Below, piece after piece: positions 1 through 64,000 of a stretch of 64,000 bases of DNA. This DNA comes from an uncultured Chloroflexia bacterium (GTDB taxonomy: Bacteria > Chloroflexota > Limnocylindria > Limnocylindrales > CSP1-4): contig CAVUCC010000011.1 of assembly GCA_963739885.1 (NCBI GenBank), positions 1,153,760-1,217,759 on the forward strand. Direction: 5' to 3'. Under the pieces are notes generated by a model that made no database searches, was not told the DNA's origin, and was given only the letters and a program-made list of their open reading frames with translations. The number at the start of each line of letters is the position of its first letter. Positions within the stretch are counted from its first letter, which is position 1. The translations under genes were made by a program, and so were the position numbers.

Positions 1-122
1 TCAGGAGCCCGACGAGGCCGCCGACGGTCGTACCCGGCGGGCCGGCGACACCTCCGGCCCGCCGGGATTCCGTCCCGGCCACCACGATCCCCGCGGTCGC
101 CGACACGCTCGACGATGACGTC

Positions 123-1064
123 GTGGACGACGACCTGATCGACGACGACACGTACGACGACGAGGAGATCGGCACCGACTTCGACTCGCTGTACGCCGCG
201 GTCACGCCCAGCGCGCACGCGGACATGGCCCCCGACGCGAAGCCCAGGCGCCGCGCTCGTGCGGCGGCGCCCGCCCCATCGAAGGGGGTTCGGTCCCGCC
301 GGCGCGCGGACGTGACGGCATCGGAACCCGCGTCCGGTGGGATCTGGAAGAAGATCGCGCTCGGGGGTGCGGCGGTGATCGCCGTGTTCGCGATCGGCTT
401 CGGGGCCAACGCGATCGTCAACGGCAACAACGCCGAGCCGGCCCCGACCCCCGATGTGGCACAGGCCAGCCCGAGCGCGCCGGCGGTCGACCAGGCCCAG
501 GTCGCCCAACTCATGACGAAGTACGCAGCGGACCCGAACGACACCACCACGCTGCTCGGCCTCGCCGACGCGTTCTATGCCGGCCAGGACTACTCGAGCG
601 CGGGCGAGTGGCTGGACAAGCTGCTCGCGATCGATCCCAAGAACGTCCAGGCGCTGCTGGCGAAAGGCGCGGTCAGCTTCAACCTCGGCGACCTTCCGAC
701 GGCCGAATCCACCTGGAAGCAGGTGGCGGACATCGCGCCCGACAACGTCGAGGTCCACTACGACCTGGGCTTCCTGTACCTCAACCAGACGACGCCCGAT
801 TGGGCGGGTGTCCAGAGCGAATGGACGAAGGTCATCCAGCTCGATCCGGGCTCGGATCTGGCACAGACGGTCCAGGCGCATCTCGATGCCCTGGTCGCCG
901 CCTCGATGATCCCGGCCTCACCCGGTGCCCCGGCCTCACCCGCGGCCAATGGTTCCCCCGTTGCGTCCCCGGCTGCCTCTGAGACCCCGGCCCCGCCGGC
1001 CGCATCCCCGGCCGCGTCCCAGCCGGCCGCCTCTCCGGCGCCGACCGGGAGCGCCACGCCATGA
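123..1064 (+). CDS. TPR-repeat single-pass membrane protein, probable cytochrome c maturation accessory factor (CcmH/CcmI/NrfG-like TPR module)
   Basis: Acidic N-terminus, one hydrophobic helix (IALGGAAVIAVFAIGF), TPR-like repeats (LADAFYAGQDYSSAGEWLDKLLAIDPKN...) and a Pro/Ala/Ser-rich tail. Its stop overlaps the ccdA start (ATGA at 1061). The frame is open back to nt 3, so the true start may lie upstream of the window. Confidence 0.5.
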   Translation: MDDDLIDDDTYDDEEIGTDFDSLYAAVTPSAHADMAPDAKPRRRARAAAPAPSKGVRSRRRADVTASEPASGGIWKKIALGGAAVIAVFAIGFGANAIVNGNNAEPAPTPDVAQASPSAPAVDQAQVAQLMTKYAADPNDTTTLLGLADAFYAGQDYSSAGEWLDKLLAIDPKNVQALLAKGAVSFNLGDLPTAESTWKQVADIAPDNVEVHYDLGFLYLNQTTPDWAGVQSEWTKVIQLDPGSDLAQTVQAHLDALVAASMIPASPGAPASPAANGSPVASPAASETPAPPAASPAASQPAASPAPTGSATP

Positions 1065-1843
1065 GCGATCTCGGCAGCGCGCTCGGCCTCGGCATCGCCT
1101 TCACCGGCGGCGTCGTGTCGTTCGCGTCCCCGTGCTGCCTGCCGCTGGTACCGGCCTACCTCAGCTACATGGTCGGTGCGACCGGCGATGGAGCGTCCGG
1201 CCGCAGGACCGCGTTCCTGCACGGGCTGGCGTTCACGATCGGGTTCTCGCTGGTGTTCGTGGCCTTCTGGGCCTCGATCGGCGCCATCGGCTACGTGCTG
1301 GCCGACAACAAGCGTCTGCTGACGATGGCCGGCGGCGCGCTGCTCGTGTTCCTCGGGCTCCAGGTCGCGGGCGTGATCAACGTCCGGGCCCTGTGGCGCG
1401 ACACCCGGGCCATGCCCGCCACGGGCGGAACGCTCGTGGCGGCCGGCGGACCGGGTATGGGCCTCCGGGGCGTGGGTGGCGTGCTCGGCGGCACCGGCGG
1501 CTCGCCGTCCTACAACCGGTCGTTCGTGTTCGGTCTCCTGTTCGCGGCCGGGTGGAGCCCGTGCATCGGGCCCATCCTGGGCGGGATCCTGGGGCTCGCG
1601 ACGGCAACCTCGAGCGTGCTCCAGGGAACGATGCTGCTGATCGCGTACGCCGCCGGCCTGGCCGTCCCGTTCCTGGCCGTCGCGCTCGGAGCGTCCTGGG
1701 TCTCGCGCCGCCTGACCTGGATCGGCCGCCACCACCACATCGTCTCACTCGCCACCGGCGCACTGCTCGCGACGGTCGGGGTGCTGATGCTCACCAACAC
1801 GCTCAGCCGGCTGGCGACCATCGCGTCGCCGTTCGGCCTGTAG
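1061..1843 (+). CDS. ccdA: Cytochrome c biogenesis thiol-reductant transporter CcdA (DsbD-family membrane protein)
   Basis: Polytopic membrane protein with the two conserved Cys-containing segments SPCCLPLVPAYLSYM and WSPCIGPILGGILG. Sits directly upstream of resB/ccsA. Confidence 0.85.
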   Translation: MSDLGSALGLGIAFTGGVVSFASPCCLPLVPAYLSYMVGATGDGASGRRTAFLHGLAFTIGFSLVFVAFWASIGAIGYVLADNKRLLTMAGGALLVFLGLQVAGVINVRALWRDTRAMPATGGTLVAAGGPGMGLRGVGGVLGGTGGSPSYNRSFVFGLLFAAGWSPCIGPILGGILGLATATSSVLQGTMLLIAYAAGLAVPFLAVALGASWVSRRLTWIGRHHHIVSLATGALLATVGVLMLTNTLSRLATIASPFGL

Positions 1844-1855
1844 GAGGTCGTTCGG

Positions 1856-3322
1856 ATGACCCACGAAGGCTCCCGGCCGCTGCCCCCGGCGGCGGTCCCC
1901 GCCGTGCGGGAAGCCGCGAGGACCGGCGTGGTTGATCGCATCGACCGCGTGCTCGAAGGCCTCTGGCACCTCCTGTCGTCGATGCGCGTGGCGATCGTGC
2001 TGATGCTGGCCATCGCCGCGCTCGGCGTGCTGGGCGCGGTGATCATCCAGGCGCCGTCGGGTGTCCTGAACGACCCGTCGGCGAAGGCCGACTGGCTGTC
2101 CCAGGTCCGTCCGAAGTACGGCGGCTGGACATCGATCATGGACTTCTTCCAGTTGTTCCAGATCTTCAACTCCGTGCTGTTCCGGGTCCTCGTCGCCGGG
2201 CTGACGATCAGCCTCATCGCCTGCTCGATCCACCGGACGCCGGGTATCTGGCAAACGATCACCAGGCCCCGCCTTGACGTCGGACCCGCGTTCTTCGAGC
2301 ACGCACCCCAGCACGAAGCGGTCGTGGTCCGGCATTCACCGGCCGAGACGCTCGGCATTGTGAATGGGGTCCTGCAGGGGCGGCACTACCGGACTCTGGC
2401 CCACGACGACGGCGTGATCCATGTCTACGGAGACCGCTTCCGTTGGGTCCAGTTCTCCGGCGTGGTCGCCCACCTGTCGCTGGTCGTGATCCTGGCCGGC
2501 GCCATCATCGGGGCGATGTTCGGCTACCGCGACAGCGGCTTCACGATCGCCGAGGGCAGCACGCTGCCGGTGGCGGCCGAGGCAGGGCTGTCGCTCCAGC
2601 TGATCGACTTCACAGACACCTACTACACCGACAGTGGCATGCCCCAGGACTACGCCAGCCAGGTCGTCCTGTACAAGGACGGCCAGGAGGTCGCCCGCCA
2701 CACCATCCGGGTCAACGACCCGCTGCGCTACGGCGACACGACCTTCTACCAGGCTTTCTTCGGATCGGCGGCGGTCATGACGGTCAAGGACTCGACCGGC
2801 AAGACCCTGGTGTCGGAAGGCGTGCCGCTGGCCTGGACCACCACGGCCGACAACCGGCCGATCGGCTCGTTCACCATCCCAGGCACGAACTATGTGGGCT
2901 GGGTCGTGGGGACGCTCGGCGCCAACGACGCCACCATCCAGCCCGGCCAGATGCAGCTCGAGCTGTACACCGCGGACAGCGGCCGGGAGGTGGCCCAGCA
3001 GGTGCTTGACCAGGGCACGCCAGCGACGATGGAGGGCCTGACGGTCAGCTTCGACCGCGAGAGCCAGTTCACCGGCCTGAGTGTCTCACGCGATCCCGGC
3101 GTGACCCTCGTCTGGCTGGGAGCATTCCTCCTGGTCGCCGGGTTCACCCTCCGCTTCCTGCTTCCGCACAAGCGGATCTGGGCGCGCATCTCGCCCCGGG
3201 CCAACGGTGGCGCGGTGCTGGCAGTGGCGAGCCTCGGCAGCCGCGACGCTGCGCTGGGAACCGAATTCCAAGGTCTTGTGAGCGACATCCGCGGGGCGTT
3301 GCATACGCCGGCGCGGTCCTGA
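1856..3322 (+). CDS. resB: Cytochrome c biogenesis protein ResB/Ccs1 (System II)
   Basis: 488 aa with N-terminal TM helices, a large extracytoplasmic domain and a C-terminal TM (VTLVWLGAFLLVAGFTLRFLLPHKRIW), the typical ResB layout. Placed between ccdA and ccsA. Confidence 0.8.
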   Translation: MTHEGSRPLPPAAVPAVREAARTGVVDRIDRVLEGLWHLLSSMRVAIVLMLAIAALGVLGAVIIQAPSGVLNDPSAKADWLSQVRPKYGGWTSIMDFFQLFQIFNSVLFRVLVAGLTISLIACSIHRTPGIWQTITRPRLDVGPAFFEHAPQHEAVVVRHSPAETLGIVNGVLQGRHYRTLAHDDGVIHVYGDRFRWVQFSGVVAHLSLVVILAGAIIGAMFGYRDSGFTIAEGSTLPVAAEAGLSLQLIDFTDTYYTDSGMPQDYASQVVLYKDGQEVARHTIRVNDPLRYGDTTFYQAFFGSAAVMTVKDSTGKTLVSEGVPLAWTTTADNRPIGSFTIPGTNYVGWVVGTLGANDATIQPGQMQLELYTADSGREVAQQVLDQGTPATMEGLTVSFDRESQFTGLSVSRDPGVTLVWLGAFLLVAGFTLRFLLPHKRIWARISPRANGGAVLAVASLGSRDAALGTEFQGLVSDIRGALHTPARS

Positions 3323-3334
3323 GGGAGATCCGAC

Positions 3335-4222
3335 ATGGATAAGATGGCCGGCTACGCGTTCGTGGCGGCGATGTTCAGCACCGGTCTCGCGATCTTCGTC
3401 TACCTGCTGTACGCAATCTCCGGTCTGCGGGCCGCCCGGATGCAGACCGCCGGCGCCCCGGGATCCACCGGGGCGATGGGCTTCGTGTCCGGGCCCCGAA
3501 CCGCCTCGATGGGGCGCTACGCGACGATCCTCGGCTGGCTGGCCGTGGTCGCGCTCCTCATGAGCCTCGTGTTCCGCGCCATCGCCACGGGCCATGGCCC
3601 GTTCGCGAACATGTACGAGTTCTCGGTCGCGTTCGCGTTCGGGATCCTGGCGGCCTACATGTGGTTCGAGCGCCGGTACCACCAGCGGATCCTGGCGCTG
3701 GTCGCCCTGCCCGTCGCGCTCGCCATGATGCTCTACGCATGGACGATCCAGGGGCCCATCGAGCCGCTCGTCCCGGCGCTTCAGAACAACCTGCTGCTCA
3801 CCGTCCATGTCGCCGTCGCGATCGTCGCCTACGGCAGCTTCTCGATCGCGTTCGCGGCCGCCGTCCTGTACCTGATCCAGCCCGAGGGCGGCCGCTGGGG
3901 CCTGCCCAAGCCGCAGGTGCTGGACGAGATCGGATACCGTGCCGTGGTCGTCGGCTTCCCCTTCCTGAGCCTCACGATCATCCTCGGCGCGGTGTGGGCC
4001 GACGTCGCCTGGGGCAGCTACTGGAGCTGGGACCCCAAGGAGACGGCGTCGCTGGTGACCTGGCTGATCTACGGTGCGTACCTCCACGCCCGCGTCATGC
4101 GCGGCTGGCGCGGCAACCGGGCGGCCTGGCTCCTGATGCTCGGCTTCGCGGCCACGCTCTTCACCTACTTCTTCATCAACCTGTTCGCGCCCGGCCTCCA
4201 CAGCTACGCGGGCCTGAGCTGA
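3335..4222 (+). CDS. ccsA: Cytochrome c assembly protein CcsA/ResC (haem-handling, System II)
   Basis: Polytopic membrane protein with the Trp-rich WWD-type haem-handling motif WGSYWSWDPKETASLVTWLIYGAYLH. Confidence 0.9.
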   Translation: MDKMAGYAFVAAMFSTGLAIFVYLLYAISGLRAARMQTAGAPGSTGAMGFVSGPRTASMGRYATILGWLAVVALLMSLVFRAIATGHGPFANMYEFSVAFAFGILAAYMWFERRYHQRILALVALPVALAMMLYAWTIQGPIEPLVPALQNNLLLTVHVAVAIVAYGSFSIAFAAAVLYLIQPEGGRWGLPKPQVLDEIGYRAVVVGFPFLSLTIILGAVWADVAWGSYWSWDPKETASLVTWLIYGAYLHARVMRGWRGNRAAWLLMLGFAATLFTYFFINLFAPGLHSYAGLS

Positions 4223-4251
4223 CCCGTGCGGAACGGAAGGGAGCGATCGCG

Positions 4252-4851
4252 ATGAACGCTGCGGGCGTCGCCGCGAGGCCGTCCCGCCGCGGGGCCGGCC
4301 CCCTCCAGACGATCGTCGTCATCGCCGTCACGGCCGTCCTCATCGGGGCCGTGACCTGGCTCGTGGCGGGTCCGGGCACCGACGACGGGGTGACGTCGAT
4401 CGACCTCGGCGCCAACGCTGCCGGCGCGGCGCCGGTGGTCGGGGCGATCCCCCCGGACTTCACGGCCATGACGTGGGACGGCCAGACCGTCTCACTCTCC
4501 GACTACGCCGGCAAGCCGATCTGGCTGACGTTCGGCGCCTCGTGGTGCCCTGATTGCCGGACGGAAGCTCCGGACGTCGAGGCCACCTACCAGGCATACA
4601 AGGATCAGGGGCTGGTCATCCTCGCCGTGTTCATCGATGAGAGCGGCGCGGACATCGGCACCTACGCACAGCGTGCGGGTCTCACCTTCCCGATCGCGGT
4701 CGACCAGAACGAGACGATCGCCGGGACCTATCGCACCCTCGGCATCCCGACCCACTTCTTCATCGGCACCGACGGACGCATCAAGGACGTGCGCATCGGT
4801 GCCCTGCCCAAGACCGAGATGGATCGCGCCGTCTCGGAGATCGTCAACTAG
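4252..4851 (+). CDS. resA: TlpA/ResA-family thiol-disulfide oxidoreductase (membrane-anchored thioredoxin)
   Basis: ATG at 4252 preceded by GGAAGGGAG. N-terminal anchor helix and thioredoxin fold with a WCPDC active site (TFGASWCPDCRTEAP). Confidence 0.8.
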   Translation: MNAAGVAARPSRRGAGPLQTIVVIAVTAVLIGAVTWLVAGPGTDDGVTSIDLGANAAGAAPVVGAIPPDFTAMTWDGQTVSLSDYAGKPIWLTFGASWCPDCRTEAPDVEATYQAYKDQGLVILAVFIDESGADIGTYAQRAGLTFPIAVDQNETIAGTYRTLGIPTHFFIGTDGRIKDVRIGALPKTEMDRAVSEIVN

Positions 4852-4861
4852 GCACGCACGA

Positions 4862-6589
4862 GTGACCGATCCCACCGTGCCCGGCGATTCGGTCCCCGCG
4901 GTGGCAGGGCCCGATTTCGGAGGGGCAGCCGACGACGCACCCCGAGCGGCGGTGGCCAGCACCGATTCCGAGGCCGCCGACGACACCCCGCCCGCGGCGG
5001 AAGCCGGCAGCGCCCCGCCTGCCGAGCCCGCACGACCCCGCCACCCCTTCTACCTGCGCGGTCGCCGGCCACGGCTTCCCTCCTCGCGGAGCGGCCTGTT
5101 CGCCCTGCTCCTCGTGCTCAGCGGTCTCGGTGCCGTCGCGACCTTCTCGGCCGTGTCGCTGCTCAACTGGACCGAGACGGCGGACTTCTGCGGTCGCTGC
5201 CACACCATGGCCCCCGAGCTCGCGGCCTACGAGGCCGGCCCGCACCGCGATGTCGCCTGCGCCGAGTGTCATGTCGAACCGGGCATCGCGGGCTGGATCA
5301 AGGCCAAGCTCAACGGCACGCGGCAGCTGATCGAGGTGGTCCTGGGCACCTTCCCGGAGCCGATCCCGCCACCCGACCACTCCCAGCTTCCGGGTGCGGC
5401 GGTCACGTGCCAGAAGTGCCATGCGGTCGAGTCCCACCCGGTCACCACGCTCAAGACGGCCACGATGTACGCAGAGGACGAGACCAACACCCGGCAGTTC
5501 GTGGGGCTCCTGATCCGCCCCAGCGGTGGCGACCCGTTCGACGTCACCAAGAGCGTCCACTGGCACGTCCTGCGCACCGTCAACTACTGGTCGCCGTACG
5601 TCAACGGCGCGCAGATCGATCTCGTCGAAGAGACCGAGGACGACGGCACGGTGAAGCAGTTCATCAGCCAGGCGGAGATCACCGACACGTCCAACGTCGC
5701 GCCGGACGTGGCCGCCATCCAGGCAACGCAGACGTCGACCACGATGTCGTGCTACGACTGCCACAACCGTGTCGGCCATCCGATCCCGAATCCGCGTGCC
5801 GGACTCGATCATGACCTCCTGGTCAACGCCATCGACCCCACCCTCCCGTACATCAAGCGCGAAGGGATGCGGATCCTGTGGGCCTCGTACCCGGACGATG
5901 CCGCGGCCGATGCCGCGGCCGACGAGCTGGCCTCCTTCTACGCCATGAACTACCCCGACGTCGCCCAGGCCAAGTCCCAGCAGATCGGCCAGGCGATCAG
6001 CGCGATCAAGGTGCTGTACCGGTTGACGGCCACACCCGAGATGAAGGTCACCGCGAAGACCTACCCCGACAACCTCGGCCACCTCGACTTCCCCGGCTGC
6101 TTCCGGTGCCACGACGGCGGCCACTTCCTGGTCGAGAACGGCGTCGTGACCAACAAGACCATCCCGTCCACCTGCGACACCTGCCACACCTTCCCCCAGA
6201 TCGGGCCCGCGGTCGCCAGCCTGCCACTGGGTGCGCCACCATCGACGCACGACGACGAGCTGTGGGTGTTCAACCACAAGAATGTCGCGACGAGCATCGA
6301 CCCGGGGGGCACCTCGTGCGGCGAGTGCCACGCTCGTGACTACTGCGTCAACTGCCACTCCACCGGGGCCGTGACCGTCGACCACGACGAGATGGCCACC
6401 AACCACGCCAAGGTCATCCGCGCGCAGGGCAACACTGCCTGTGCCTACTGCCACCAGCCGGTGTTCTGCGCCCGCTGCCACAACGAGCCGGTGCTGCCGG
6501 TGACGACGCCCTTCTCGGAGGGGCCAACCACCCAGAACCTGCCCGACCAGCCGTCCGGCGTCAGCTGGCCGCTGACGCCGAGAGGCTGA
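4862..6589 (+). CDS. Membrane-anchored decahaem c-type cytochrome with NapC/NirT/NrfH-like N-terminal module
   Basis: GTG at 4862, in frame with ORF 4637..6589. One TM helix (LFALLLVLSGLGAVATFSAVSLL), then CGRCHTM and CAECH. In total 10 CxxCH: CGRCH, CAECH, CQKCH, CYDCH, CFRCH, CDTCH, CGECH, CVNCH, CAYCH, CARCH. Confidence 0.85.
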   Translation: MTDPTVPGDSVPAVAGPDFGGAADDAPRAAVASTDSEAADDTPPAAEAGSAPPAEPARPRHPFYLRGRRPRLPSSRSGLFALLLVLSGLGAVATFSAVSLLNWTETADFCGRCHTMAPELAAYEAGPHRDVACAECHVEPGIAGWIKAKLNGTRQLIEVVLGTFPEPIPPPDHSQLPGAAVTCQKCHAVESHPVTTLKTATMYAEDETNTRQFVGLLIRPSGGDPFDVTKSVHWHVLRTVNYWSPYVNGAQIDLVEETEDDGTVKQFISQAEITDTSNVAPDVAAIQATQTSTTMSCYDCHNRVGHPIPNPRAGLDHDLLVNAIDPTLPYIKREGMRILWASYPDDAAADAAADELASFYAMNYPDVAQAKSQQIGQAISAIKVLYRLTATPEMKVTAKTYPDNLGHLDFPGCFRCHDGGHFLVENGVVTNKTIPSTCDTCHTFPQIGPAVASLPLGAPPSTHDDELWVFNHKNVATSIDPGGTSCGECHARDYCVNCHSTGAVTVDHDEMATNHAKVIRAQGNTACAYCHQPVFCARCHNEPVLPVTTPFSEGPTTQNLPDQPSGVSWPLTPRG

Positions 6590-6752
6590 CCTACCGGAGG
6601 AGCTGCCGTTTCTCCGCGGGTCCTGACTGACCTTGGCGCCACCATCGGAGGCACGAGACCCGGCACCGATACGCCGATCGGGCCGGCGGGCTGATCACCC
6701 GCTGATCATCCGGGCAAACGCCCCGTACCCGCCGAACGATCGCTCCGCGCGC

Positions 6753-6786
6753 AAATGTGCCGTTTCTATATCCATCCGCACATTCC
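6753..6786 (+). promoter_or_regulatory. AT-richer patch in the only sizeable gap of the array; candidate internal promoter for the Rieske/cyt b genes
   Basis: gcaaatgtgccgtttctatatccatccgcacattcc lies inside the 278-nt gap 6590..6867. It stands out against the 70% GC background, but no confident -35/-10 assignment is possible. Confidence 0.25.
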
Positions 6787-6867
6787 GTCGCCACGGTCGT
6801 CGCTCGCACAATGTCGGTCCATCAGGAGGGCTGCGATGGGCCATTGGGCCTGTCGCCGGAGGCTGCG

Positions 6868-7404
6868 ATGGACCACGACCCCGCGACCGCGCCCGAGCCA
6901 GGGCAGTTGCCGGCGCCGGACGCCGTCACGCCGCTCGGGTCTCCGTCCGGCTCAGCGACTCCCGGTCCCCAAGGGATCCAGTCCCGGCGACGGTTCCTCG
7001 CCTGGCTCGGCGGGTTCACCGTGTTCTCGACGGTCGCGATGATCACGACGCCGATCCTCGGGTTCCTCGTCCCGCCCAGGACGAGCGGCACGTCCGGTGG
7101 CGGGAAGGTCCTGGTCGCCACGACGGCCGACATCCCTCCCGGCGCCGGCAAGGTCGTCGCCCTGGGCAGCAAGCCGGCGATCGTCGTCAGCACCGAGCAG
7201 GGCCTCCACGCATTCTCGGCGATCTGCACCCACCTCGGGTGCGTCGTGGCCTGGAACGACCTGGCCGGCGTCATCCAGTGCCCGTGCCACGATGGCCGCT
7301 TCAACCCCGTCTCAGGCACGGTCGTGTCCGGCCCGCCCCCGGCACCGCTGCCCGCGCTCAAGGTCTCCGTGGAAGGCGACCAGATCTTTCTGAGCGAGGC
7401 CTGA
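6868..7404 (+). CDS. Rieske [2Fe-2S] subunit of a cytochrome bc/b6f-type complex
   Basis: ATG at 6868 with GGAGG 5 nt upstream. Twin-arginine signal SRRRFLAWLGG and cluster-binding boxes CTHLGC and CPCHDG. Confidence 0.85.
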   Translation: MDHDPATAPEPGQLPAPDAVTPLGSPSGSATPGPQGIQSRRRFLAWLGGFTVFSTVAMITTPILGFLVPPRTSGTSGGGKVLVATTADIPPGAGKVVALGSKPAIVVSTEQGLHAFSAICTHLGCVVAWNDLAGVIQCPCHDGRFNPVSGTVVSGPPPAPLPALKVSVEGDQIFLSEA

Positions 7405-7405
7405 G

Positions 7406-8482
7406 ATGGCGGCCGGCGGCACCACCGATCGCGCCGTGGGATCCGGCAGCTGGATCGAGCAACGGACCGGCGTCGGACCGGTGATGGCTGCGCTGCTTCA
7501 CGTCCGGATCCCGATGTCGGCCCGGACGATGTACTTCGGCGGGATCGCCCTGTTCCTGTTCGGCATCCAGGTCGTCACGGGCACGTTGCTCGCGCTGTAC
7601 TACAAGCCCACCCCCGAGGCCGCCTACGAGAGCGTCCAGTTCGTGACCAGCGACGTCAGCTTCGGGTGGCTGATCCGGAGCATGCACCACTGGGCTGCGA
7701 ACCTGATGATCCTGTTCGTTGCCCTGCATCTCCTGCGGGTCTTCTTCCAGGCGGCGTACAAGTACCCGCGGGAGCTGACCTGGGTCATCGGCGGCGGCCT
7801 GCTCCTGGTGACCCTCGGCTTCGGGTTCACCGGATACCTCCTGCCTTGGGACCAGCGGGCGTACTGGGCCACCGTCGTGGGTACCGACATCGCCGGATCC
7901 GTTCCCGTGGTCGGCGACTCGCTCCTCCAGCTGCTGCGCGGCGGTGCGGACGTCACTGGTGACACCATGAGCCGGTTCTTCGGGATCCACGTGCTGGTGC
8001 TGCCGCTCGCCCTGGCCGGTCTCATGGCGATCCACCTGGTGCTGGTCCACCAGCTCGGCCTGGCCAACCCCAAGAAGCCCGAGCCGCGAGTCCGCCCGGC
8101 TGCGGTCGACCGGGAGCCGCTCCGGCCGTTCTTCCCGAACTACCTCCTTGACGAGGTGGTCGCTTGGTACGTCATCCTCGCGATCCTCGTGGTCCTCGCC
8201 TCGGTCTTCCCGGCCGGTTTGGAGGGGCAGGCGAACCCGCTCGAGACACCCGCGCACATCAAGCCCGAGTGGTACTACCTCGCGGTCTACCAGCTGCTCA
8301 AGATCATCCCGCGCACGATCGCCGTGATGGCCCCGATCATCGGCATCGGCCTGCTCATCGCGTGGCCCTTCCTGGACCGCAACCCCGAGGTGCTGGCACG
8401 ACGGCGCAAGCTGGCCGTCGCGGGGGCCACGCTGGTGGTGGTGGGGGTGATCGTCCTGACGGTGTGGGGTTATGTCAGCTGA
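7406..8482 (+). CDS. Cytochrome b (fused b6 + subunit IV type)
   Basis: 358 aa polytopic protein starting 1 nt after the Rieske stop. Carries the His-containing helices of cytochrome b and the Qo-site PEWY motif (HIKPEWYYLAVYQLLK). Confidence 0.9.
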   Translation: MAAGGTTDRAVGSGSWIEQRTGVGPVMAALLHVRIPMSARTMYFGGIALFLFGIQVVTGTLLALYYKPTPEAAYESVQFVTSDVSFGWLIRSMHHWAANLMILFVALHLLRVFFQAAYKYPRELTWVIGGGLLLVTLGFGFTGYLLPWDQRAYWATVVGTDIAGSVPVVGDSLLQLLRGGADVTGDTMSRFFGIHVLVLPLALAGLMAIHLVLVHQLGLANPKKPEPRVRPAAVDREPLRPFFPNYLLDEVVAWYVILAILVVLASVFPAGLEGQANPLETPAHIKPEWYYLAVYQLLKIIPRTIAVMAPIIGIGLLIAWPFLDRNPEVLARRRKLAVAGATLVVVGVIVLTVWGYVS

Positions 8483-10034
8483 GATCCGCCGGCCGATGTT
8501 CGGTCGCCGCTCCCCGGCTGCGCGGGGCGTGAGGGCCGCCCTGACCCTCGGCGTGCTCGGCCTCGCGTGGTTCGCGCTCGCGTTCACGGCGGCCGCCCAG
8601 GACCCGAGTGGCTCGCCAGCCGCATCCAGCAGCACCGAGGCCACGCCTTCGCCGAAGGCGACCCCAGCACCGTCCGATTTCGACTGGCTGTTCGCGACGC
8701 CGCTCCCGACCGCGACCGTCCCGCTCGCATCGGCGCCACCGGTCCCTGCACCGCTCACGCACGCCCCGGCCGATGGCGCCAACGGATGCTACGACTGCCA
8801 CAGCGTCGTGAACGACAAGCAGGCGGCGATCGCCGCCGATTGGCAGGACAGCGCCCATGGCCAGGCCGGCGTCACGTGCGCCGACTGCCACGGGGGAGAC
8901 CCGCGTTCCGACCAGATCACGGTGGCCATGGACCCGTCGAACGGGTTCGTCGGCGCACCCGACCGCCTGGGGAGCGTCGGGCTGTGTGGCAGCTGTCACG
9001 CGGACGTGAACCGGATGAAGGCCTCCGGTCTGCCGACCGACCAGTACGCGAAATACTGGTCGAGCGTGCACGGACAGCAGCTGTTGACCGCAGATGACAA
9101 CCGGGTGGCGATCTGCACGGATTGCCATGGATCTCACACCGTCAAGAAGGTCTCGGACCCGAGCTCCCCGGTGTTCATCCTCAACGTCCCGGAGCTGTGC
9201 GCCGGCTGCCATGCCGACGCCGATCGGATGGCACCGTACGGCATCCCGACGGACCAGTACGCCATCTACTCCAAGAGCGTCCACGGCGTCGCGCTGCTCG
9301 ACAACAAGGACGTCCGGGCACCGAGCTGCGCGTCCTGCCATGGTTCGCATGACGCGAAGCCACCCACGTCCGCAACGGTGGTCGGCGTGTGCGGCAAGTG
9401 CCACACGGCAACCGAGGATCTCTACCAGCAGAGCCGACACTCCGAGCTCCAGGCGGCAGCGCCCCAGTGCTGGACCTGCCACGGCACCCATGACGTCACG
9501 CAGCCGGGCTCCTACATGTTCTTCCACCCGACTCCGCCCGAGTACACGTGCGACACGTGTCACGACCTGCAGACACACACGCTCCGCCTCGAGCTCAGCC
9601 GGTTCACGAACGAGGCCGATCGGCGATGTGACACGTGCCATCACCCCGATTCGCAGATCTACGCGCAGATCGACGGGATCAGCAACGCCATCACATCGGC
9701 AGAGGACGCCTACACCCAAGCCCAGGACACGATCCAGCGCGCGGCGGGGCTGGGCATGATCACGTCCGACGCGGAGGTGAAGCTGACCGACGCGAAGACG
9801 AGCCTCATCCAGGCACAGGCCGCCGTTCACACGACGAAGCTGAGCAAGATCGCGGAGCTGTCGACCGATGCCACGACGAAGGCCCAGGCGGCCGAGGCGA
9901 TCGCGACCGGCAAGATCGACGAAAGCGTGTTCCGGCGTGAGGCGATGGTCGTCGTCCTCGCGTTCATCGCGTTCAACGCGCTGTTCCTGTACGTCCTGAA
10001 GCGCCGGCTGGACAGGGACCTCGAGAAGGGCTGA
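8472..10034 (+). CDS. Decahaem c-type cytochrome with C-terminal membrane anchor, occupying the cytochrome c subunit position of the bc complex
   Basis: Start overlaps the cyt b end by 11 nt. Has a signal/anchor helix and 10 CxxCH (CYDCH, CADCH, CGSCH, CTDCH, CAGCH, CASCH, CGKCH, CWTCH, CDTCH, CDTCH), then an alpha-helical Ala/Gln-rich segment and a C-terminal TM (MVVVLAFIAFNALFLYVL). Confidence 0.85.
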   Translation: MSAEIRRPMFGRRSPAARGVRAALTLGVLGLAWFALAFTAAAQDPSGSPAASSSTEATPSPKATPAPSDFDWLFATPLPTATVPLASAPPVPAPLTHAPADGANGCYDCHSVVNDKQAAIAADWQDSAHGQAGVTCADCHGGDPRSDQITVAMDPSNGFVGAPDRLGSVGLCGSCHADVNRMKASGLPTDQYAKYWSSVHGQQLLTADDNRVAICTDCHGSHTVKKVSDPSSPVFILNVPELCAGCHADADRMAPYGIPTDQYAIYSKSVHGVALLDNKDVRAPSCASCHGSHDAKPPTSATVVGVCGKCHTATEDLYQQSRHSELQAAAPQCWTCHGTHDVTQPGSYMFFHPTPPEYTCDTCHDLQTHTLRLELSRFTNEADRRCDTCHHPDSQIYAQIDGISNAITSAEDAYTQAQDTIQRAAGLGMITSDAEVKLTDAKTSLIQAQAAVHTTKLSKIAELSTDATTKAQAAEAIATGKIDESVFRREAMVVVLAFIAFNALFLYVLKRRLDRDLEKG

Positions 10035-10045
10035 CGCGGGGGCGC

Positions 10046-10900
10046 TCAGCCGAGCTCGACCGTCACTCGGTCCGGGCGGGCGTAGACGTTGAACCCGTCG
10101 CCTCGCAGGAACCCGATCAGGGTGAGGCCGAGCCGCATGGCGGCCTCGACCGCGAGATCGCTGGGTGCGGAGACGGCGGCCAGGATCGGAACGCCGGCCA
10201 CGGCCGCCTTCTGGACGAGCTCGAAGCTCGCCCGACCCGAGACGAGCACGATCCGCTCGTGAAGCGGCAGCGCGGCGGCCAGCACCTGGCTCCCGATCAG
10301 CTTGTCCAGGGCGTTGTGACGGCCAACATCCTCGCGCAGCGCCAGCAGCGTGCCGCGCGGGTCGAACAGCCCGGCCGCATGGAGCCCGCCGGTGGCCGCG
10401 AACACCGCCTGGGCATCGCGCAGGGAGCCCGGCAGGCCGAGCAGGACGTCCGGCGCCACGAAGGGTCCGTCCGGGATCGGGTCGCAGCGCACCTCGACCT
10501 CGTCGATCGATGCCTTGCCGCAGATCCCGCACGAGGCCGTCGCCACGAAATGGCGCTCCGCGACGCGGGTTGCGTCGAACGGGCGGTCGAGGTGGACGGT
10601 CACCTGGTCGTCGGGCTGCGCGGCATTGCCGGGCTGGCTGAACGTGATGTCCGAGATCCCCGTGGCGTCGTCGAGCAGACCCTCGGTGCGCAGGAAGCCC
10701 ACCGCGAGCTCCGCCTCGTGACCCGGCGTGCGCATCGTGACGGCGACGTCCACCGGTGCCTGGCCAGGCCCACGGGCGCGGATGGCCATCGGCTCCTCGC
10801 CCGCCAGCCGATCGTCGCGCCCCTCCACGACGCCCGCGCGATATGCAGTCACCCGGGTGAGAGCGGCCTGGCGGGGCGTCGGGTCGGGCGGGGCAGTCAT
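10046..10900 (-). CDS. fdhD: FdhD-family sulfurtransferase (formate dehydrogenase / molybdoenzyme accessory protein)
   Basis: 284 aa with the conserved catalytic loop ATASCGICGKASIDEV and the C-terminal GRHNALDK motif. Confidence 0.85.
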   Translation of the reverse strand: MTAPPDPTPRQAALTRVTAYRAGVVEGRDDRLAGEEPMAIRARGPGQAPVDVAVTMRTPGHEAELAVGFLRTEGLLDDATGISDITFSQPGNAAQPDDQVTVHLDRPFDATRVAERHFVATASCGICGKASIDEVEVRCDPIPDGPFVAPDVLLGLPGSLRDAQAVFAATGGLHAAGLFDPRGTLLALREDVGRHNALDKLIGSQVLAAALPLHERIVLVSGRASFELVQKAAVAGVPILAAVSAPSDLAVEAAMRLGLTLIGFLRGDGFNVYARPDRVTVELG

Positions 10901-10943
10901 GGCGGGATCGTACCCGGCTCACGTCGCGGACCATACTCAGGCC

Positions 10944-11438
10944 ATGACCCGCGATCCTCGACCACCGACGGCCGCCGAACGTGCGTTCGTGGCCCGCGCG
11001 CGACGGGCGACGCTGGCCACCAGCGGCTCGACCGGCCGGCCCCGGCCGGTCCCGGTGTGCTTCGTCCTGCTCGACGACGTCCGCCGGCCCGGATGGCCGA
11101 TCCTCTATTCCCCGATCGACGAGAAGCCCAAGCGGGCGACCGACCCGCTACAGCTGGCGAGGGTCCGGGACCTGCTCGCCCGACCGGCCGTCGCCCTCCT
11201 CGCGGACCACTGGGACGAGGACTGGGGACGGCTCGGCTGGGTTCGCCTCGACGGTCGGGCCGGCATCCTGGCTGCCGACGCGGGCGAGGAGCACGCGCGT
11301 GCCGTGACCGCCCTGCGCGCCAAGTATCCGCAGTACCGTCAGCACGCCCTTGGCGTCCGGCCGATCATCAGGATCGAGGTCGATGGGTCGGCGTCGTGGG
11401 GCCGCCTCGAACCACCGGCCCTCAGCGAACCTCGCTGA
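10944..11438 (+). CDS. PPOX-class (pyridoxamine 5'-phosphate oxidase-like) probable F420-dependent oxidoreductase
   Basis: ATG at 10944. Segments ATLATSGSTGRPRPVPVCFVL, YSPIDEKPKR and LLADHWDEDWGRLGWVRLDG resemble the split-barrel PPOX/F420 family. Confidence 0.7.
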   Translation: MTRDPRPPTAAERAFVARARRATLATSGSTGRPRPVPVCFVLLDDVRRPGWPILYSPIDEKPKRATDPLQLARVRDLLARPAVALLADHWDEDWGRLGWVRLDGRAGILAADAGEEHARAVTALRAKYPQYRQHALGVRPIIRIEVDGSASWGRLEPPALSEPR

Positions 11439-11614
11439 GGAGCTCCAGCAGGGTCGGGTTGAACCAGTCGGGGGCGCTCGAGGCTCGGCAGGTGAGCCAC
11501 GTCGGGCACGTGGATCCGATGGTCGCCGGCCACGCCGGCAATCAGCGCATCGGCCATCGCGCCCAGTGCCGCGGTGTCGAACCCACCCCGTGGTCGAAAG
11601 CGTGGGAGCCTCAC
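11423..11614 (-). pseudogene. C-terminal remnant of an alpha/beta hydrolase (frameshifted, N-terminus missing)
   Basis: Translates to ...GAMADALIAGVAGDHRIHVPDVAHLPSLERP. Removing one C from the run cgcccccgac continues it as DWFNPTLLELLSEVR-stop, a typical hydrolase C-terminus. Only about 240 nt are available between neighbouring genes. Confidence 0.4.
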
Positions 11615-11666
11615 CTTGCCGTGCCGGCCGCCCTCAGCACCTTCATGCGACCCGCACCTCGCGCCC

Positions 11667-12932
11667 TCACTCGGCCACCTCCCGCTCGAGGTACACGGCG
11701 GACCCGGTCGGCCGCAGGCAGTGCGTCATCGACATCGCCTGCAGGTAGCCGCCCGCATTGAGGATGGCGACCAGCTCGCCTTCGGCCACGTCCGGGAACG
11801 GGTAGTCCTCGGCGAACAGGTCGCTCGCCTCGTTGATGTGCCCGGCCACCGTGACGAGCCGCGTGCGCTCGCGAAGGGGATCGCGCACGGGCACGATCTC
11901 CTGGGCGTAGCGATAGATGAAATAGGCACAGTTGACGTTCCAGCCGATGTCCAGGCCGACGAACCTGGTCCCGCCTCGACGCTCGACGCTGACGACCTCG
12001 CCCAGGAGCACGCCAGCGTCCTTCATCAGGAAGTCACCGGGCTCGAACGCCGCCGTGACGCCATACGGCGCGAGCTGCCGGCTGACAACGGCCGCGTACG
12101 CATCGAGGTCAATCGGGGTCTCGCCCTGGCGCGCGACCCTGCCCAGACCGCCACCCACGTTGACCTCCCGGATCGGGAAGCCCGCGGCCAGCAGGCGATC
12201 GAGAAAGCTGATTGCCCGCTCGAGCGCGGCCTCGAACGCAGCGAGCTGATCGCCGAGCCACCCCGAACCGGCGTGGAAATGCAGGGTGTCCACGACCAGG
12301 CCATGCCGGCGGACCGCCACGATCGCGTCGTCCAGGCGATCCTCGGTCACGCCGAACTTGGTCGGCCGCTCGCCCGCATATGCGAGGTGCTCGGTGTAGC
12401 CCGCCCCGACGCCCGGGTTGACCCGGATGCCGACTGTCCGGCCCGGGGCGCGCCGGCCGACGCGCTCGAGCTGGCTGACCCCGTCGAGGTTGATCCGGAT
12501 GGGGTGCGCGAGGAGCACGTCGAGGTCGCGCTCGGAGACGTTCGTGCCGGTGTGGCTGATCTCGTCCGGCCGCCAGCCGTTTGCAAGCGCGTGGAGGACC
12601 TCGCCGGGGGAGCAGGCATCGATGCCGATGCTGCCCGGCTCGCCGGGCGCCCCCAGTCCCCGGAGCACGGCCAGGATGCGCGGGTCAGGGCAGGCCTTGA
12701 GCGCCAGCCGAACGGCGTGCCGCACGCCGGCCCGCTCCAGCGCGCCCTGGAGCGCGCGGGCGTTCTCGACCGGCCGGGCGAGGTCGTACACGAACAGCGG
12801 CGTGCCGTGCTCACGGGCCAGCGTCTCGAGGTCGGCGCCGTTCACCGACAGGCGCCCGTCCACGACGTCGAGACCGGGCCGGCGCCACCAGGTGGGAGCG
12901 GCCACGGCGTCGGGCTCGAGGCCCAGCGTCAT
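11667..12932 (-). CDS. PLP-dependent decarboxylase, Orn/DAP/Arg decarboxylase family (LysA-like)
   Basis: Start at MTLGLEPD (12932). Shows GTPLFVYDL, LKACP (PLP lysine), HFHAGSG, NVGGGLG and EPGDFL, which are characteristic alanine-racemase-fold decarboxylase motifs. Confidence 0.8.
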   Translation of the reverse strand: MTLGLEPDAVAAPTWWRRPGLDVVDGRLSVNGADLETLAREHGTPLFVYDLARPVENARALQGALERAGVRHAVRLALKACPDPRILAVLRGLGAPGEPGSIGIDACSPGEVLHALANGWRPDEISHTGTNVSERDLDVLLAHPIRINLDGVSQLERVGRRAPGRTVGIRVNPGVGAGYTEHLAYAGERPTKFGVTEDRLDDAIVAVRRHGLVVDTLHFHAGSGWLGDQLAAFEAALERAISFLDRLLAAGFPIREVNVGGGLGRVARQGETPIDLDAYAAVVSRQLAPYGVTAAFEPGDFLMKDAGVLLGEVVSVERRGGTRFVGLDIGWNVNCAYFIYRYAQEIVPVRDPLRERTRLVTVAGHINEASDLFAEDYPFPDVAEGELVAILNAGGYLQAMSMTHCLRPTGSAVYLEREVAE

Positions 12933-13243
12933 GTGCCGGCCCCGTGCGCGCGGGCTCCGTGGCGCCGACCCGGCGTGCCGGCGGCCAGGATCGCCCTCCT
13001 GGTGACAGGGTCGGCGAACGGGTCCGGGCCTTCGGCGACCGGCGTTCCGATCGCCTGCAGGAGCCGCTCGGTCACCGCGGCAATCTCGTCGACCGCGGCC
13101 CGGAACGCCTCCTCGTTCCTCGCCGACGGCGCGCGATACCCGCTGATCTTGCGTACGTACTGGAGGGCGGCGGCCAGAGCCTCGCCCGTGGTGGCGACGC
13201 CGGCGTCCTCGCCGCGCCGGAGCTGGCGGATGCTGCGACACAT
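12929..13243 (-). CDS. DUF2277-like small protein
   Basis: Starts MCRSIRQLRR...AAALQYVRKISGYRAPSARNEEAFRAAVDEI, typical of the DUF2277 family. Its stop overlaps the decarboxylase start (ATGA). Confidence 0.65.
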   Translation of the reverse strand: MCRSIRQLRRGEDAGVATTGEALAAALQYVRKISGYRAPSARNEEAFRAAVDEIAAVTERLLQAIGTPVAEGPDPFADPVTRRAILAAGTPGRRHGARAHGAGT

Positions 13244-13548
13244 GCCTTGCAGCGTAGCGCGCGAAGGGCGACCGGTGCGAGCGGGCCCCGGGCGATCAGC
13301 CGGGTGGCCCCGGACGGCGATGTGGTGCGGCGCCGTCGTGGGGCTGGACCCAACCGGGGCCGCGGGTACACCATCGGGAGCGGCCACAATCGGCCGGGGA
13401 ATCATCGAGGTCGGACCCGAACGCCGGATCCGACCTCTTCCCTTGCCGGCGTCGTCCCTTCCAGTGTCTTCAGGGCCGGGGCCTTCGTCCCTCCTCCGAG
13501 GCCAGGTTCACGTCCCAGGCGTGTCGACGGCGGGTATCCTCGGTTGCG

Positions 13549-15006
13549 ATGGACCGCTGGCACACCATCATCGAGCCGTTCCGGATCCACGCGGTCGAGC
13601 CCATCAGGCTGACCACCATGGCCGAGCGCGAGCGGGCGCTCGGCATCGCCGGCTGGAACCTGTTCAACCTCCACGCCGACGACGTCCTGGTCGACCTGCT
13701 CACCGATTCAGGAACCGGCGCGATGAGCCGGGACCAGTGGGCGGCGATCCAGCATGGCGACGAGAGCTACGCCGGAAGTCCTTCCTGGTACACGTTCCTC
13801 GACGCCGTCCGGGAGCTGTTCCCATTCCGGCACGTCATCCCCACCCATCAGGGTCGTGCGGCCGAGAAGATCCTGTTCAGCGTGATCGGCGGGCCGGGCA
13901 AGGTCGTGCCCAACAACACCCACTTCGACACGACCCGGGCCAACGTGGAGTGGACAGGCGCCGACGCCGTCGATCTGGTGATCCCGGAGGGTCGCGAGCC
14001 GGCGACGCTCCACCCCTTCAAGGGCAACATGGACGTCGCGGCGCTGGAGGCGCTGCTGGCCTCGCGTGCCTCGGACGTCCCGGTCGTGTTCCTGACCATC
14101 ACCAACAACTCGGGCGGTGGCCAGCCCGTGTCGCTCGAGAACCTGCGCGAGGTCAGGGCCGTCTGCGACCGGTTCCACAAGCCACTGTTCCTCGACGGCT
14201 GCCGGTTCGCCGAGAACGCCTGGTTCATCAAGACCCGCGAGCCCGGCCAGGAGGAGCGGCCGGTCGTGGACATCGTCCGGGAGATCGGGGCGCTGGCCGA
14301 CGGCATGACGATGTCCGCCAAGAAGGACGGCCTGGCCAACATCGGCGGCTGGCTGGCGATGAACGACGGCGAGCTTGCCGACCAGTGCCGCAACGTGCTG
14401 ATCCTCACGGAGGGGTTCGTCACCTACGGTGGGCTCGCCGGCCGCGATCTCGAGGCCATCGCCCAGGGCCTGCGCGAGGTCGTGGACGAGGACTACCTGC
14501 GCTACCGCATCCGGTCCACCGCCTACCTGGGCGACGCGCTCGACGCGGCCGGGATCCCGTTGGTCAAGCCCAGCGGCGGGCATGCCGTGTACCTCGACGC
14601 GCGGGCCCTGCTGCCGCACATCCCGCCGCTCCAGTATCCGGGCCAGGCGCTCGCGGTCGAGCTCTATCGAGCGGGCGGCATTCGGGGCTGTGAGATCGGG
14701 ACGGTGATGTTCGGCCGCCACCCCGACGGCACCGAGGCGCCGGCCCCGATGGACCTGGTGCGCCTCGCCATCCCGCGCCGCACGTACACCCAGAGCCACA
14801 TCGACTATGTGATCGAAGTCGCCACCGAGGTCGCGTCGCGGGCCACGTCGCTGCGCGGCTACCGGATCGTGGGGGAGCCGGCCACCCTGCGTCACTTCAC
14901 CGCTTCGTTCGCGCCGCTCGAGGACGCGCCGCCAGCGCCGAGTGCGCCGTCTCCGCCGCCCGCCGAGCCCGAGACACCGCGGACGCCGGTTGCCGGGCGC
15001 GGCTGA
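13549..15006 (+). CDS. Beta-eliminating lyase: tryptophanase / tyrosine phenol-lyase family
   Basis: MDRWHTIIEPFRIHAVEPIRLTT..., LTDSGTGAMS, SAKKDGLANIGG (PLP lysine region). 485 aa with a Pro-rich C-terminal tail. TnaA and Tpl cannot be told apart by eye. Confidence 0.85.
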   Translation: MDRWHTIIEPFRIHAVEPIRLTTMAERERALGIAGWNLFNLHADDVLVDLLTDSGTGAMSRDQWAAIQHGDESYAGSPSWYTFLDAVRELFPFRHVIPTHQGRAAEKILFSVIGGPGKVVPNNTHFDTTRANVEWTGADAVDLVIPEGREPATLHPFKGNMDVAALEALLASRASDVPVVFLTITNNSGGGQPVSLENLREVRAVCDRFHKPLFLDGCRFAENAWFIKTREPGQEERPVVDIVREIGALADGMTMSAKKDGLANIGGWLAMNDGELADQCRNVLILTEGFVTYGGLAGRDLEAIAQGLREVVDEDYLRYRIRSTAYLGDALDAAGIPLVKPSGGHAVYLDARALLPHIPPLQYPGQALAVELYRAGGIRGCEIGTVMFGRHPDGTEAPAPMDLVRLAIPRRTYTQSHIDYVIEVATEVASRATSLRGYRIVGEPATLRHFTASFAPLEDAPPAPSAPSPPPAEPETPRTPVAGRG

Positions 15007-15065
15007 ACACTGAACGGAGATTGGCGTGCTCGATCTCCCGGATCAGGTCGGGCTGACCGCGAGAA

Positions 15066-16418
15066 TCAGGCGCGGAGGCTGATCGTTCCAGCCTGCTTGT
15101 CGACCACGATCGGCAGCTCGAGCAACGGGCGCCGGGTGGGCCCGCCGAGCACTGCGCCGTGGTTCGCCGGATCGAACGCCGCGCCATGGCAGGGACACAG
15201 GAGCACGCCATCCCGCGCGTCCCAGCCAACCGGGCAGCCCTGGTGCGTGCACGTGGCGTCATACGCCACGTAGCTGCCGTTGGACAACCGAACGATGATG
15301 GCGGGGTCGCCTGCGGGATACGGCGCGGGGGCATCGAGCGGGATCTGGATGCCGGCGGCGCCGCGCTGGTTGACCGCCTTGATCGTGGCCAGGGTCAGGG
15401 TGGGACCCGGGTTCGAGGTAGCCGCCGAGGTCGTTCCGGCGCCGCCCGCCGTCGGGCTCGGCTGGCCCAGTCCGGGTCCCGCGCTGCTGCCGGCCCCCAG
15501 CCCGCCGTCTCCCGTCCCGGAGCCTGCGCCCGAGGCATCGCCGGACCCTCCGCCGTTGCCGCCGAACCCGCCGGTGCCGGCGCCCAGCGCCGTGCTGTCA
15601 CTCGACCCCGGCAGGATGAAGCGCAGTGGAACCGCCAGGGATGCGATCGCCACCGCGAACGCACCCAGCGCGCCGGCCTGGAGAACCTGGCGCCGGAGCG
15701 GCGACGCGTCGACCACGGGGGTCGGACGGCCGCGCACGCGATAGCCGGCACCGGACCGGAGGGATCCCGGCCAGTCGTCGGTGACGAAGGCACCGAGCTC
15801 GCGGACCGACCGGTGCACCAGCAGCCCGCCGTCGCCAGCCAGGGTGAGGGCGATCCAGCCAAGGGCGTACGGCAGATCCGGTCCGTAGTAGTAGGGCGTG
15901 GTGGTCCATGAGGCCGTGAGCCAGAACAGAAGCGACAGCGCGGCACCGGCGGCCGCCGACGCCCGGAACGCGAGGCCGGTCACCGCTCCCAGCCCGATGG
16001 CGATCTCACCCAGTGCGATCAGCAGCCCGATCGGCAGCGCGAAAGGCTGCACGATCTGGACGAGCGGTGCGACCGGCGAGACGTGGACGAACGCGGCCAG
16101 CTGGCCATAGATGGAGGCCGGGCTCGAGGCGTCGAAGAAGGTTGGGGACAGCAGCTTGTCGAGCCCGGCATAGATGAACGTCAGCCCGAAGAAGAAGCGG
16201 AGAGGAAGGAGCGCGCGAGCAGGTACGCTCGCGCGCTCCAGCTGCTCCCGGAGCGAGGGGCCGGGAGCTTCCTCGGACGGACGGGCCCCGGTCCACGGCG
16301 CCGATTCCGCGTTGCCGATGGGCCGGTATTGCGCGCGACGGGAGCCCCGCTGTCGACGGCTCACAGCTGTCTCATCCAGGGTCTCGTCACGCGGCGTGGT
16401 CCTCCGTCTAGGGGGCAC
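15066..16418 (-). CDS. Fusion protein: DoxX/DoxD-like membrane domain + Gly-rich linker + Rieske [2Fe-2S] domain
   Basis: N-terminal DoxX-like helices (LRFFFGLTFIYAGLDKL...), a roughly 80-aa Gly/Ser/Ala linker, and a C-terminal Rieske domain with CTHQGCPVGW and CPCHGAAFD. Confidence 0.75.
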   Translation of the reverse strand: MPPRRRTTPRDETLDETAVSRRQRGSRRAQYRPIGNAESAPWTGARPSEEAPGPSLREQLERASVPARALLPLRFFFGLTFIYAGLDKLLSPTFFDASSPASIYGQLAAFVHVSPVAPLVQIVQPFALPIGLLIALGEIAIGLGAVTGLAFRASAAAGAALSLLFWLTASWTTTPYYYGPDLPYALGWIALTLAGDGGLLVHRSVRELGAFVTDDWPGSLRSGAGYRVRGRPTPVVDASPLRRQVLQAGALGAFAVAIASLAVPLRFILPGSSDSTALGAGTGGFGGNGGGSGDASGAGSGTGDGGLGAGSSAGPGLGQPSPTAGGAGTTSAATSNPGPTLTLATIKAVNQRGAAGIQIPLDAPAPYPAGDPAIIVRLSNGSYVAYDATCTHQGCPVGWDARDGVLLCPCHGAAFDPANHGAVLGGPTRRPLLELPIVVDKQAGTISLRA

Positions 16419-16483
16419 CTACCGGACTGGGCGCACCCAACTCGGACATTAGACGGACCGTCCTGCAGGGATCTGTGTCGATC

Positions 16484-16499
16484 ATGTGGATTCCCACAT
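16484..16499. promoter_or_regulatory. Inverted repeat ATGTGG-attc-CCACAT upstream of the DoxX-Rieske gene (candidate operator)
   Basis: Perfect 6-bp arms extend imperfectly to 12 bp (TCGATCATGTGG / CCACATCAACGA). Lies 66-81 nt upstream of the start at 16418. Confidence 0.25.
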
Positions 16500-16548
16500 C
16501 AACGAGACCCGGGCAACGCATCACGCCGCACTCACCAGCCCTTGTCGC

Positions 16549-17160
16549 CTATCCGCTGGCGTGGCTCCCCCAGCGCCATTCGATTGATCCCGTGTAGCAA
16601 TGCCCCAGGTACTCGCACAGGCCCCTGGACATGTCCCAGATCCGGCCGGACACGTACGGTCCCCGGTCGATCACCGGGACGGTGATTTGGCGTCCATTCG
16701 CCGGGTTGCGGAACGTCACCAGCGTCCCGCAGGGCAGGGTGCGGTGGGCCACGCCCAGGATGGTCTTGGTGTACGTCTGGCCGCAGGCCGTGCCACTGCC
16801 GTAGAAGCCAGGACCGTACCAGCTGATGTTGGGGTCGAACCGCCAGTAGTTCTTGAGGACCGTGCCCGCCTTGGGCGACGGCTGCCGCACGGTCGGCCGG
16901 CCGGACACGGTCGCGGCCTGCCCCGGCTGCGCCAATGAAGCGTCGGGCCCGAGCCAGCCGGCCGAGCGCGCCGCGGTGTCAAGTGGGGGAATCGCCGTCG
17001 CCGGCGAACCGGCGGGCAGTGCGATCAGCACGGCATGCAGCGACGCCGCGTCGATCGACCGGGCGGAGCTCGGGGCACGCGAGCCCGCGGGTTCTGGTAG
17101 GGCGACCAGGGCGCTCGCGGCCATGAGTGCCGCGATCGCGACGATGATCCTGGTTCGCAC
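16549..17160 (-). CDS. Secreted RlpA-like double-psi beta-barrel (DPBB) protein
   Basis: Signal peptide (IIVAIAALMAASALVAL), then a C-terminal DPBB signature: SWYGPGFYGSGTACGQTY...TVPVIDRGPY. Confidence 0.7.
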   Translation of the reverse strand: MRTRIIVAIAALMAASALVALPEPAGSRAPSSARSIDAASLHAVLIALPAGSPATAIPPLDTAARSAGWLGPDASLAQPGQAATVSGRPTVRQPSPKAGTVLKNYWRFDPNISWYGPGFYGSGTACGQTYTKTILGVAHRTLPCGTLVTFRNPANGRQITVPVIDRGPYVSGRIWDMSRGLCEYLGHCYTGSIEWRWGSHASG

Positions 17161-17257
17161 GATGCCCCGACAGGCTACCGGAAGTTGTCAACTGACGCGC
17201 GCCACGGTTCCGGGTTTCGCCTCTGCGATCGCATCACGGTCACCGCCGGCGAAACGC

Positions 17258-18238
17258 ATGCGGCTCCATGCCACGTACGCTTCACTGACCATGGCCGCGC
17301 CACCGGACATCTGCCGACCTGATGCCGACCTGACGCTCCTGCTCGAGGTCCCACTGGACCTGCGTCGGACGCTCGGGATCCATCGCCGTGGGCGGGGCGA
17401 TCCGGCGCTCCGGTTCGAGGTCTCGGGGTCGGCCTGGCGGGCGACCCGGACGCCGGCTGGTCCGGTCACTGTGTTCATCGAGACGGGGGCCGGGACCGTT
17501 CGCGCCCGGGCGTGGGGTCCGGGGACCGATTGGGCCGTCGACCACCTGGGCGCCCTGCTGGGGCTCGACGACGCGCCAGAGGCGCTGAAGCCACGGCACC
17601 CCGCGGTGGCGGACGCCGTTCGCCGCCTGCGCGGCCTGCGGCTTGGCCGCACGGAGGCCGTGCTCGAGGCGCTCGTCCCCGCGATCCTCGAGCAGATGGT
17701 GACCGGCGACGAGGCTCGGCGCGCATATCGGGGTCTCATGTGGACCCACGGCGAGCCCGCGCCCGGCCCCACGGGGCTGCGGCTGCCGCCCGCGCCTGAG
17801 GTTCTCGCGTCGCTCCCGTACCACGCCTATCATCCGCTGGGCCTCGAGCGCCGGCGGGCCGACCTGGTCCGTGCCGTCGCGCGCGAGGCCAACCGGCTGG
17901 AGCGCCTCGCTGTGGCAGCCGGCGGCCCGGGCGGGGACCCGTCAGCGGCGTACGCGGCACTTCGTGCGTTCCCCGGCATCGGCCCGTGGACGGCCGCCGA
18001 GGTCGGGATCCGGGCGTTCGGCGACCCCGATGCGGTCAGCGTCGGCGACTACCACCTGCCCAGCATGGTCGCCTGGGCGCTCGCCCGCGAGCCGCGCGGC
18101 ACCGACGACCGCATGCTCGACCTGCTCGAGCCATACCGGGGTCAGCGCGGACGCGTGCTCCGGCTGCTCGAGCTTGCCGGCATGGGCCCGCCACGTCGCG
18201 GCCCCCGGATGAGCGCGAGACGGATCGAACGGATCTGA
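17258..18238 (+). CDS. HhH-GPD DNA glycosylase (AlkA-like 3-methyladenine DNA glycosylase II)
   Basis: Helix-hairpin-helix FPGIGPWTAAEVGIRAF followed by the catalytic Asp region DAVSVGDYHL. Start is uncertain (ATG 17258 or 17291). Confidence 0.7.
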   Translation: MRLHATYASLTMAAPPDICRPDADLTLLLEVPLDLRRTLGIHRRGRGDPALRFEVSGSAWRATRTPAGPVTVFIETGAGTVRARAWGPGTDWAVDHLGALLGLDDAPEALKPRHPAVADAVRRLRGLRLGRTEAVLEALVPAILEQMVTGDEARRAYRGLMWTHGEPAPGPTGLRLPPAPEVLASLPYHAYHPLGLERRRADLVRAVAREANRLERLAVAAGGPGGDPSAAYAALRAFPGIGPWTAAEVGIRAFGDPDAVSVGDYHLPSMVAWALAREPRGTDDRMLDLLEPYRGQRGRVLRLLELAGMGPPRRGPRMSARRIERI

Positions 18239-18244
18239 TCGAGC

Positions 18245-19474
18245 TCAGCCTGCGAGCGCGGGAGAGGGTTCTTCGCGCATCCCCCACGGCATCCCGTACT
18301 CGTTGAGGAGATCGAGGAACGGCACGGCGTCGAATGCCTCGGGCCCCTTCACCCCCGTTCCCGACCAGGTACCGCGAGCGAGCAGCTCGAAGGCGACGAT
18401 CGGGTTGACGGCCGTCTGGAGGACCACGGCCTGCGCGCCGTACTCGCGCATGCACCAGGCGTTGTCGACGACGTGGTACAGGTAGACGGCGCGCGGAGAC
18501 CCGTCCTGGCCGCGGCCTGTGACCCACGTGCCGGCGCACGTCTTGCCGTGCATCCGATCGCCCAGACCGGCCGGGTCAGGCAGGCAGGCGGCGACCACAT
18601 CGCGTGGCGAGACCTCGACCCCTCCCACCTTGACCTTCTGGGTTCCGTCGAGCCCGAGCAGGTGCAGCGTCTTGAGAACCCCGATGAACTCGTCGCCGAG
18701 GCCGTACTTGAAGGTCACCCGCTTCGTCTTGACCCAACGCGGCACGAGCAGCACCTCCTCGTGCTCCACGTTGACGCACTCGACCGGCCCGATCCCCTCG
18801 GGAAAATCGAACGTCTCGGGCTCGCTGAACGGGGGCGTCGTGTACCAGCCGCGACCGGACTCCCAGATCACGGGTGGGTTGAGGCATTCCTCGATCGTGG
18901 TCCAGATCGAGAACGACGGCGCGAACTCGTAGCCGTCGACCGTGAGGTTCGCACCGTCCCGGACCCCCACCTCATCGATCTCGGCGAACAGGTGATCCTG
19001 CGCATAACGGGCGAACACGTCGGACAGGCCGGGCTCCACGCCCATCCCGACGAACGCGAGGTGCCCGGCGGCCTCCCAGTCGGACGCCTTGGCGAACTGC
19101 GCGTCGCCCAGCTTCTCGCCACTCTCCTGGTGCGGCCGATCGGGATGCGGGTGCGACAGCGACATCGCCATGTCCATGTAGTCGACGCCCGCCGCCAGGC
19201 AGGCGTCGAAGATCGGCATGACGAACCGCGGATCGACCGCGTTGAGGACATGCGTGATCCGATGCTCGCCGATCAGGGCGACCATCCCGTCCACGTCGGA
19301 GGCATCGATCCGGGCGCCCGAGAAGCGATCGTCGCCGCCCACCTGGCCGAGCGCGTGCTCGACGCGCGTCGGGTCGTAGTCCGCGACCACGACATGCTCG
19401 AAGAAGCCGCGCCGCGCCGCGATGCCCACGGCGGCGCTGCCGACCCCACCGGCGCCGATCACCAGGATTCGCAT
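18245..19474 (-). CDS. Saccharopine dehydrogenase family NAD(P)-binding oxidoreductase
   Basis: MRILVIGAGGVGSA Rossmann start. 409 aa with the length and layout typical of the saccharopine / carboxynorspermidine dehydrogenase family. Confidence 0.8.
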   Translation of the reverse strand: MRILVIGAGGVGSAAVGIAARRGFFEHVVVADYDPTRVEHALGQVGGDDRFSGARIDASDVDGMVALIGEHRITHVLNAVDPRFVMPIFDACLAAGVDYMDMAMSLSHPHPDRPHQESGEKLGDAQFAKASDWEAAGHLAFVGMGVEPGLSDVFARYAQDHLFAEIDEVGVRDGANLTVDGYEFAPSFSIWTTIEECLNPPVIWESGRGWYTTPPFSEPETFDFPEGIGPVECVNVEHEEVLLVPRWVKTKRVTFKYGLGDEFIGVLKTLHLLGLDGTQKVKVGGVEVSPRDVVAACLPDPAGLGDRMHGKTCAGTWVTGRGQDGSPRAVYLYHVVDNAWCMREYGAQAVVLQTAVNPIVAFELLARGTWSGTGVKGPEAFDAVPFLDLLNEYGMPWGMREEPSPALAG

Positions 19475-19792
19475 CTCTTCACCTCAGCGGGGCAACGGGC
19501 CGACAGCGGGCGGCCTCGACAGGAAGCCGAGAGTGCGCCCCGATACGCACCATGATGACAGTCGGCGTGCCCGGTCTGCGGGGCGCCCGACGGGGCGTCG
19601 CGGAGGATGACACGTCGACGACCATGACCCGAGGAGCATGGGACGCCCTCCGGTCATCAGCGGCAAGGGTCGTCCTCCTGCACGCATCTCCCCGAACGGC
19701 CCCCGCACGACGCGCGACCCTCGGGGCCGCTCGTGGGGCGCGCTGTTTGGGGGTGGGGCTGTTGACCGGCCGACGTAGTCTGGGATCGGCTG

Positions 19793-20626
19793 ATGCACGT
19801 GCAATCCCGCCTTCGCCTCGTCGCTCCCCTCGTGCTCGCCTCGCTGCTCGCGATCGGCACCGCGTCTCCTGCCTCGGCTCGCCCGGTCGCGGTCGGTGCC
19901 GTCATCGCCGAAGCGCCGGCGCGCGTTGCGGACCTTGCGAGGCCGTTCCGGATGAACCTTGCCCAGGCGAGCGACTTCGTGCCTCAGGTCAACTTCGTCC
20001 AGTGCGTTGGCGCAAGCATCCAGATGATGCTCAATATCGAGCGTCCCGGCGCGGACCGAACCTCCCGGACACAGCGCCGGTTGCAGACCCTGGCCCGCGC
20101 GCGGAGCGGACCCGCTCCGGATGGGTTCGTACGCCAGGGCGCGGGCATCCGCGGCTGGGCTGCAGCCCTCGGCATCGAGGGCGGTGGACCGTACCGGATC
20201 GTCGGCGCCGACAGCCTGGCTGAGGCGATGCGGATCGCGGCCGCGGCGATCCGGACCTGGAACCGGCCGGTCGGGCTGCTCGTGTGGCGTGGGCGACACG
20301 CATGGGTCATGAGCGGGTTCGTGGCAACCGAGGATCCGCTGGCGACCACCGACTTCCGCGTGACCCGTGCCTACATCCTGGACCCGCTGTACCCCCACGG
20401 CTCGAGCATCTGGGGTCCGAGCCCGCAGCCCGGGGCGGCGATCCCGGTGGCGACCGTGGGCCGACAGTTCGTGCGGCGACGAACGGACGGCCCGTGGAGC
20501 TCGCTGCCCGGGATGGTGCAGCTGGCCGGGACGTTCGCCCTGGTGGTGCCGTCGGGACCCGATCTGCCGGCACCCCAGGCGGGCAGCGGGGCCCTGCTCG
20601 CGTTCGTGCCTCCGGCAGCCGGGTAG
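19793..20626 (+). CDS. Secreted hypothetical protein, possibly a papain-fold (C39-like) cysteine peptidase
   Basis: Signal peptide (LVAPLVLASLLAIGTASPASA). Candidate Cys/His/Asp triad in VQCVGASIQMML, GRHAWVMSGF and ILDP. The assignment is speculative. Confidence 0.45.
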   Translation: MHVQSRLRLVAPLVLASLLAIGTASPASARPVAVGAVIAEAPARVADLARPFRMNLAQASDFVPQVNFVQCVGASIQMMLNIERPGADRTSRTQRRLQTLARARSGPAPDGFVRQGAGIRGWAAALGIEGGGPYRIVGADSLAEAMRIAAAAIRTWNRPVGLLVWRGRHAWVMSGFVATEDPLATTDFRVTRAYILDPLYPHGSSIWGPSPQPGAAIPVATVGRQFVRRRTDGPWSSLPGMVQLAGTFALVVPSGPDLPAPQAGSGALLAFVPPAAG

Positions 20627-20713
20627 ACCGTCCAGACCGACAGCCGCAGGGCCCGCGGTCCGTCCCGACCCGGAGTGACCGAACAACGAGCGGGCGGTAC
20701 GATCGATCGCACG

Positions 20714-24457
<3,744 letters not shown>

Positions 24458-24470
24458 GCGGGGGACGCCG

Positions 24471-24827
24471 ATGCCCAGGATGCCGTCGTTCGAGAAGTCG
24501 CCGCCGCAGCTCGTGGCGCGGTTCGAGGCGGCCGCCGCCCGTCACCCCCAGGCGCAGCGCCGGAAGATGTTCGGTTACCCGGCCCTGTTCGTCGGTGGCA
24601 ATCTCGCGACCAACCTGTTCGCGGACAGATGGACGGTGCGCCTGTCGGCCGATGATCTCGAGGCGCTGCTGGCGCTCCCGGGTGCCCGCCCCTTCTCGCC
24701 CATGCCCGGGCGCTCCATGAAGGGCTACGGCACGCTGCCGCTGGACGTGATCGCCGACGACACCGCGCTCGACGGCTGGCTGGAGCGGGCGCTCGCGTTC
24801 GCGTCGTCGCTGCCGGCCAAGGCCTGA
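24471..24827 (+). CDS. TfoX N-terminal domain-like protein
   Basis: KMFGYPALFVGGNLATNLFADRWTVRLS resembles the TfoX_N family. Starts 11 nt after the metH stop. Confidence 0.55.
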   Translation: MPRMPSFEKSPPQLVARFEAAAARHPQAQRRKMFGYPALFVGGNLATNLFADRWTVRLSADDLEALLALPGARPFSPMPGRSMKGYGTLPLDVIADDTALDGWLERALAFASSLPAKA

Positions 24828-25025
24828 CGCACGCTCCGCAACGGGTCCGACCCCTACCGAGCGGCCTTCGTGCAACACCGCTGCGCTTCGCTTGCCGAAT
24901 GCCCTATGCTTGTTGGACGCCCCATCGTCGGGCGAGACCCGTTACGGCAGACTCGATCCACCCCCTCCCGGATTCCGCCGAGGCCGATCGCGGACACCGT
25001 CGCAACCACAGGAGTGGATCGATCC

Positions 25026-25376
25026 ATGAACGTCGACAAGACGCTCACGTGCGCCGATTGCGGCCAGACCTTCACCTTCACTGCCAGCGAGCAGGATTTC
25101 TACGCCGAGCGCGGTTTCACCGAGCCTCGCCGTTGCCCGTCGTGCCGGGCTGCCCGCAAGGCAGCGCGCAACAGCGACAGCGGCGGCTACGGCGCCGGTG
25201 GCGGCTACAGCTCGGGTGGCGGCTACAGCTCGGGTGGCGGCTACGGTTCCCGTGGTCCGCGCGAGATGTTCCCGGCCACCTGCTCGTCCTGCGGGCAGGA
25301 GACCGAGGTGCCGTTCCGGCCGACGTCCGGCAAGCCGGTGTACTGCAGCACCTGCTTCGCCCAGCGTCGGGCGTGA
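25026..25376 (+). CDS. Zinc-ribbon (double CxxC pair) protein with Gly/Tyr/Ser-rich linker
   Basis: CADCG...CPSCR and CSSCG...CSTCF pairs flank a GGYGAGGGYSSGGGYSSGGGYGS linker. The linker is encoded by an 18-bp in-frame tandem repeat. Confidence 0.7.
   Translation: MNVDKTLTCADCGQTFTFTASEQDFYAERGFTEPRRCPSCRAARKAARNSDSGGYGAGGGYSSGGGYSSGGGYGSRGPREMFPATCSSCGQETEVPFRPTSGKPVYCSTCFAQRRA
25197..25246 (+). repeat. In-frame 18-bp tandem repeat (ggtggcggctacagctcg x2.8) encoding GGGYSS units
   Basis: Two perfect units at 25197..25214 and 25215..25232, plus a partial third, inside the zinc-ribbon gene. Confidence 0.9.
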
Positions 25377-25610
25377 GCGCGTGACCCAGGACCGACGTTC
25401 CGGGCTACCGCCCCGCCGTCCAGCTCCTGAGCCTGACCGGCGCAAGCACGTGATCGCGGAGTACCGCCATCGCGCGCAGCGGGTGACCTGCGTCTGCGGC
25501 TGGACCGGCAGCTCCGAGATGCTGGACGGCCGCACGTCGGAGTGGAGCCGCCACGTCGCGGCCTCACGCGGGACGCCGGCCTGAGTCTCGATCCCGAACT
25601 CGCGTCAGAC

Positions 25611-25640
25611 GACGCCGGCTGCTGTCAGGTGGCCGGCGTC
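25611..25640. terminator. GC-rich stem-loop between convergent genes (GACGCCGGC-12 nt-GCCGGCGTC)
   Basis: Perfect 9-bp stem with no U-tract. Located in the convergent gap upstream of the S41 peptidase stop. Confidence 0.35.
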
Positions 25641-25644
25641 ATCC

Positions 25645-25662
25645 ATCAGCCTTCGGGCTGAT
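25645..25662. terminator. Stem-loop ATCAGCC-TTCG-GGCTGAT (UUCG tetraloop) abutting the S41 peptidase stop codon
   Basis: Perfect 7-bp stem with a TTCG loop. Overlaps the first base of the stop codon of the minus-strand peptidase gene. Confidence 0.35.
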
Positions 25663-27104
25663 CAGCCGTCAGCCTTGAGAACCTCGAGCGCCTTCAGCAG
25701 CTGGCTGTCCGTCGAGGACGCGAGCTGCGAAGGCGTCATCGAGCGGACGTCGTCCGGGAACAGCGGGGTAGCGTTGGCAGCGAGCGCGACCTTGACGTCG
25801 GGCTCGAGGCCCTCGTGCCAGATCGGGCGCCCCGCACGCGTGAGCCATCGCTCCACGCCGATCCGGAGCGATGACCCGTCGGCCAGGTCGAACCGGCCCA
25901 GCACGGTCCCGGTCCCGAACGTCTTCTCGCCGACCACCGTGCCGCGCCCGGCGTCCTGGATCGCCCCGGTGACGATCTCGGCCGAGCTCGCTGTATTGCC
26001 GTCGGTCAGAACGACCAATGGCCCCTGGGTCCACAGCCCGCCCGGCTCGACCGGGACGTCCTTCTCCGTCCCGCTGGCATCGATGCTGCGGTACACGATC
26101 CCGTCACCGACGAACTGGCTCGCGACGCCCACCGCCTCGTTCACGTAGCCGCCCGGGTTGCCTCGAAGGTCGAGGATCACGGCCGTGGCGCCCGCGGACT
26201 TCGCCCCGTTGATCGCGTCCTCGATGGCCTTGGTGGCCCCGGTCGCGAACTGGTCGAGCCGGATCAGGGCGATCGTCCGGCCGGGAACCATCGTCCAGCT
26301 CACCAACGGCAGGTCGAACTTGCGCCGGACGATCGTGACGTCGAACGGCTTGCCCCCCGATCGCTCGACGGTCAGCGTCACCGACTCACCCTCCGGGCCG
26401 CGGATCCGGGTGACCACCTGGTCGATCGTCTCGCCGCTGGTGCTGGTGCCGTTGACGGCGACGATCTTGTCGCCGCGCTTCAAGCCCGCCTCCTGGGCGG
26501 GGGTGTTCGGGATCACCGAGTTGATCATCGGGCCGTTGGTGATATCGCTGTCGACCTGGACACCGATGCCGACGAACGTCCCCGACAGGGATTCGTCAAC
26601 GGCCTTGGCCTCGGCCGCGGTGAGGAACGAGGTGTGTCCGACGTCGCCCACCGCCTGGGTCATGCCCTGGATCGCAGCGTAGGCCATCGCCTGGTCGTTG
26701 AGATGCGCTGCGTCGACGTAGTGGTCCTGGATCGTGTGCCAGGCCTCGTCGATCAGGGCGAGCTCGGTGCTGGCCGAGGGGGACGACGTGGACGAGGAGG
26801 CGGACGGCTCGCCGGTCGTCGGGAGGGTGGACCGTCCGATCACGAGGCCACCCGTGAACAGGAGCAACCCCAGGACGGGCACCATCACGGCAGTCATCAG
26901 CCGCCACAGCCCGGAGCGCGGGCGCGCCACGGAGGGTGGCGGGGGCGGCAACCGCGCCGGGGCCATTGGTGGCAGAGGAATTGAGGGGGGCTGGGCGGCC
27001 GGGCCGGCGCTGGGCCCGGGAGTCGCGATGCCGTCGGGGCTGTTCGGATCGATCATTGGCCTCAGCAATGCGGGCGCGCCGGGACGGCGGGCGTTTCCCA
27101 GCAT
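25662..27104 (-). CDS. S41-family C-terminal processing peptidase with PDZ domain
   Basis: N-terminal anchor, a PDZ domain (GLKRGDKIVAVNG) and an S41 catalytic core (LDLRGNPGGYV, SASSAEI). Confidence 0.9.
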   Translation of the reverse strand: MLGNARRPGAPALLRPMIDPNSPDGIATPGPSAGPAAQPPSIPLPPMAPARLPPPPPSVARPRSGLWRLMTAVMVPVLGLLLFTGGLVIGRSTLPTTGEPSASSSTSSPSASTELALIDEAWHTIQDHYVDAAHLNDQAMAYAAIQGMTQAVGDVGHTSFLTAAEAKAVDESLSGTFVGIGVQVDSDITNGPMINSVIPNTPAQEAGLKRGDKIVAVNGTSTSGETIDQVVTRIRGPEGESVTLTVERSGGKPFDVTIVRRKFDLPLVSWTMVPGRTIALIRLDQFATGATKAIEDAINGAKSAGATAVILDLRGNPGGYVNEAVGVASQFVGDGIVYRSIDASGTEKDVPVEPGGLWTQGPLVVLTDGNTASSAEIVTGAIQDAGRGTVVGEKTFGTGTVLGRFDLADGSSLRIGVERWLTRAGRPIWHEGLEPDVKVALAANATPLFPDDVRSMTPSQLASSTDSQLLKALEVLKADG

Positions 27105-27159
27105 GACGCGTTTGCCTTCAAAGCGAGTGGCGGAGCGGTGAAGTTGCCTTACCCGGGCC

Positions 27160-27870
27160 TCAGCGTCGCTCGCGCACCAGCCGCCTGGCGGCCCGCGTCG
27201 CGCGGATGAAATGGCGCAGGTGGGCGATCGGCTTCACATGGCTGGGCTCGCCGGCGTAGATCGTCACGATCGGCACCCAGGCGATGGGCCAGCGCCGCAG
27301 CAGGCAGAGGGCGATCATCTCAACCTCGAGCTCGAACCCGGTCTCCCGGCTGTCCACCATCGCGGCCATCAGGCGGCGGCCCAGCAGACGGTAGCCGGAC
27401 TGGTTGTCGGCGACCGGCTGCCCGACGGCCCACGAGAAGGCCGCGGTGCCGATCGCGTTCGAGATGCTGCGAACCGGTGGCATGCGACGGAAGTCACGAC
27501 GGCCGATGACCAGCTCCGGGCGCGGGCCGGAGGGCCCGGGGGCGGCGAACGCGGTGACGAAGCGCGGGATCTCGTCCGGATCGTGCTGGCCGTCGGCATC
27601 GAGCGTGACCACGGCGTCCCAACCCTCGTCGAGCGCGCAGCGGAAGCCCTCGCGCAGGGCCGAGCCCTTGCCCTTGTTCGGCTGCCGGCGGATCACCCGG
27701 GCACCGGCGGCCTCGGCGTTCGCGGCCGTGTCATCGCTGGAGCCGTCATCGACGACCAGCACCGGGAGATGTCGTGCGGCGAGCTCGACGACCCGGCCGA
27801 TTCGCGGACCTTCCTGGTAGCCGGGGATCAGCGCGAGGACGCGCGGTGGGCGACGCCCGGCTTCGTCCAC
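27160..27870 (-). CDS. Family 2 glycosyltransferase (polyprenol-phosphate sugar transferase-like)
   Basis: VVDDGSSDDT and LDADGQHDP motifs. 236 aa. Confidence 0.85.
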   Translation of the reverse strand: MDEAGRRPPRVLALIPGYQEGPRIGRVVELAARHLPVLVVDDGSSDDTAANAEAAGARVIRRQPNKGKGSALREGFRCALDEGWDAVVTLDADGQHDPDEIPRFVTAFAAPGPSGPRPELVIGRRDFRRMPPVRSISNAIGTAAFSWAVGQPVADNQSGYRLLGRRLMAAMVDSRETGFELEVEMIALCLLRRWPIAWVPIVTIYAGEPSHVKPIAHLRHFIRATRAARRLVRERR

Positions 27871-27879
27871 GAGCGAGCG

Positions 27880-28578
27880 TCAGGATCCGAACTGGAGCGA
27901 CTTCACGATCGGCAGCGCCACACCCATGAATGCGGTCAGCTGGCTGCCGTCGAAGTCATCGATGTCCACGATCAGGGTCCCACCGTCGGGAAGGTCCAGC
28001 ACGTACAGCCGCAGCCGCTCGCCGCCGGCGATGACCCACCGCAGCCCGGTTCCCTGGTCGACCAGCAGCGGCACCGTGGGCATGCCGTTGGCGAACGGGC
28101 AGGACCTGGTCCAGCCACTGACGATCCCGATGTCGATCGAGCTGCCGCGAAGGCCGCCCACCGTCACCATGGCGGGGCTGCTCACGGTCAGCCCGTCCAG
28201 ACCACGGATCCAGGCGACCAGCTCGATCGACGACGTCCCGACGCCCGGCTGCGGGTCGGTGGGGCAGGCCAGGTCCTGGGAGGCGGCGCTCACGCCGCGG
28301 AACAGGTGGATCCCGAGCAGGTCCTGGCCGGCCGGCCGGAGCTGGAGGTAGCCGGCCGAGTCGGTGGCCAGGACCCAGCCGTCGGGGACGGTGAAGGTTA
28401 CCGCCGGCTGGAACACCGTGGAGGTGTGCGAGCCGGCAGGCAGCGTCGAATCTGCCGGCGCGCTGGGCGACTCGCTCGTCGCCGAGCTGCAGGCCGCAAC
28501 GATCAAGGTCAGCGCGAGGGTCAGGACTCCATGTCGCAAGCTTGGCTCCTCGGCACCGGGGGTGGACGCGCGAGCCAT
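27880..28578 (-). CDS. Putative lipoprotein of unknown function
   Basis: Start at MARAST. Lipobox LTLIVAACSS. No recognisable domain. Confidence 0.55.
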   Translation of the reverse strand: MARASTPGAEEPSLRHGVLTLALTLIVAACSSATSESPSAPADSTLPAGSHTSTVFQPAVTFTVPDGWVLATDSAGYLQLRPAGQDLLGIHLFRGVSAASQDLACPTDPQPGVGTSSIELVAWIRGLDGLTVSSPAMVTVGGLRGSSIDIGIVSGWTRSCPFANGMPTVPLLVDQGTGLRWVIAGGERLRLYVLDLPDGGTLIVDIDDFDGSQLTAFMGVALPIVKSLQFGS

Positions 28579-28686
28579 TGTGCCCAAGCGGACGCGATCA
28601 CGCGACCGGAGGCCACGGGTGCGCCGCACGCGCGACCGCGCGCCGGTGCACACTCAGGAGTGCTGCCAGCGGAGGAGGAGGTCGCC

Positions 28687-30273
28687 GTGTTCATCCCGAT
28701 GTCGGTGCTGGAGTTCCGCGATCGCGCCGCCGCGTTCTTCGGCGACAGGGTCGGGGTCGTCGACGGCGACGCGGCATTCACGTACCGTCTCTGGGCCGAG
28801 CGCACGCATCGGCTGGCCAACGCGCTCGTGGGCCTCGGGGTTGCGCCCGGCGAGCGGGTGTCCTTCCTCACCTACAACACACACCAGCTGCTCGAGGGCT
28901 ACTACGGCGTCCTCGAGGCGGGTGCCGTTCTCAATCCCATCAACATCCGCCTCGCGCCGCACGAGATCGCCTACATCCTCGACCACGCCGGGTCGCGCAT
29001 CGTCGCGTTCCATCGCGACTTCCTGCCACTCGTCGAGTCCATCGCGCCGCAGCTCTCGTCGCGCCCCCGGTTCGTCGTGATCGAGGGCGAGGCCGGCGGC
29101 ATCGCCAGCGACGAATACGAGTCACTGATCGCGGGCGGGTCGTCCGAGCCCCGGCACCCGCAGATCGACGAGACCGCCATGGCCGAGCTGTTCTACACGA
29201 GCGGTACCACGGGCCTGCCCAAGGGCGTCGCGCTGACCCATCGCCAGCTCTACCTCCACGCCCTCAATGCGGAGATCGCGCTGGGGTTCGGTGAGGACGA
29301 CGTCGTGCTCCACGTCGTGCCGATGTTCCACGTCAACGGCTGGGGCGTGCCCCACTTCCTGACCATGGTCGGCGGGCAGCACGTGATGCTTCGGCGGTTC
29401 GATCCGGTCGCGCTGATCGAGCACGTCGAGCGTTACCGGGTGACTCGCCTGCTGGGGGTCCCGGCGATCTTCAACGCCATGCTCCACAGCAGCGAGCGCA
29501 CGAAGCACGATCTGTCCAGCCTGCGACAGCTGATCATCGGCGGCTCGCCGTCTTCGCCATCGCTCGTGCGCGGCCTGGAGGAGGCGTTCGGGGTCCAGAC
29601 GATCGTCGGATACGGGCTGTCCGAGACCTCACCGATCATGACCCTGGCCATGCCGCGGGGTCGTCGACCGCCGCCGAGCCACCCGAGCGACGGATCGATC
29701 GCCAGGCGATGACCGGCTGGCCGATGCCCGGCAGGACGATCCGGGTGGTCGACCGGCGACGGCAGCGACGTCCGTCCCGACGGCGAGCAGATCGGCGAGA
29801 TCGTGGTTCGCGGCCACAGCGTGATGCAGGGCTACTACCGCGATCCGGACGCGACCGCCGTGACGATGCGTGACGGCTGGCTGCACACGGGCGACATGGC
29901 GACGATCGACGAGGCGGGCTACGTGCTGATCAAGGATCGCTCCAAGGACGTGATCATCCGCGGCGGCGAGAACCTGTCGTCGGTCGAGGTGGAGAACGTG
30001 ATCGCCGGCCATCCGGCCGTGCTCGAGGTGGCGGTGGTCGCGGCGCCGGACGAGCGGTTCGGCGAGGCGCCGGTGGCGCTGGTGGTGCTCAAGCCGGGCG
30101 CCGCCACGACCGTCAGCGAGCTGCGGGCGCACTGCCGAGCCAACCTGGCCCGGTTCAAGGTGCCGCGCGAGTTCCACTTCCGCGATTCGCTGCCCAAGGG
30201 TGGCACGGGCAAGATCCTGAAGGCGGAGCTGCGCGAGCCGTTCTGGAAGGGCTACGAGTCGCGCGTCCACTGA
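28687..30273 (+). pseudogene. AMP-dependent acyl-CoA synthetase/ligase interrupted by two compensating frameshifts
   Basis: Frame 1 is intact to about 29650 (YTSGTTGLPKGV, GYGLSETSP). The correct reading then runs in another frame (ERRIDRQAMTGWPMPGRTIRVVD) and returns to frame 1 near 29760 (GDGSDVRPDGEQIGEIVVRGHSVMQGYY...GKILK). Frame 1 contains a TGA at 29710. Confidence 0.8.
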
Positions 30274-30365
30274 GCGGGCAGGCCGGCGCCGAGGCCGAGT
30301 TGGGCGCGCGCCGAGGACCGCGGGCCACGGCTGACGCGTCACCCACCCCGGGCGACCGGGGCCGC

Positions 30366-31318
30366 TCAGGCCGGGTGAGTGAAGGCCGCCGCGATGTCCG
30401 CGATCTGGTCCGGGGTCACGCGGCAGCAGCCGCCGATCACGGCGGCGCCGTCCGCCCGCCAGCGCAGGGCCGCCGTGGCGTCGACCCGCCCGCCTTCGGT
30501 CCCGGTCCATCGGCGCTCGATGCGTCCCAGCCCTCGCCGCTGTTCGGGTAGACGACCATCGGCAGTGGGGTGACGGTGCGGATCCGGCCGACCAGCTCCT
30601 CGACGTGCTCGGGTGCCGTGCAGTTGATGCCCATGGCGACGACCGCGGACGATGCGGCGGCCGCGGCGGCGGCTTCCTCGATCGGCGACCCGCTCCGGAG
30701 GTGCCCCCCGTCCGCGCACGAGACGCTGATCCAGGCTGCGGCTCCCGGCGTCTCGTCCAGCAGGCCGGCGACGCCGCGACCTCGTCGAGCTCCGGGATGG
30801 TCTCGGCCGCCAGCACGTCGGCGTCGGTCGCTGCCAGCACCTCCAGCCGCTCCCGATGGAAGTCGGCCAGCTGCGCCGACGCTCAGGCCGTACCGGCCGC
30901 GGTACTCGGAGCCATCGGCGAGCATGGCGCCGTAAGGACCGATCGATGCCGCCACGAACAGCGGGCCGGCGCCGATCCGGTCGCGGAGAGCACCTCGGCC
31001 CGATGGCGCACCCGGGCCTCGCCGGCCAGCTCAACGCTGCGGCGCAGCAGCTCGACCGCCCCGTCGTGCGCGATCCCGCGCATGGTGAGCCCCTCGAACG
31101 TGGCCTGGTAGCTGGCCGTGATCGCGATCTGCGCACCGGCGCGGAAGTAGGCGAGGTGCGCCTCGACGATCGCCTCGGGGTCCTCGACCAGCAGCCGCGC
31201 CGACCACAGCCGGTCGGACAGGTCCGCGCCCGTGCGCTTCGAGCTGGGTGGCCAGCCCGCCGTCGAGGATCAGCGTCAGCCCCGTCGCAAGCGCGGCACG
31301 AAATCGATCGGCGTCCAT
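30366..31318 (-). pseudogene. Homocysteine S-methyltransferase (MmuM-like), at least 4 frameshifts
   Basis: Fragments lie in different frames: MDADRFRAALATGLTLILDGGLATQLEAHG; ...ITASYQATFEGLTMRGI; SIGPYGAMLADGSEYRGRYG...MGINCTAPEHV...VVYPNSGEGWD; WRADGAAVIGGCCRVTPDQI. Confidence 0.75.
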
Positions 31319-31460
31319 GCGTCGATCGTGCCACCTGCCGATGGCCTGGTGTCGGTGGCCCGGGTGGACAGAGATCGCCGCAGTGGCGCATGATGAAGCC
31401 ATGAAACGCGCTCCGGACACGCGTCGTCGCGTTGACCGGCGGGCCACCATGGCCTATTCT

Positions 31461-31475
31461 CGATAATCGATGATC
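31461..31475. promoter_or_regulatory. Heptad operator motif CGATAAT-CGATGAT-C, copy 1
   Basis: AT-rich site 15 nt upstream of the probable SDR start (GTG 31490, RBS GGAGGAG). The same motif recurs at 48378, 48443 and 53333. Confidence 0.55.
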
Positions 31476-31489
31476 AACGGAGGAGCGAC

Positions 31490-32279
31490 GGTGCCGCTAC
31501 TCGACAGGTTCAGGCTCGACGACCGGGTCGCCCTCATCTCCGGCGGCGGCGGCGCGATCGGATCGGCGATCGGCGCGGCACTGGCGAGCGCCGGCGCGAA
31601 GGTCGTGGTCGTGGATCGCTCCGAGGAGCGGGCGCAGGCGTCCGCCGACCGGGTGTGTGCGGCCGGGGGCACCTGCATGGGCGTCTACGCCGACGTGACC
31701 GACGAGGCAGATGCCGAGCGGATCGTCAGGCAGGCGGTCGAGGAGTATGGCCGGCTCGACATCATCGTCAACGCCGTCGGCGGCGGGGCCGGCAAGGTCG
31801 CTGTTCGACGCCGAGAAGTACCCGCGCGACGCCTGGGACTGGATCTACGAGCTCAACGTCCGCAGCACGCTCGTCGCCACGCAGTGCGCGGTTCGCGCGA
31901 TGATCGAGGCCGGCAACGGCGGACGGGTGCTCAACATCTCCTCGGTCCGGGCCTGCCCTCGGGATCAACGCCGGTTACTCAGCGTACGTTGCGGCCAAGG
32001 GGGCGATCAGCTCGCTCACCCGGCAGTGGGCAACCGAGTGGGCCAAGCACGACATCACCGTCAACGCGATCTCGCCCACCTTCGTCGACACCCCGCAGGT
32101 GGCGATGCTGCTGGACGACCCAAAGTTCAAGGCGGGTATCGTCAGCCGGATCCCGATCGGGCGCGTCGGGAACCACTGACGACCTCGTCGGGGCGGCCCT
32201 GTTCCTTTGCTCGGACGCCTCGTCGTTCGTCACCGGTCAGATCCTGGGGATCGACGGCGGGCTCACCGCAACCCAATAG
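31490..32279 (+). pseudogene. Short-chain dehydrogenase/reductase, three frameshifts (frames 0>1>2>0)
   Basis: Fragments: ALISGGGGAIGSAIG (frame 0); LFDAEKYPRDAWDWIYELNVRS...RVLNISSVRA (frame 1); GINAGYSAYVAAKGAISSLTRQWA...IPIGRVG (frame 2, YxxxK); TTDDLVGAALFLCSDASSFVTGQILGIDGG (frame 0). Confidence 0.75.
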
Positions 32280-32333
32280 TCCTCGCGCCGGGAGGCTCGC
32301 CACGTGCGGCCTCGGCCCTGGGAGGAAGCAGCG

Positions 32334-33251
32334 ATGCAAACGGCCACGGCGCTCGACATCGAGCAAGTCTCCGGCAACGCGTTCACGACCACGAAGCTGC
32401 GCGGCTGCAACCCCAGCTTCGTGACGACCTCGGACGGCGTGGTCGTCATCGACACCCCGCAGCTCCCGACCAAGGCGGTCGCGATGCGCGAGCTGGCCGA
32501 GTCCCATGGCCCGGTGCGGTACCTGATCAACACCGAGCACCACGTCGACCACATCTTCGGCAACTACTTCTTCAAGGGCGCGGGCACGGTGGTCAACCAT
32601 CGCGCCCTCTGGGAGCGATTCATGGTCGTGTTCCCGGACCTGGACCCGTTCGCCTACGCGTACGAGTCGATCCCGGGCGACAACCCCAAGGGGACCGACC
32701 TCGACGACGCCGGTGCCGTCGCCCTGTGGCCCGATCGCGACGAGTACTACCGGGACCCGAACAAGGGCACGATCGTGTTCACCGGTGACCTCACGCTCCA
32801 CGTCGGGGACCACACGTTCAACCTGCTGCACACGCCCGGCCATACCCCGGGCCAGCTCGCGGTCCACGTCCCCGAGGAAGGGGTCGTGTTCACTGGCGAC
32901 ACCATCTTCTCCGGCTGCCAGACGTGGCTGATGGCGTCCGACGTCGCCCAGTGGCTCGACGCCCTGGAACGGATCCGGACGCTCGACGTGGAGACGATCG
33001 TGCCGGGCCACGGACCGGTGGTGAACAAGTCCTACCTCGACGTCCAGCGCTCGGTGCTGATGGAGTGGAAGACGGCCGTCGCCACGGCGATCGCCAGGGG
33101 CTGGACCCGCGAGGAGACGATGGAGCGCGTCCATTTCCGGGATCGCTTCGGGCCGGTGGACGTCGGGCAGGGCTACATGATGGACCACATCCAGACCCTG
33201 AACGCCGCCTCGCTGTACGACAAGCTGACGGGCGCCATCCCCGGAGCCTGA
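32334..33251 (+). CDS. MBL-fold metallo-hydrolase
   Basis: ATG at 32334 after GGGAGGAAG. VVIDTPQ...NTEHHVDHIFG...LLHTPGHTPG...GD pattern of the metallo-beta-lactamase fold. The frame is intact. Confidence 0.7.
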   Translation: MQTATALDIEQVSGNAFTTTKLRGCNPSFVTTSDGVVVIDTPQLPTKAVAMRELAESHGPVRYLINTEHHVDHIFGNYFFKGAGTVVNHRALWERFMVVFPDLDPFAYAYESIPGDNPKGTDLDDAGAVALWPDRDEYYRDPNKGTIVFTGDLTLHVGDHTFNLLHTPGHTPGQLAVHVPEEGVVFTGDTIFSGCQTWLMASDVAQWLDALERIRTLDVETIVPGHGPVVNKSYLDVQRSVLMEWKTAVATAIARGWTREETMERVHFRDRFGPVDVGQGYMMDHIQTLNAASLYDKLTGAIPGA

Positions 33252-33341
33252 CCCCTCGCGGACATGACCTCGGCATTGATGCGTGATCCGGCGGGCGCGA
33301 CGCACGGACCACGCTTCGTCCCTCGCGCCCGATAGCAGGAG

Positions 33342-34292
33342 CTGGAGCCCATGCCCCAGACGATGCAGGCGCTCGTCGTCGTCGAGCCCAACCGGCTCGA
33401 GATCCGGGAGGTGCCGGTGCCGGTGCCCGGTCCCAACGAGGTGCTGGCACGCGTCCGCGCGGTGTCGATCTGCGGCACCGACGCCCACCTCATCCGGGGC
33501 GACTACCCGGGCTTCTGGCCACCGTCGTTCCCGTTCATCCCGGGCCACGAGTGGGCGGGCGAGCTGGTCGCCCTGGGTCCCGGCGCCGAGCGCTTCGGGT
33601 TTGCGCTGGGCGACCGGGTGGCGGGCACCAGCCACGACGCGTGCGGCGTGTGCCAGAAGTGCGTGGAAGGCCGCTACAACCTGTGCGAGAACTACGGCAA
33701 GCCGGGGCTCCACCGCCAGTACGGCCACAACGTCCAGGGTGCCGATGCGACCTATGTCGTCCACGGCGTCAAGTGCGTGTTCCCGCTGCCCGACGGCCTG
33801 TCCTTCGACGAGGGCGCCCTGATCGACCCGGCCTCGATCGCGCTCCACGTCGCCAACCGGGGAAAGATCGCCCCCGGCGACACCGTGGCTATCACTGGTG
33901 CCGGTGCCATCGGCCTGCTCGCGGGTGACGCCGCCCGCATCCGGGGAGCGGCCCGGGTGATCGTGGTGGGCCGCGGGTCACGGCTTGCGAGGGCCGCCGC
34001 CCTCGGGTTCGAGGTCGTGGACACCGCGGCGGGCGATCCGGTAGGGGCCGTCCGGAGGCTCACCGGCGGCTTCGGCGCCGACGTCGTGCTCGAGTGCGCC
34101 GGGGTGCCGGCGACCATCGAATGGTCGCTCGAGATGCTCCGCCGGGGTGGTCGCTGCGCCGCCGTGGGCATCCCCACGTCGGGGGTCGAGATCGCGATGC
34201 AGCGCCTGGTGCTCGACGAGCTCGAGCTGGCGGGCTCGCGTGCCTCGGCGGGCGAGATGCGCCGCGTCATGCCCCTGGTCGAGCAGGGCCGG
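33342..34292 (+). repeat. Inverted-repeat arm A (mosaic: 624 nt identical, about 96 nt diverged, about 231 nt near-identical)
   Basis: 33342..33965 mirrors 37974..37351 (coordinate sum 71316; alternate-frame ORF translations are identical). 34062..34292 mirrors 37251..37021 with at least one synonymous difference (GCC vs GCA near 34245). Confidence 0.85.
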
Positions 34293-34406
34293 ATGCGGGT
34301 GCGGGAGCTGATCACGCACCATTTCCCACTGGCCGACTACGAGGAGGCGTTGGCCACCTTCAACGCCCGCGCGAGCGGCGCGATCAAGATCGTCGTCCAG
34401 CCCTGA
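33351..34406 (+). CDS. Zn-dependent medium-chain alcohol/polyol dehydrogenase, copy A
   Basis: CGTDAHLIRG, GHEWAGELV, structural-zinc CGVCQKCVEGRYNLC and a GAGAIGLL Rossmann motif. aa 1-205 are identical to copy B. Confidence 0.9.
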   Translation: MPQTMQALVVVEPNRLEIREVPVPVPGPNEVLARVRAVSICGTDAHLIRGDYPGFWPPSFPFIPGHEWAGELVALGPGAERFGFALGDRVAGTSHDACGVCQKCVEGRYNLCENYGKPGLHRQYGHNVQGADATYVVHGVKCVFPLPDGLSFDEGALIDPASIALHVANRGKIAPGDTVAITGAGAIGLLAGDAARIRGAARVIVVGRGSRLARAAALGFEVVDTAAGDPVGAVRRLTGGFGADVVLECAGVPATIEWSLEMLRRGGRCAAVGIPTSGVEIAMQRLVLDELELAGSRASAGEMRRVMPLVEQGRMRVRELITHHFPLADYEEALATFNARASGAIKIVVQP

Positions 34407-34419
34407 CGGCTCAGTCGGG

Positions 34420-34648
34420 CGTGGGCATCCTCGGTGATGTCCGCGGTCCACGGCAGCATCCGCCCAGGGGACCCCTCGAGCTCGCGCTCGAGCCCGGCGA
34501 GGCGATCGGTCCGTCGGGCAACGGCCAGGACGCATCCCCCGCTGCGAGCCAGGCGCCGGACCGCATGCGCGCCGAGACCGCTCGACGCCCAGGTGATGAC
34601 GGCCCGGATGCCTTGGAGCGACTCCGGACCGAGAACCTCAACGCTCAC
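34420..34648 (-). pseudogene. N-terminal remnant of an SDR, truncated at the end of ADH copy A
   Basis: MSVEVLGPESLQGIRAVITWASSGLGAHAVRRLARSGGCVLAVARRTDRLAGLERELE...ADITED follows the TGxxxGxG Rossmann start (G>W). The reading then runs into the antisense of the ADH 3' end. Its start overlaps the PPDK-like stop. Confidence 0.45.
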
Positions 34649-36832
34649 GCGCGGCCCGCCGCCACCTCGTCGGCGCGGCTCCGTCCGGCCAGCCGAATCA
34701 GGTCCTCGTGGAGCTCGAACCAGGCCGCGTGGTAGCTGTCCACGCGAGGCGACGCGACGAACCGGCCGTCGCCGTCCTGTGCCGCCGCGTTTGCCCGGTC
34801 GAGACGCACCCGGTAGCGGGCGAGGCGCGGAAGCCCGTCGACCAGCCCACCGAGCCAGATGTCGGCATCGGCATGCAACGCGGCGAGGTCCGCCAGGACA
34901 CCCGCGTCGTAGGCCGGGTCCGAATGGTCGTTGAACGTCTGCTCGCCATCGGCGTCCCGCATCTGCCAGGCGGTGACCACGGACTTCATCCGCTGGTCCA
35001 GGGCGATGAATCGGTCGAGGGCCTCCGCGGCGCGGTCGGGTCCCCAGGACGCGGCATCCGCAGCGATCAGCCCGGCTGCCACGATCTTGCCGTCCTCGGT
35101 CAGGCGATGGGATCCTGCGGCGAGCTCGGCAGCGCCGTCCGCCACCAGCCGCTCGAGGATGGTGCCGGCGTCATCGAGCGGCTGGCCGGTGGCCTGCGCC
35201 AGGGCGTCGACCGTCGCGTAGCCCTTGATCGCGAGCGCGCGGACGGCAGCCTCGACCGGCGATCCCGTCGGCTCGTCCGCCGCACCCGAGCCGGCCTGGG
35301 TCCCCGTATCGGCGACGGCGACCGGTCCCTCGGGAGTGGCGCCGCTCGACCCGGCAGGACCGCCCGCCGCGATCTCGATGCCCGCCTCGCGAGCCCAGCC
35401 CAGCAGGACCGCCACCTCGGGCGCGACCTCGGCATGTCCCACGACCGAGCCCGCGAACACGTCGCCCGTCGCCCCGTCCACCGTGATCCAGTCACCTGCC
35501 GCGAGCCTGGTGCCCGCGACGTCCACCGCGCCGTCGCTCACGACCACGTCCACGGCACCCACCACCGCGGGGATCCCCCACCCTCGCGCAACGACTGCGG
35601 CATGGCTGGCGAGGCCACCGCTCGAAGTCAGGATCCCGGCGGCCCGGGCCATGCCGTGGACGTCGTCGGGCGACGTCTCCGCGCGCACGAGGATCGCCGC
35701 TTGCCCGGCATCCGCCGCCTCGATGGCGGCCTCGGGCGAGGTGACGATCCGGCCCGCCGCAACGCCCGGTGACACTGGCAGGCCGGTGGTGAGCGGCGTG
35801 GCGCCGGGGTCTCGCCCGGTGGCCTGCATCGGCGGATCGGTCAGGATCGCCGCCACCCGGCGGACGGCCTGCTCCCTGGACAGCGGGAACGCCGGGTCCT
35901 CAGCCATATCGAGGGCGATCCGCAGCGCCGCCTGCGGGCTTCGCTTGCCGACCCGGCACTGGAGCATCCACAGCCGACCGTGCTCGATCGTGAACTCGAT
36001 GTCGCACAGGTCGGCGTGGTGCCGCTCGAGGCGGGCCGCATTGTCGCGAAGCTGCGTGGCCACCTCGGGCAGCCGCTCATCGAGCTTCGACAGCGGTTCC
36101 GTGCGGTGGGTACCGGCAACCACGTCCTCGCCCTGGGCGTTGAACATGACGTCGCCGTAGAGCACGGCTGCGCCGGTCGCGGGGTTGCGTGTGAACAGCA
36201 CGCCGGTGCCGGAGTCGGCGCTCCGATTGCCGAACACCATCACCTGGACCGTGACCGCCGTGCCAAGGTCGTCGGGGATGCCCTCGCGGCGTCGATACGT
36301 GCGGGCGCGTTCGCTGTTCCAGGAGCGGAACACGGCTTCGATCGCCGCGCGCAGCTGCTGCCATGGGTCGAACGGGACAGTGTGGGCGCCAACGATGTCG
36401 CGGTACATGGCCTCGAACCGCTTGCGGCAGTTGGCGGCGAACTCCCGGCTCGCCGGAGCGTTCCGCCAGGCCGCCGGTCGTGACGTCGTTCAGGCCCAGA
36501 TTGAGGATCGTGTCCATCATTCCGGGCATCGAGACGGGCGCGCCCGAACGGACGCTGACCAGCAACGGGTCGGACGGGTCGCCGAACCGATGGCCCACCA
36601 GGAGCTCCATGCGCCGCATGTGCACCACGATCTCCTCGTCCAGCCCGGCGGGCCACCCGTGGGCGAGGTACTCGTTGCATGCCTCGGTCGAGATGGTGAA
36701 CGCGGGCGGGACCGGCAAGCCCAGCTCGGCGGCCATGACCGACAGGTTCGCTGCCTTGCCGCCCAGACGACGCTCGACCTCGGCGAAGGTCAGGCCGTCG
36801 AGGCGGTCGTCGCAGTCGAAGACGTAGGGCAC
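34645..36832 (-). pseudogene. PPDK-like protein with one frameshift near 36445: ATP-grasp nucleotide-binding domain + phosphohistidine swivel domain, no PEP/pyruvate TIM barrel, unknown C-terminal domain
   Basis: GTG at 36832 with GAGGAG upstream. GGKAANLSVMAAELGLPVPPAFT, SVRSGAPVSMPGMMDTILNLGLND. Removing one G near 36445 restores SGEPEFAANCRKRFEAMYRDIV. Swivel GGLASHAAVVARGWGIPAVVG. The last roughly 250 aa are unrelated to the PPDK C-terminus. Confidence 0.75.
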
Positions 36833-36906
36833 GGCAGATGCTCCTCGGTGATTGGCCCCGGGGTGGGCGTGCGGTTCCGGGGGACGGCGACCACAGCGCC
36901 CGCCGC

Positions 36907-37965
36907 TCACGGGCGGATGATGATCTTGATCGCGCCGCTGGTCGGGTCGTTGAGCGCCTCGATCGCGCGCGGGTAGTCGGCGAGGTCGAACGTGTGGGTC
37001 ATGATGTCCCGCACCCTTATCCGGCCCTGCTCGACCAGGGGCATGACGCGGCGCATCTCGCCCGCCGATGCACGCGAGCCCGCCAGCTCGAGCTCGTCGA
37101 GCACCAGGCGCTGCATCGCGATCTCGACCCCCGACGTGGGGATGCCCACGGCGGCGCAGCGACCACCCCGGCGGAGCATCTCGAGCGACCATTCGATGGT
37201 CGCCGGCACCCCGGCGCACTCGAGCACGACGTCGGCGCCGAAGCCGCCGGTCATCTCGCGAACCGTGGCGGCGGGGTCACCAATGTTCGAATCGATGGTC
37301 TCGAACCCGAGGTCGACAGCCTTCGCCACGCGCATCCGGTTGCGCTCGATCACGATCACCCGGGCCGCTCCCCGGATGCGGGCGGCGTCACCCGCGAGCA
37401 GGCCGATGGCACCGGCACCAGTGATAGCCACGGTGTCGCCGGGGGCGATCTTTCCCCGGTTGGCGACGTGGAGCGCGATCGAGGCCGGGTCGATCAGGGC
37501 GCCCTCGTCGAAGGACAGGCCGTCGGGCAGCGGGAACACGCACTTGACGCCGTGGACGACATAGGTCGCATCGGCACCCTGGACGTTGTGGCCGTACTGG
37601 CGGTGGAGCCCCGGCTTGCCGTAGTTCTCGCACAGGTTGTAGCGGCCTTCCACGCACTTCTGGCACACGCCGCACGCGTCGTGGCTGGTGCCCGCCACCC
37701 GGTCGCCCAGCGCAAACCCGAAGCGCTCGGCGCCGGGACCCAGGGCGACCAGCTCGCCCGCCCACTCGTGGCCCGGGATGAACGGGAACGACGGTGGCCA
37801 GAAGCCCGGGTAGTCGCCCCGGATGAGGTGGGCGTCGGTGCCGCAGATCGACACCGCGCGGACGCGTGCCAGCACCTCGTTGGGACCGGGCACCGGCACC
37901 GGCACCTCCCGGATCTCGAGCCGGTTGGGCTCGACGACGACGAGCGCCTGCATCGTCTGGGGCAT
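36907..37965 (-). CDS. Zn-dependent medium-chain alcohol/polyol dehydrogenase, copy B
   Basis: Starts MPQTMQALVVV as in copy A (an alternative upstream ATG at 38028 adds 21 aa). Carries the same motifs. aa 206-238 and the last roughly 37 aa differ from copy A. Confidence 0.9.
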   Translation of the reverse strand: MPQTMQALVVVEPNRLEIREVPVPVPGPNEVLARVRAVSICGTDAHLIRGDYPGFWPPSFPFIPGHEWAGELVALGPGAERFGFALGDRVAGTSHDACGVCQKCVEGRYNLCENYGKPGLHRQYGHNVQGADATYVVHGVKCVFPLPDGLSFDEGALIDPASIALHVANRGKIAPGDTVAITGAGAIGLLAGDAARIRGAARVIVIERNRMRVAKAVDLGFETIDSNIGDPAATVREMTGGFGADVVLECAGVPATIEWSLEMLRRGGRCAAVGIPTSGVEIAMQRLVLDELELAGSRASAGEMRRVMPLVEQGRIRVRDIMTHTFDLADYPRAIEALNDPTSGAIKIIIRP

Positions 37966-37974
37966 GGGCTCCGG
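37021..37974 (-). repeat. Inverted-repeat arm B (partner of 33342..34292)
   Basis: See arm A. One extra codon in the diverged central tract shifts the coordinate sum from 71316 to 71313. Confidence 0.85.
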
Positions 37975-38061
37975 GGCGCGATCGGGCACGCTCGGCACGG
38001 CGAACGGGGTGGTCATGATCTCAGGCACGACGGTGTCCTTCCCGGGACGCAGGATGAACGG

Positions 38062-38946
38062 CTAGACGATCGCAACAGGGTCGACCATCGACGCGGTGGC
38101 GCCGCGAATCTTGATCGGGAGCGCGACGAACAGGAACTCATACACACGCTGGCGGGCGAGCTCCTCGAGATCAAGGCTCTCCATCAGGTAGATGCCGTTC
38201 TCGATCAGGAGCAGCGTGTGGACCGGCTGCGGGTTGCCGGTCGGGCCTGGATCGGGTGCCGGCTGGACCTCGTAGGTCTCGGTGTCAGTCCCGGTCGCGA
38301 CGACGCCCCGGTCGAGCAGCCAATCGCGCGGCCGAGATGTCGGGCCGGCGTCTTGTTGGCAGCCATCCGCTCCGCGTCCGGCCACAGGCTCATGTACCCC
38401 GTCCGGATCACGACCACGTCCCAGGGCCGGACCTGGACGCCCTCGGCGGCGCACATCGCCTCCATCTCCGCGGCGTCGATCGGCGAGCCCTTGGGCAGGT
38501 GTCGATGCCGCGAAGCGGGGCGCGTCGAGCAGAACGCCGCGGGTGAAGATACGGCGGCATCGTCGACGCGTCAAGGCGGGTCGGCCCGAAGTCGGTCAGG
38601 TGGTCATCCGCGCGCGAGTCGCCATACCAGTGCATGTCGTCGCCCACGGTCATGTGGGCCAGCGCATCGATGTGGGCGCCCGAGTGCGAGGTCGCCATCA
38701 GGTACTCGGCCATGTAGCCCAGGCCGGCGTCGTTGACAGGCCCCCAGGGCTGGGCGCCGGTGACCCGGATGCCCGCGCGGCGTCCGGTAGTTGAGCACCT
38801 GGAACGGCGGGTGGCCCGGGAACAGCGGCATGCCCGGAAAACGCGCCGCTGCCAGCGAGATCATGCGGCCCTCCCGCACCAGGCCGGCGGCACGGACGAC
38901 CTGCTCCGGCGGCAGCTTCCCGATAGGTCCGATATTCGGTCACGTG
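38062..38946 (-). pseudogene. Cyclase-family protein (kynurenine formamidase-like fold), at least 4 frameshifts
   Basis: Fragments: GKLPPEQVVRAAGLVREGRMISLAAARFPGMPLFPGHPPF; YLMATSHSGAHIDALAHM (HxGTHxDxPxH-type box); AEGVQVRPWDVVVIRTGY; GVVATGTDTETYE...LLLIENGIYLMESLDLEELA. Confidence 0.65.
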
Positions 38947-38956
38947 AGCCGGCGCG

Positions 38957-41227
38957 TCATCTCGCCGCCTCCCGGCCATCGTTCGTGGCCCGTTCCTGGA
39001 TCGCCCGCCACACCCGCTCCGGGGCTCAGCGGGAGGTCGCGGATGACCGCGCCGCAGGCATCGCGGACTGCGGCGGCGACGGCCGGCGCGGTGCACAGCA
39101 ATGCGCCCTCGCTCATCCCCTTGGCCCCGTACGGGCCGGGGCCGTCCGCATTCTCGATCGTCTCGCTGACGATCTCGAGCGGCAGGTCCATCGAGGTCGG
39201 GATCCGGTAGTCGATGGCGCCCAGGTTCCGGATCCGGCCGGCGTCATCGTAGATGTAGTGCTCCATCAGCGTGTGGCCGAGGCCCATGATCGCCGCGCCC
39301 TCGTCCTGCATCCGGACCTGGAGCGGGTTGATCGACCTGCCCACGTCGGACACCGTCACGTGCCGCACGATGGTCACATCGCCGGTCTCCTCGTCCACCG
39401 CGGCCTCGATGGCCGTGCAGTTGAACTCGAAGAACGCGGGAGCGCCGCCCAGGGGATGGCCGGGCTCGGCCTCCTTGCGCGCCTCGCCGTTACCGATGAG
39501 CTCGCCGCCGAGCCGGCCCAGGCCGGGCTTGAGCACCTCGATCACCGAGAGCTCGCGATCCGGAATCCGGACCATACCCCGGTCAACCGTGACCTCCGAC
39601 TCGTCCAGCCCGTGGAGCCGCGCCGCCATCGCGCGCAGCTGGGCCTGGATCGACCGGCAGGCGAACAGCACGGAGTTGCCCATCAGCACCGTCGAGCGGC
39701 TGGCGGACGTCTGCTGGTCGTAGGGCACGACGGCCGTGTCGCCCATCACGACGGTCACCCAGTCGAGCGGGGCGCCGAGCTCCTGCGCGGCGATCTGTGC
39801 GAACACGGTCCGCGCGCCCTGGCCCATGTCGGACGTCCCGGCGAACACGACCACGCTGCCGTCGGCCAGCAGCCTGACGGTCGAGTGCGACAGGCCGGTT
39901 GTGGGACCGGACTTGATGCCCACGGCGATGCCTCGGCCGTGGCCGGCCGGAGTCGGCGTGTCCCAGCCGATCAGCTCGGCGGCCTTGCGGACGCTCTGGT
40001 CCCATTCGCCGTCGGCGGGCGTGTCGAACGGGATGAACGCATCGCCCTTGTGAGCGAGGTTGCGCAGCCGGATCTCGAGCCGGTCGATCCCGAGCGCGCG
40101 GGCGCCCTCGTCGAGGTTGGACTCGACCGCCCAGTTCACCTGCGGGTAGCCGAACCCTCTGAATGCCGTCGACGGGGTGGTGTGCGACAGGATGCTGCGG
40201 GCGACGATGCGCGCCGCAGGCACGTTGTACGGCCCGCAGGCCGGGTAGCTGCCCTTGCCCACGACACGATCCGCGATGTCCGCGTAGGCGCCGATGATGA
40301 TAGTCCGCTGCGACATCCTGGAAGCCGAGCGTGCCGTCGCGGCGTGAAGCCGGTCCGGACGCGGACCTCGGCGCCGCCCGGCGGACGGCCTGGAACGACT
40401 GCTCGAGGCTGAGGACCAGGCGCACGGGCGGCCCGAGCCGCAGCGCCGCGAACGCGACCAGCGGCTCGAGCTTCGGCGTGCTGCTTGCCGCCGAACCCGC
40501 CGCCCGGGTCGGGCGCGATCACGCGGACCTTGGACAGCGGCAGGCGCAGCACCTCGGCCAGGATCCGCTGCAGCCAGTTGGGATGCTGGATCGAGCTCCA
40601 GACGCGGATCCCGTCGCCATCGGGCGCCGCCATGAACGCATGCGGCTCGATCGCGAACTGGGTCACCATCGGGAAGGTGTAGCTGTGCTCGACCACCAGG
40701 TCGGCGGCCGCGGCATCGACGTCGCCCCAGCCCACGCTGATGCTCGCGCAGGACGTTGCTCGACGAACGCGGGTCGTCGGGCCGGAGGGCCGGGATCCTG
40801 GACGAGCGGCGCCTCCGCGTCGAGCGCGGCGGCAACGGTCACGACCGCCGGCAGGACCTCGTGCTCGACGCGGACGAGCGCCGCCGCCTGCTCGGCCGCA
40901 TCGTTCGCTGTCGGCAACCACGATCGCCACGGGCTCGCCGTGGTACTTGACCTCGTCGACGGCGATCACGGGGCGGTCGCGGAACTGGGGGCCGAAGCGC
41001 GGCACCGGCTGGGGCAGGTCGGCAGCCGTCATGACCAGCCGGCAGCCGGGCACCCGGCGGGCCGCGTCTGCGTCGATCGAGATGATGCGGGCGTGGGCGC
41101 AGTCGAGGGTGACGAGCTTTGCCTCGAGCACGTCCGCCACGCGGATGTCCGCCACGTAGGCCTGGCTGCCCGTCACCCGGCCGATGCCGCCGACGCGGTT
41201 GGGCGAGCTGCCGACGAGCGCGCTCAT
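38957..41227 (-). pseudogene. Molybdopterin-binding large subunit of a xanthine dehydrogenase/CO dehydrogenase-family enzyme (CoxL-like), at least 6 frameshifts
   Basis: N-terminus MSALVGSSPNRVGGIGRVTGSQAYVADI. The central part is scattered over three frames (VGWGDVDAAAADLVVEHSYTFPMVTQFAIEPH..., GGFGGKQHA, RLVLSLEQSF...). The C-terminal 1.3 kb is in one frame. The last 20 codons are restored by removing one base (PLSPERVWRAIQE). Confidence 0.75.
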
Positions 41228-41704
41228 CGGTCCCGCCCCCCGGCGACGGCCTGGACCGCCTCGGTGATCTGCTCGTACCCGGCGCACCGGCACAGGTTTC
41301 CGGCGAGGCCCTCCTGGATCTCGGCGACGGTGGGGTTCGGTGTACGCCGCAGGAGGTCGTCGGCGGCCATCAGCTGGCCGGGGATGCAGAAGCCGCACTG
41401 CGCGGCCCCGTAGTCGAGGAACGCCTGCTGGAGCGGGTTCGAGCGCGCCGCTCGCGTCGGCCAGCCCCTCGACCGTCGTCACCTCACCGCCGTCGGCTTC
41501 GACCGCGAGGACCAGGCACGAATCCACGATCTGTCCGTCGAGGCGTACGGTGCACGCGCCGCACTCACCGACCAGGCAGCACTCCTTGGTGCCGGTGAGC
41601 TCGAGGTCGTCGCGCAGGACGTCGAGCAGCGTGTGGTGCGCCGCGACCTCGATCGTCCGCGCTCGCCCGTTCACGGTCACCTCGATGGGGACCAGCTGGA
41701 TCAT
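41224..41704 (-). pseudogene. [2Fe-2S] small subunit (CoxS-like), frameshifted
   Basis: MIQLVPIEVTVNGRARTIEV...GTKECCLVGECGACTVRLDG is intact. The second cluster region (CGFCIPG...CRCAGY) is readable only in another frame. ATGA overlap with coxL-like. Confidence 0.75.
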
Positions 41705-41709
41705 CGAAC

Positions 41710-42592
41710 TCACTCCCCGGCCGCCAGTCGGCCGTCCCGTAGACGCGCGATCGCGGTTGCCAGCGCCCGCCAGCCGAGCACCCGCAGCATCGCGAGCCGG
41801 TAGTCGGGGCCGGCGCGCATCGAGCGCGGCGACGGGCTGGCCTCGGCGAACATGTGCTCCAGGATGGCAGCCCGCTCCGCATTCGGCTGCCGCCGGGTTG
41901 GCGAGCACCCCCGTGTCGTCGACCACGAGCAGCGGCCGCGGGCCGACGCTGCCGTACGCCAGGCGTGTCACGCCCGACGCGTCGACGGCGCAGGCGAGCG
42001 TCACCGACGCCAGGTCATGGCCGCGGCGGCGGGTGCGCCGAACATGAGCCGAGCCCACCGGCGGCGACGCCAGCGGCAGCTCGATCGAGGTCACGAGCTC
42101 GCCCCGGCGGAGCGTCGTCACGCCCGACCGGACGAACAGCTCGTCGATCGGGATGCCGGCGGCCACCATCAGGGCCGGCTGCCACGACCTGCGCGGCGTA
42201 CGTCAGCAGCGACGGGCGCCGTGTCGGCCGCGGGCGACGCATTGCACAGGTTGCCCGCGAGCGTCGCACGGTTGCGGATCTGGACGGAGCCGACCACGGC
42301 CGCCGCCTCCGCCAGGGCGGTGAACCGGCCGTCGGATCCGCACGTCGGCAGCGATCTCGGTCATCACGGTGGTCGCGCCGATCACGAGCCACCCGTCGAC
42401 CTCGCGGATCGCCGGATCGAGCTCGGGGATCCGCTTGACGTCCACGACCACGGTCGGGCTCGCGGACCCGTCGCGCAACCGGATCACGAGGTCCGTGCCG
42501 CCGGCCAGCACCCTCGCATCGGGTCCGTGCTCCGCGAGCAGGGCGACGGCGTCGGCGACCGACGTGGGCCGTTCGTAGCTGAATGCACGCAT
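41710..42592 (-). pseudogene. FAD-binding medium subunit (CoxM-like), at least 3 frameshifts
   Basis: MRAFSYERPTSVADAVALLAEHGPDARVLAGGTDLV, then PSLLTYAAQVVAAGPDGGRR and IPIDELFVRSGVTTLRRGELVTSIELPL in other frames. The C-terminus ATAIARLRDGRLAAGE-stop is in yet another frame. Confidence 0.7.
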
Positions 42593-42602
42593 CGTCCGAT
42601 TC

Positions 42603-43490
42603 CTACAGGACCCGGTCGACCTCGTCCATCAGCACCTGGGGGGTGGCTGCGCGGACGAAGTAGAAGGGCCGCTCGCAGAAGCTGGCCACGAAGCCGGCTC
42701 GCCTCCCGCGCAATGCGTCGTTGTCGAGCATCGGCATGACGTGGCCGGGCGCGAGCAGCTCGTTGGTCAGGAAGTAGTTCTGGAGCGAGTGCAGGAACTG
42801 GAACTGGCGCTCGAACGGGATGAGCTCGTTGGTCGCAGGGTCGAAGTTGCCGTCGATCGCGGGCACGATGACGAGGTCGATGTTGGGCGTGCCCTCGTAC
42901 ATGCCCCAGGACGGCATCTCACCCCAGAACTTCTCCACGCCCTTGTTGGGCGCCGCCTTGTCCGACCGCTCGGTGCCCTCCGTCCGCTTGCGGAGGAACG
43001 TGTCGACGGATCCCATGACGGCCCGCCCGGCCTCATCGATGACGGTCGTCTCGGACGCCACCTGGAGGGCACCGCGGACGCCGGCCTCGATCAGGCCCAT
43101 GCTCTTGCCGTGGTTCGACTCGCCACCCAGGAACATCAGGGTGCGACCCCGGTAGTTGACAGCTGCGCTGTGCGACGGGTGGAGCCCGACCGCCTCCATC
43201 CTCAGGGCGAGGACCGCCACGATCACCTTCTGGATCGGCCCGGCGGGCCAGTCCCCGGTGAACGTCACCACCCGCTCATCGTAGCTGACCTCCTTGTCGC
43301 CCTCCTGGTTCCAGACGATGTCGGGCTCGGCCAGCGTGATCTCGGGGGAGATGCTCACCTCGGCGAGGCGGTAGTTGAGGAACGTGAGGTCGTCGAGCAC
43401 ATGCGCTCGGGGAGTGCCCCCGTGGACGTCCACGCGCAGGCGGGCGGCGCCCGCCGAGAACTCCTCCGTGAGTTGAAGCTGGTCGGTCAT
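42603..43490 (-). CDS. HprK-like P-loop protein (HPr kinase/phosphorylase C-terminal-domain-like) of unknown function
   Basis: Start at MTDQLQL (43490). LHPSHSAAVNYRGRTLMFLGGESNHGKSMGLIEAGVRGALQVASETTVID parallels the HprK pattern LH.S.V...G...L..G.SG.GKS...L.L...G..L.ADD...ID. Confidence 0.5.
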   Translation of the reverse strand: MTDQLQLTEEFSAGAARLRVDVHGGTPRAHVLDDLTFLNYRLAEVSISPEITLAEPDIVWNQEGDKEVSYDERVVTFTGDWPAGPIQKVIVAVLALRMEAVGLHPSHSAAVNYRGRTLMFLGGESNHGKSMGLIEAGVRGALQVASETTVIDEAGRAVMGSVDTFLRKRTEGTERSDKAAPNKGVEKFWGEMPSWGMYEGTPNIDLVIVPAIDGNFDPATNELIPFERQFQFLHSLQNYFLTNELLAPGHVMPMLDNDALRGRRAGFVASFCERPFYFVRAATPQVLMDEVDRVL

Positions 43491-43533
43491 GAGGTCCTTT
43501 CGCGAGGTCGGGATCGGTGTCGGGGCCGGCGGC

Positions 43534-44298
43534 TCAGCGGGGACTCTCGACGAGCGCTTTCGCGGGCCGGGATTCGCGGACAGGGCGGACGGTCCGGACG
43601 TCCCCGGGCCGGACCGCCTCGTCCGGATCGACCGGCGGAGGGGCCGCGTCCCAGGCTGAGCCCAGCCAGGCCGCGGTGGTGCTGAAGTGCTGGCGATAGG
43701 TGAGGGCGGCCTGGATCGGGTCGCGGCGCCGCAGCGCGTCGAGGATCGGCTGATGCTCCTCGGCCACCATCTGCGGGTCGACACCGGGGGCGGCGAGCGT
43801 GATGAATGTACGCGAGTACGGCTCGAGGGTCCGCCACACGCGCTGGAGCGTCTGGTTTCCGGACAGGTCGACGACCCGCCCGTGGAAGGCAGCGTCAGCA
43901 GCGGCTTCGGCATGCGAGTCTCCGGCGTCGGCGGCGGTCCGCATCGCGACAAGGAAAGCTTCGAGCTCGTCGAGATCACGGTCGGTCAGACGCGGGATCG
44001 CGAGACGGGCACCGAGCGACTCGAGCTCCGCGCGGATGGCGAACGCCTCGAGGAGCTCGCCCGCCGACGGGCGGCGGACGCGAGCTCCCCGGAATGCGGC
44101 GGTCTCCACGACCCCCAGCGCCTCGAGATCGCGCAATGCCTCGCGGACGGGGGCCTGGCTGGTGCCGAGCTCCCGGGCGACGCGCGTCTCGACGATCCGC
44201 GAACCCGGTGGGTAGCGGCCGTCGACGATCGCCTGCAGCAGGTGATCCTTCACCTGGTCACTGAGGACGCTGCGCGAGATCGAGGTCTTCGGGGTCAT
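43534..44298 (-). CDS. GntR-family (FadR/FCD-type) transcriptional regulator, paralog 1
   Basis: Winged-helix region VARELGTSQAPVREALRDLEALGVVE plus an FCD-like helical C-terminal domain. About 60% identical by eye to the regulator at 51894..52595. Confidence 0.85.
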   Translation of the reverse strand: MTPKTSISRSVLSDQVKDHLLQAIVDGRYPPGSRIVETRVARELGTSQAPVREALRDLEALGVVETAAFRGARVRRPSAGELLEAFAIRAELESLGARLAIPRLTDRDLDELEAFLVAMRTAADAGDSHAEAAADAAFHGRVVDLSGNQTLQRVWRTLEPYSRTFITLAAPGVDPQMVAEEHQPILDALRRRDPIQAALTYRQHFSTTAAWLGSAWDAAPPPVDPDEAVRPGDVRTVRPVRESRPAKALVESPR

Positions 44299-44307
44299 GG
44301 CAGGTCC

Positions 44308-46137
44308 CTAGGAGCCGATGCCCACCAGCGGGCGCTTCGGCTCGGTGCTCAGGATCTCGACGACACCGCTGGTGCCGTCGATGCGGATGCGATCACCGTT
44401 CTTGATCTGCTCGGTGCCGACCGAGGTCCCGACGACCGCCGGGATGCCGAACTCGCGCGACAGCACGGCCGGGTGGGATACGGTCCCGCCGGCGTCGGTC
44501 ACCAGGCCGACGATCTTGGTGAACAGGACGACCCAGGCCGGGTTGGTCATCTGGCACACGAGAATGTCGCCGGCCCTGACGTCGTCGAACTGCTCCTCGC
44601 GCAGGACGACGCGGGCGATGCCCTCGACCACACCCGGCGAGCCACCGATGCCCGTGATCTGGCCGGCCACCGTGGCGGCCTTGCGGTAGAACTTGTCGGG
44701 GAACCCCCACAGGTTCAGGTACGGGAAGTCGAGCTGGGTCTTGGTGACGGTGCCGACCCACTCCTTGGGCCTGAACGTGTAGGCCTTCTCTCGGGCGGCC
44801 TTGGCCTTGGCCACGATCGCGCGGCCGTCCATCGCGGACGGGTCGCCCATGAACACACGCAACTCGTTGTAGCGGAACAACACCACGTCGTCGGGGGCGT
44901 CGAGGACACCCTGGTCGACGAGCTTGCGCCCAATCGCCACCAGGACCTGGCGCACGTGCGCGTTGGCACCCTGGTCGATGTAGAAGTGGTGGTCGGGCGT
45001 GAGCGGGGCCATCCGGAGGTTGATCTCGTTCGCTGCCCGCATCTCCTCGAGCGCCTCGCCCTCGAGGCCCGCGAGAATCTCCTTGGCCGCCGCATCGATG
45101 TCGGCGGCAAGCGCCGCGATGGTCTTGGGGTAGTCGTAGTTGGTCTCGATGTAGCCGCGGATCAGCTCGATCACGGGCTCCATCTGCTCGACGACGTTGG
45201 GGAAGATGAACTCGTGGCTCCAGACCGCGTGCCAGCCGTACTCCTTCTGGTACGGTGTCACCCGCTCGTCGATGAAGCGCTTGCCGCGCCCGCTGGCCTT
45301 GAGTCCGACGATGATCTCGCCTGCCGTCTCGGCCTTGAAGATGGCGGCCAGCTCGGCGTCGGCCTTGGCCTCCTCCTTCATCTCCCACAGGGCGTGGATC
45401 GAATCCCAGTTACGGTCCTTGGCTGAGTTCTGGAGCCGGCCGAGGAGGACCTCGTCGATCTTGCCGTGGGTCTTCTCCATGACCGCCCGCAGGTTGAGGG
45501 TCGCGGACAGCTGGGCGAAGTTGAGCATCCAGTGGATCTTCCAGTGGCGATCGTGGATGTCGATCGCGTCCTCGAGCAGACAGGCGAGCTCCATGAGGTT
45601 GAGCTCATCCTGCTTGTCGAGCATCCCCTCCAGGTACTTGAAGTTGCGGTCCATCTCGGGGACCAGCCGGTCGCGCCACCAGTTGACGAACTGGAGGCCG
45701 TACGTCGGCAACACGGCGCCGAGGTAGGTGCCGATCTTGCCGGCGTAGTCGGGATCCTCGGGCACCACCGGGTTGATCCGGTAGTTGTATTCCTGCGTCG
45801 CGACCTTGAGGCCAGCCTCGGCCGGGATCGCCGCCGTGTACAGGTAGCCGTTGACGTTCTTGTAGATCCAGTCCGTCGCGAACGGCGTGCCAAAGCGGCG
45901 GAACATGTGGTCGCAGCTCAGCCACCAGCCGCCGATGTCCTCGTACATCGGGCTCAGCGGGTGCGGACAATGCAGATCGTCGTAGACCCAGAACAGCAGC
46001 TTCTCGGTCTCCGACGTCCACTCGACGGGGAACTTCTCGTCCCCCAGGAACTGGCCGAGGACTTCTTCCTTCAAGGGCACCGGTGCTTCCTCCTGTGCGT
46101 GGCTCGTGTCGCTCCGCGGCGACGTGATCCCAGCCAT
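44308..46137 (-). CDS. PEP-utilizer mobile (phosphohistidine swivel) domain protein with a roughly 470-aa N-terminal domain of unknown function
   Basis: C-terminus GIGGSPGVVEGIARVV...ILVCQMTNPAWVVLFTKIVGLVTDAGGTVSHPAVLSREFGIPAVVG is the PEP-utilizer swivel signature with the conserved His. No ATP-grasp domain is recognisable in the N-terminal part. Confidence 0.8.
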   Translation of the reverse strand: MAGITSPRSDTSHAQEEAPVPLKEEVLGQFLGDEKFPVEWTSETEKLLFWVYDDLHCPHPLSPMYEDIGGWWLSCDHMFRRFGTPFATDWIYKNVNGYLYTAAIPAEAGLKVATQEYNYRINPVVPEDPDYAGKIGTYLGAVLPTYGLQFVNWWRDRLVPEMDRNFKYLEGMLDKQDELNLMELACLLEDAIDIHDRHWKIHWMLNFAQLSATLNLRAVMEKTHGKIDEVLLGRLQNSAKDRNWDSIHALWEMKEEAKADAELAAIFKAETAGEIIVGLKASGRGKRFIDERVTPYQKEYGWHAVWSHEFIFPNVVEQMEPVIELIRGYIETNYDYPKTIAALAADIDAAAKEILAGLEGEALEEMRAANEINLRMAPLTPDHHFYIDQGANAHVRQVLVAIGRKLVDQGVLDAPDDVVLFRYNELRVFMGDPSAMDGRAIVAKAKAAREKAYTFRPKEWVGTVTKTQLDFPYLNLWGFPDKFYRKAATVAGQITGIGGSPGVVEGIARVVLREEQFDDVRAGDILVCQMTNPAWVVLFTKIVGLVTDAGGTVSHPAVLSREFGIPAVVGTSVGTEQIKNGDRIRIDGTSGVVEILSTEPKRPLVGIGS

Positions 46138-46140
46138 TGC

Positions 46141-46980
46141 TCAGTGCGCGGGGGTCGCTGCGCGCGTGATCCGCTTGAAGCGCTGCATGTTCTCTGTGAT
46201 CGCCACCTCCGTTGGAAGCCGTTCCATGCTCGACGCTCCGAAGAAACCGGCCACACCGGTCGTGTGGTCGAGGATGTATCGCGCGTCGTCAGGTTCGGCG
46301 ATCGGGCCGCCGTGGCACAGGGCAATGATCTCGGGCTTGACCGAGGCCGCGGCATCGCGGATCGCCTGGACGCGCTCCGCCGACGCCTCGAGCGTCAGGG
46401 CCGTCGTAGCGCCGATGGCGCCCTTGGTGGTGAGGCCCATGTGAGCCACGACGACGTCCGCGCCGGCTTCGGCCATCGCCCGGGCCTGCTCCTCGTCGAA
46501 CACGTACGGCGTCGTCAGCAGGCCCGCCTCGTGCGCCGCGCGGATCATGTCCACCTCGAGCCCGTAGCCCATGCCGGTCTCCTCGAGGTTCTGCCGGAAC
46601 CTTCCGTCGCACAGCCCAACGGTCGGGAAGTTCTGGACGCCGGAGAAGCCGACCCGCTTCACCTCGTCCAGGAACACCGGCATCAGCCGGAACGGATCGG
46701 TACCGCAGACGCCGGCGAGCACCGGGGTCTCGCGCACGACCGGCAGCACCTCGCCGGCCATCTCCATCACGATCGCGTTGGCGTCGCCATAGGGCATCAT
46801 CCCGGCCAGCGAGCCACGACCGGCCATGCGGTACCGGCCGGAGTTGTAGATGATGATCAGGTCGGCGCCACCGGCCTCAGCGCACTTGGCCGACAGGCCG
46901 GTCCCGGCGCCCGCCCCCATGATCACACCGCCGTCGGCGAGCGTCCTGCGCAGGCGCGCCAGCGCCTCCTGACCGGTCAT
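46141..46980 (-). CDS. PEP hydrolase-like TIM-barrel protein (homolog of the Tm-1 C-terminal domain)
   Basis: Starts [68 protein letters not shown]..., characteristic of this family. ATGA overlap with the upstream UPF0261 gene. Confidence 0.75.
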
Positions 46981-48230
46981 GCGGATCCTCCTGCGGCGAC
47001 CACCCCTCGGGACGTCGCCCACTCGCGGTACAGCTCGTCGAGACGGTCCGCCATCGCGCGCGCGAAGGCAGGATCGTTGATGTCGGTCGCCATCTCGACC
47101 ATGTCGACGTCGGGGCGCAGCCCCGCCTTCAGCTCTCTGATCAGGGCCGCATCGGCGGCCGGATCGTGGAACGGCGCGCCAGGCACGTCGATCATCGAGA
47201 CCCCGGCGGTCGGGACGAACACCGTCAACGGCCCGCTCGCCGCGTTGAGCTTGCGTGCGATGACCCGGCCCAGCTCGGCGCATTCGGCCTCGGTCGTCCG
47301 CATCAGGGTGACCGAGGCGTTGTGCTCGTAGAGGTTGCGGCCACGGAACCGGTCGGGCACGGTGTCGAGCGGCCCCCAGTTGACCATGTCGAGCGCGCCC
47401 AGGGAGACCACCTGGGGAAGACCCAGGCTCCCGGCCGCCTCCAGCCGCTCAGGTCCGGCCGAGAGGACGCCCCCCACCAGCTCGTCGGCCAGCTCGGTGG
47501 TCGTGATGTCAAGGGCGCCGGTGATGAAGCCCGCCCGCATCAGGGCCTCCATGGCCTGGCCGCCGGAACCCGTGGCGTGAAACACGAGGACCTCGTAGCC
47601 ACGAGCTTCGAGCACCTCGCGCGCCGTCGTCACGCACGGCGTGGTGACACCGAACATCGTGGCGCCGATCAGCGGCCTGCGCTCGATCCCGGACACGAAC
47701 GACGCGGACGCTCCGGCCATGCCCGCGATACCCGCCGCCGCATTGGCGAGGATCCGCTCCGAGATGCCGTTGATCCCGGCGATGTCCACGACCGAGTACA
47801 TCATCGCGATGTCGCTGGTGCCGACGTACGCGCGTGTGTCGCCCGAGGCCATCGTGGACACGAGCAGCTTGGGCACGCCGACCGGCAGCGCGCGCATGGC
47901 GGCCGAGATCAGGGACGAGCCGCCCGATCCGCCAAGGCCGACGATGCCGTCGAGGCGGCCCTCCTCACGGAGCCGGCGCACGACCGCGACGGCGCCGCGG
48001 GTCATGGCCGCGACGGCCGGCCCCCGATCGCCCGCGGCGACCAGGGCGGCGCGGTCCGCGCCGGCGGCCGCAGCCACCTCATCGGCGGAGATGTCGGCGG
48101 TCGACGGCGAGCCCATGACGCCCGCGTCGACCAGCACCACATCGCAGCCCAGGACCCGGATGCGGTCGCGGAGGAACTCATGCTCGGCACCCTTGGTGTC
48201 GAGCGTACCGAGGACCACGACGACCGCCAT
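46977..48230 (-). CDS. UPF0261 / Tm-1-like ATP-binding domain protein
   Basis: [24 protein letters not shown]..., 417 aa. Forms the typical paired arrangement with the PEP-hydrolase-like TIM barrel. Confidence 0.75.
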
Positions 48231-48377
48231 TCGTTACCTCTCCTGCACGTCCACCGATCGACCGGGAGGCGCTGGACGCGCGTTTCCGCGGTCCAGCCTC
48301 GCCGGGTTTCCGGGCCGCGTACGAGATCCCCGGACCGGTTGCCGCAAGGTCACGACGCGGTGGCGCATCGGTGGCAT

Positions 48378-48398
48378 CGATAATCGATTGTCGATAAC
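48378..48398. promoter_or_regulatory. Heptad operator motif CGATAAT-CGATTGT-CGATAAC, copy 2
   Basis: Lies in the 283-nt divergent intergenic region between the UPF0261 operon (start 48230, minus) and transaldolase (start 48514, plus). Confidence 0.6.
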
Positions 48399-48442
48399 AG
48401 TAGGCTCGCCCGACGGGGCAGTCAAGCCATCGACGGGCGTAC

Positions 48443-48460
48443 AATCGATGATCGATGATA
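48443..48460. promoter_or_regulatory. Heptad operator motif (AAT)CGATGAT-CGATGAT-A, copy 3
   Basis: Same intergenic region, 45 nt from copy 2. Confidence 0.6.
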
Positions 48461-48513
48461 CCGTAACTGCGCCATTCCGACGGCGGTGCGCATGCAGCAC
48501 TGAGGTGCCAACC

Positions 48514-49614
48514 ATGACCCTCGCCACCACGGCGACTGCCAGCCCGCTCCTGCGCATGACACAGGAGACCCCGACCCAGTACTGGAACGATTCGTGCGCC
48601 GTCGAGGACCTCGCCTACGCGGTCGAGCGGGGCGCGACGGGCGCGACCTCGAACCCGAGCATCGTGCTCGAGGTGATGCGCAAGGAACGCACCCACTGGG
48701 AGCCACGCGTTCGCGACCTGGCGGCCGCGAACCCTGCCTGGTCGGAGGTCGAGCTGACCTGGGCGATCGCCGAGGAGATGGCAGCGCGCGGGGCGGCGAT
48801 CCTTGAGCCCGTGTTCGAGCGGATGCAGGGTCGGGCCGGCCGGCTGTCGCTGCAGACCAACCCGGCAAACCACCGCGATCCGGAGCGCATGGTCGAGCAG
48901 TCCGTCCGGTTCGCGGGCCTGGCCCCCAACATGCAGGTCAAGTTCCCCGCCACGGCCGCCGGCCTGGTCGCGATCGAGGAGGCGACGGCACGCGGCGTCA
49001 ACATCAACGCCACCGTCAGCTTCACCGTGCCCCAGGCGGTCGCGGCGGCCGAGGCCGTGGAGCGCGGGCTCGATCGTCGGGCGGCGGCGGGCGGGGACGT
49101 GACATCGATGACCCCGATCGTGACGATCATGATCGGGAGGCTGGACGACTGGATGAAGGTCGTCGTCGAGCGCGACAACCTGGCCGTCCATCCGGACGCC
49201 CCCAACTGGGCCGGCATCGCGGCGTTCAAGCGCGCCTACGCGATCTTCCGCGAGCGCGGCTACCGATCCCGCCTGCTGTCCGCGGCATATCGCCATCGAC
49301 TCCACTGGACCGAGCTCGTGGGCGGTGACGTGAGCATGACCCTTCCCCACGGCTGGCAGGTCCGGTTCAACGGGAGCGGGATCGATCCCGAGCCGCGGAT
49401 GGACGTACCGGTGGACGCGTCGCTGATCGCCGATCTGTACGAGCGCATCCCGGATTTCCGCCGCGCCTACGACCCTGAGGGCATGACCCCCGACGAGTTC
49501 GAGGGCTTCGGGGCGAGCGCGAGAACCTTGCGCACGTTCATCAAGTCCTACCACGACCTCCAGGCCGCGATCCGGGACCTCGTGCTCCCGGATCCCGACG
49601 TCCGGCGAGCCTGA
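48514..49614 (+). CDS. tal: Transaldolase
   Basis: ATG at 48514. TQYWNDSCAVEDLAYAVERGATGATSNPSI and the MQVKFPAT Schiff-base lysine region. Confidence 0.85.
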   Translation: MTLATTATASPLLRMTQETPTQYWNDSCAVEDLAYAVERGATGATSNPSIVLEVMRKERTHWEPRVRDLAAANPAWSEVELTWAIAEEMAARGAAILEPVFERMQGRAGRLSLQTNPANHRDPERMVEQSVRFAGLAPNMQVKFPATAAGLVAIEEATARGVNINATVSFTVPQAVAAAEAVERGLDRRAAAGGDVTSMTPIVTIMIGRLDDWMKVVVERDNLAVHPDAPNWAGIAAFKRAYAIFRERGYRSRLLSAAYRHRLHWTELVGGDVSMTLPHGWQVRFNGSGIDPEPRMDVPVDASLIADLYERIPDFRRAYDPEGMTPDEFEGFGASARTLRTFIKSYHDLQAAIRDLVLPDPDVRRA

Positions 49615-49634
49615 CCGACACAGGAGATGCCCCG

Positions 49635-50003
49635 ATGATCAAGCGCGTGTCGCGTGCGGAGGCGGAGATCGTGCCTCTCCCGGGGCGCAACTGGCATTCG
49701 TACTTCGGGCCGCACAACAGCGCCGCCCGTCAGGTCTCGATGGGCGTCTCCGTGTATCCGCCTGGGTCGAAGCCCGAGGGCCATGTCCATCCCGCGGAGG
49801 AGGAGACGATCTACTGCGCGGCCGGGCGCGGGCGAATCGTCACCCCCGACGGCGTGGCAGAGGTCGAGCCGGGCGTGGTGGTCCACGTCTCGCCTGGCAC
49901 GTTCCACGCGACCGAGGCCGACGGCCCCGACTCGCTCGAGCTGGTGTGCCTGTTCTCGCCGCCGGTCGTCTCGGGCTCGTACGAGAAGGGTTCGCGACGA
50001 TGA
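49635..50003 (+). CDS. Cupin domain protein
   Basis: 122 aa with cupin motifs PEGHVHPAEEETIY and GTFHAT. The stop overlaps the transketolase start (ATGA). Confidence 0.7.
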   Translation: MIKRVSRAEAEIVPLPGRNWHSYFGPHNSAARQVSMGVSVYPPGSKPEGHVHPAEEETIYCAAGRGRIVTPDGVAEVEPGVVVHVSPGTFHATEADGPDSLELVCLFSPPVVSGSYEKGSRR

Positions 50004-50902
50004 GCGCAGGGACGGAGACACCGGCGCCGGTCGATGCCGAGGAGCTCGACCGCCTCCGAGAGATGGCCCGCCGCATCCGGGTCGAGGTCGTGCGGTCCGT
50101 CTACCACGCGCAGGCCGGTCACCTCGGGGGACCGCTGTCAGCGGCGGATCTGCTGTCGGCGCTGTTCTTCCACGTTCTCCGGATCCGGCCCGCCGAGCCG
50201 GACTGGCCCGATCGCGACCGGTTCGTGCTCTCCAAGGGCCACGCGTCGATCGGCCTGTATGCGGTGATGGCGCTCCGTGGCTACTTCCCGGTCGAGGAGC
50301 TGCTGACGTTCGATGCCGCCCACTCGCGCCTCCAGGGCCATCCGGACATGACCCGGCTGCCGGGTCTCGACATGTCGACGGGGTCGCTGGGCATGGGCAT
50401 CTCCGCGGCCATGGGCATGGCGCTCGGCGCCCGCCTCACCGGCCACGACGTGCGGGCGTACGTGATGCTCGGCGACGGCGAGTGCCAGGAGGGTGAGGTC
50501 TGGGAGGCGGCGATGGCCGCCAGCCGGTACGGCCTCGACAACCTGATCGCGATCGTCGACCACAACAAGCTCCAGCAGTTCGGCTGGCACGGCGACGGAC
50601 CCGACGGCCGGCTGCCACCCCAGGTGCCGGGCGAGCTGGCCGGCAAGTGGGCGGCGTTCGGGTGGCGCGTGCTCGAGGTGGACGGCCACGACATGGCCGC
50701 GATCCTGGATGTGCTGGGCCGGGCCGCGCTGGGCGTCGGAAAGCCGACGATCGTGATCGCCCACACGGTGAAGGGCAAGGGCGTCTCGTACATGGAGGGC
50801 CACTACTACTGGCACACACGGGCCATCAAGCCCGACGAGCTCGCGATCGCGATGGCCGAGCTGGGTGAGCCGGAGCCCGCGGCCGAGGGAGGTGCGCGAT
50901 GA
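50000..50902 (+). CDS. Transketolase, N-terminal (TPP-binding) subunit of a split transketolase
   Basis: AQAGHLGGPLSAADLLSALFF, LSKGHAS and GDGECQEGEVWEA motifs. Confidence 0.9.
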   Translation: MSAGTETPAPVDAEELDRLREMARRIRVEVVRSVYHAQAGHLGGPLSAADLLSALFFHVLRIRPAEPDWPDRDRFVLSKGHASIGLYAVMALRGYFPVEELLTFDAAHSRLQGHPDMTRLPGLDMSTGSLGMGISAAMGMALGARLTGHDVRAYVMLGDGECQEGEVWEAAMAASRYGLDNLIAIVDHNKLQQFGWHGDGPDGRLPPQVPGELAGKWAAFGWRVLEVDGHDMAAILDVLGRAALGVGKPTIVIAHTVKGKGVSYMEGHYYWHTRAIKPDELAIAMAELGEPEPAAEGGAR

Positions 50903-51843
50903 CGCTGCCCATGGGCCGGCCGATGCGCGAGATCTTTGGCGAGACCGTGGCCGCCCTGGCGGCCGAGGACCCGCGGATCGTGATGCTCGACGGCGACGTC
51001 GGCAGCTCGACCAGGGGCGACATCTTCGAGAAGGCCCACCCCGACCGCTACCTGCAGATGGGGATCGCCGAGCAGAACATGCTCGGGGTGGCTGCGGGCC
51101 TGGCCACGATGGGCCTCGTTCCGTACATCAGCACGTTCGTCTCGTTCGCGGTGGTTCGGCCGCTCGATCAGATCCGGGTGCTGATCGCCCAGACAGGGCT
51201 GAACGTCAAGATCACGCCGGGGTACGCGGGCCTGTTCACGGGCCGGACCGGCATGAGCCACATCATCGTCGACGACCTCGCGATCATGCGCGCGATGCCG
51301 AAGATGGTCAGCGTCGCGCCCGCGGACGACGTGGAGGCGGCGCAGGTGCTGCGCTGGGCGGCTGCGTACGACGGCCCGGTCTACGTACGACTGGTTCGCG
51401 ACGCAACCCAGCGGCTGTTCGACGCCGGATATCGGTTCGAGCTCGGGCGGGCGGTGGTGGTCCGGGAGGGATCCGACGTGACCCTGATCAGCACCGGGAC
51501 CCAGACCCCCCGGGTGGTGGACGCGGCAGGGCTGCTCGCCGAGTCGGGCATCGACGCCCATGTCCTGCACGTACCCACGATCAAGCCCGTCGACACCGCA
51601 GCGATCGTGGCGGCCGCAGAGCGTACGGGGCGGGTGATCACGGTCGAGGAGCACACCGTCCTCGGCGGCCTCGGCGGGCTGGTCTCCGAGACCCTTGGCG
51701 AGCACCGTCCGACGCCGGTGCACCGGCTCGGCCTGCAGGACCTCTATCCGGAGTCAGGGCCGAACGACGAGCTGCTGGAGATCTACGGCCTGTCGGCGGC
51801 CCGAGTTGCGGAGCAGGTGCAGGCGATCCTCGCCGCTGGCTGA
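50899..51843 (+). CDS. Transketolase, C-terminal (pyrimidine-binding) subunit
   Basis: DRYLQMGIAEQNMLGVAAGLA and later ITVEEHTVLGGLG. 4-nt overlap with the N-terminal subunit gene. Confidence 0.9.
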   Translation: MTLPMGRPMREIFGETVAALAAEDPRIVMLDGDVGSSTRGDIFEKAHPDRYLQMGIAEQNMLGVAAGLATMGLVPYISTFVSFAVVRPLDQIRVLIAQTGLNVKITPGYAGLFTGRTGMSHIIVDDLAIMRAMPKMVSVAPADDVEAAQVLRWAAAYDGPVYVRLVRDATQRLFDAGYRFELGRAVVVREGSDVTLISTGTQTPRVVDAAGLLAESGIDAHVLHVPTIKPVDTAAIVAAAERTGRVITVEEHTVLGGLGGLVSETLGEHRPTPVHRLGLQDLYPESGPNDELLEIYGLSAARVAEQVQAILAAG

Positions 51844-51893
51844 CCACTGGCGGCGTCAGCGGCACGACGCGCACCCGATCCGGCACCCGCTCC

Positions 51894-52595
51894 CTACCGC
51901 TGCTCGGCACCCTCCGCATGTCCGCCCTGCCCGTCCTGCCCATCCTGCCAGCCCTCGAGGAGACGCGCGCGCGCGGCCGCGAAATGGTCCCGCAGGGCCT
52001 CGTCCACCGCGACCGGGTCCCGCTGACGGAGCGCGTCGAGGATGGGTGGGTGCAGGCCGGCCGTCCAGTGGGCATCGGCACCCGGCGCCACGAGCGTCAG
52101 GTACGTCCGCGAGAAGGGCTCGAGGCTGCCCCAAACACGCTCGAGCGTGGCGTTGCCCGAAAGATGCAGCAGCGCGGCGTGGAAGGCGGCATCACGGCGG
52201 GCCACCTCGTGGCGGTCGTTGGCGTCGGCAGCCTCCTGCATCGACGCCATCAGCCGTTCGAGCTCGGCCAGGTCGCCGTCCGTCATCGCGGGCACCCCCA
52301 GCCGGGCACCCAGCGCCTCGAGCTCCGCCCGCACCTCATAGGCGCCGATCAGCTCATCCGCGGTCGGCCACCTGACCCGAGCCCCCTTGAACGGGAGGAT
52401 CTCGACGACGCCCAAGGCCTCCAGCCCTCGAAGCGCCTCGCGGACAGGGGCCTGGCTCGTCCCGAGGTCACGCGCGATCTTGGTCTCGACGATCCGGGTA
52501 TGCGGAGGGTAGCGCCCGGCAAGGATGTCCTCGAGGAGGTGATCCCTCACCTGCTCGGCGAGGACGCTGCGCGAGATTGTGCTGTCCGCAGACAT
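51894..52595 (-). CDS. GntR-family (FadR/FCD-type) transcriptional regulator, paralog 2
   Basis: IARDLGTSQAPVREALRGLEALGVVE plus an FCD-like domain. Paralog of 43534..44298. Confidence 0.85.
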   Translation of the reverse strand: MSADSTISRSVLAEQVRDHLLEDILAGRYPPHTRIVETKIARDLGTSQAPVREALRGLEALGVVEILPFKGARVRWPTADELIGAYEVRAELEALGARLGVPAMTDGDLAELERLMASMQEAADANDRHEVARRDAAFHAALLHLSGNATLERVWGSLEPFSRTYLTLVAPGADAHWTAGLHPPILDALRQRDPVAVDEALRDHFAAARARLLEGWQDGQDGQGGHAEGAEQR

Positions 52596-52738
52596 CAGTG
52601 CTCCTGACGTTGGGCTGAATCAGTCTAGCGCCCAGGGCGTGGGCCTCGTGGGCCGGTCGCCCCTGCGCCCGCGACCCCGCCGCCTCAGTGGCCATCGCCG
52701 GACCCCTGCACTGGCCGACGCTGCGGCCGTCGGCGACC

Positions 52739-53290
52739 TCAGCCCGCGTCTCGCCGGACGGCGGCGTCCTCGGCCGCGGCCACGGCCTCAGCCCACGCGA
52801 CCGGATCCGCCAGCCGCGCCGTCGCGGCGACCGCGAACTCGATCTGGTTCATGCACGATCGACGCCACGCCCCGCTGGCGATGAACGCAGCGTGGGCTCC
52901 GGGAGCGCGCAGGTCCGTGCCGACCAGGTCCCGGCAGTCGAGCGACCCGTAGCGCTCCGTGAAGTCGTCCACCAGGCTTGCGACCAGCTCGCGCGAAACG
53001 ACCTTCGCGCGATGGTGATCCGGGATCCGCTGCCCGGCGAGGATCCCGATCGCGAGCGCCGCGCCGGTGACAGCTCCGCATGGACCCCCCGTCCAAGCGA
53101 GGCCGCCGTTGAATGGCATTGCCGCCGAGGTGTCGACCGGATCGGGTAGCACGAGGACTGCCTTAAGCGCCACGAACGCCGCCTCGGCACATCCGTACCG
53201 GTTCGCATCGTCGAGGAACGCGTCGCGAGCGAGCGCGATGCCCTCGGCCGCGGCATCGCTCGGGGGCCGGTGGTCCGAATCGTCGTGCAT
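52739..53290 (-). CDS. C_GCAxxG_C_C family (putative redox-active) protein
   Basis: Start at MHDDSD (53290). RYGCAEAAFVALKAV, GGPCGAVTGAALAIG, DCRDL and SCMNQ Cys pattern. Confidence 0.65.
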   Translation of the reverse strand: MHDDSDHRPPSDAAAEGIALARDAFLDDANRYGCAEAAFVALKAVLVLPDPVDTSAAMPFNGGLAWTGGPCGAVTGAALAIGILAGQRIPDHHRAKVVSRELVASLVDDFTERYGSLDCRDLVGTDLRAPGAHAAFIASGAWRRSCMNQIEFAVAATARLADPVAWAEAVAAAEDAAVRRDAG

Positions 53291-53332
53291 CCCCCACTCC
53301 TTTGCGCGAAAAGGGCGTGCTGACTGTTGAAA

Positions 53333-53354
53333 CGATAATCTATAATCGATAATC
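53333..53354. promoter_or_regulatory. Heptad operator motif CGATAAT-CTATAAT-CGATAAT-C, copy 4
   Basis: Lies in the divergent gap between the C_GCAxxG_C_C gene (start 53290, minus) and the membrane protein gene (start 53473, plus). Confidence 0.6.
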
Positions 53355-53472
53355 AGCCGATCCGCTTCACGATTGGGCGCCACCCCGAGTGACGCGTCCC
53401 TGGGCAGGCATGATCTGTCCGCAGCACCTCAGCCCCGGCGTCCGGACCCCGGTCGGCCAACGGAGGTACGCG

Positions 53473-54063
53473 GTGGAAGTCAAGAACACAATTCCGCTCT
53501 GGCTCGCGGTGGCGATCACGGTCGTTGTGAGCCTCCCCTTCGGGCTGTGGCTGGATGTCTGGAGCCTGCCCCTCTGGGCCGCGTTCGTCGTGTGGGCCGA
53601 GTACTTCGCGCTGGGCGCCAAGCCGTCCGCACTCAAGATCATGGTCCCCGCCTACATCCTGGGTGTCGTCGGCGCCACCATCGTGCTCGTGTTCTCGCTG
53701 CTGGTCGCGAAGGTGACCGATGCCAGCATCGTCAGCACGGGCGACGTCGCGTGGTTCATCGGCCTGTTCCTCGCGTTCTGCCCCGTCATCTACGCCATGA
53801 AGTACCTGCCGGTCACCGATGGCCAGGGCGGGCTGCCGTTCTTCAACGGCATCTCCATGGGCCTTGCGACCTTCTTCACGGGCCTGTATGCGGCCTACGG
53901 CGGCTTCTCCATCTCCGCCGACGTCAACTATCTGATCCCGTTGCTGACTGCGGTCCCGGCCATCCTGGCCGGCCTGCTCGGGGCATTCCTTGGCTGGTTC
54001 AACATCGTGATCATGTTCCCGCGGCCGGTGGCTACCGAGCAGCGCCAGGGCGCTCACGCCTGA
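53473..54063 (+). CDS. Polytopic membrane protein (DUF1097-like)
   Basis: GTG at 53473 with GGAGG 7 nt upstream. About 6 predicted TM helices (IPLWLAVAITVVVSLPFGLWL...). The family call is tentative. Confidence 0.5.
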   Translation: MEVKNTIPLWLAVAITVVVSLPFGLWLDVWSLPLWAAFVVWAEYFALGAKPSALKIMVPAYILGVVGATIVLVFSLLVAKVTDASIVSTGDVAWFIGLFLAFCPVIYAMKYLPVTDGQGGLPFFNGISMGLATFFTGLYAAYGGFSISADVNYLIPLLTAVPAILAGLLGAFLGWFNIVIMFPRPVATEQRQGAHA

Positions 54064-54150
54064 CCCTCCCTCGAGACGAGATGTGACCATCCGTCCGTCT
54101 CGTCACCAGATGCAGCGCGCCGGCGTCCGAACCGGACCCGGCGCGCTGCC

Positions 54151-55020
54151 ATGTCCGTCGGCTCAACAGCAGGGGGGCCTCATGCCGCTGCGCTGCGCGG
54201 TTCGGACATGATGCCGCCGTCCACGGCGACCGGGACCGGTCCCACCGCGTCCGGCATCGCGAATCTCCGCGATCTCGGCGGTCACTCGGTTCCCGGTGGC
54301 GGCCGCGTCCGACACGGGCTCGCGTTTCGGTCCGCCGACCTGAGCGATCCGGCCGCCACGATGTCCGCGATCGAGCAGCTGGGGATCCGGACCGTCTACG
54401 ACCTCAGGACCCGTGATGAGCGCGAGTCGCACCCGGACCGGTTGCCCGACGGGGTGGTCTACATCGTGGCCGACGTGCTCGAGCACACGACGCGCGAGAC
54501 GTCGCCAGCCGGGCTGATGACCCTGCTTCGAGATCCGGCCGCGGCCTCGAGGATCCTGGGTGACGGTCGGGCCGAGGGCCTGTTCATCGACAAGTACCGC
54601 GAGTTCGTCACCTTGGACAGCGCGCGGCACGCCTATCACGTGCTGTTCGCAGGGATCGCAGCCGATCCCACCGCCCCCGTCCTGTTCCACTGCACGACCG
54701 GCAAGGACCGAACCGGCTGGGCTGCGGCTTCGCTCCTCCTGCTGCTCGGCGTGTCCGAGACCGACGTGCTCGACGACTACCTGTCGAGCAACGCCAGGCT
54801 GCTCGCGGCGATCGAGTCCATGCTCGCGGCATTCGCCGAGTCGGGTGGCGACTCGAGCCTGATCGAGCCGTTCGCCTTCGTGCGGGCCGGCTACCTGCGG
54901 GCGTCGTTGGATGAGGTTCGGGCAACCTTCGGATCGATCGAGGCCTACTTCGCGGACGGGCTGGGCATCGGCGCCGGCGACCAGGCGGCGTTGCGCGCCG
55001 CGCTCATCGTCCACCGCTGA
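54151..55020 (+). CDS. Protein-tyrosine phosphatase-like protein (CX5R active site)
   Basis: HCTTGKDRTG P-loop. The N-terminal NLRDLGG and later YDLR are typical of the Tyr-phosphatase family 3. Confidence 0.8.
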   Translation: MSVGSTAGGPHAAALRGSDMMPPSTATGTGPTASGIANLRDLGGHSVPGGGRVRHGLAFRSADLSDPAATMSAIEQLGIRTVYDLRTRDERESHPDRLPDGVVYIVADVLEHTTRETSPAGLMTLLRDPAAASRILGDGRAEGLFIDKYREFVTLDSARHAYHVLFAGIAADPTAPVLFHCTTGKDRTGWAAASLLLLLGVSETDVLDDYLSSNARLLAAIESMLAAFAESGGDSSLIEPFAFVRAGYLRASLDEVRATFGSIEAYFADGLGIGAGDQAALRAALIVHR

Positions 55021-55062
55021 CAGAGCGCCCGCCTTTCGGCCGCCGGCCCGTCCGCTATTCGT

Positions 55063-55078
55063 GTACTTGCGCAAGTAC
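55063..55078. promoter_or_regulatory. Perfect 16-bp palindrome GTACTTGC|GCAAGTAC, candidate operator overlapping a promoter
   Basis: Located 95 nt upstream of the glutaredoxin-like gene. Followed by GCAAGTCATTGTAGGCT, where TAGGCT fits a TANNNT -10 box. Confidence 0.45.
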
Positions 55079-55172
55079 GCAAGTCATTGTAGGCTCCGAG
55101 CAGACCGTTGGTGACCCGGGTCGGCACATCGCCGCCGGGCATCGTCATCGTGCAGACACGGAGTTCCCCCAG

Positions 55173-55454
55173 ATGTCTCAGGGCAGCGCCGGCGCCGGAT
55201 CGAGCTCCGCCCGCCATCGTGTCATCGTGTTCTCGACGCCCACCTGCCCGTGGTGCAATCGGGCCAAGACGTACCTGCGCGGCCGGGGCGTGGCGTTCCG
55301 TGACGTGGACGTCAGCCGCGACGGCGGGGCGGCCCGAGACCTGGTCCGGCGAACCGGGCAGATGGGCGTTCCCGTGATCGAGATCGACGGTCGGCCGATC
55401 GTGGGGTTCGATCAGGCACGGATCGACGCGGCGCTCGGCCTGCGCGTCCACTGA
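55173..55454 (+). CDS. Glutaredoxin-like protein (NrdH/YruB-type, CPWC)
   Basis: VIVFSTPTCPWCNRAKTYLRGRGVAFRDVDV...GVPVIEIDG is a glutaredoxin fold. Confidence 0.8.
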   Translation: MSQGSAGAGSSSARHRVIVFSTPTCPWCNRAKTYLRGRGVAFRDVDVSRDGGAARDLVRRTGQMGVPVIEIDGRPIVGFDQARIDAALGLRVH

Positions 55455-55483
55455 CCGCACCCCCGAACCCGATCGTTCAGCTC

Positions 55484-55504
55484 GCGCTCGAGCACTCCGA
55501 GCGC
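55484..55504 (+). other. Stem-loop GCGCTCG-agcactc-CGAGCGC in the grx-groES spacer
   Basis: Perfect 7-bp stem with a 7-nt loop, 20 nt upstream of the groES ATG. The loop contains a single CIRCE-like half-site (AGCACTC), but no second half-site is present. Confidence 0.35.
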
Positions 55505-55524
55505 CGTCCAGGAGGTTCCGATCC

Positions 55525-55824
55525 ATGTCCGACCAGGTTCAGCCGCTCGGAAGCCGCGTCCTCGTCCGGGTCACCCCGGAGGAGAGTGTGACGCCGTCCG
55601 GTCTCTACGTCCCCGACACCGCCAAGGAGAAGCCGCAACGTGGCGAGATCGTGGCGATCGGCGACGACACCGACCTGATCAAGGTCGCGGTTGGCGACCG
55701 GGTCCTGTTTCCGAAGTACACGGGCACCGAGATCAAGGTCGAAGACGAGGATCACCTCATCATCGATTCCGGCGACCTGCTTGCCGTCCTGCGCGATCGG
55801 GTCGCCGCGGCTGCGGCGGCCTGA
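55525..55824 (+). CDS. groES: Co-chaperonin GroES
   Basis: VQPLGSRVLVRV...GLYVPDTAKEKPQRGEIVAIG...GDRVLFPKYTGTEIKV. 99 aa. Confidence 0.95.
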   Translation: MSDQVQPLGSRVLVRVTPEESVTPSGLYVPDTAKEKPQRGEIVAIGDDTDLIKVAVGDRVLFPKYTGTEIKVEDEDHLIIDSGDLLAVLRDRVAAAAAA

Positions 55825-55863
55825 CGCCGACCCGACGCAGACGCTGGCCGTGCATCACCAGGG

Positions 55864-56170
55864 CTACGGCGAGACGATCGTGACGTCGTCCGCAACGATC
55901 CCGACACCGACGGCGACACTCGGCTGACCCCACGCGGGGCTCGAGCCTGGAGCGGATCCGGGCTCTCCACCGGCCACCGCAACCTCGATCGTGTCGCCCA
56001 CCGCCACGTCCGAGGCGGCAGCGGCTGCCTGCGAGTGGTACGCGGCAGCCGGTGCCGGACGGTGCATCCGAGCCAGCCTCGACGTCCACCGCCGTGACCG
56101 TGCCGTCGATCGGGGCCATCAGGGTCGCGTCGGCGAGCGGCTCGTTCGCTACCTCAAGGGCGGACTCGGC
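55864..56170 (-). pseudogene. Fragment of an efflux periplasmic adaptor (HlyD/MFP-like), frameshifted and truncated
   Basis: ...ALEVANEPLADATLMAPIDGTVTAVDVEAGSDAP (a typical MFP beta-barrel motif), then a different frame ...VAVGDTIEVAVAGGEPG...VADDVTIVSP-stop. No N-terminal part is present. Confidence 0.35.
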
Positions 56171-56357
56171 CGTGGGACGCCCTCGGCCGGTCCGACGTTG
56201 TTGACGCGGAAGCCGGCCACGACCACGGTCGCAGTCGTCGGGATCACGGTCGTGCACGGGCGAATCCGTGAGATCGACATCGTGGGCGACCCGGTGAAGG
56301 TGCGAGCGGTGCTCCGCTCCGTCGCCCCGAGGGAAACGCAGGCGGCAGGACGCCGGG

Positions 56358-56705
56358 CTAGGCGGGATCGTCGGGAGCGACGGCAACCGTCCCGTCCGGC
56401 GCCTCGACCAGGAGCGGCTCACCACGATCGGACCGCAGCCGGTTGGCGTAGTCGAGGCTGCCCTTCGCCCCCGGCTCGACGTCGCCCCGCGCCGGCACGA
56501 CGCGGCCGTTGTAGTCGCGATGGGCCACTGGGCCCAGCACGCACGTCCCGTCCTCCAGCGCCTTCACGATGGCCTGGCTGAGCGCGCCCTCGGACTGCCA
56601 GCCCTCGCCGTTATCGATCAGGTTCTGGAGGAACGCCACCGGGTAGAAGTTGCGGCCGTCCTGCTCGGCCTGGAGCTCGGGGTCGATCATGGCGGTCCCT
56701 TTCAT
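56358..56705 (-). CDS. Hypothetical protein
   Basis: ORF with plausible composition (MKGTAMIDPELQAEQDGRNFYPVAFLQNLIDNGEGWQSEG...). No domain recognised. Alternative start at 56690. Confidence 0.45.
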   Translation of the reverse strand: MKGTAMIDPELQAEQDGRNFYPVAFLQNLIDNGEGWQSEGALSQAIVKALEDGTCVLGPVAHRDYNGRVVPARGDVEPGAKGSLDYANRLRSDRGEPLLVEAPDGTVAVAPDDPA

Positions 56706-56922
56706 CGCAACGTGACACGTCCGGCCGCGGGACGACGGCCGGCGCGAGTGCCGCGAAGAACCCGCCGATCGCCGGCGGTCTCGCTGCACCCAGTGGCAGG
56801 ATTCTACGTGCCGCGGTGCGACCGGTCCGGCTCCGCAGGGACCGGCCGATGCCGCTCACGGCGGCCACCACGTCCGAGCCGCCGGCGCTGCCGTCGCCGT
56901 GCGGCGCATCGCACCTGCTATA

Positions 56923-56939
56923 CTGACTGACCGTCAGTC
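56923..56939. promoter_or_regulatory. Palindrome TGACTGAC-c-GTCAGTCA, probable TetR autoregulatory operator
   Basis: Perfect 8-bp arms, 18 nt upstream of the TetR start (56957) and just before the RBS GGGAGG. Confidence 0.55.
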
Positions 56940-56956
56940 ACTTCAGGGAGGTCCGA

Positions 56957-57574
56957 ATGGCCGCTCGACCCAGCTCTCGCGGCCGGACACGATCCGCCGA
57001 TCGCCGTGCCGACCTCGTGGAGGCCGCGCTGGCATCGTTCGTCGCCAAGGGCGTCAACGGCGCCTCGGTCGACGACATCGTGGCGGCAGCCGGGGTGGCC
57101 AAGGGCACCTTCTACCTCTACTTCGGATCGAAGGACGAGATCGTGAACGCCGTGGCGGAACGGATGGTGGCCCGTGTGGGCGACGAGGTCGAGGCGGCGG
57201 CCGGTGCGGCCGGGCTCGACGCCGTGGGCCGCCTCCGGAGCCTGGGCGCGGCCATCGCTGCGGTCGGCGGGGCGCCGCACGAGCAGAACCTGATCGACAT
57301 CTTTCACCGGCCGGAGAACCTGGCCGTGCATGATCGCATGGCCGATCAGGTGATCGTCCGCCTCGCTCCCACCCTCGAGCGGATCGTCGCCGAGGGCGTC
57401 GCTGCAGGCGCGTTCCTGCCCCAGGATCCGCGGCTGGCGGCCGCGTTCGTCCTGGGCTGCTTCTCGCGACTTCACGACGTGGTCGGCAGACCCCAGGACG
57501 CGGCCGGCGTGCTGGAGGCGCTCGACGACTTCGTGTTGCGGGGCCTGGGTTACACAGGAGAGATCGAGGCGTGA
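56957..57574 (+). CDS. TetR-family transcriptional regulator
   Basis: N-terminal HTH RADLVEAALASFVAKGVNGASVDDIVAAAGVAKGTFYLYFGSKDEI. Confidence 0.85.
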   Translation: MAARPSSRGRTRSADRRADLVEAALASFVAKGVNGASVDDIVAAAGVAKGTFYLYFGSKDEIVNAVAERMVARVGDEVEAAAGAAGLDAVGRLRSLGAAIAAVGGAPHEQNLIDIFHRPENLAVHDRMADQVIVRLAPTLERIVAEGVAAGAFLPQDPRLAAAFVLGCFSRLHDVVGRPQDAAGVLEALDDFVLRGLGYTGEIEA

Positions 57575-58509
57575 GCGAGCTCGTCATCCGTACCACGGGG
57601 CTCTCCAAGCAGTACCGCGGCGGAGTCCTCGCGGTCGACCGCGTCGATCTCCGCGTGGCGGCCGGGGAGATCTACGCGTTCCTGGGGCTCAACGGCGCCG
57701 GCAAGTCGACGACCATCCGGATGCTGCTCGGCATGATCGCGCCGACGGGCGGGCGGGCAGAGGTGCTCGGGCAGCAGGTCCGCGCGGACGCCACGGAGCT
57801 CTGGCGCCGCGTGGGTCACATGGTCGAGACGGCGACGGCCTATCCGGAGCTCACGGTCCGCGAGGACCTGGACGTCTCGCGCCGCCTGCATGGCGTCCGC
57901 GACACGGCCACCGTCGATCACATGATCGGCCAGCTCGGGCTCGCGGCCTATGCGGGTCGACGCACGCGAACCCTGTCCCTCGGCAACCTCCAGCGCCTCG
58001 CGATCGCGCGTGCCCTGCTCCACGAGCCGGACCTCCTGATCCTCGACGAGCCCGCCAACGGCCTCGATCCGGCGGGTGTCGTCGAGATCCGCGAGCTGCT
58101 GCGCGGGCTCGCCCGGGACCGTGGTGTCACGGTGTTCATGTCGAGCCACATCCTGGCCGAGGTCGATCTGCTCGCGACGCGGATCGGCATCGTGCATCGC
58201 GGCCGCCTGATCGAGGAGCTGGACAGCATGGCGCTCGAGCGCCATCGCGATCGGCGCCTGGAGATCGGCGCCCGCGAACTCGATCTGGCGGAGCGGGCGC
58301 TGCGCGACGCCGGATACCAGCCGTACCGCCGGCCAGACACCGCTGCGCCGCTGCTCGAGCTGCGGGAGCTCGGGGCGCTCGACGCCCCCGACGAGATCGC
58401 GAAGCTGCTCGTGGCGGCCGGGACGGCACCTACGCACCTGGCCCTGGCCCGGGAGACCCTGGAGGACCATTTCATGCGCCTGACCGGCGTCGACGAGGCC
58501 GCCGCATGA
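57571..58509 (+). CDS. ABC transporter ATP-binding protein (ABC-2 / DrrA-like exporter)
   Basis: Walker A GLNGAGKST, signature LSLGNLQRL, Walker B LLILDEP. 4-nt overlaps with both neighbouring genes. Confidence 0.9.
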   Translation: MSELVIRTTGLSKQYRGGVLAVDRVDLRVAAGEIYAFLGLNGAGKSTTIRMLLGMIAPTGGRAEVLGQQVRADATELWRRVGHMVETATAYPELTVREDLDVSRRLHGVRDTATVDHMIGQLGLAAYAGRRTRTLSLGNLQRLAIARALLHEPDLLILDEPANGLDPAGVVEIRELLRGLARDRGVTVFMSSHILAEVDLLATRIGIVHRGRLIEELDSMALERHRDRRLEIGARELDLAERALRDAGYQPYRRPDTAAPLLELRELGALDAPDEIAKLLVAAGTAPTHLALARETLEDHFMRLTGVDEAAA

Positions 58510-59295
58510 GCGGCCTGCGTGCCGCGATCGAGACCGAGCTGCTCAAGAGCCGCCGGTCGAGGGTCCCCTGGGCCGTCGCGATCGGGTTCACCATCGCTCC
58601 CCTCGTGAGCGGCCTGTTCATGATCATCCTCAAGGATCCGGATCGTGCCCGGCAGCTCGGGCTCCTGGGCCAGAAGGCGCAGCTCGTCGGCGGCACGGCC
58701 GACTGGCCATCGTTCCTCGGCATGCTGTCGCAGGCGGTCGCGGTGGGCGGCGCGGTCCTGTTCGCTTTCCTGACCGCGTGGGTGTTCGGCCGGGAGTTCG
58801 CCGACCGGAACGATTCGGGGCCTGCTTGCCTCGCCCACGGCGCGGGCCTCGATCGTCACCGCCAAGATGCTGGTGGTCGCCGCCTGGTCCGTGGTCATCG
58901 CCGCGTGGGTCCTGGTCCTGGGGCTGGCGGTGGGCGCGGCGGTCGATCTGCCCGGCTGGTCCGCCGCCGAGGCGACGGGCACGCTGGCCGGGACCGCAGC
59001 CGCCGCCGTGCTGACGATCGGCCTCCAGACGGTTACCGCGCTGTTCGCGACCATCGGGCGCGGCTACATGCCGGCGCTCGGTTGGGCCGTGGCAACGATC
59101 GCCGCGGCGCAGATCCTCGCCGTGCTCGGCTGGGGAGCCTTGTTCCCCTGGTCCGTACCGGCGCTCGTGGCGGGCGCGGGTGGCGACCAGGCGGGCTCGG
59201 TGGAGATTGCCGGACTGGTCGCGGTGGCGATCGTGGTCATCGGCGGCTTCGCCGCAACCGTCACCTGGTGGCGCCGGGCGGATCAGACGGGGTAG
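58506..59295 (+). pseudogene. ABC-2 type transporter permease with a single frameshift near 58810
   Basis: The first frame reads to ...WVFGREFADR. The expected continuation TIRGLLASPTARASIVTAKMLVVAAW... lies in the +1 frame and runs to 59295. The shift sits near the run ttcgggg. Confidence 0.75.
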
Positions 59296-59366
59296 GTTCG
59301 GGCGAAGACGTCGCGGTCGCGTCGAGGCAGATGCAGCCGATGCCCGGTGCCCGGATCAGGCCGCCC

Positions 59367-60359
59367 TCAGCCCGATGATGGCGCACTGGACAGCGGCCGG
59401 GGCCGCCAGGAACGCAACCGTCGCGGCGGGTGGACCACGGCGTAGTAGGCAACGTACGCATAGGCGATGCCAGCGATGCAGTCGATCAGCCAGTGGTCAC
59501 CGGTGTAGAGCACGGAGACCCCGACCAGCGCCGTGTAGCCGAGCGCAAGCCAGCCGATGCGCCCGAAGGATCGCCGCAACACCAGGAAGGTAAGGAACGG
59601 ATAGGCCACGTGAAGCGACGGGAAGGCGGCGACCGCGTTCGGATTGACGCTCCCGAACGCGATCGAGTACGCGTAGCGGCCGTCGAAGCCGAGCGCGGTC
59701 GCCAGCGTCTCGAAGGCTCCGGGTTTGAGATAGAAGATCGTGGGGTATCCATCGGGACCGTTGAGCATCCCGTGGGACGCGACGTACCAGGGGGGCGCCG
59801 CAGGCATCAGGAGATACGTCGTGAACCCGGCGATGCTCAGCAGGATCAGGGCCGCGACGAAGTCGTAGTACTGGGCGCGCCGCCACAGCCAGAGCGCGAA
59901 GCCCGTGGCCAGCGGCAGCACGAAGTGGAGCATGTACACGATCGTCGCCATGACGGCGATCCGATCCACGCCGGCCGAGGGCCGGAGCGCGTCCTGGAGC
60001 ACCTGCGTCGGCAGCAGCCCGAGCGCAAGGATCCGGTCGGCCTGCGCGAGGTCCGACGTGTGGAGGGGCAGGCCGGCGTCGTCGGCAATCCCGCGCATCA
60101 GCTCGTAGGCGAGCAGCAGCGCGATGAACGGCAGCCAGTCACGGAGGAACAGGCGTCCGCGGCCCAGGAGGACCGCCACGAGACCGAAGGCCACAGCCAT
60201 CACATCAGGGGTGATCGCCACCCCGGCCACGATCATGAGCACGACGACGAGGACCCCGTAGCCGAGGATCCCGACCACCAGCAGGCGGTCGTTGCGGCGG
60301 CGGAGAGCACCCGCCCCAAGGTCGGACGCGGCCAGCGCGGTGTCCGGGGTAACGTCCAT
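59367..60359 (-). CDS. PAP2-superfamily membrane protein (PAP2_3 / Aur1-like)
   Basis: Polytopic, with a C-terminal FPSLHVAYP...GDHWLIDCIAG acid-phosphatase-type motif. Confidence 0.65.
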   Translation of the reverse strand: MDVTPDTALAASDLGAGALRRRNDRLLVVGILGYGVLVVVLMIVAGVAITPDVMAVAFGLVAVLLGRGRLFLRDWLPFIALLLAYELMRGIADDAGLPLHTSDLAQADRILALGLLPTQVLQDALRPSAGVDRIAVMATIVYMLHFVLPLATGFALWLWRRAQYYDFVAALILLSIAGFTTYLLMPAAPPWYVASHGMLNGPDGYPTIFYLKPGAFETLATALGFDGRYAYSIAFGSVNPNAVAAFPSLHVAYPFLTFLVLRRSFGRIGWLALGYTALVGVSVLYTGDHWLIDCIAGIAYAYVAYYAVVHPPRRLRSWRPRPLSSAPSSG

Positions 60360-60477
60360 GGCTTGGCGGAATCTACCGCACCCAGCCGGTGGCCGGTCGC
60401 CTCATCGGGCGCGGAGGTCAGGCGATACAGACTCGACGACGAACCGGAACCGGGACAACCGGGGAGGGGCGCGGGAC

Positions 60478-60513
60478 GACGGGCGACTCGCGTGCGACGG
60501 GCGACTCGCGTGC
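60478..60513. repeat. Perfect 18-bp tandem duplication (gacgggcgactcgcgtgc x2) in a divergent promoter region
   Basis: Units at 60478..60495 and 60496..60513, between the PAP2-like gene (start 60359, minus) and the alpha/beta hydrolase gene (start 60612, plus). Confidence 0.9.
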
Positions 60514-60611
60514 GGCGAGATCGATCACCGACCCGACAGCATCGAACGTAGGATGAGCACGCACGGCCCTGGTGCCATGCGCGCCTGCCCGCCGAGCCTG
60601 GAGCGACCAGC

Positions 60612-61541
60612 ATGCCGAGCAACGAGGCCCTCCCGGAGCACATCGAGCACCGGTTCCGCGCGCCCGGGGACCGGGTCCTTGCCGTGGCCGAGTGGGGCGA
60701 CCCCGATGGCCTGCCATGGTTCGCGTTCCACGGCACACCCGGCGGCCGACTCAGCTTCTGGAAGGACCCGACGATCTACCGGCGACATGGCCTCCGCCGG
60801 CTCACACCCGACCGACCAGGGTACGGCGAGTCGACACCGTTGCCGGGCCGCCGGGTGGCCGACATCGTGCCCGACGTCCTCAGGATCGCCGACGAGCTCA
60901 GGATTGACCGTTTCGTCGTCAGCGGTGGGTCGGGCGGCGGGCCGCATGCGCTCGCGTGTGCCGCCCTCGTCCCCGATCGCGTCATCCGTTGCCACGCCTC
61001 GGTTTCGATCGCCCCGTATGGCGCGGACGGGCTCGACTGGCTCGCCGGGCAGACCGAGGGCAACGTGGTCGAGTTCGAAGCCGCGCTACGGGGGGAAGAC
61101 GCAGCCCGGACCGTGTGCGATGGGCTGCGCAGGATCGCACTGGAGCGACTGACCGCCGGACAACAGGATTGGATGGGCGACGACTACCACCTCTCCGAGG
61201 CTGATCTGGCGCAGCAGGCCAATCACTTCCACCGGATCCGCGCCCAGCTCGTCAACGGTCTGGCGCCGGGGGCGGGCGGCTGGATCGATGACGATCTCGC
61301 GTTCACGAAGGCATGGGGCTTCGAGGTGGAGGACATCCGCGTCCCGGTCCTGCTCACCTACGGCCGCACCGATGTGCTCGTCCCGGCGGCGCACGGCGAC
61401 TGGCTGGCCGCCCATATCCCGGGCGCGATCTCATGGGTCGAGGAGGGAGCCGGCCACCTCGGCGACGACTCGACGATCGACGCCGAGCTCGCCTGGCTGG
61501 CCGGCCACAAGCCGCTCGAGGCTGGGGTCCGCCCATCCTGA
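60612..61541 (+). CDS. Alpha/beta hydrolase
   Basis: FHGTPGGRL, nucleophile elbow VSGGSGGGP, C-terminal EGAGHL. Confidence 0.85.
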   Translation: MPSNEALPEHIEHRFRAPGDRVLAVAEWGDPDGLPWFAFHGTPGGRLSFWKDPTIYRRHGLRRLTPDRPGYGESTPLPGRRVADIVPDVLRIADELRIDRFVVSGGSGGGPHALACAALVPDRVIRCHASVSIAPYGADGLDWLAGQTEGNVVEFEAALRGEDAARTVCDGLRRIALERLTAGQQDWMGDDYHLSEADLAQQANHFHRIRAQLVNGLAPGAGGWIDDDLAFTKAWGFEVEDIRVPVLLTYGRTDVLVPAAHGDWLAAHIPGAISWVEEGAGHLGDDSTIDAELAWLAGHKPLEAGVRPS

Positions 61542-61580
61542 CCTCTCCCACCTGAGCCGCGACTCAGCGGCGATGGGCGC

Positions 61581-61636
61581 GGCCCACGGCCCACGGCCCA
61601 CGGCCCACGGCCCACGGCCCACGGCCCACGGCCCAC
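61581..61636. repeat. Heptanucleotide tandem repeat (GGCCCAC)x8
   Basis: Eight perfect units plus a partial GGC, 40 nt after the hydrolase stop, in the gap between convergent genes. The minus strand reads (GTGGGCC)n, i.e. GGG tracts spaced by 4 nt. Confidence 0.95.
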
Positions 61637-61684
61637 GGCGGCGAGCGTCGACGGCCCGCGGTGGAGACCGTCAGCCAGCGTTCG

Positions 61685-62119
61685 TCACAGCGGCAAGGCA
61701 ACCGCCGCGGCGCCAACCGCGAGACCAACGAGCAGGCTTGCCAGCCCGATCTGCAGTGACCGGTTGCGGTCCCGCCGGCGGGCGTCGGGGTCGCCGACCG
61801 GCTGCACCCCGCCCAACGGTCCAAAGTTGTACACGCCTCGGGAACCGAACCCGGCGCAGAACCGGAGCCGCGCCTGGAGGTACCCGGAGGCCGCGCCGGC
61901 CGCCGGGAGGGCGGCGGCGAACCGGACCCACGGCGGCGCACCGACGGCGACCGGGACGACCACCACGATGACCGTGGCGACGAGCCCGACGTGGCCGGCC
62001 CGCCGGCGGCGGGCGATCTCGGCTGGCCCGATGTTGCACTGACCGGGCCGATATTCGGCGCCGAGCATCGGCTGCTCGGGCGCTCCGTTCACGGCGAATG
62101 ACGTTGTCGACGATGTCAT
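61685..62119 (-). CDS. Small membrane protein of unknown function
   Basis: Start at MTSSTTSF (62119). Two hydrophobic helices (VGLVATVIVVVVPVAVGA; LQIGLASLLVGLAVGAAAVAL). No domain recognised. Confidence 0.45.
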   Translation of the reverse strand: MTSSTTSFAVNGAPEQPMLGAEYRPGQCNIGPAEIARRRRAGHVGLVATVIVVVVPVAVGAPPWVRFAAALPAAGAASGYLQARLRFCAGFGSRGVYNFGPLGGVQPVGDPDARRRDRNRSLQIGLASLLVGLAVGAAAVALPL

Positions 62120-62593
62120 GACGAACTCCTGGTAGGACGGCGAGGGGCATGGTAGTCGCCGACCGCGGCGTGCCCGGTGATCTCGAGGACGAGGCGCTGG
62201 GGGGTGGCGGCGAGGACGGCGCGCAGGTCGGACCGTCGAGCACGAGCTCGGGTGACACGGTGAGGTGCAGCCACCGGCCTGGCGGGACCGCGCCGTCACA
62301 GGGCTCCGGCGAGATTGCCGAAGTCGGCGAGCACGCCAAGCTGCCCCGACAGCTGGGCAACGGCGTCCGTCGCGGCGGAACCGATGGCGAGCGCCTCGAC
62401 CGCTGGACCGTCGGCACGCATGGGCCGCAGGCCAACGCCCGGACGCCTGCTCGGCGCATGCTCGCCGTGTAGGAGCAGGCGAAGTGGGGGCTGTTCCTCT
62501 CAGCTGGCCCGCGGGATCGACCCTTGACCACCGGCCGATCAGGTTGCGGGTACGCATGATGCAGAACGCCGAATAGGCGCCAGAGCAGCGCGC

Positions 62594-63262
62594 CTAGTGG
62601 TGGTCCACGCCCAGCGCCTGCCTGGCGACCTCGACGGCCGAGCCCGCGTCCGGGGCATAGCCGTCGGCGCCGATCTGGTCGGCGAACTCCTGCGTAACGG
62701 GCGCGCCACCGATGATGATCTTCACATCACCCGGATCAGCTGCCCGGATGGCGACCACGACGTCGCGCATGTTGACCATCGTCGTGGTGAGGAGGGCGCT
62801 CACCCCGACGAGGCGGGCCTCGTGCTCGCGGACCGCCGTGACGAACTGCTCGGGGCTGACGTTCGTGCCGAGGTCGATGACATCGATGCTGGCGCCCTTC
62901 CACATCATCGCGACCAGGTTCTTGCCGATGTCGTGGAGGTCGCCCTGGATGGTGCCGACCACGGCGCGAGTCTCGGCCCGTATCCCGGCGCCGACGAGCA
63001 CTGGCTCGAGGATCGCCATCGCCTCCTTCATCGCCCGGGCGCTGATCAGCATCTCGGGCACGTAGATCTCAGCGCGCTGGAACTTGCCGCCGATCACATC
63101 CATGGCGGTCGTCATCGAGTCCAGAATCGCCTGGGGGTCGAGCCCAGCCTCGATCGCCTCACTCGTAAGCTGCACCGCGCTCGCCCGGTCGCCGGCCTCG
63201 ATCGCCGCCGTCAGCGCCGCAAGATCCGCCATCGCCGTTTGCTCCTGTTCATGCTCGTGCAT
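62594..63262 (-). CDS. Cobalamin-binding corrinoid protein of a methyltransferase system (MtbC/MttC/MtgC-like)
   Basis: B12-binding DxHxxG motif (QGDLHDIGKN) followed by SALLTTT. An N-terminal helical cap is present. Alternative start at 63232. Confidence 0.85.
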   Translation of the reverse strand: MHEHEQEQTAMADLAALTAAIEAGDRASAVQLTSEAIEAGLDPQAILDSMTTAMDVIGGKFQRAEIYVPEMLISARAMKEAMAILEPVLVGAGIRAETRAVVGTIQGDLHDIGKNLVAMMWKGASIDVIDLGTNVSPEQFVTAVREHEARLVGVSALLTTTMVNMRDVVVAIRAADPGDVKIIIGGAPVTQEFADQIGADGYAPDAGSAVEVARQALGVDHH

Positions 63263-64000
63263 GGCCCGCTCAGGCCGGTGTCGCGGCCGCCGTGATGCGT
63301 CGTTCGTCGGCTATCACGCTGGATGTGCGCCAGCTCGCGCAGGACGTCGTCAGGAAGCGGCGGCACCTCGTGCGACGCGAGGATCGCGAGCGCCCTGTCG
63401 CGCGCCCGCGACTCCAGCGTCTTGCGCCCGCCCGCCTCCCACACCGGACGGCGGCTCTCCCGCTCGGCCAGCTCGAGATCCAGGAAGGCCCCCGCGTGAA
63501 GGGCTTCGAGCGTGTGCTCGTCCGAGAGGTAGTCGCCACGCGGACCGACACGCTTGATGACGTCGACCGCCAGCGACGGCTCGTCGACGGTGATCCCCTG
63601 CTGGTATCGGCGCGCGATCTTGACCAGCTCGTCGTCGATCACCAGCTGCCACGGGCTCAGGGTCATGATGCTCTCGATGCAGCCGGCGCCGACGATGAGC
63701 TTTCCCCCGGCCATCACCTGGAAGATCATGTTCTGAGCCTTCTGGTACATGGTCTGGGCACTCGTGAAGCCGTCGGTGTCGAAGCCGATCGCCGATGTCG
63801 GCACGCCGAACAGCTCGGTCCCGAGCTGACAGATCGCGCCGATGACGAGCGCCGACTCCGGTGCCCCGCACATCGCCTCGGCGGTCCGCATGTTGCCGAC
63901 CACCGGATCGATGAAGAACGCGACCGGGTGCCCGGGTCGCGCGGACTCGATGAGCGCGATCGTGCCCAGCTCCTCGGCCAGGTTCTGCACCAGCGAACCG
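63211..64000 (-). CDS. MttB-superfamily methyltransferase (non-pyrrolysine type), partial; 5' end lies beyond the window
   Basis: VPTSAIGFDTDGFTSAQTMYQKAQNM...LIVGAGCIESIMTLSPWQLVIDDELV...GPRGDYLSDEHT is typical of the MttB family C-terminal half. There is no in-frame TAG in the visible 260 codons. Confidence 0.8.
   Translation of the reverse strand, partial: GSLVQNLAEELGTIALIESARPGHPVAFFIDPVVGNMRTAEAMCGAPESALVIGAICQLGTELFGVPTSAIGFDTDGFTSAQTMYQKAQNMIFQVMAGGKLIVGAGCIESIMTLSPWQLVIDDELVKIARRYQQGITVDEPSLAVDVIKRVGPRGDYLSDEHTLEALHAGAFLDLELAERESRRPVWEAGGRKTLESRARDRALAILASHEVPPLPDDVLRELAHIQRDSRRTTHHGGRDTGLSGPCTSMNRSKRRWRILRR

Follow-up and report, generated by a model that had tools for sequence, protein, structure and literature searches.

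Nine co-directional genes fill positions 1 to 10034 on the plus strand of the window, the 64,000-nucleotide stretch of DNA analyzed here. Do they form one array that couples System II cytochrome c maturation to a Rieske/cytochrome b module, and what takes the place of the cytochrome c1, cytochrome f, or dihaem subunit in that module? The first-pass annotation had proposed such an array. We found that all nine genes, from a TPR protein gene to the second of two decahaem cytochrome genes (MHC1 and MHC2), lie where they had been placed and carry the motifs named for them. Pfam and NCBIfam back each assignment, with matches for ResB, Cytochrom_C_asm, DsbD, Cytochrom_NNT, Rieske, and cytochrome b. 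The tight spacing was also borne out: intergenic distances run from -11 to +29 nt, with a 278-nt gap at 6590 to 6867 as the sole exception. Within the 64-kb window, CxxCH is present in only two genes, MHC1 and MHC2, and we found no mono- or dihaem cytochrome c gene. Each of the two encodes exactly the 10 CxxCH motifs claimed for it; chance would give ~0.001 per protein of this size. The nine genes nevertheless fall into units that can be separated.

Unit 1 (1 to 6589) comprises the operon for System II cytochrome c maturation, with MHC1 as its last gene. It begins with the gene for a membrane-anchored TPR protein (1 to 1064, plus strand), which is cut at its 5' end by the window edge and whose last 4 nt overlap the start of ccdA. 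A GTG at 123 was rejected as its start; the orthologues in loci L001 and L002 begin ~270 nt farther upstream, outside the window. The protein matches TPR Pfam families, scores 31 bits with TPR_CcmH_CycH (under the cut-off of 42), and has one predicted transmembrane (TM) helix at residues 73 to 91. It is possibly a CcmI/CycH-like apocytochrome chaperone, and its gene is located before ccdA in ~20 related loci. CcdA, the thiol-reductant transporter of System II (1061 to 1843, plus strand), matches Pfam DsbD_TM (46.9 bits; cut-off, 27.1) and has six predicted TM helices and conserved PC motifs. The synthase is represented by its haem-handling subunit, ResB/CcsB (1856 to 3322, plus strand; full-length Pfam ResB match, E 9e-74, 249 bits), and by CcsA/ResC (3335 to 4222, plus strand), which has the WWD motif WGSYWSWDPKET, 232 bits with NCBIfam TIGR03144 (CcsB) against a cut-off of 187.6, and 157 bits with Pfam Cytochrom_C_asm. 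Next is a membrane-anchored TlpA/ResA-type thioredoxin-like protein (4252 to 4851, plus strand) with a WCPDC motif and one predicted TM helix (residues 21 to 39). It matches Pfam AhpC-TSA (89 bits), Redoxin (72 bits), and the NCBIfam ResA subfamily (106 bits, under the cut-off of 170), and it would reduce apocytochrome cysteines.

The operon ends with MHC1 (4862 to 6589, plus strand), described earlier as a membrane-anchored decahaem cytochrome. We agree with that topology: a single N-terminal TM helix is predicted, preceded by a cytoplasmic acidic/Pro-rich tail and followed by an NrfH/NapC-type quinol-dehydrogenase module, with ten haems in total. All 10 CxxCH motifs, and also M116 of the haem 1 motif, CxxCHxM (CGRCHTM), are invariant in 36 homologues. 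MHC1 scores 46 bits with Pfam Cytochrom_NNT (cut-off, 24) and matches NCBIfam NrfH (E 9e-13). Its profile also matches the structure of Desulfovibrio vulgaris NrfH (2j7a_C; E 1.9e-9); the match covers the TM helix and roughly the first three haem motifs, and the FCxxCHxMxP motifs of the two proteins coincide. A database protein that is 100% identical to MHC1, with the same start called (P0121), is named a NapC/NirT-like cytochrome in its source. The AF2 model of MHC1 is of low confidence (pLDDT 56). Thus, although MHC1 had been viewed as a second decahaem flanking the Rieske/cytochrome b module, these profile and structure matches indicate that it is an independent quinol dehydrogenase of the NrfH type, lengthened to carry ten haems.

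Unit 2 (6868 to 10034) is a triad of genes for a Rieske protein, a cytochrome b that fuses a b6-type domain to subunit IV, and the tail-anchored decahaem MHC2. We regard the two units as separate because the 278-nt gap between them holds a conserved AT-rich element, because locus L083 has the maturation-MHC1 block with no triad, and because most triads have no maturation genes beside them. L001 and L002 keep the AT-rich element (~6749 to 6777, ATGTGCCGTTTCTATATCCATCCGCACAT), L082 keeps part of it, and it may serve as the promoter or operator of the triad. A simple sigma-70 consensus scan and an Rfam search of the gap gave no match; the gap has a single weak terminator-like hairpin (6747 to 6760), and the ATG at 6868 has a GGAGG ribosome-binding site 6 nt before it. 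The proposal that one array couples maturation to the bc module was not supported by this comparison. The maturation genes and MHC1 adjoin the triad in only ~20 of 42 Limnocylindria-like loci, and the linkage is confined to one lineage of Limnocylindria. The gene island itself extends upstream beyond the window start: in every close relative a further multihaem cytochrome gene ends just 5' of the TPR gene, and in L082 and L083 an NHL-propeller gene is found farther upstream as well.

The Rieske [2Fe-2S] subunit (6868 to 7404, plus strand) has a Tat signal (SRRRF), the cluster boxes CTHLGC and CPCHDGRF, which are kept in relatives, and one TM anchor, predicted at residues 50 to 68. It matches Pfam Rieske (54 bits), TM_PetC weakly, and an NCBIfam PetC-like family under the cut-off (E 1e-22), and its cluster is predicted to be of low potential. 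The cytochrome b (7406 to 8482, plus strand) has seven predicted TM helices, four in a b6-type haem domain and three in a subunit-IV-like domain, with Pfam scores of 180 bits (Cytochrome_B), 157 bits (Cytochrom_B_N_2), and 58 bits (Cytochrom_B_C). We aligned it with 63 orthologues. The four b-haem ligand histidines are invariant in all 64 sequences, and the 14-residue His spacing in helix D is b6-type. The haem-ci cysteine (Cys35) is absent from all 64, and its position is mostly Tyr. The Qo motif is PEWY, the usual form among relatives.

The third gene, MHC2 (8472 to 10034, plus strand), starts 11 nt before the end of the cytochrome b gene. Its product begins with a signal peptide and a disordered Pro/Ser linker. 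A ten-haem domain comes next, then a helical hairpin that includes a long stalk helix, and last a C-terminal TM anchor with a conserved FRR motif before it. The C-terminal anchor had been claimed before, and both it and the signal peptide were predicted here; cytochromes c1 and f share these two features. The 10 CxxCH motifs and 11 other histidines are invariant in 42 homologues, which suggests that ligation is probably bis-His, and 9 of the 10 haem sites are conserved across phyla. The AF2 model (pLDDT 80) had no Foldseek match among solved structures (best E 0.03; TM score, 0.16 to 0.19).

Relatives of MHC2 are encoded in 394 species genomes, and 669 clusters at 50% identity match the family at E<=1e-30. 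A search for the same triplet in other genomes recovered it in many phyla. All three genes are complete in 63 loci, which represent at least eight phyla; the genes are co-directional in every one of these loci, and 60 have them in the order Rieske-cytochrome b-MHC2. Across complete loci, identities of cytochrome b and MHC2 to the window proteins covary (r = 0.96), and the C-terminal TM helix is retained in 77 of 80 MHC2 relatives. These data bear on the idea that the genes are accidental neighbors, with MHC2 an independent membrane cytochrome and the true Rieske/cytochrome b partner encoded elsewhere, like cytochrome c-556 of green sulfur bacteria. Rieske/cytochrome b operons that have no c subunit gene do exist, and one source (PMC10172866) describes a separately encoded monohaem partner. 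However, such a conserved order across so many phyla, the covarying divergence, the gene overlap, and the c1/f-like anchor make this idea very improbable. The same overlap, topology, and order uphold the earlier claim that the decahaem occupies the position of c1, f, or the dihaem subunit.

From gene content, motifs, topology, conserved synteny, and distribution, all observed directly, we infer that the triad is co-transcribed and assembles into an active enzyme. We consider it fairly probable that this is a three-subunit Rieske/cytochrome b menaquinol:multihaem-cytochrome oxidoreductase in which MHC2 replaces cytochrome c1/f. The principle is not new. Anammox bacteria have Rieske/cytochrome b complexes with hexa- and octahaem cytochromes, the Ext cluster of Geobacter has a multihaem one (ExtMNOPQ), and Zixibacteria encode PetAB with multihaem cytochromes; we found the same triad in Zixibacteria loci L077 and L078. 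The replacement of c1/f by a multihaem cytochrome also has a precedent in an earlier proposal credited to Dibrova et al. (2013).

We then considered what surrounds the triad. Cytochromes with at least 4 haems lie within 10 kb in 54 of 80 loci (three or more of them in 18), and some of these have 20 to 28 haems. In 11 loci a module of TPR, NHL-propeller, and two hexahaem cytochrome genes adjoins the triad or the maturation genes. A search with short sequence motifs found no signature of a haem-copper or bd oxidase within 10 kb in any of the 80 loci, unlike in qcr-cta and ACIII-caa3, where oxidase genes are linked. We favor a complex that passes electrons from menaquinol to a haem wire because no triad has an oxidase signature nearby while so many have more multihaem cytochromes. 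The suggestion of a long-range electron transfer module is thus plausible as to its multihaem role; the dedicated maturation coupling that went with it is not supported.

Alternatively, the triad may be plain complex III, the ordinary and perhaps only quinol:cytochrome c oxidoreductase of the cell, with no extracellular role and with the maturation operon as the general System II machinery of the genome beside its main client. A monoderm cell cannot retain soluble cytochrome c, and by analogy with the dihaem QcrC of the actinobacterial bcc-aa3 supercomplex, the tethered decahaem would replace a soluble or dihaem cytochrome c and feed aa3/caa3-type oxidases directly. Limnocylindria are described as mostly aerobic and reported to be monoderm, and nearly all of their genomes encode a cytochrome c terminal oxidase, which needs such an oxidoreductase. 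Some triads have no multihaem neighbors; in L081 and other loci the triad is the whole operon, three genes among unrelated housekeeping genes. Soil lineages such as Limnocylindria and the Acidobacteriota orders Bryobacterales and Terriglobia are rich in relatives, and the PEWY Qo motif and intact Q-cycle core point to an energy-conserving main-chain enzyme. The lack of linked oxidase motifs and the additional multihaem cytochromes at two thirds of the loci argue against this view, and hand-off to an adjacent oxidase needs far fewer than ten conserved haems. We consider it possible but rather unlikely.

In the menaquinol-to-haem-wire complex that we favor, the PEWY Qo site would oxidize menaquinol. 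One electron would pass through the low-potential Rieske cluster to the membrane-proximal haem of MHC2 and outward over ten haems, and the second would move across the membrane by way of haems bL and bH and reach a Qi site devoid of haem ci, in an energy-conserving Q cycle. The triad is an autonomous, widely inherited unit that in this Limnocylindria lineage sits directly 3' of a System II maturation operon, which would have its own regulation. NrfH, in its characterized role, is a quinol dehydrogenase. MHC1 would be a second menaquinol dehydrogenase, NrfH-type and presumably non-electrogenic, fused to six extra haems, and the cell would have two quinol-oxidizing entries into an extracytoplasmic haem network. 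In relatives these modules come with NHL-propeller and MtrC-domain-like hexahaem cytochromes, which are the likely next partners.

Flow could also be reversed: a donor outside the cell (for example, Fe(II), reduced humics, or a partner cell) would supply electrons to the haem wire, and the Rieske/cytochrome b complex would pass them downhill to an oxidase or, working backward, reduce menaquinone and NAD+ with them, as in acidophilic iron oxidizers. The homologous PetAB-plus-multihaem cluster of Zixibacteria RBG-1 has been read as more likely serving Fe(II) oxidation, and the Chloroflexota isolate Ardenticatena performs both cathodic and anodic electron transfer. TPR orthologues in L013, L015, L054, and L083 carry a fused type-1 copper (cupredoxin) domain, typical of high-potential carriers. 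Sequence does not set the direction of flow. MHC1 bears the NrfH signature, and in the window we saw neither a Cyc2- or MtoAB-type iron oxidase nor genes for carbon fixation. We judge electron uptake to be quite unlikely.

A Q cycle requires an acceptor more positive than the Rieske center, so low-potential Fe(III) oxides would be a poor fit as the acceptor of the menaquinol-oxidizing complex. The ultimate acceptor or donor could be an extracellular or cell wall substrate (Fe(III) or humics, for example) or, in a monoderm cell, the terminal oxidases. In this soil Chloroflexota bacterium, the usual one-haem c subunit of complex III would have been swapped for a membrane-anchored ten-haem wire, and the triad is a candidate for the missing membrane site at which electron transfer to the outside of these cells would begin.

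The first 10 kb of the window, whose G+C content is about 70%, carries nine co-directional plus-strand genes. We found all nine at the positions called in the first-pass annotation, and profile searches supported every assignment. They encode a TPR protein (ending at 1064, its 5' end cut at the window edge), CcdA (1061-1843), ResB (1856-3322), CcsA (3335-4222), a TlpA/ResA-type thioredoxin-like protein (4252-4851), a first multihaem cytochrome, MHC1 (4862-6589), a Rieske protein (6868-7404), cytochrome b (7406-8482), and a second multihaem cytochrome, MHC2 (8472-10034). The annotation had given ten CxxCH motifs to each cytochrome, and we counted exactly ten in both MHC1 and MHC2. The spacers between genes range from -11 to +29 nt; the sole exception is the 278 nt between MHC1 and the Rieske gene. 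The Rieske and cytochrome b genes are 1 nt apart, and the cytochrome b stop overlaps the MHC2 start by 11 nt. We refer to these last three genes as the triad. MHC1 and MHC2 are the only CxxCH-bearing genes in the whole 64-kb window, and no mono- or dihaem CxxCH gene was found within it.

Cytochrome b is a single 358-residue open reading frame (ORF) with seven predicted transmembrane helices, in which the b6 and subunit IV (SUIV) domains of Pfam occur together (Cytochrome_B, 180 bits; Cytochrom_B_C, 58 bits). We aligned it with 63 orthologues, with the sequences of spinach b6 and Bacillus subtilis QcrB as references. As in bc-type complexes generally, the four histidine ligands of haems bL and bH are present (invariant in 64/64 proteins), the Qo motif PEWY is found in the window protein and most orthologues, and a membrane-anchored Rieske protein is encoded alongside. 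The helix D ligands are 14 residues apart (H-VLVLPLALAGLMAI-H), the spacing of b6-type proteins, against 13 in the bc1 type. In b6f-type complexes, haem ci is bound via Cys35 of a CxGG motif (Kao & Hunte 2014). This cysteine is missing from all 64 proteins of the alignment, and most have tyrosine there (YFGG in the window). Thus, of the b6f-type features we found the 14-residue spacing, and neither the haem-ci cysteine nor a separate b6 and subunit IV. The best NCBIfam match of cytochrome b was ExtP (238 bits, E = 1e-70; cut-off, 290), followed by cytochrome b6 (234 bits, below the cut-off). The models for QcrB (140 bits; cut-off, 500), QcrA (45; cut-off, 275), ExtQ (24; cut-off, 150), b6, and PetC likewise all scored below their cut-offs.

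The Rieske protein has CTHLGC and CPCHDG boxes, an RRRF Tat motif, and one transmembrane helix (Pfam Rieske, 54 bits). Its box II reads CPCHDGRF; Gly and Phe occupy the positions at which bc1 and b6f have Ser and Tyr, residues that increase the potential of the cluster. By this sequence rule, the centre would belong to the low-potential, menaquinol-type class, with a predicted potential of about +150 mV or lower. A second Rieske domain (boxes CTHQGC and CPCHGAAF) lies at the C-terminus of a 450-residue ORF on the minus strand (15066-16418). The N-terminal half of that protein is hydrophobic, apparently a membrane domain, and is joined through a Gly/Ser-rich linker; no cytochrome b gene adjoins it. 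A minus-strand Rieske-like match 6 to 10 kb downstream of the triad also occurs in the related loci L001 to L004, L006, L007, L039, and L054.

The gene after cytochrome b does not encode a canonical monohaem (c1 or f) or dihaem (QcrC) subunit, since MHC2, a protein of about 52 kDa before its haems are counted, has ten CxxCH motifs. All ten are invariant in 42 homologues. These proteins share eleven further invariant histidines outside CxxCH, enough for bis-His ligation of all ten haems, as we infer from the alignment. Across phyla, nine of the ten sites are conserved. Site 9 (CDTCH, C360; residues 360-364; 9549-9563) is absent in 7/7 aligned relatives outside Limnocylindria, six of them from loci of other phyla and one from an Anaerolineales locus. 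The site appears to be an insertion peculiar to Limnocylindria-type proteins, and the cross-phylum core is therefore nonahaem. Anaerolineae-type versions have 12 to 24 haems. A C-terminal transmembrane helix is kept in 77/80 MHC2 relatives, with a conserved FRR before it and basic residues after it. With an N-terminal signal peptide and this C-terminal anchor, MHC2 is predicted to have the topology of cytochromes c1 and f.

The AF2 model of MHC2 (pLDDT, 80) starts with a signal helix and a disordered Pro/Ser linker (residues 40-81). The haem-binding domain spans about residues 95-390; a helical hairpin follows (395-454), and then a 63-residue helix that runs into the membrane anchor. A Foldseek search of this model against the PDB gave no match at an E value of ≤0.001. 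The best hits were HDH/HAO and MccA (E, 0.03 to 0.14; TM, 0.16 to 0.19), and we therefore assign MHC2 to no structural family. Its sequence profile had local similarity only, to the haem 3-5 region of NrfA (E = 1e-5) and to MtrA (6r2q_A; E = 0.009 over 114 residues). MHC2 falls outside MtrA/DmsE, scoring 48.6 bits with TIGR03508 (cut-off, 192), and its weak matches to decahaem NCBIfam models (DmsE and GSU2203 families) were all below cut-off. No porin gene was identified in the window.

We scanned one genome per species for relatives of MHC2. We found that 394 genomes encode one, and we examined the best 80 loci of these. All 63 loci that have the three genes complete are co-directional, and in 60 of the 63 the order Rieske-cytochrome b-MHC2 is contiguous. 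The divergence of cytochrome b from the window protein closely follows that of MHC2 (r = 0.96). Triad loci occur in Chloroflexota (Limnocylindria, Anaerolineae, Caldilineae, and Ardenticatenales), KSB1, Acidobacteriota (Bryobacterales and Terriglobia), Armatimonadota, Omnitrophota, Zixibacteria, Melioribacteraceae, and others. An exhaustive profile search (E ≤ 1e-30) placed the MHC2 family in 669 clusters at 50% identity, most of whose members have about 420 residues. Metagenome-assembled genomes of Chloroflexota, under the labels Candidatus Limnocylindrales/Limnocylindria or "uncultured Chloroflexia", encode the closest relatives of both MHC2 and MHC1; MHC2 of locus L001 is 98% identical to that of the window. 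An exact-sequence look-up of the window MHC2 found no record.

On synteny, the start/stop overlaps, and topology, the three subunits may assemble into one complex, which would run a Q cycle. The rival reading, that MHC2 and the Rieske/cytochrome b pair are merely neighbours, we regard as very improbable beside the 60 contiguous loci and the correlated divergence. From gene content, motifs, topology, and synteny, we infer that MHC2 is probably the c subunit of a menaquinol-oxidising complex that feeds a haem network. In this Rieske/cytochrome b complex, with the tail-anchored decahaem MHC2 as its c subunit, menaquinol would be oxidised at the Qo site. One electron would pass from the low-potential Rieske cluster into the MHC2 haem chain and away from the membrane. 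The other would pass through bL and bH to Qi, and energy would be conserved.

The first-pass annotation had read the nine genes as one array coupling cytochrome c maturation to a bc module. As noted for the bc-type features, we used profiles and motifs to classify the maturation genes. ResB matched its profile with 249 bits, and CcsA scored 232 bits with the CcsB model TIGR03144 (cut-off, 187.6) and contains WGSYWSWDPKET, which includes the WWD motif. CcdA matched DsbD_TM (47 bits; cut-off, 27). The thioredoxin-like protein has a WCPDC motif and matched AhpC-TSA and Redoxin above cut-off, and scored below cut-off with the ResA subfamily model (106 bits; cut-off, 170). Thus, the ResB/CcsB and CcsA components of System II are both present, as is its reductant pathway of CcdA and a CxxC thioredoxin-like protein. 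The block resembles Bacillus ResABC-CcdA and CcsBA in having CcdA, ResB, CcsA with its WWD motif, and a membrane-anchored CxxC thioredoxin-like protein all adjacent. In contrast to these systems, the window adds a TPR protein translationally coupled to ccdA, and its operon ends with a client cytochrome, MHC1.

The window opens in the middle of the TPR protein (window 1-123; compare L001:1324-1714), and in both L001 and L002 the orthologous gene begins about 270 nt before the corresponding point. In L001, the true N-terminus is MNARVLPATQHAALENELL.... In every close relative, another multihaem cytochrome gene ends just upstream of the TPR gene, so that the island extends beyond the part inside the window. 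Some relatives have a fusion in which the TPR protein encoded before ccdA carries a cupredoxin (type-1 copper) domain at its C-terminus, e.g., ...SYPFSCSVHPTMTGTLTVGG. We observed such fusions at L013:690-2210, L015:312-2144, L054:258-2150, and L083:4740-6224, with Pfam Cupredoxin_1 recorded for the last.

The adjacency of the maturation block and the triad held, and their unity did not. When we mapped the nine window proteins onto the best 80 loci, nearly every locus had the triad, and the maturation block lay upstream of it in only about 20 close Limnocylindria-like loci. Locus L082 has the window-like arrangement, with an NHL propeller and two small multihaem cytochromes further upstream. 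At L081, the triad stands alone as a three-gene operon amid unrelated genes. Conversely, L083 has the maturation-MHC1 block followed directly by a convergent fdhD gene, and the triad is absent. We concluded that the array consists of two units, a maturation operon ending in MHC1 and a triad that probably has its own promoter, although some read-through may occur. Within the 278-nt gap lies an AT-rich element, ATGTGCCGTTTCTATATCCATCCGCACAT (about 6749-6777, in the stretch 6745-6790), with a 6-bp inverted repeat (ATGTGC/GCACAT). The element is fully conserved at two related loci, L001 and L002, and in part at L082, and we consider it a candidate promoter or operator of the triad operon. A simple sigma-70 consensus scan of 1-11000 found no promoter, and Rfam gave no match at an E value of ≤1, the gap included; the idea of a separate promoter therefore derives from this conserved element. 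Terminator-like sites in 1-11000 occurred at chance frequency.

The annotation had also taken MHC1 as a partner flanking the bc module. We found instead that it resembles NrfH. All ten CxxCH motifs of MHC1 are invariant in 36 homologues, and the protein matches Cytochrom_NNT (46 bits; cut-off, 24). A profile of the 36 homologues aligned to the NrfH structure 2j7a_C (E = 1.9e-9) over the transmembrane helix and about the first three haem motifs, including the FCxxCHxMxP motif. The Met of CGRCHTM, the first-haem feature of the NrfH type, is invariant among the homologues. Source annotations label MHC1 as NapC/NirT family. Its equivalog scores were all below cut-off (NrfH, 48 against 134; TorC, 33 against 478; NapC, 25 against 311), and its ten haems in 575 residues set it apart from the small tetrahaem (NrfH and NapC) and pentahaem (TorC) proteins. 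MHC1 shares with NrfH, NapC, and CymA the single N-terminal transmembrane helix and the haem-1 motif; it differs from these tetrahaems in carrying about 110 inserted residues ahead of haem 4 and six extra C-terminal haems. Because of the alignment to 2j7a_C and the invariant Met, we read MHC1 from its sequence as an NrfH/NapC-type menaquinol dehydrogenase with six further haems.

Before its transmembrane helix, MHC1 has an Asp/Pro/Ala-rich cytoplasmic extension of about 75 residues (4862-5090), which is unusual for the NrfH/NapC type and is disordered in the AF2 model. That model is of low confidence overall (pLDDT, 56). The homologue P0121, from JGI data, is 100% identical to MHC1 and has the same start called. 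Several triad loci of Anaerolineae, Omnitrophota, and Zixibacteria also have MHC1-like genes (30 to 35% identity) nearby. The NrfH alignment suggests that MHC1 is a second, independent quinol-oxidising entry point. Geobacter switches between the inner-membrane cytochromes ImcH and CbcL by acceptor potential (PMC5877670). By analogy, MHC1 may provide a parallel, non-electrogenic route, which would help where a Q cycle could not run because the acceptor is too reducing. Of the original interpretation, then, a decahaem gene at the position of a c subunit gene, with predicted c1/f-like topology, was borne out; the single coupled array and the role of MHC1 as flanking partner were not.

The surroundings of the triad often hold further multihaem cytochromes. 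Within 10 kb, 54 of the best 80 loci have a further cytochrome with at least four haems, and 18 loci have three or more, some of them with up to 28 haems. At L029, the genes after the triad encode a GAF histidine kinase and a LuxR-type response regulator; beyond these lies a module (11510-19847) of TPR proteins, one NHL beta-propeller, and a pair of hexahaem cytochromes. A large gene lies directly 3' of MHC2 in both L029 and L025; in L029 it was profiled as the GAF histidine kinase. The hexahaems of L029 have weak matches to MtrC/MtrF domain II/IV, one below and one above the Pfam cut-off of 30 (22.5 and 35.8 bits). The module of TPR, NHL, and two cytochrome genes also lies beside the triad in L021, L025, L027, L031, L034, L035, and L048. 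NHL-propeller and cytochrome homologues occur upstream of the maturation genes in L082 and L083; at L040, on a locus edge, we saw the cytochrome only. The module lies either upstream of the maturation genes or on the downstream side of the triad, at a distance of 3 to 7 kb. The NHL-associated hexahaems would be plausible outer partners.

We found no oxidase or reductase able to name the acceptor in the rest of the window, which encodes MetH, a decarboxylase, dehydrogenases, transketolase, and other housekeeping functions. Two minus-strand ORFs of about 610 residues (34645-36489 and 44308-46140) each have a PEP-utilizers mobile domain, the first with PPDK_N as well. The second has a low G+C at second codon positions, as a membrane protein would, and no domain other than the C-terminal one was recognised in it. 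An FdhD/NarQ-family gene (10046-10900, minus strand) is convergent with MHC2 and syntenic in all close relatives. We dropped a molybdoenzyme acceptor linked through FdhD because FdhD keeps its place in L083, where there is no triad. A molybdopterin oxidoreductase gene lies about 9 kb beyond fdhD in L083.

The triad might also be simply a housekeeping complex III. The lineage has been described as monoderm, with cytochrome c oxidases in most members (bioRxiv 10.1101/2021.08.23.457424). A short-motif search of six-frame ORFs, crude by comparison with profiles, covered 10 kb around the triad in the 80 loci and detected no subunit I of haem-copper oxidases, no CuA, and no bd oxidase. We consider the housekeeping reading rather unlikely; such rivals partly overlap with our proposal that MHC2 is the c subunit. 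If that proposal is right, the chances are roughly even between an extracellular or cell-wall acceptor and a general hub that also serves oxidases. More broadly, and as a tentative possibility only, the triad may represent a distinct and widespread bc-type class. It would be the sole complex III of monoderm Chloroflexota (Limnocylindria), and its wire would replace soluble cytochrome c as the universal electron distributor, so that one energy-conserving enzyme would feed both the terminal oxidases and the surface cytochromes of extracellular electron transfer. The idea of a distinct class draws on the occurrence of a multihaem subunit in at least 394 species and eight or more phyla and on the lack of a solved-fold match.

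The triad shares with bc1, b6f, the Bacillus bc complex, and actinobacterial QcrABC a Tat-exported Rieske protein, a four-His PEWY cytochrome b, and a C-terminally anchored c subunit encoded beside it. In contrast to all of these, its c subunit has ten haems rather than one or two, and its cytochrome b is b6-like yet fused, without haem ci.

Replacement of c1 or f by a multihaem cytochrome is already documented from genomes, namely, those of anammox bacteria, Geobacter, Zixibacteria RBG-1, and Caldithrix. In anammox Kuenenia stuttgartiensis, Kustd1480-1485 and Kuste4569-4574 likewise combine a b6-like cytochrome b, SUIV, and a Rieske protein. These complexes have a membrane-anchored hexa- or octahaem cytochrome c instead of cytochrome f; in AlphaFold models, the multihaem transmembrane helix has the same position in both complexes, and the long helices of one subunit wrap the complex (PMC12954380). 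The AF2 model of MHC2 similarly shows long helices ahead of the anchor. In the anammox complexes, b6 and SUIV are split, cytochrome b holds c-type membrane haems, and there are an NAD(P) oxidoreductase subunit and, in one case, an HAO-like octahaem (PMC12954380). In contrast, the window cytochrome b is fused and without the haem-ci cysteine, such extra subunits are absent, and MHC2 appears to be from a different 9-10-haem family. We take the membrane c-type haems of anammox cytochrome b to be the haem ci of b6-type complexes.

In Geobacter sulfurreducens, a metal-respiring bacterium, extKLMNOPQS encodes a Rieske protein (ExtO), cytochrome b (ExtP), and a SUIV-like protein (ExtQ) with 10-haem ExtN and 12-haem ExtM (PMC5877670). 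This is again a Rieske/b6-type core encoded with a decahaem and other multihaems. It differs in that cytochrome b is split, the decahaem gene is upstream of the Rieske gene, and the cluster includes a porin, a rhodanese, and a selenoprotein (PMC5877670). The window cytochrome b scores below the ExtP and ExtQ equivalog cut-offs, which places it outside the ExtOPQ module as these models define it. In Zixibacteria RBG-1, PetAB is surrounded by multihaem cytochromes of the inner membrane and periplasm, a cluster considered in relation to iron cycling, and the tail-anchored cytochrome was not singled out as a c subunit (Castelle et al. 2013, PMC3903129). We found a Rieske-cytochrome b-nonahaem triad in the Zixibacteria loci L077 and L078, and the RBG-1 cluster is therefore probably of the same family. 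Zixibacteria are treated as bearing an outer membrane and have MtrAB homologues (PMC3903129), whereas the window lineage is described as monoderm. The Caldithrix case is a Nap-linked Rieske/cytochrome b pair (PMC5317091). Dibrova et al. (2013), as cited there, proposed multihaem cytochromes as acceptors of early anaerobic bc complexes; the Dibrova 2017 paper does not mention multihaem cytochromes. Four features set the triad apart from these precedents: its cytochrome b, a b6-SUIV fusion, lacks haem ci; its c1-like tail anchor belongs to a distinct nona-/decahaem family that has no solved relative; its distribution is very wide; and it occurs in a lineage described as monoderm.

Electron exchange with minerals and electrodes is known from Chloroflexota: Ardenticatena carries it out in culture, and the genomes of Anaerolineales encode many multihaem cytochromes. 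Electron uptake, with reverse flow through the triad, is a further rival reading, which we think unlikely. The Ardenticatena and Anaerolineales reports mention no Rieske protein or cytochrome b and do not name the enzyme at the quinone pool. In the literature we could cover, which is incomplete, we found neither a published description of the triad nor a named quinol oxidase for Chloroflexota extracellular electron transfer. The window offers two candidates for the exit from the quinone pool, an energy-conserving Rieske/cytochrome b complex with a ten-haem wire and an NrfH-type decahaem quinol dehydrogenase. MHC2 relatives occur in hundreds of soil, sediment, and groundwater species. If MHC2 is truly the c subunit, the catalytic core tolerates a larger change of exit subunit than the textbook bc1, b6f, and bcc complexes suggest. 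It would also give experimental access to the idea, attributed in PMC5317091 to Dibrova et al. (2013), that early bc complexes had multihaem acceptors, and it would bear on the scoring of complex III when the metabolism of uncultured soil bacteria is reconstructed. Were the triad the sole complex III of monoderm Chloroflexota, it would supply the inner-membrane step that is so far missing from their electron transfer to the cell exterior.
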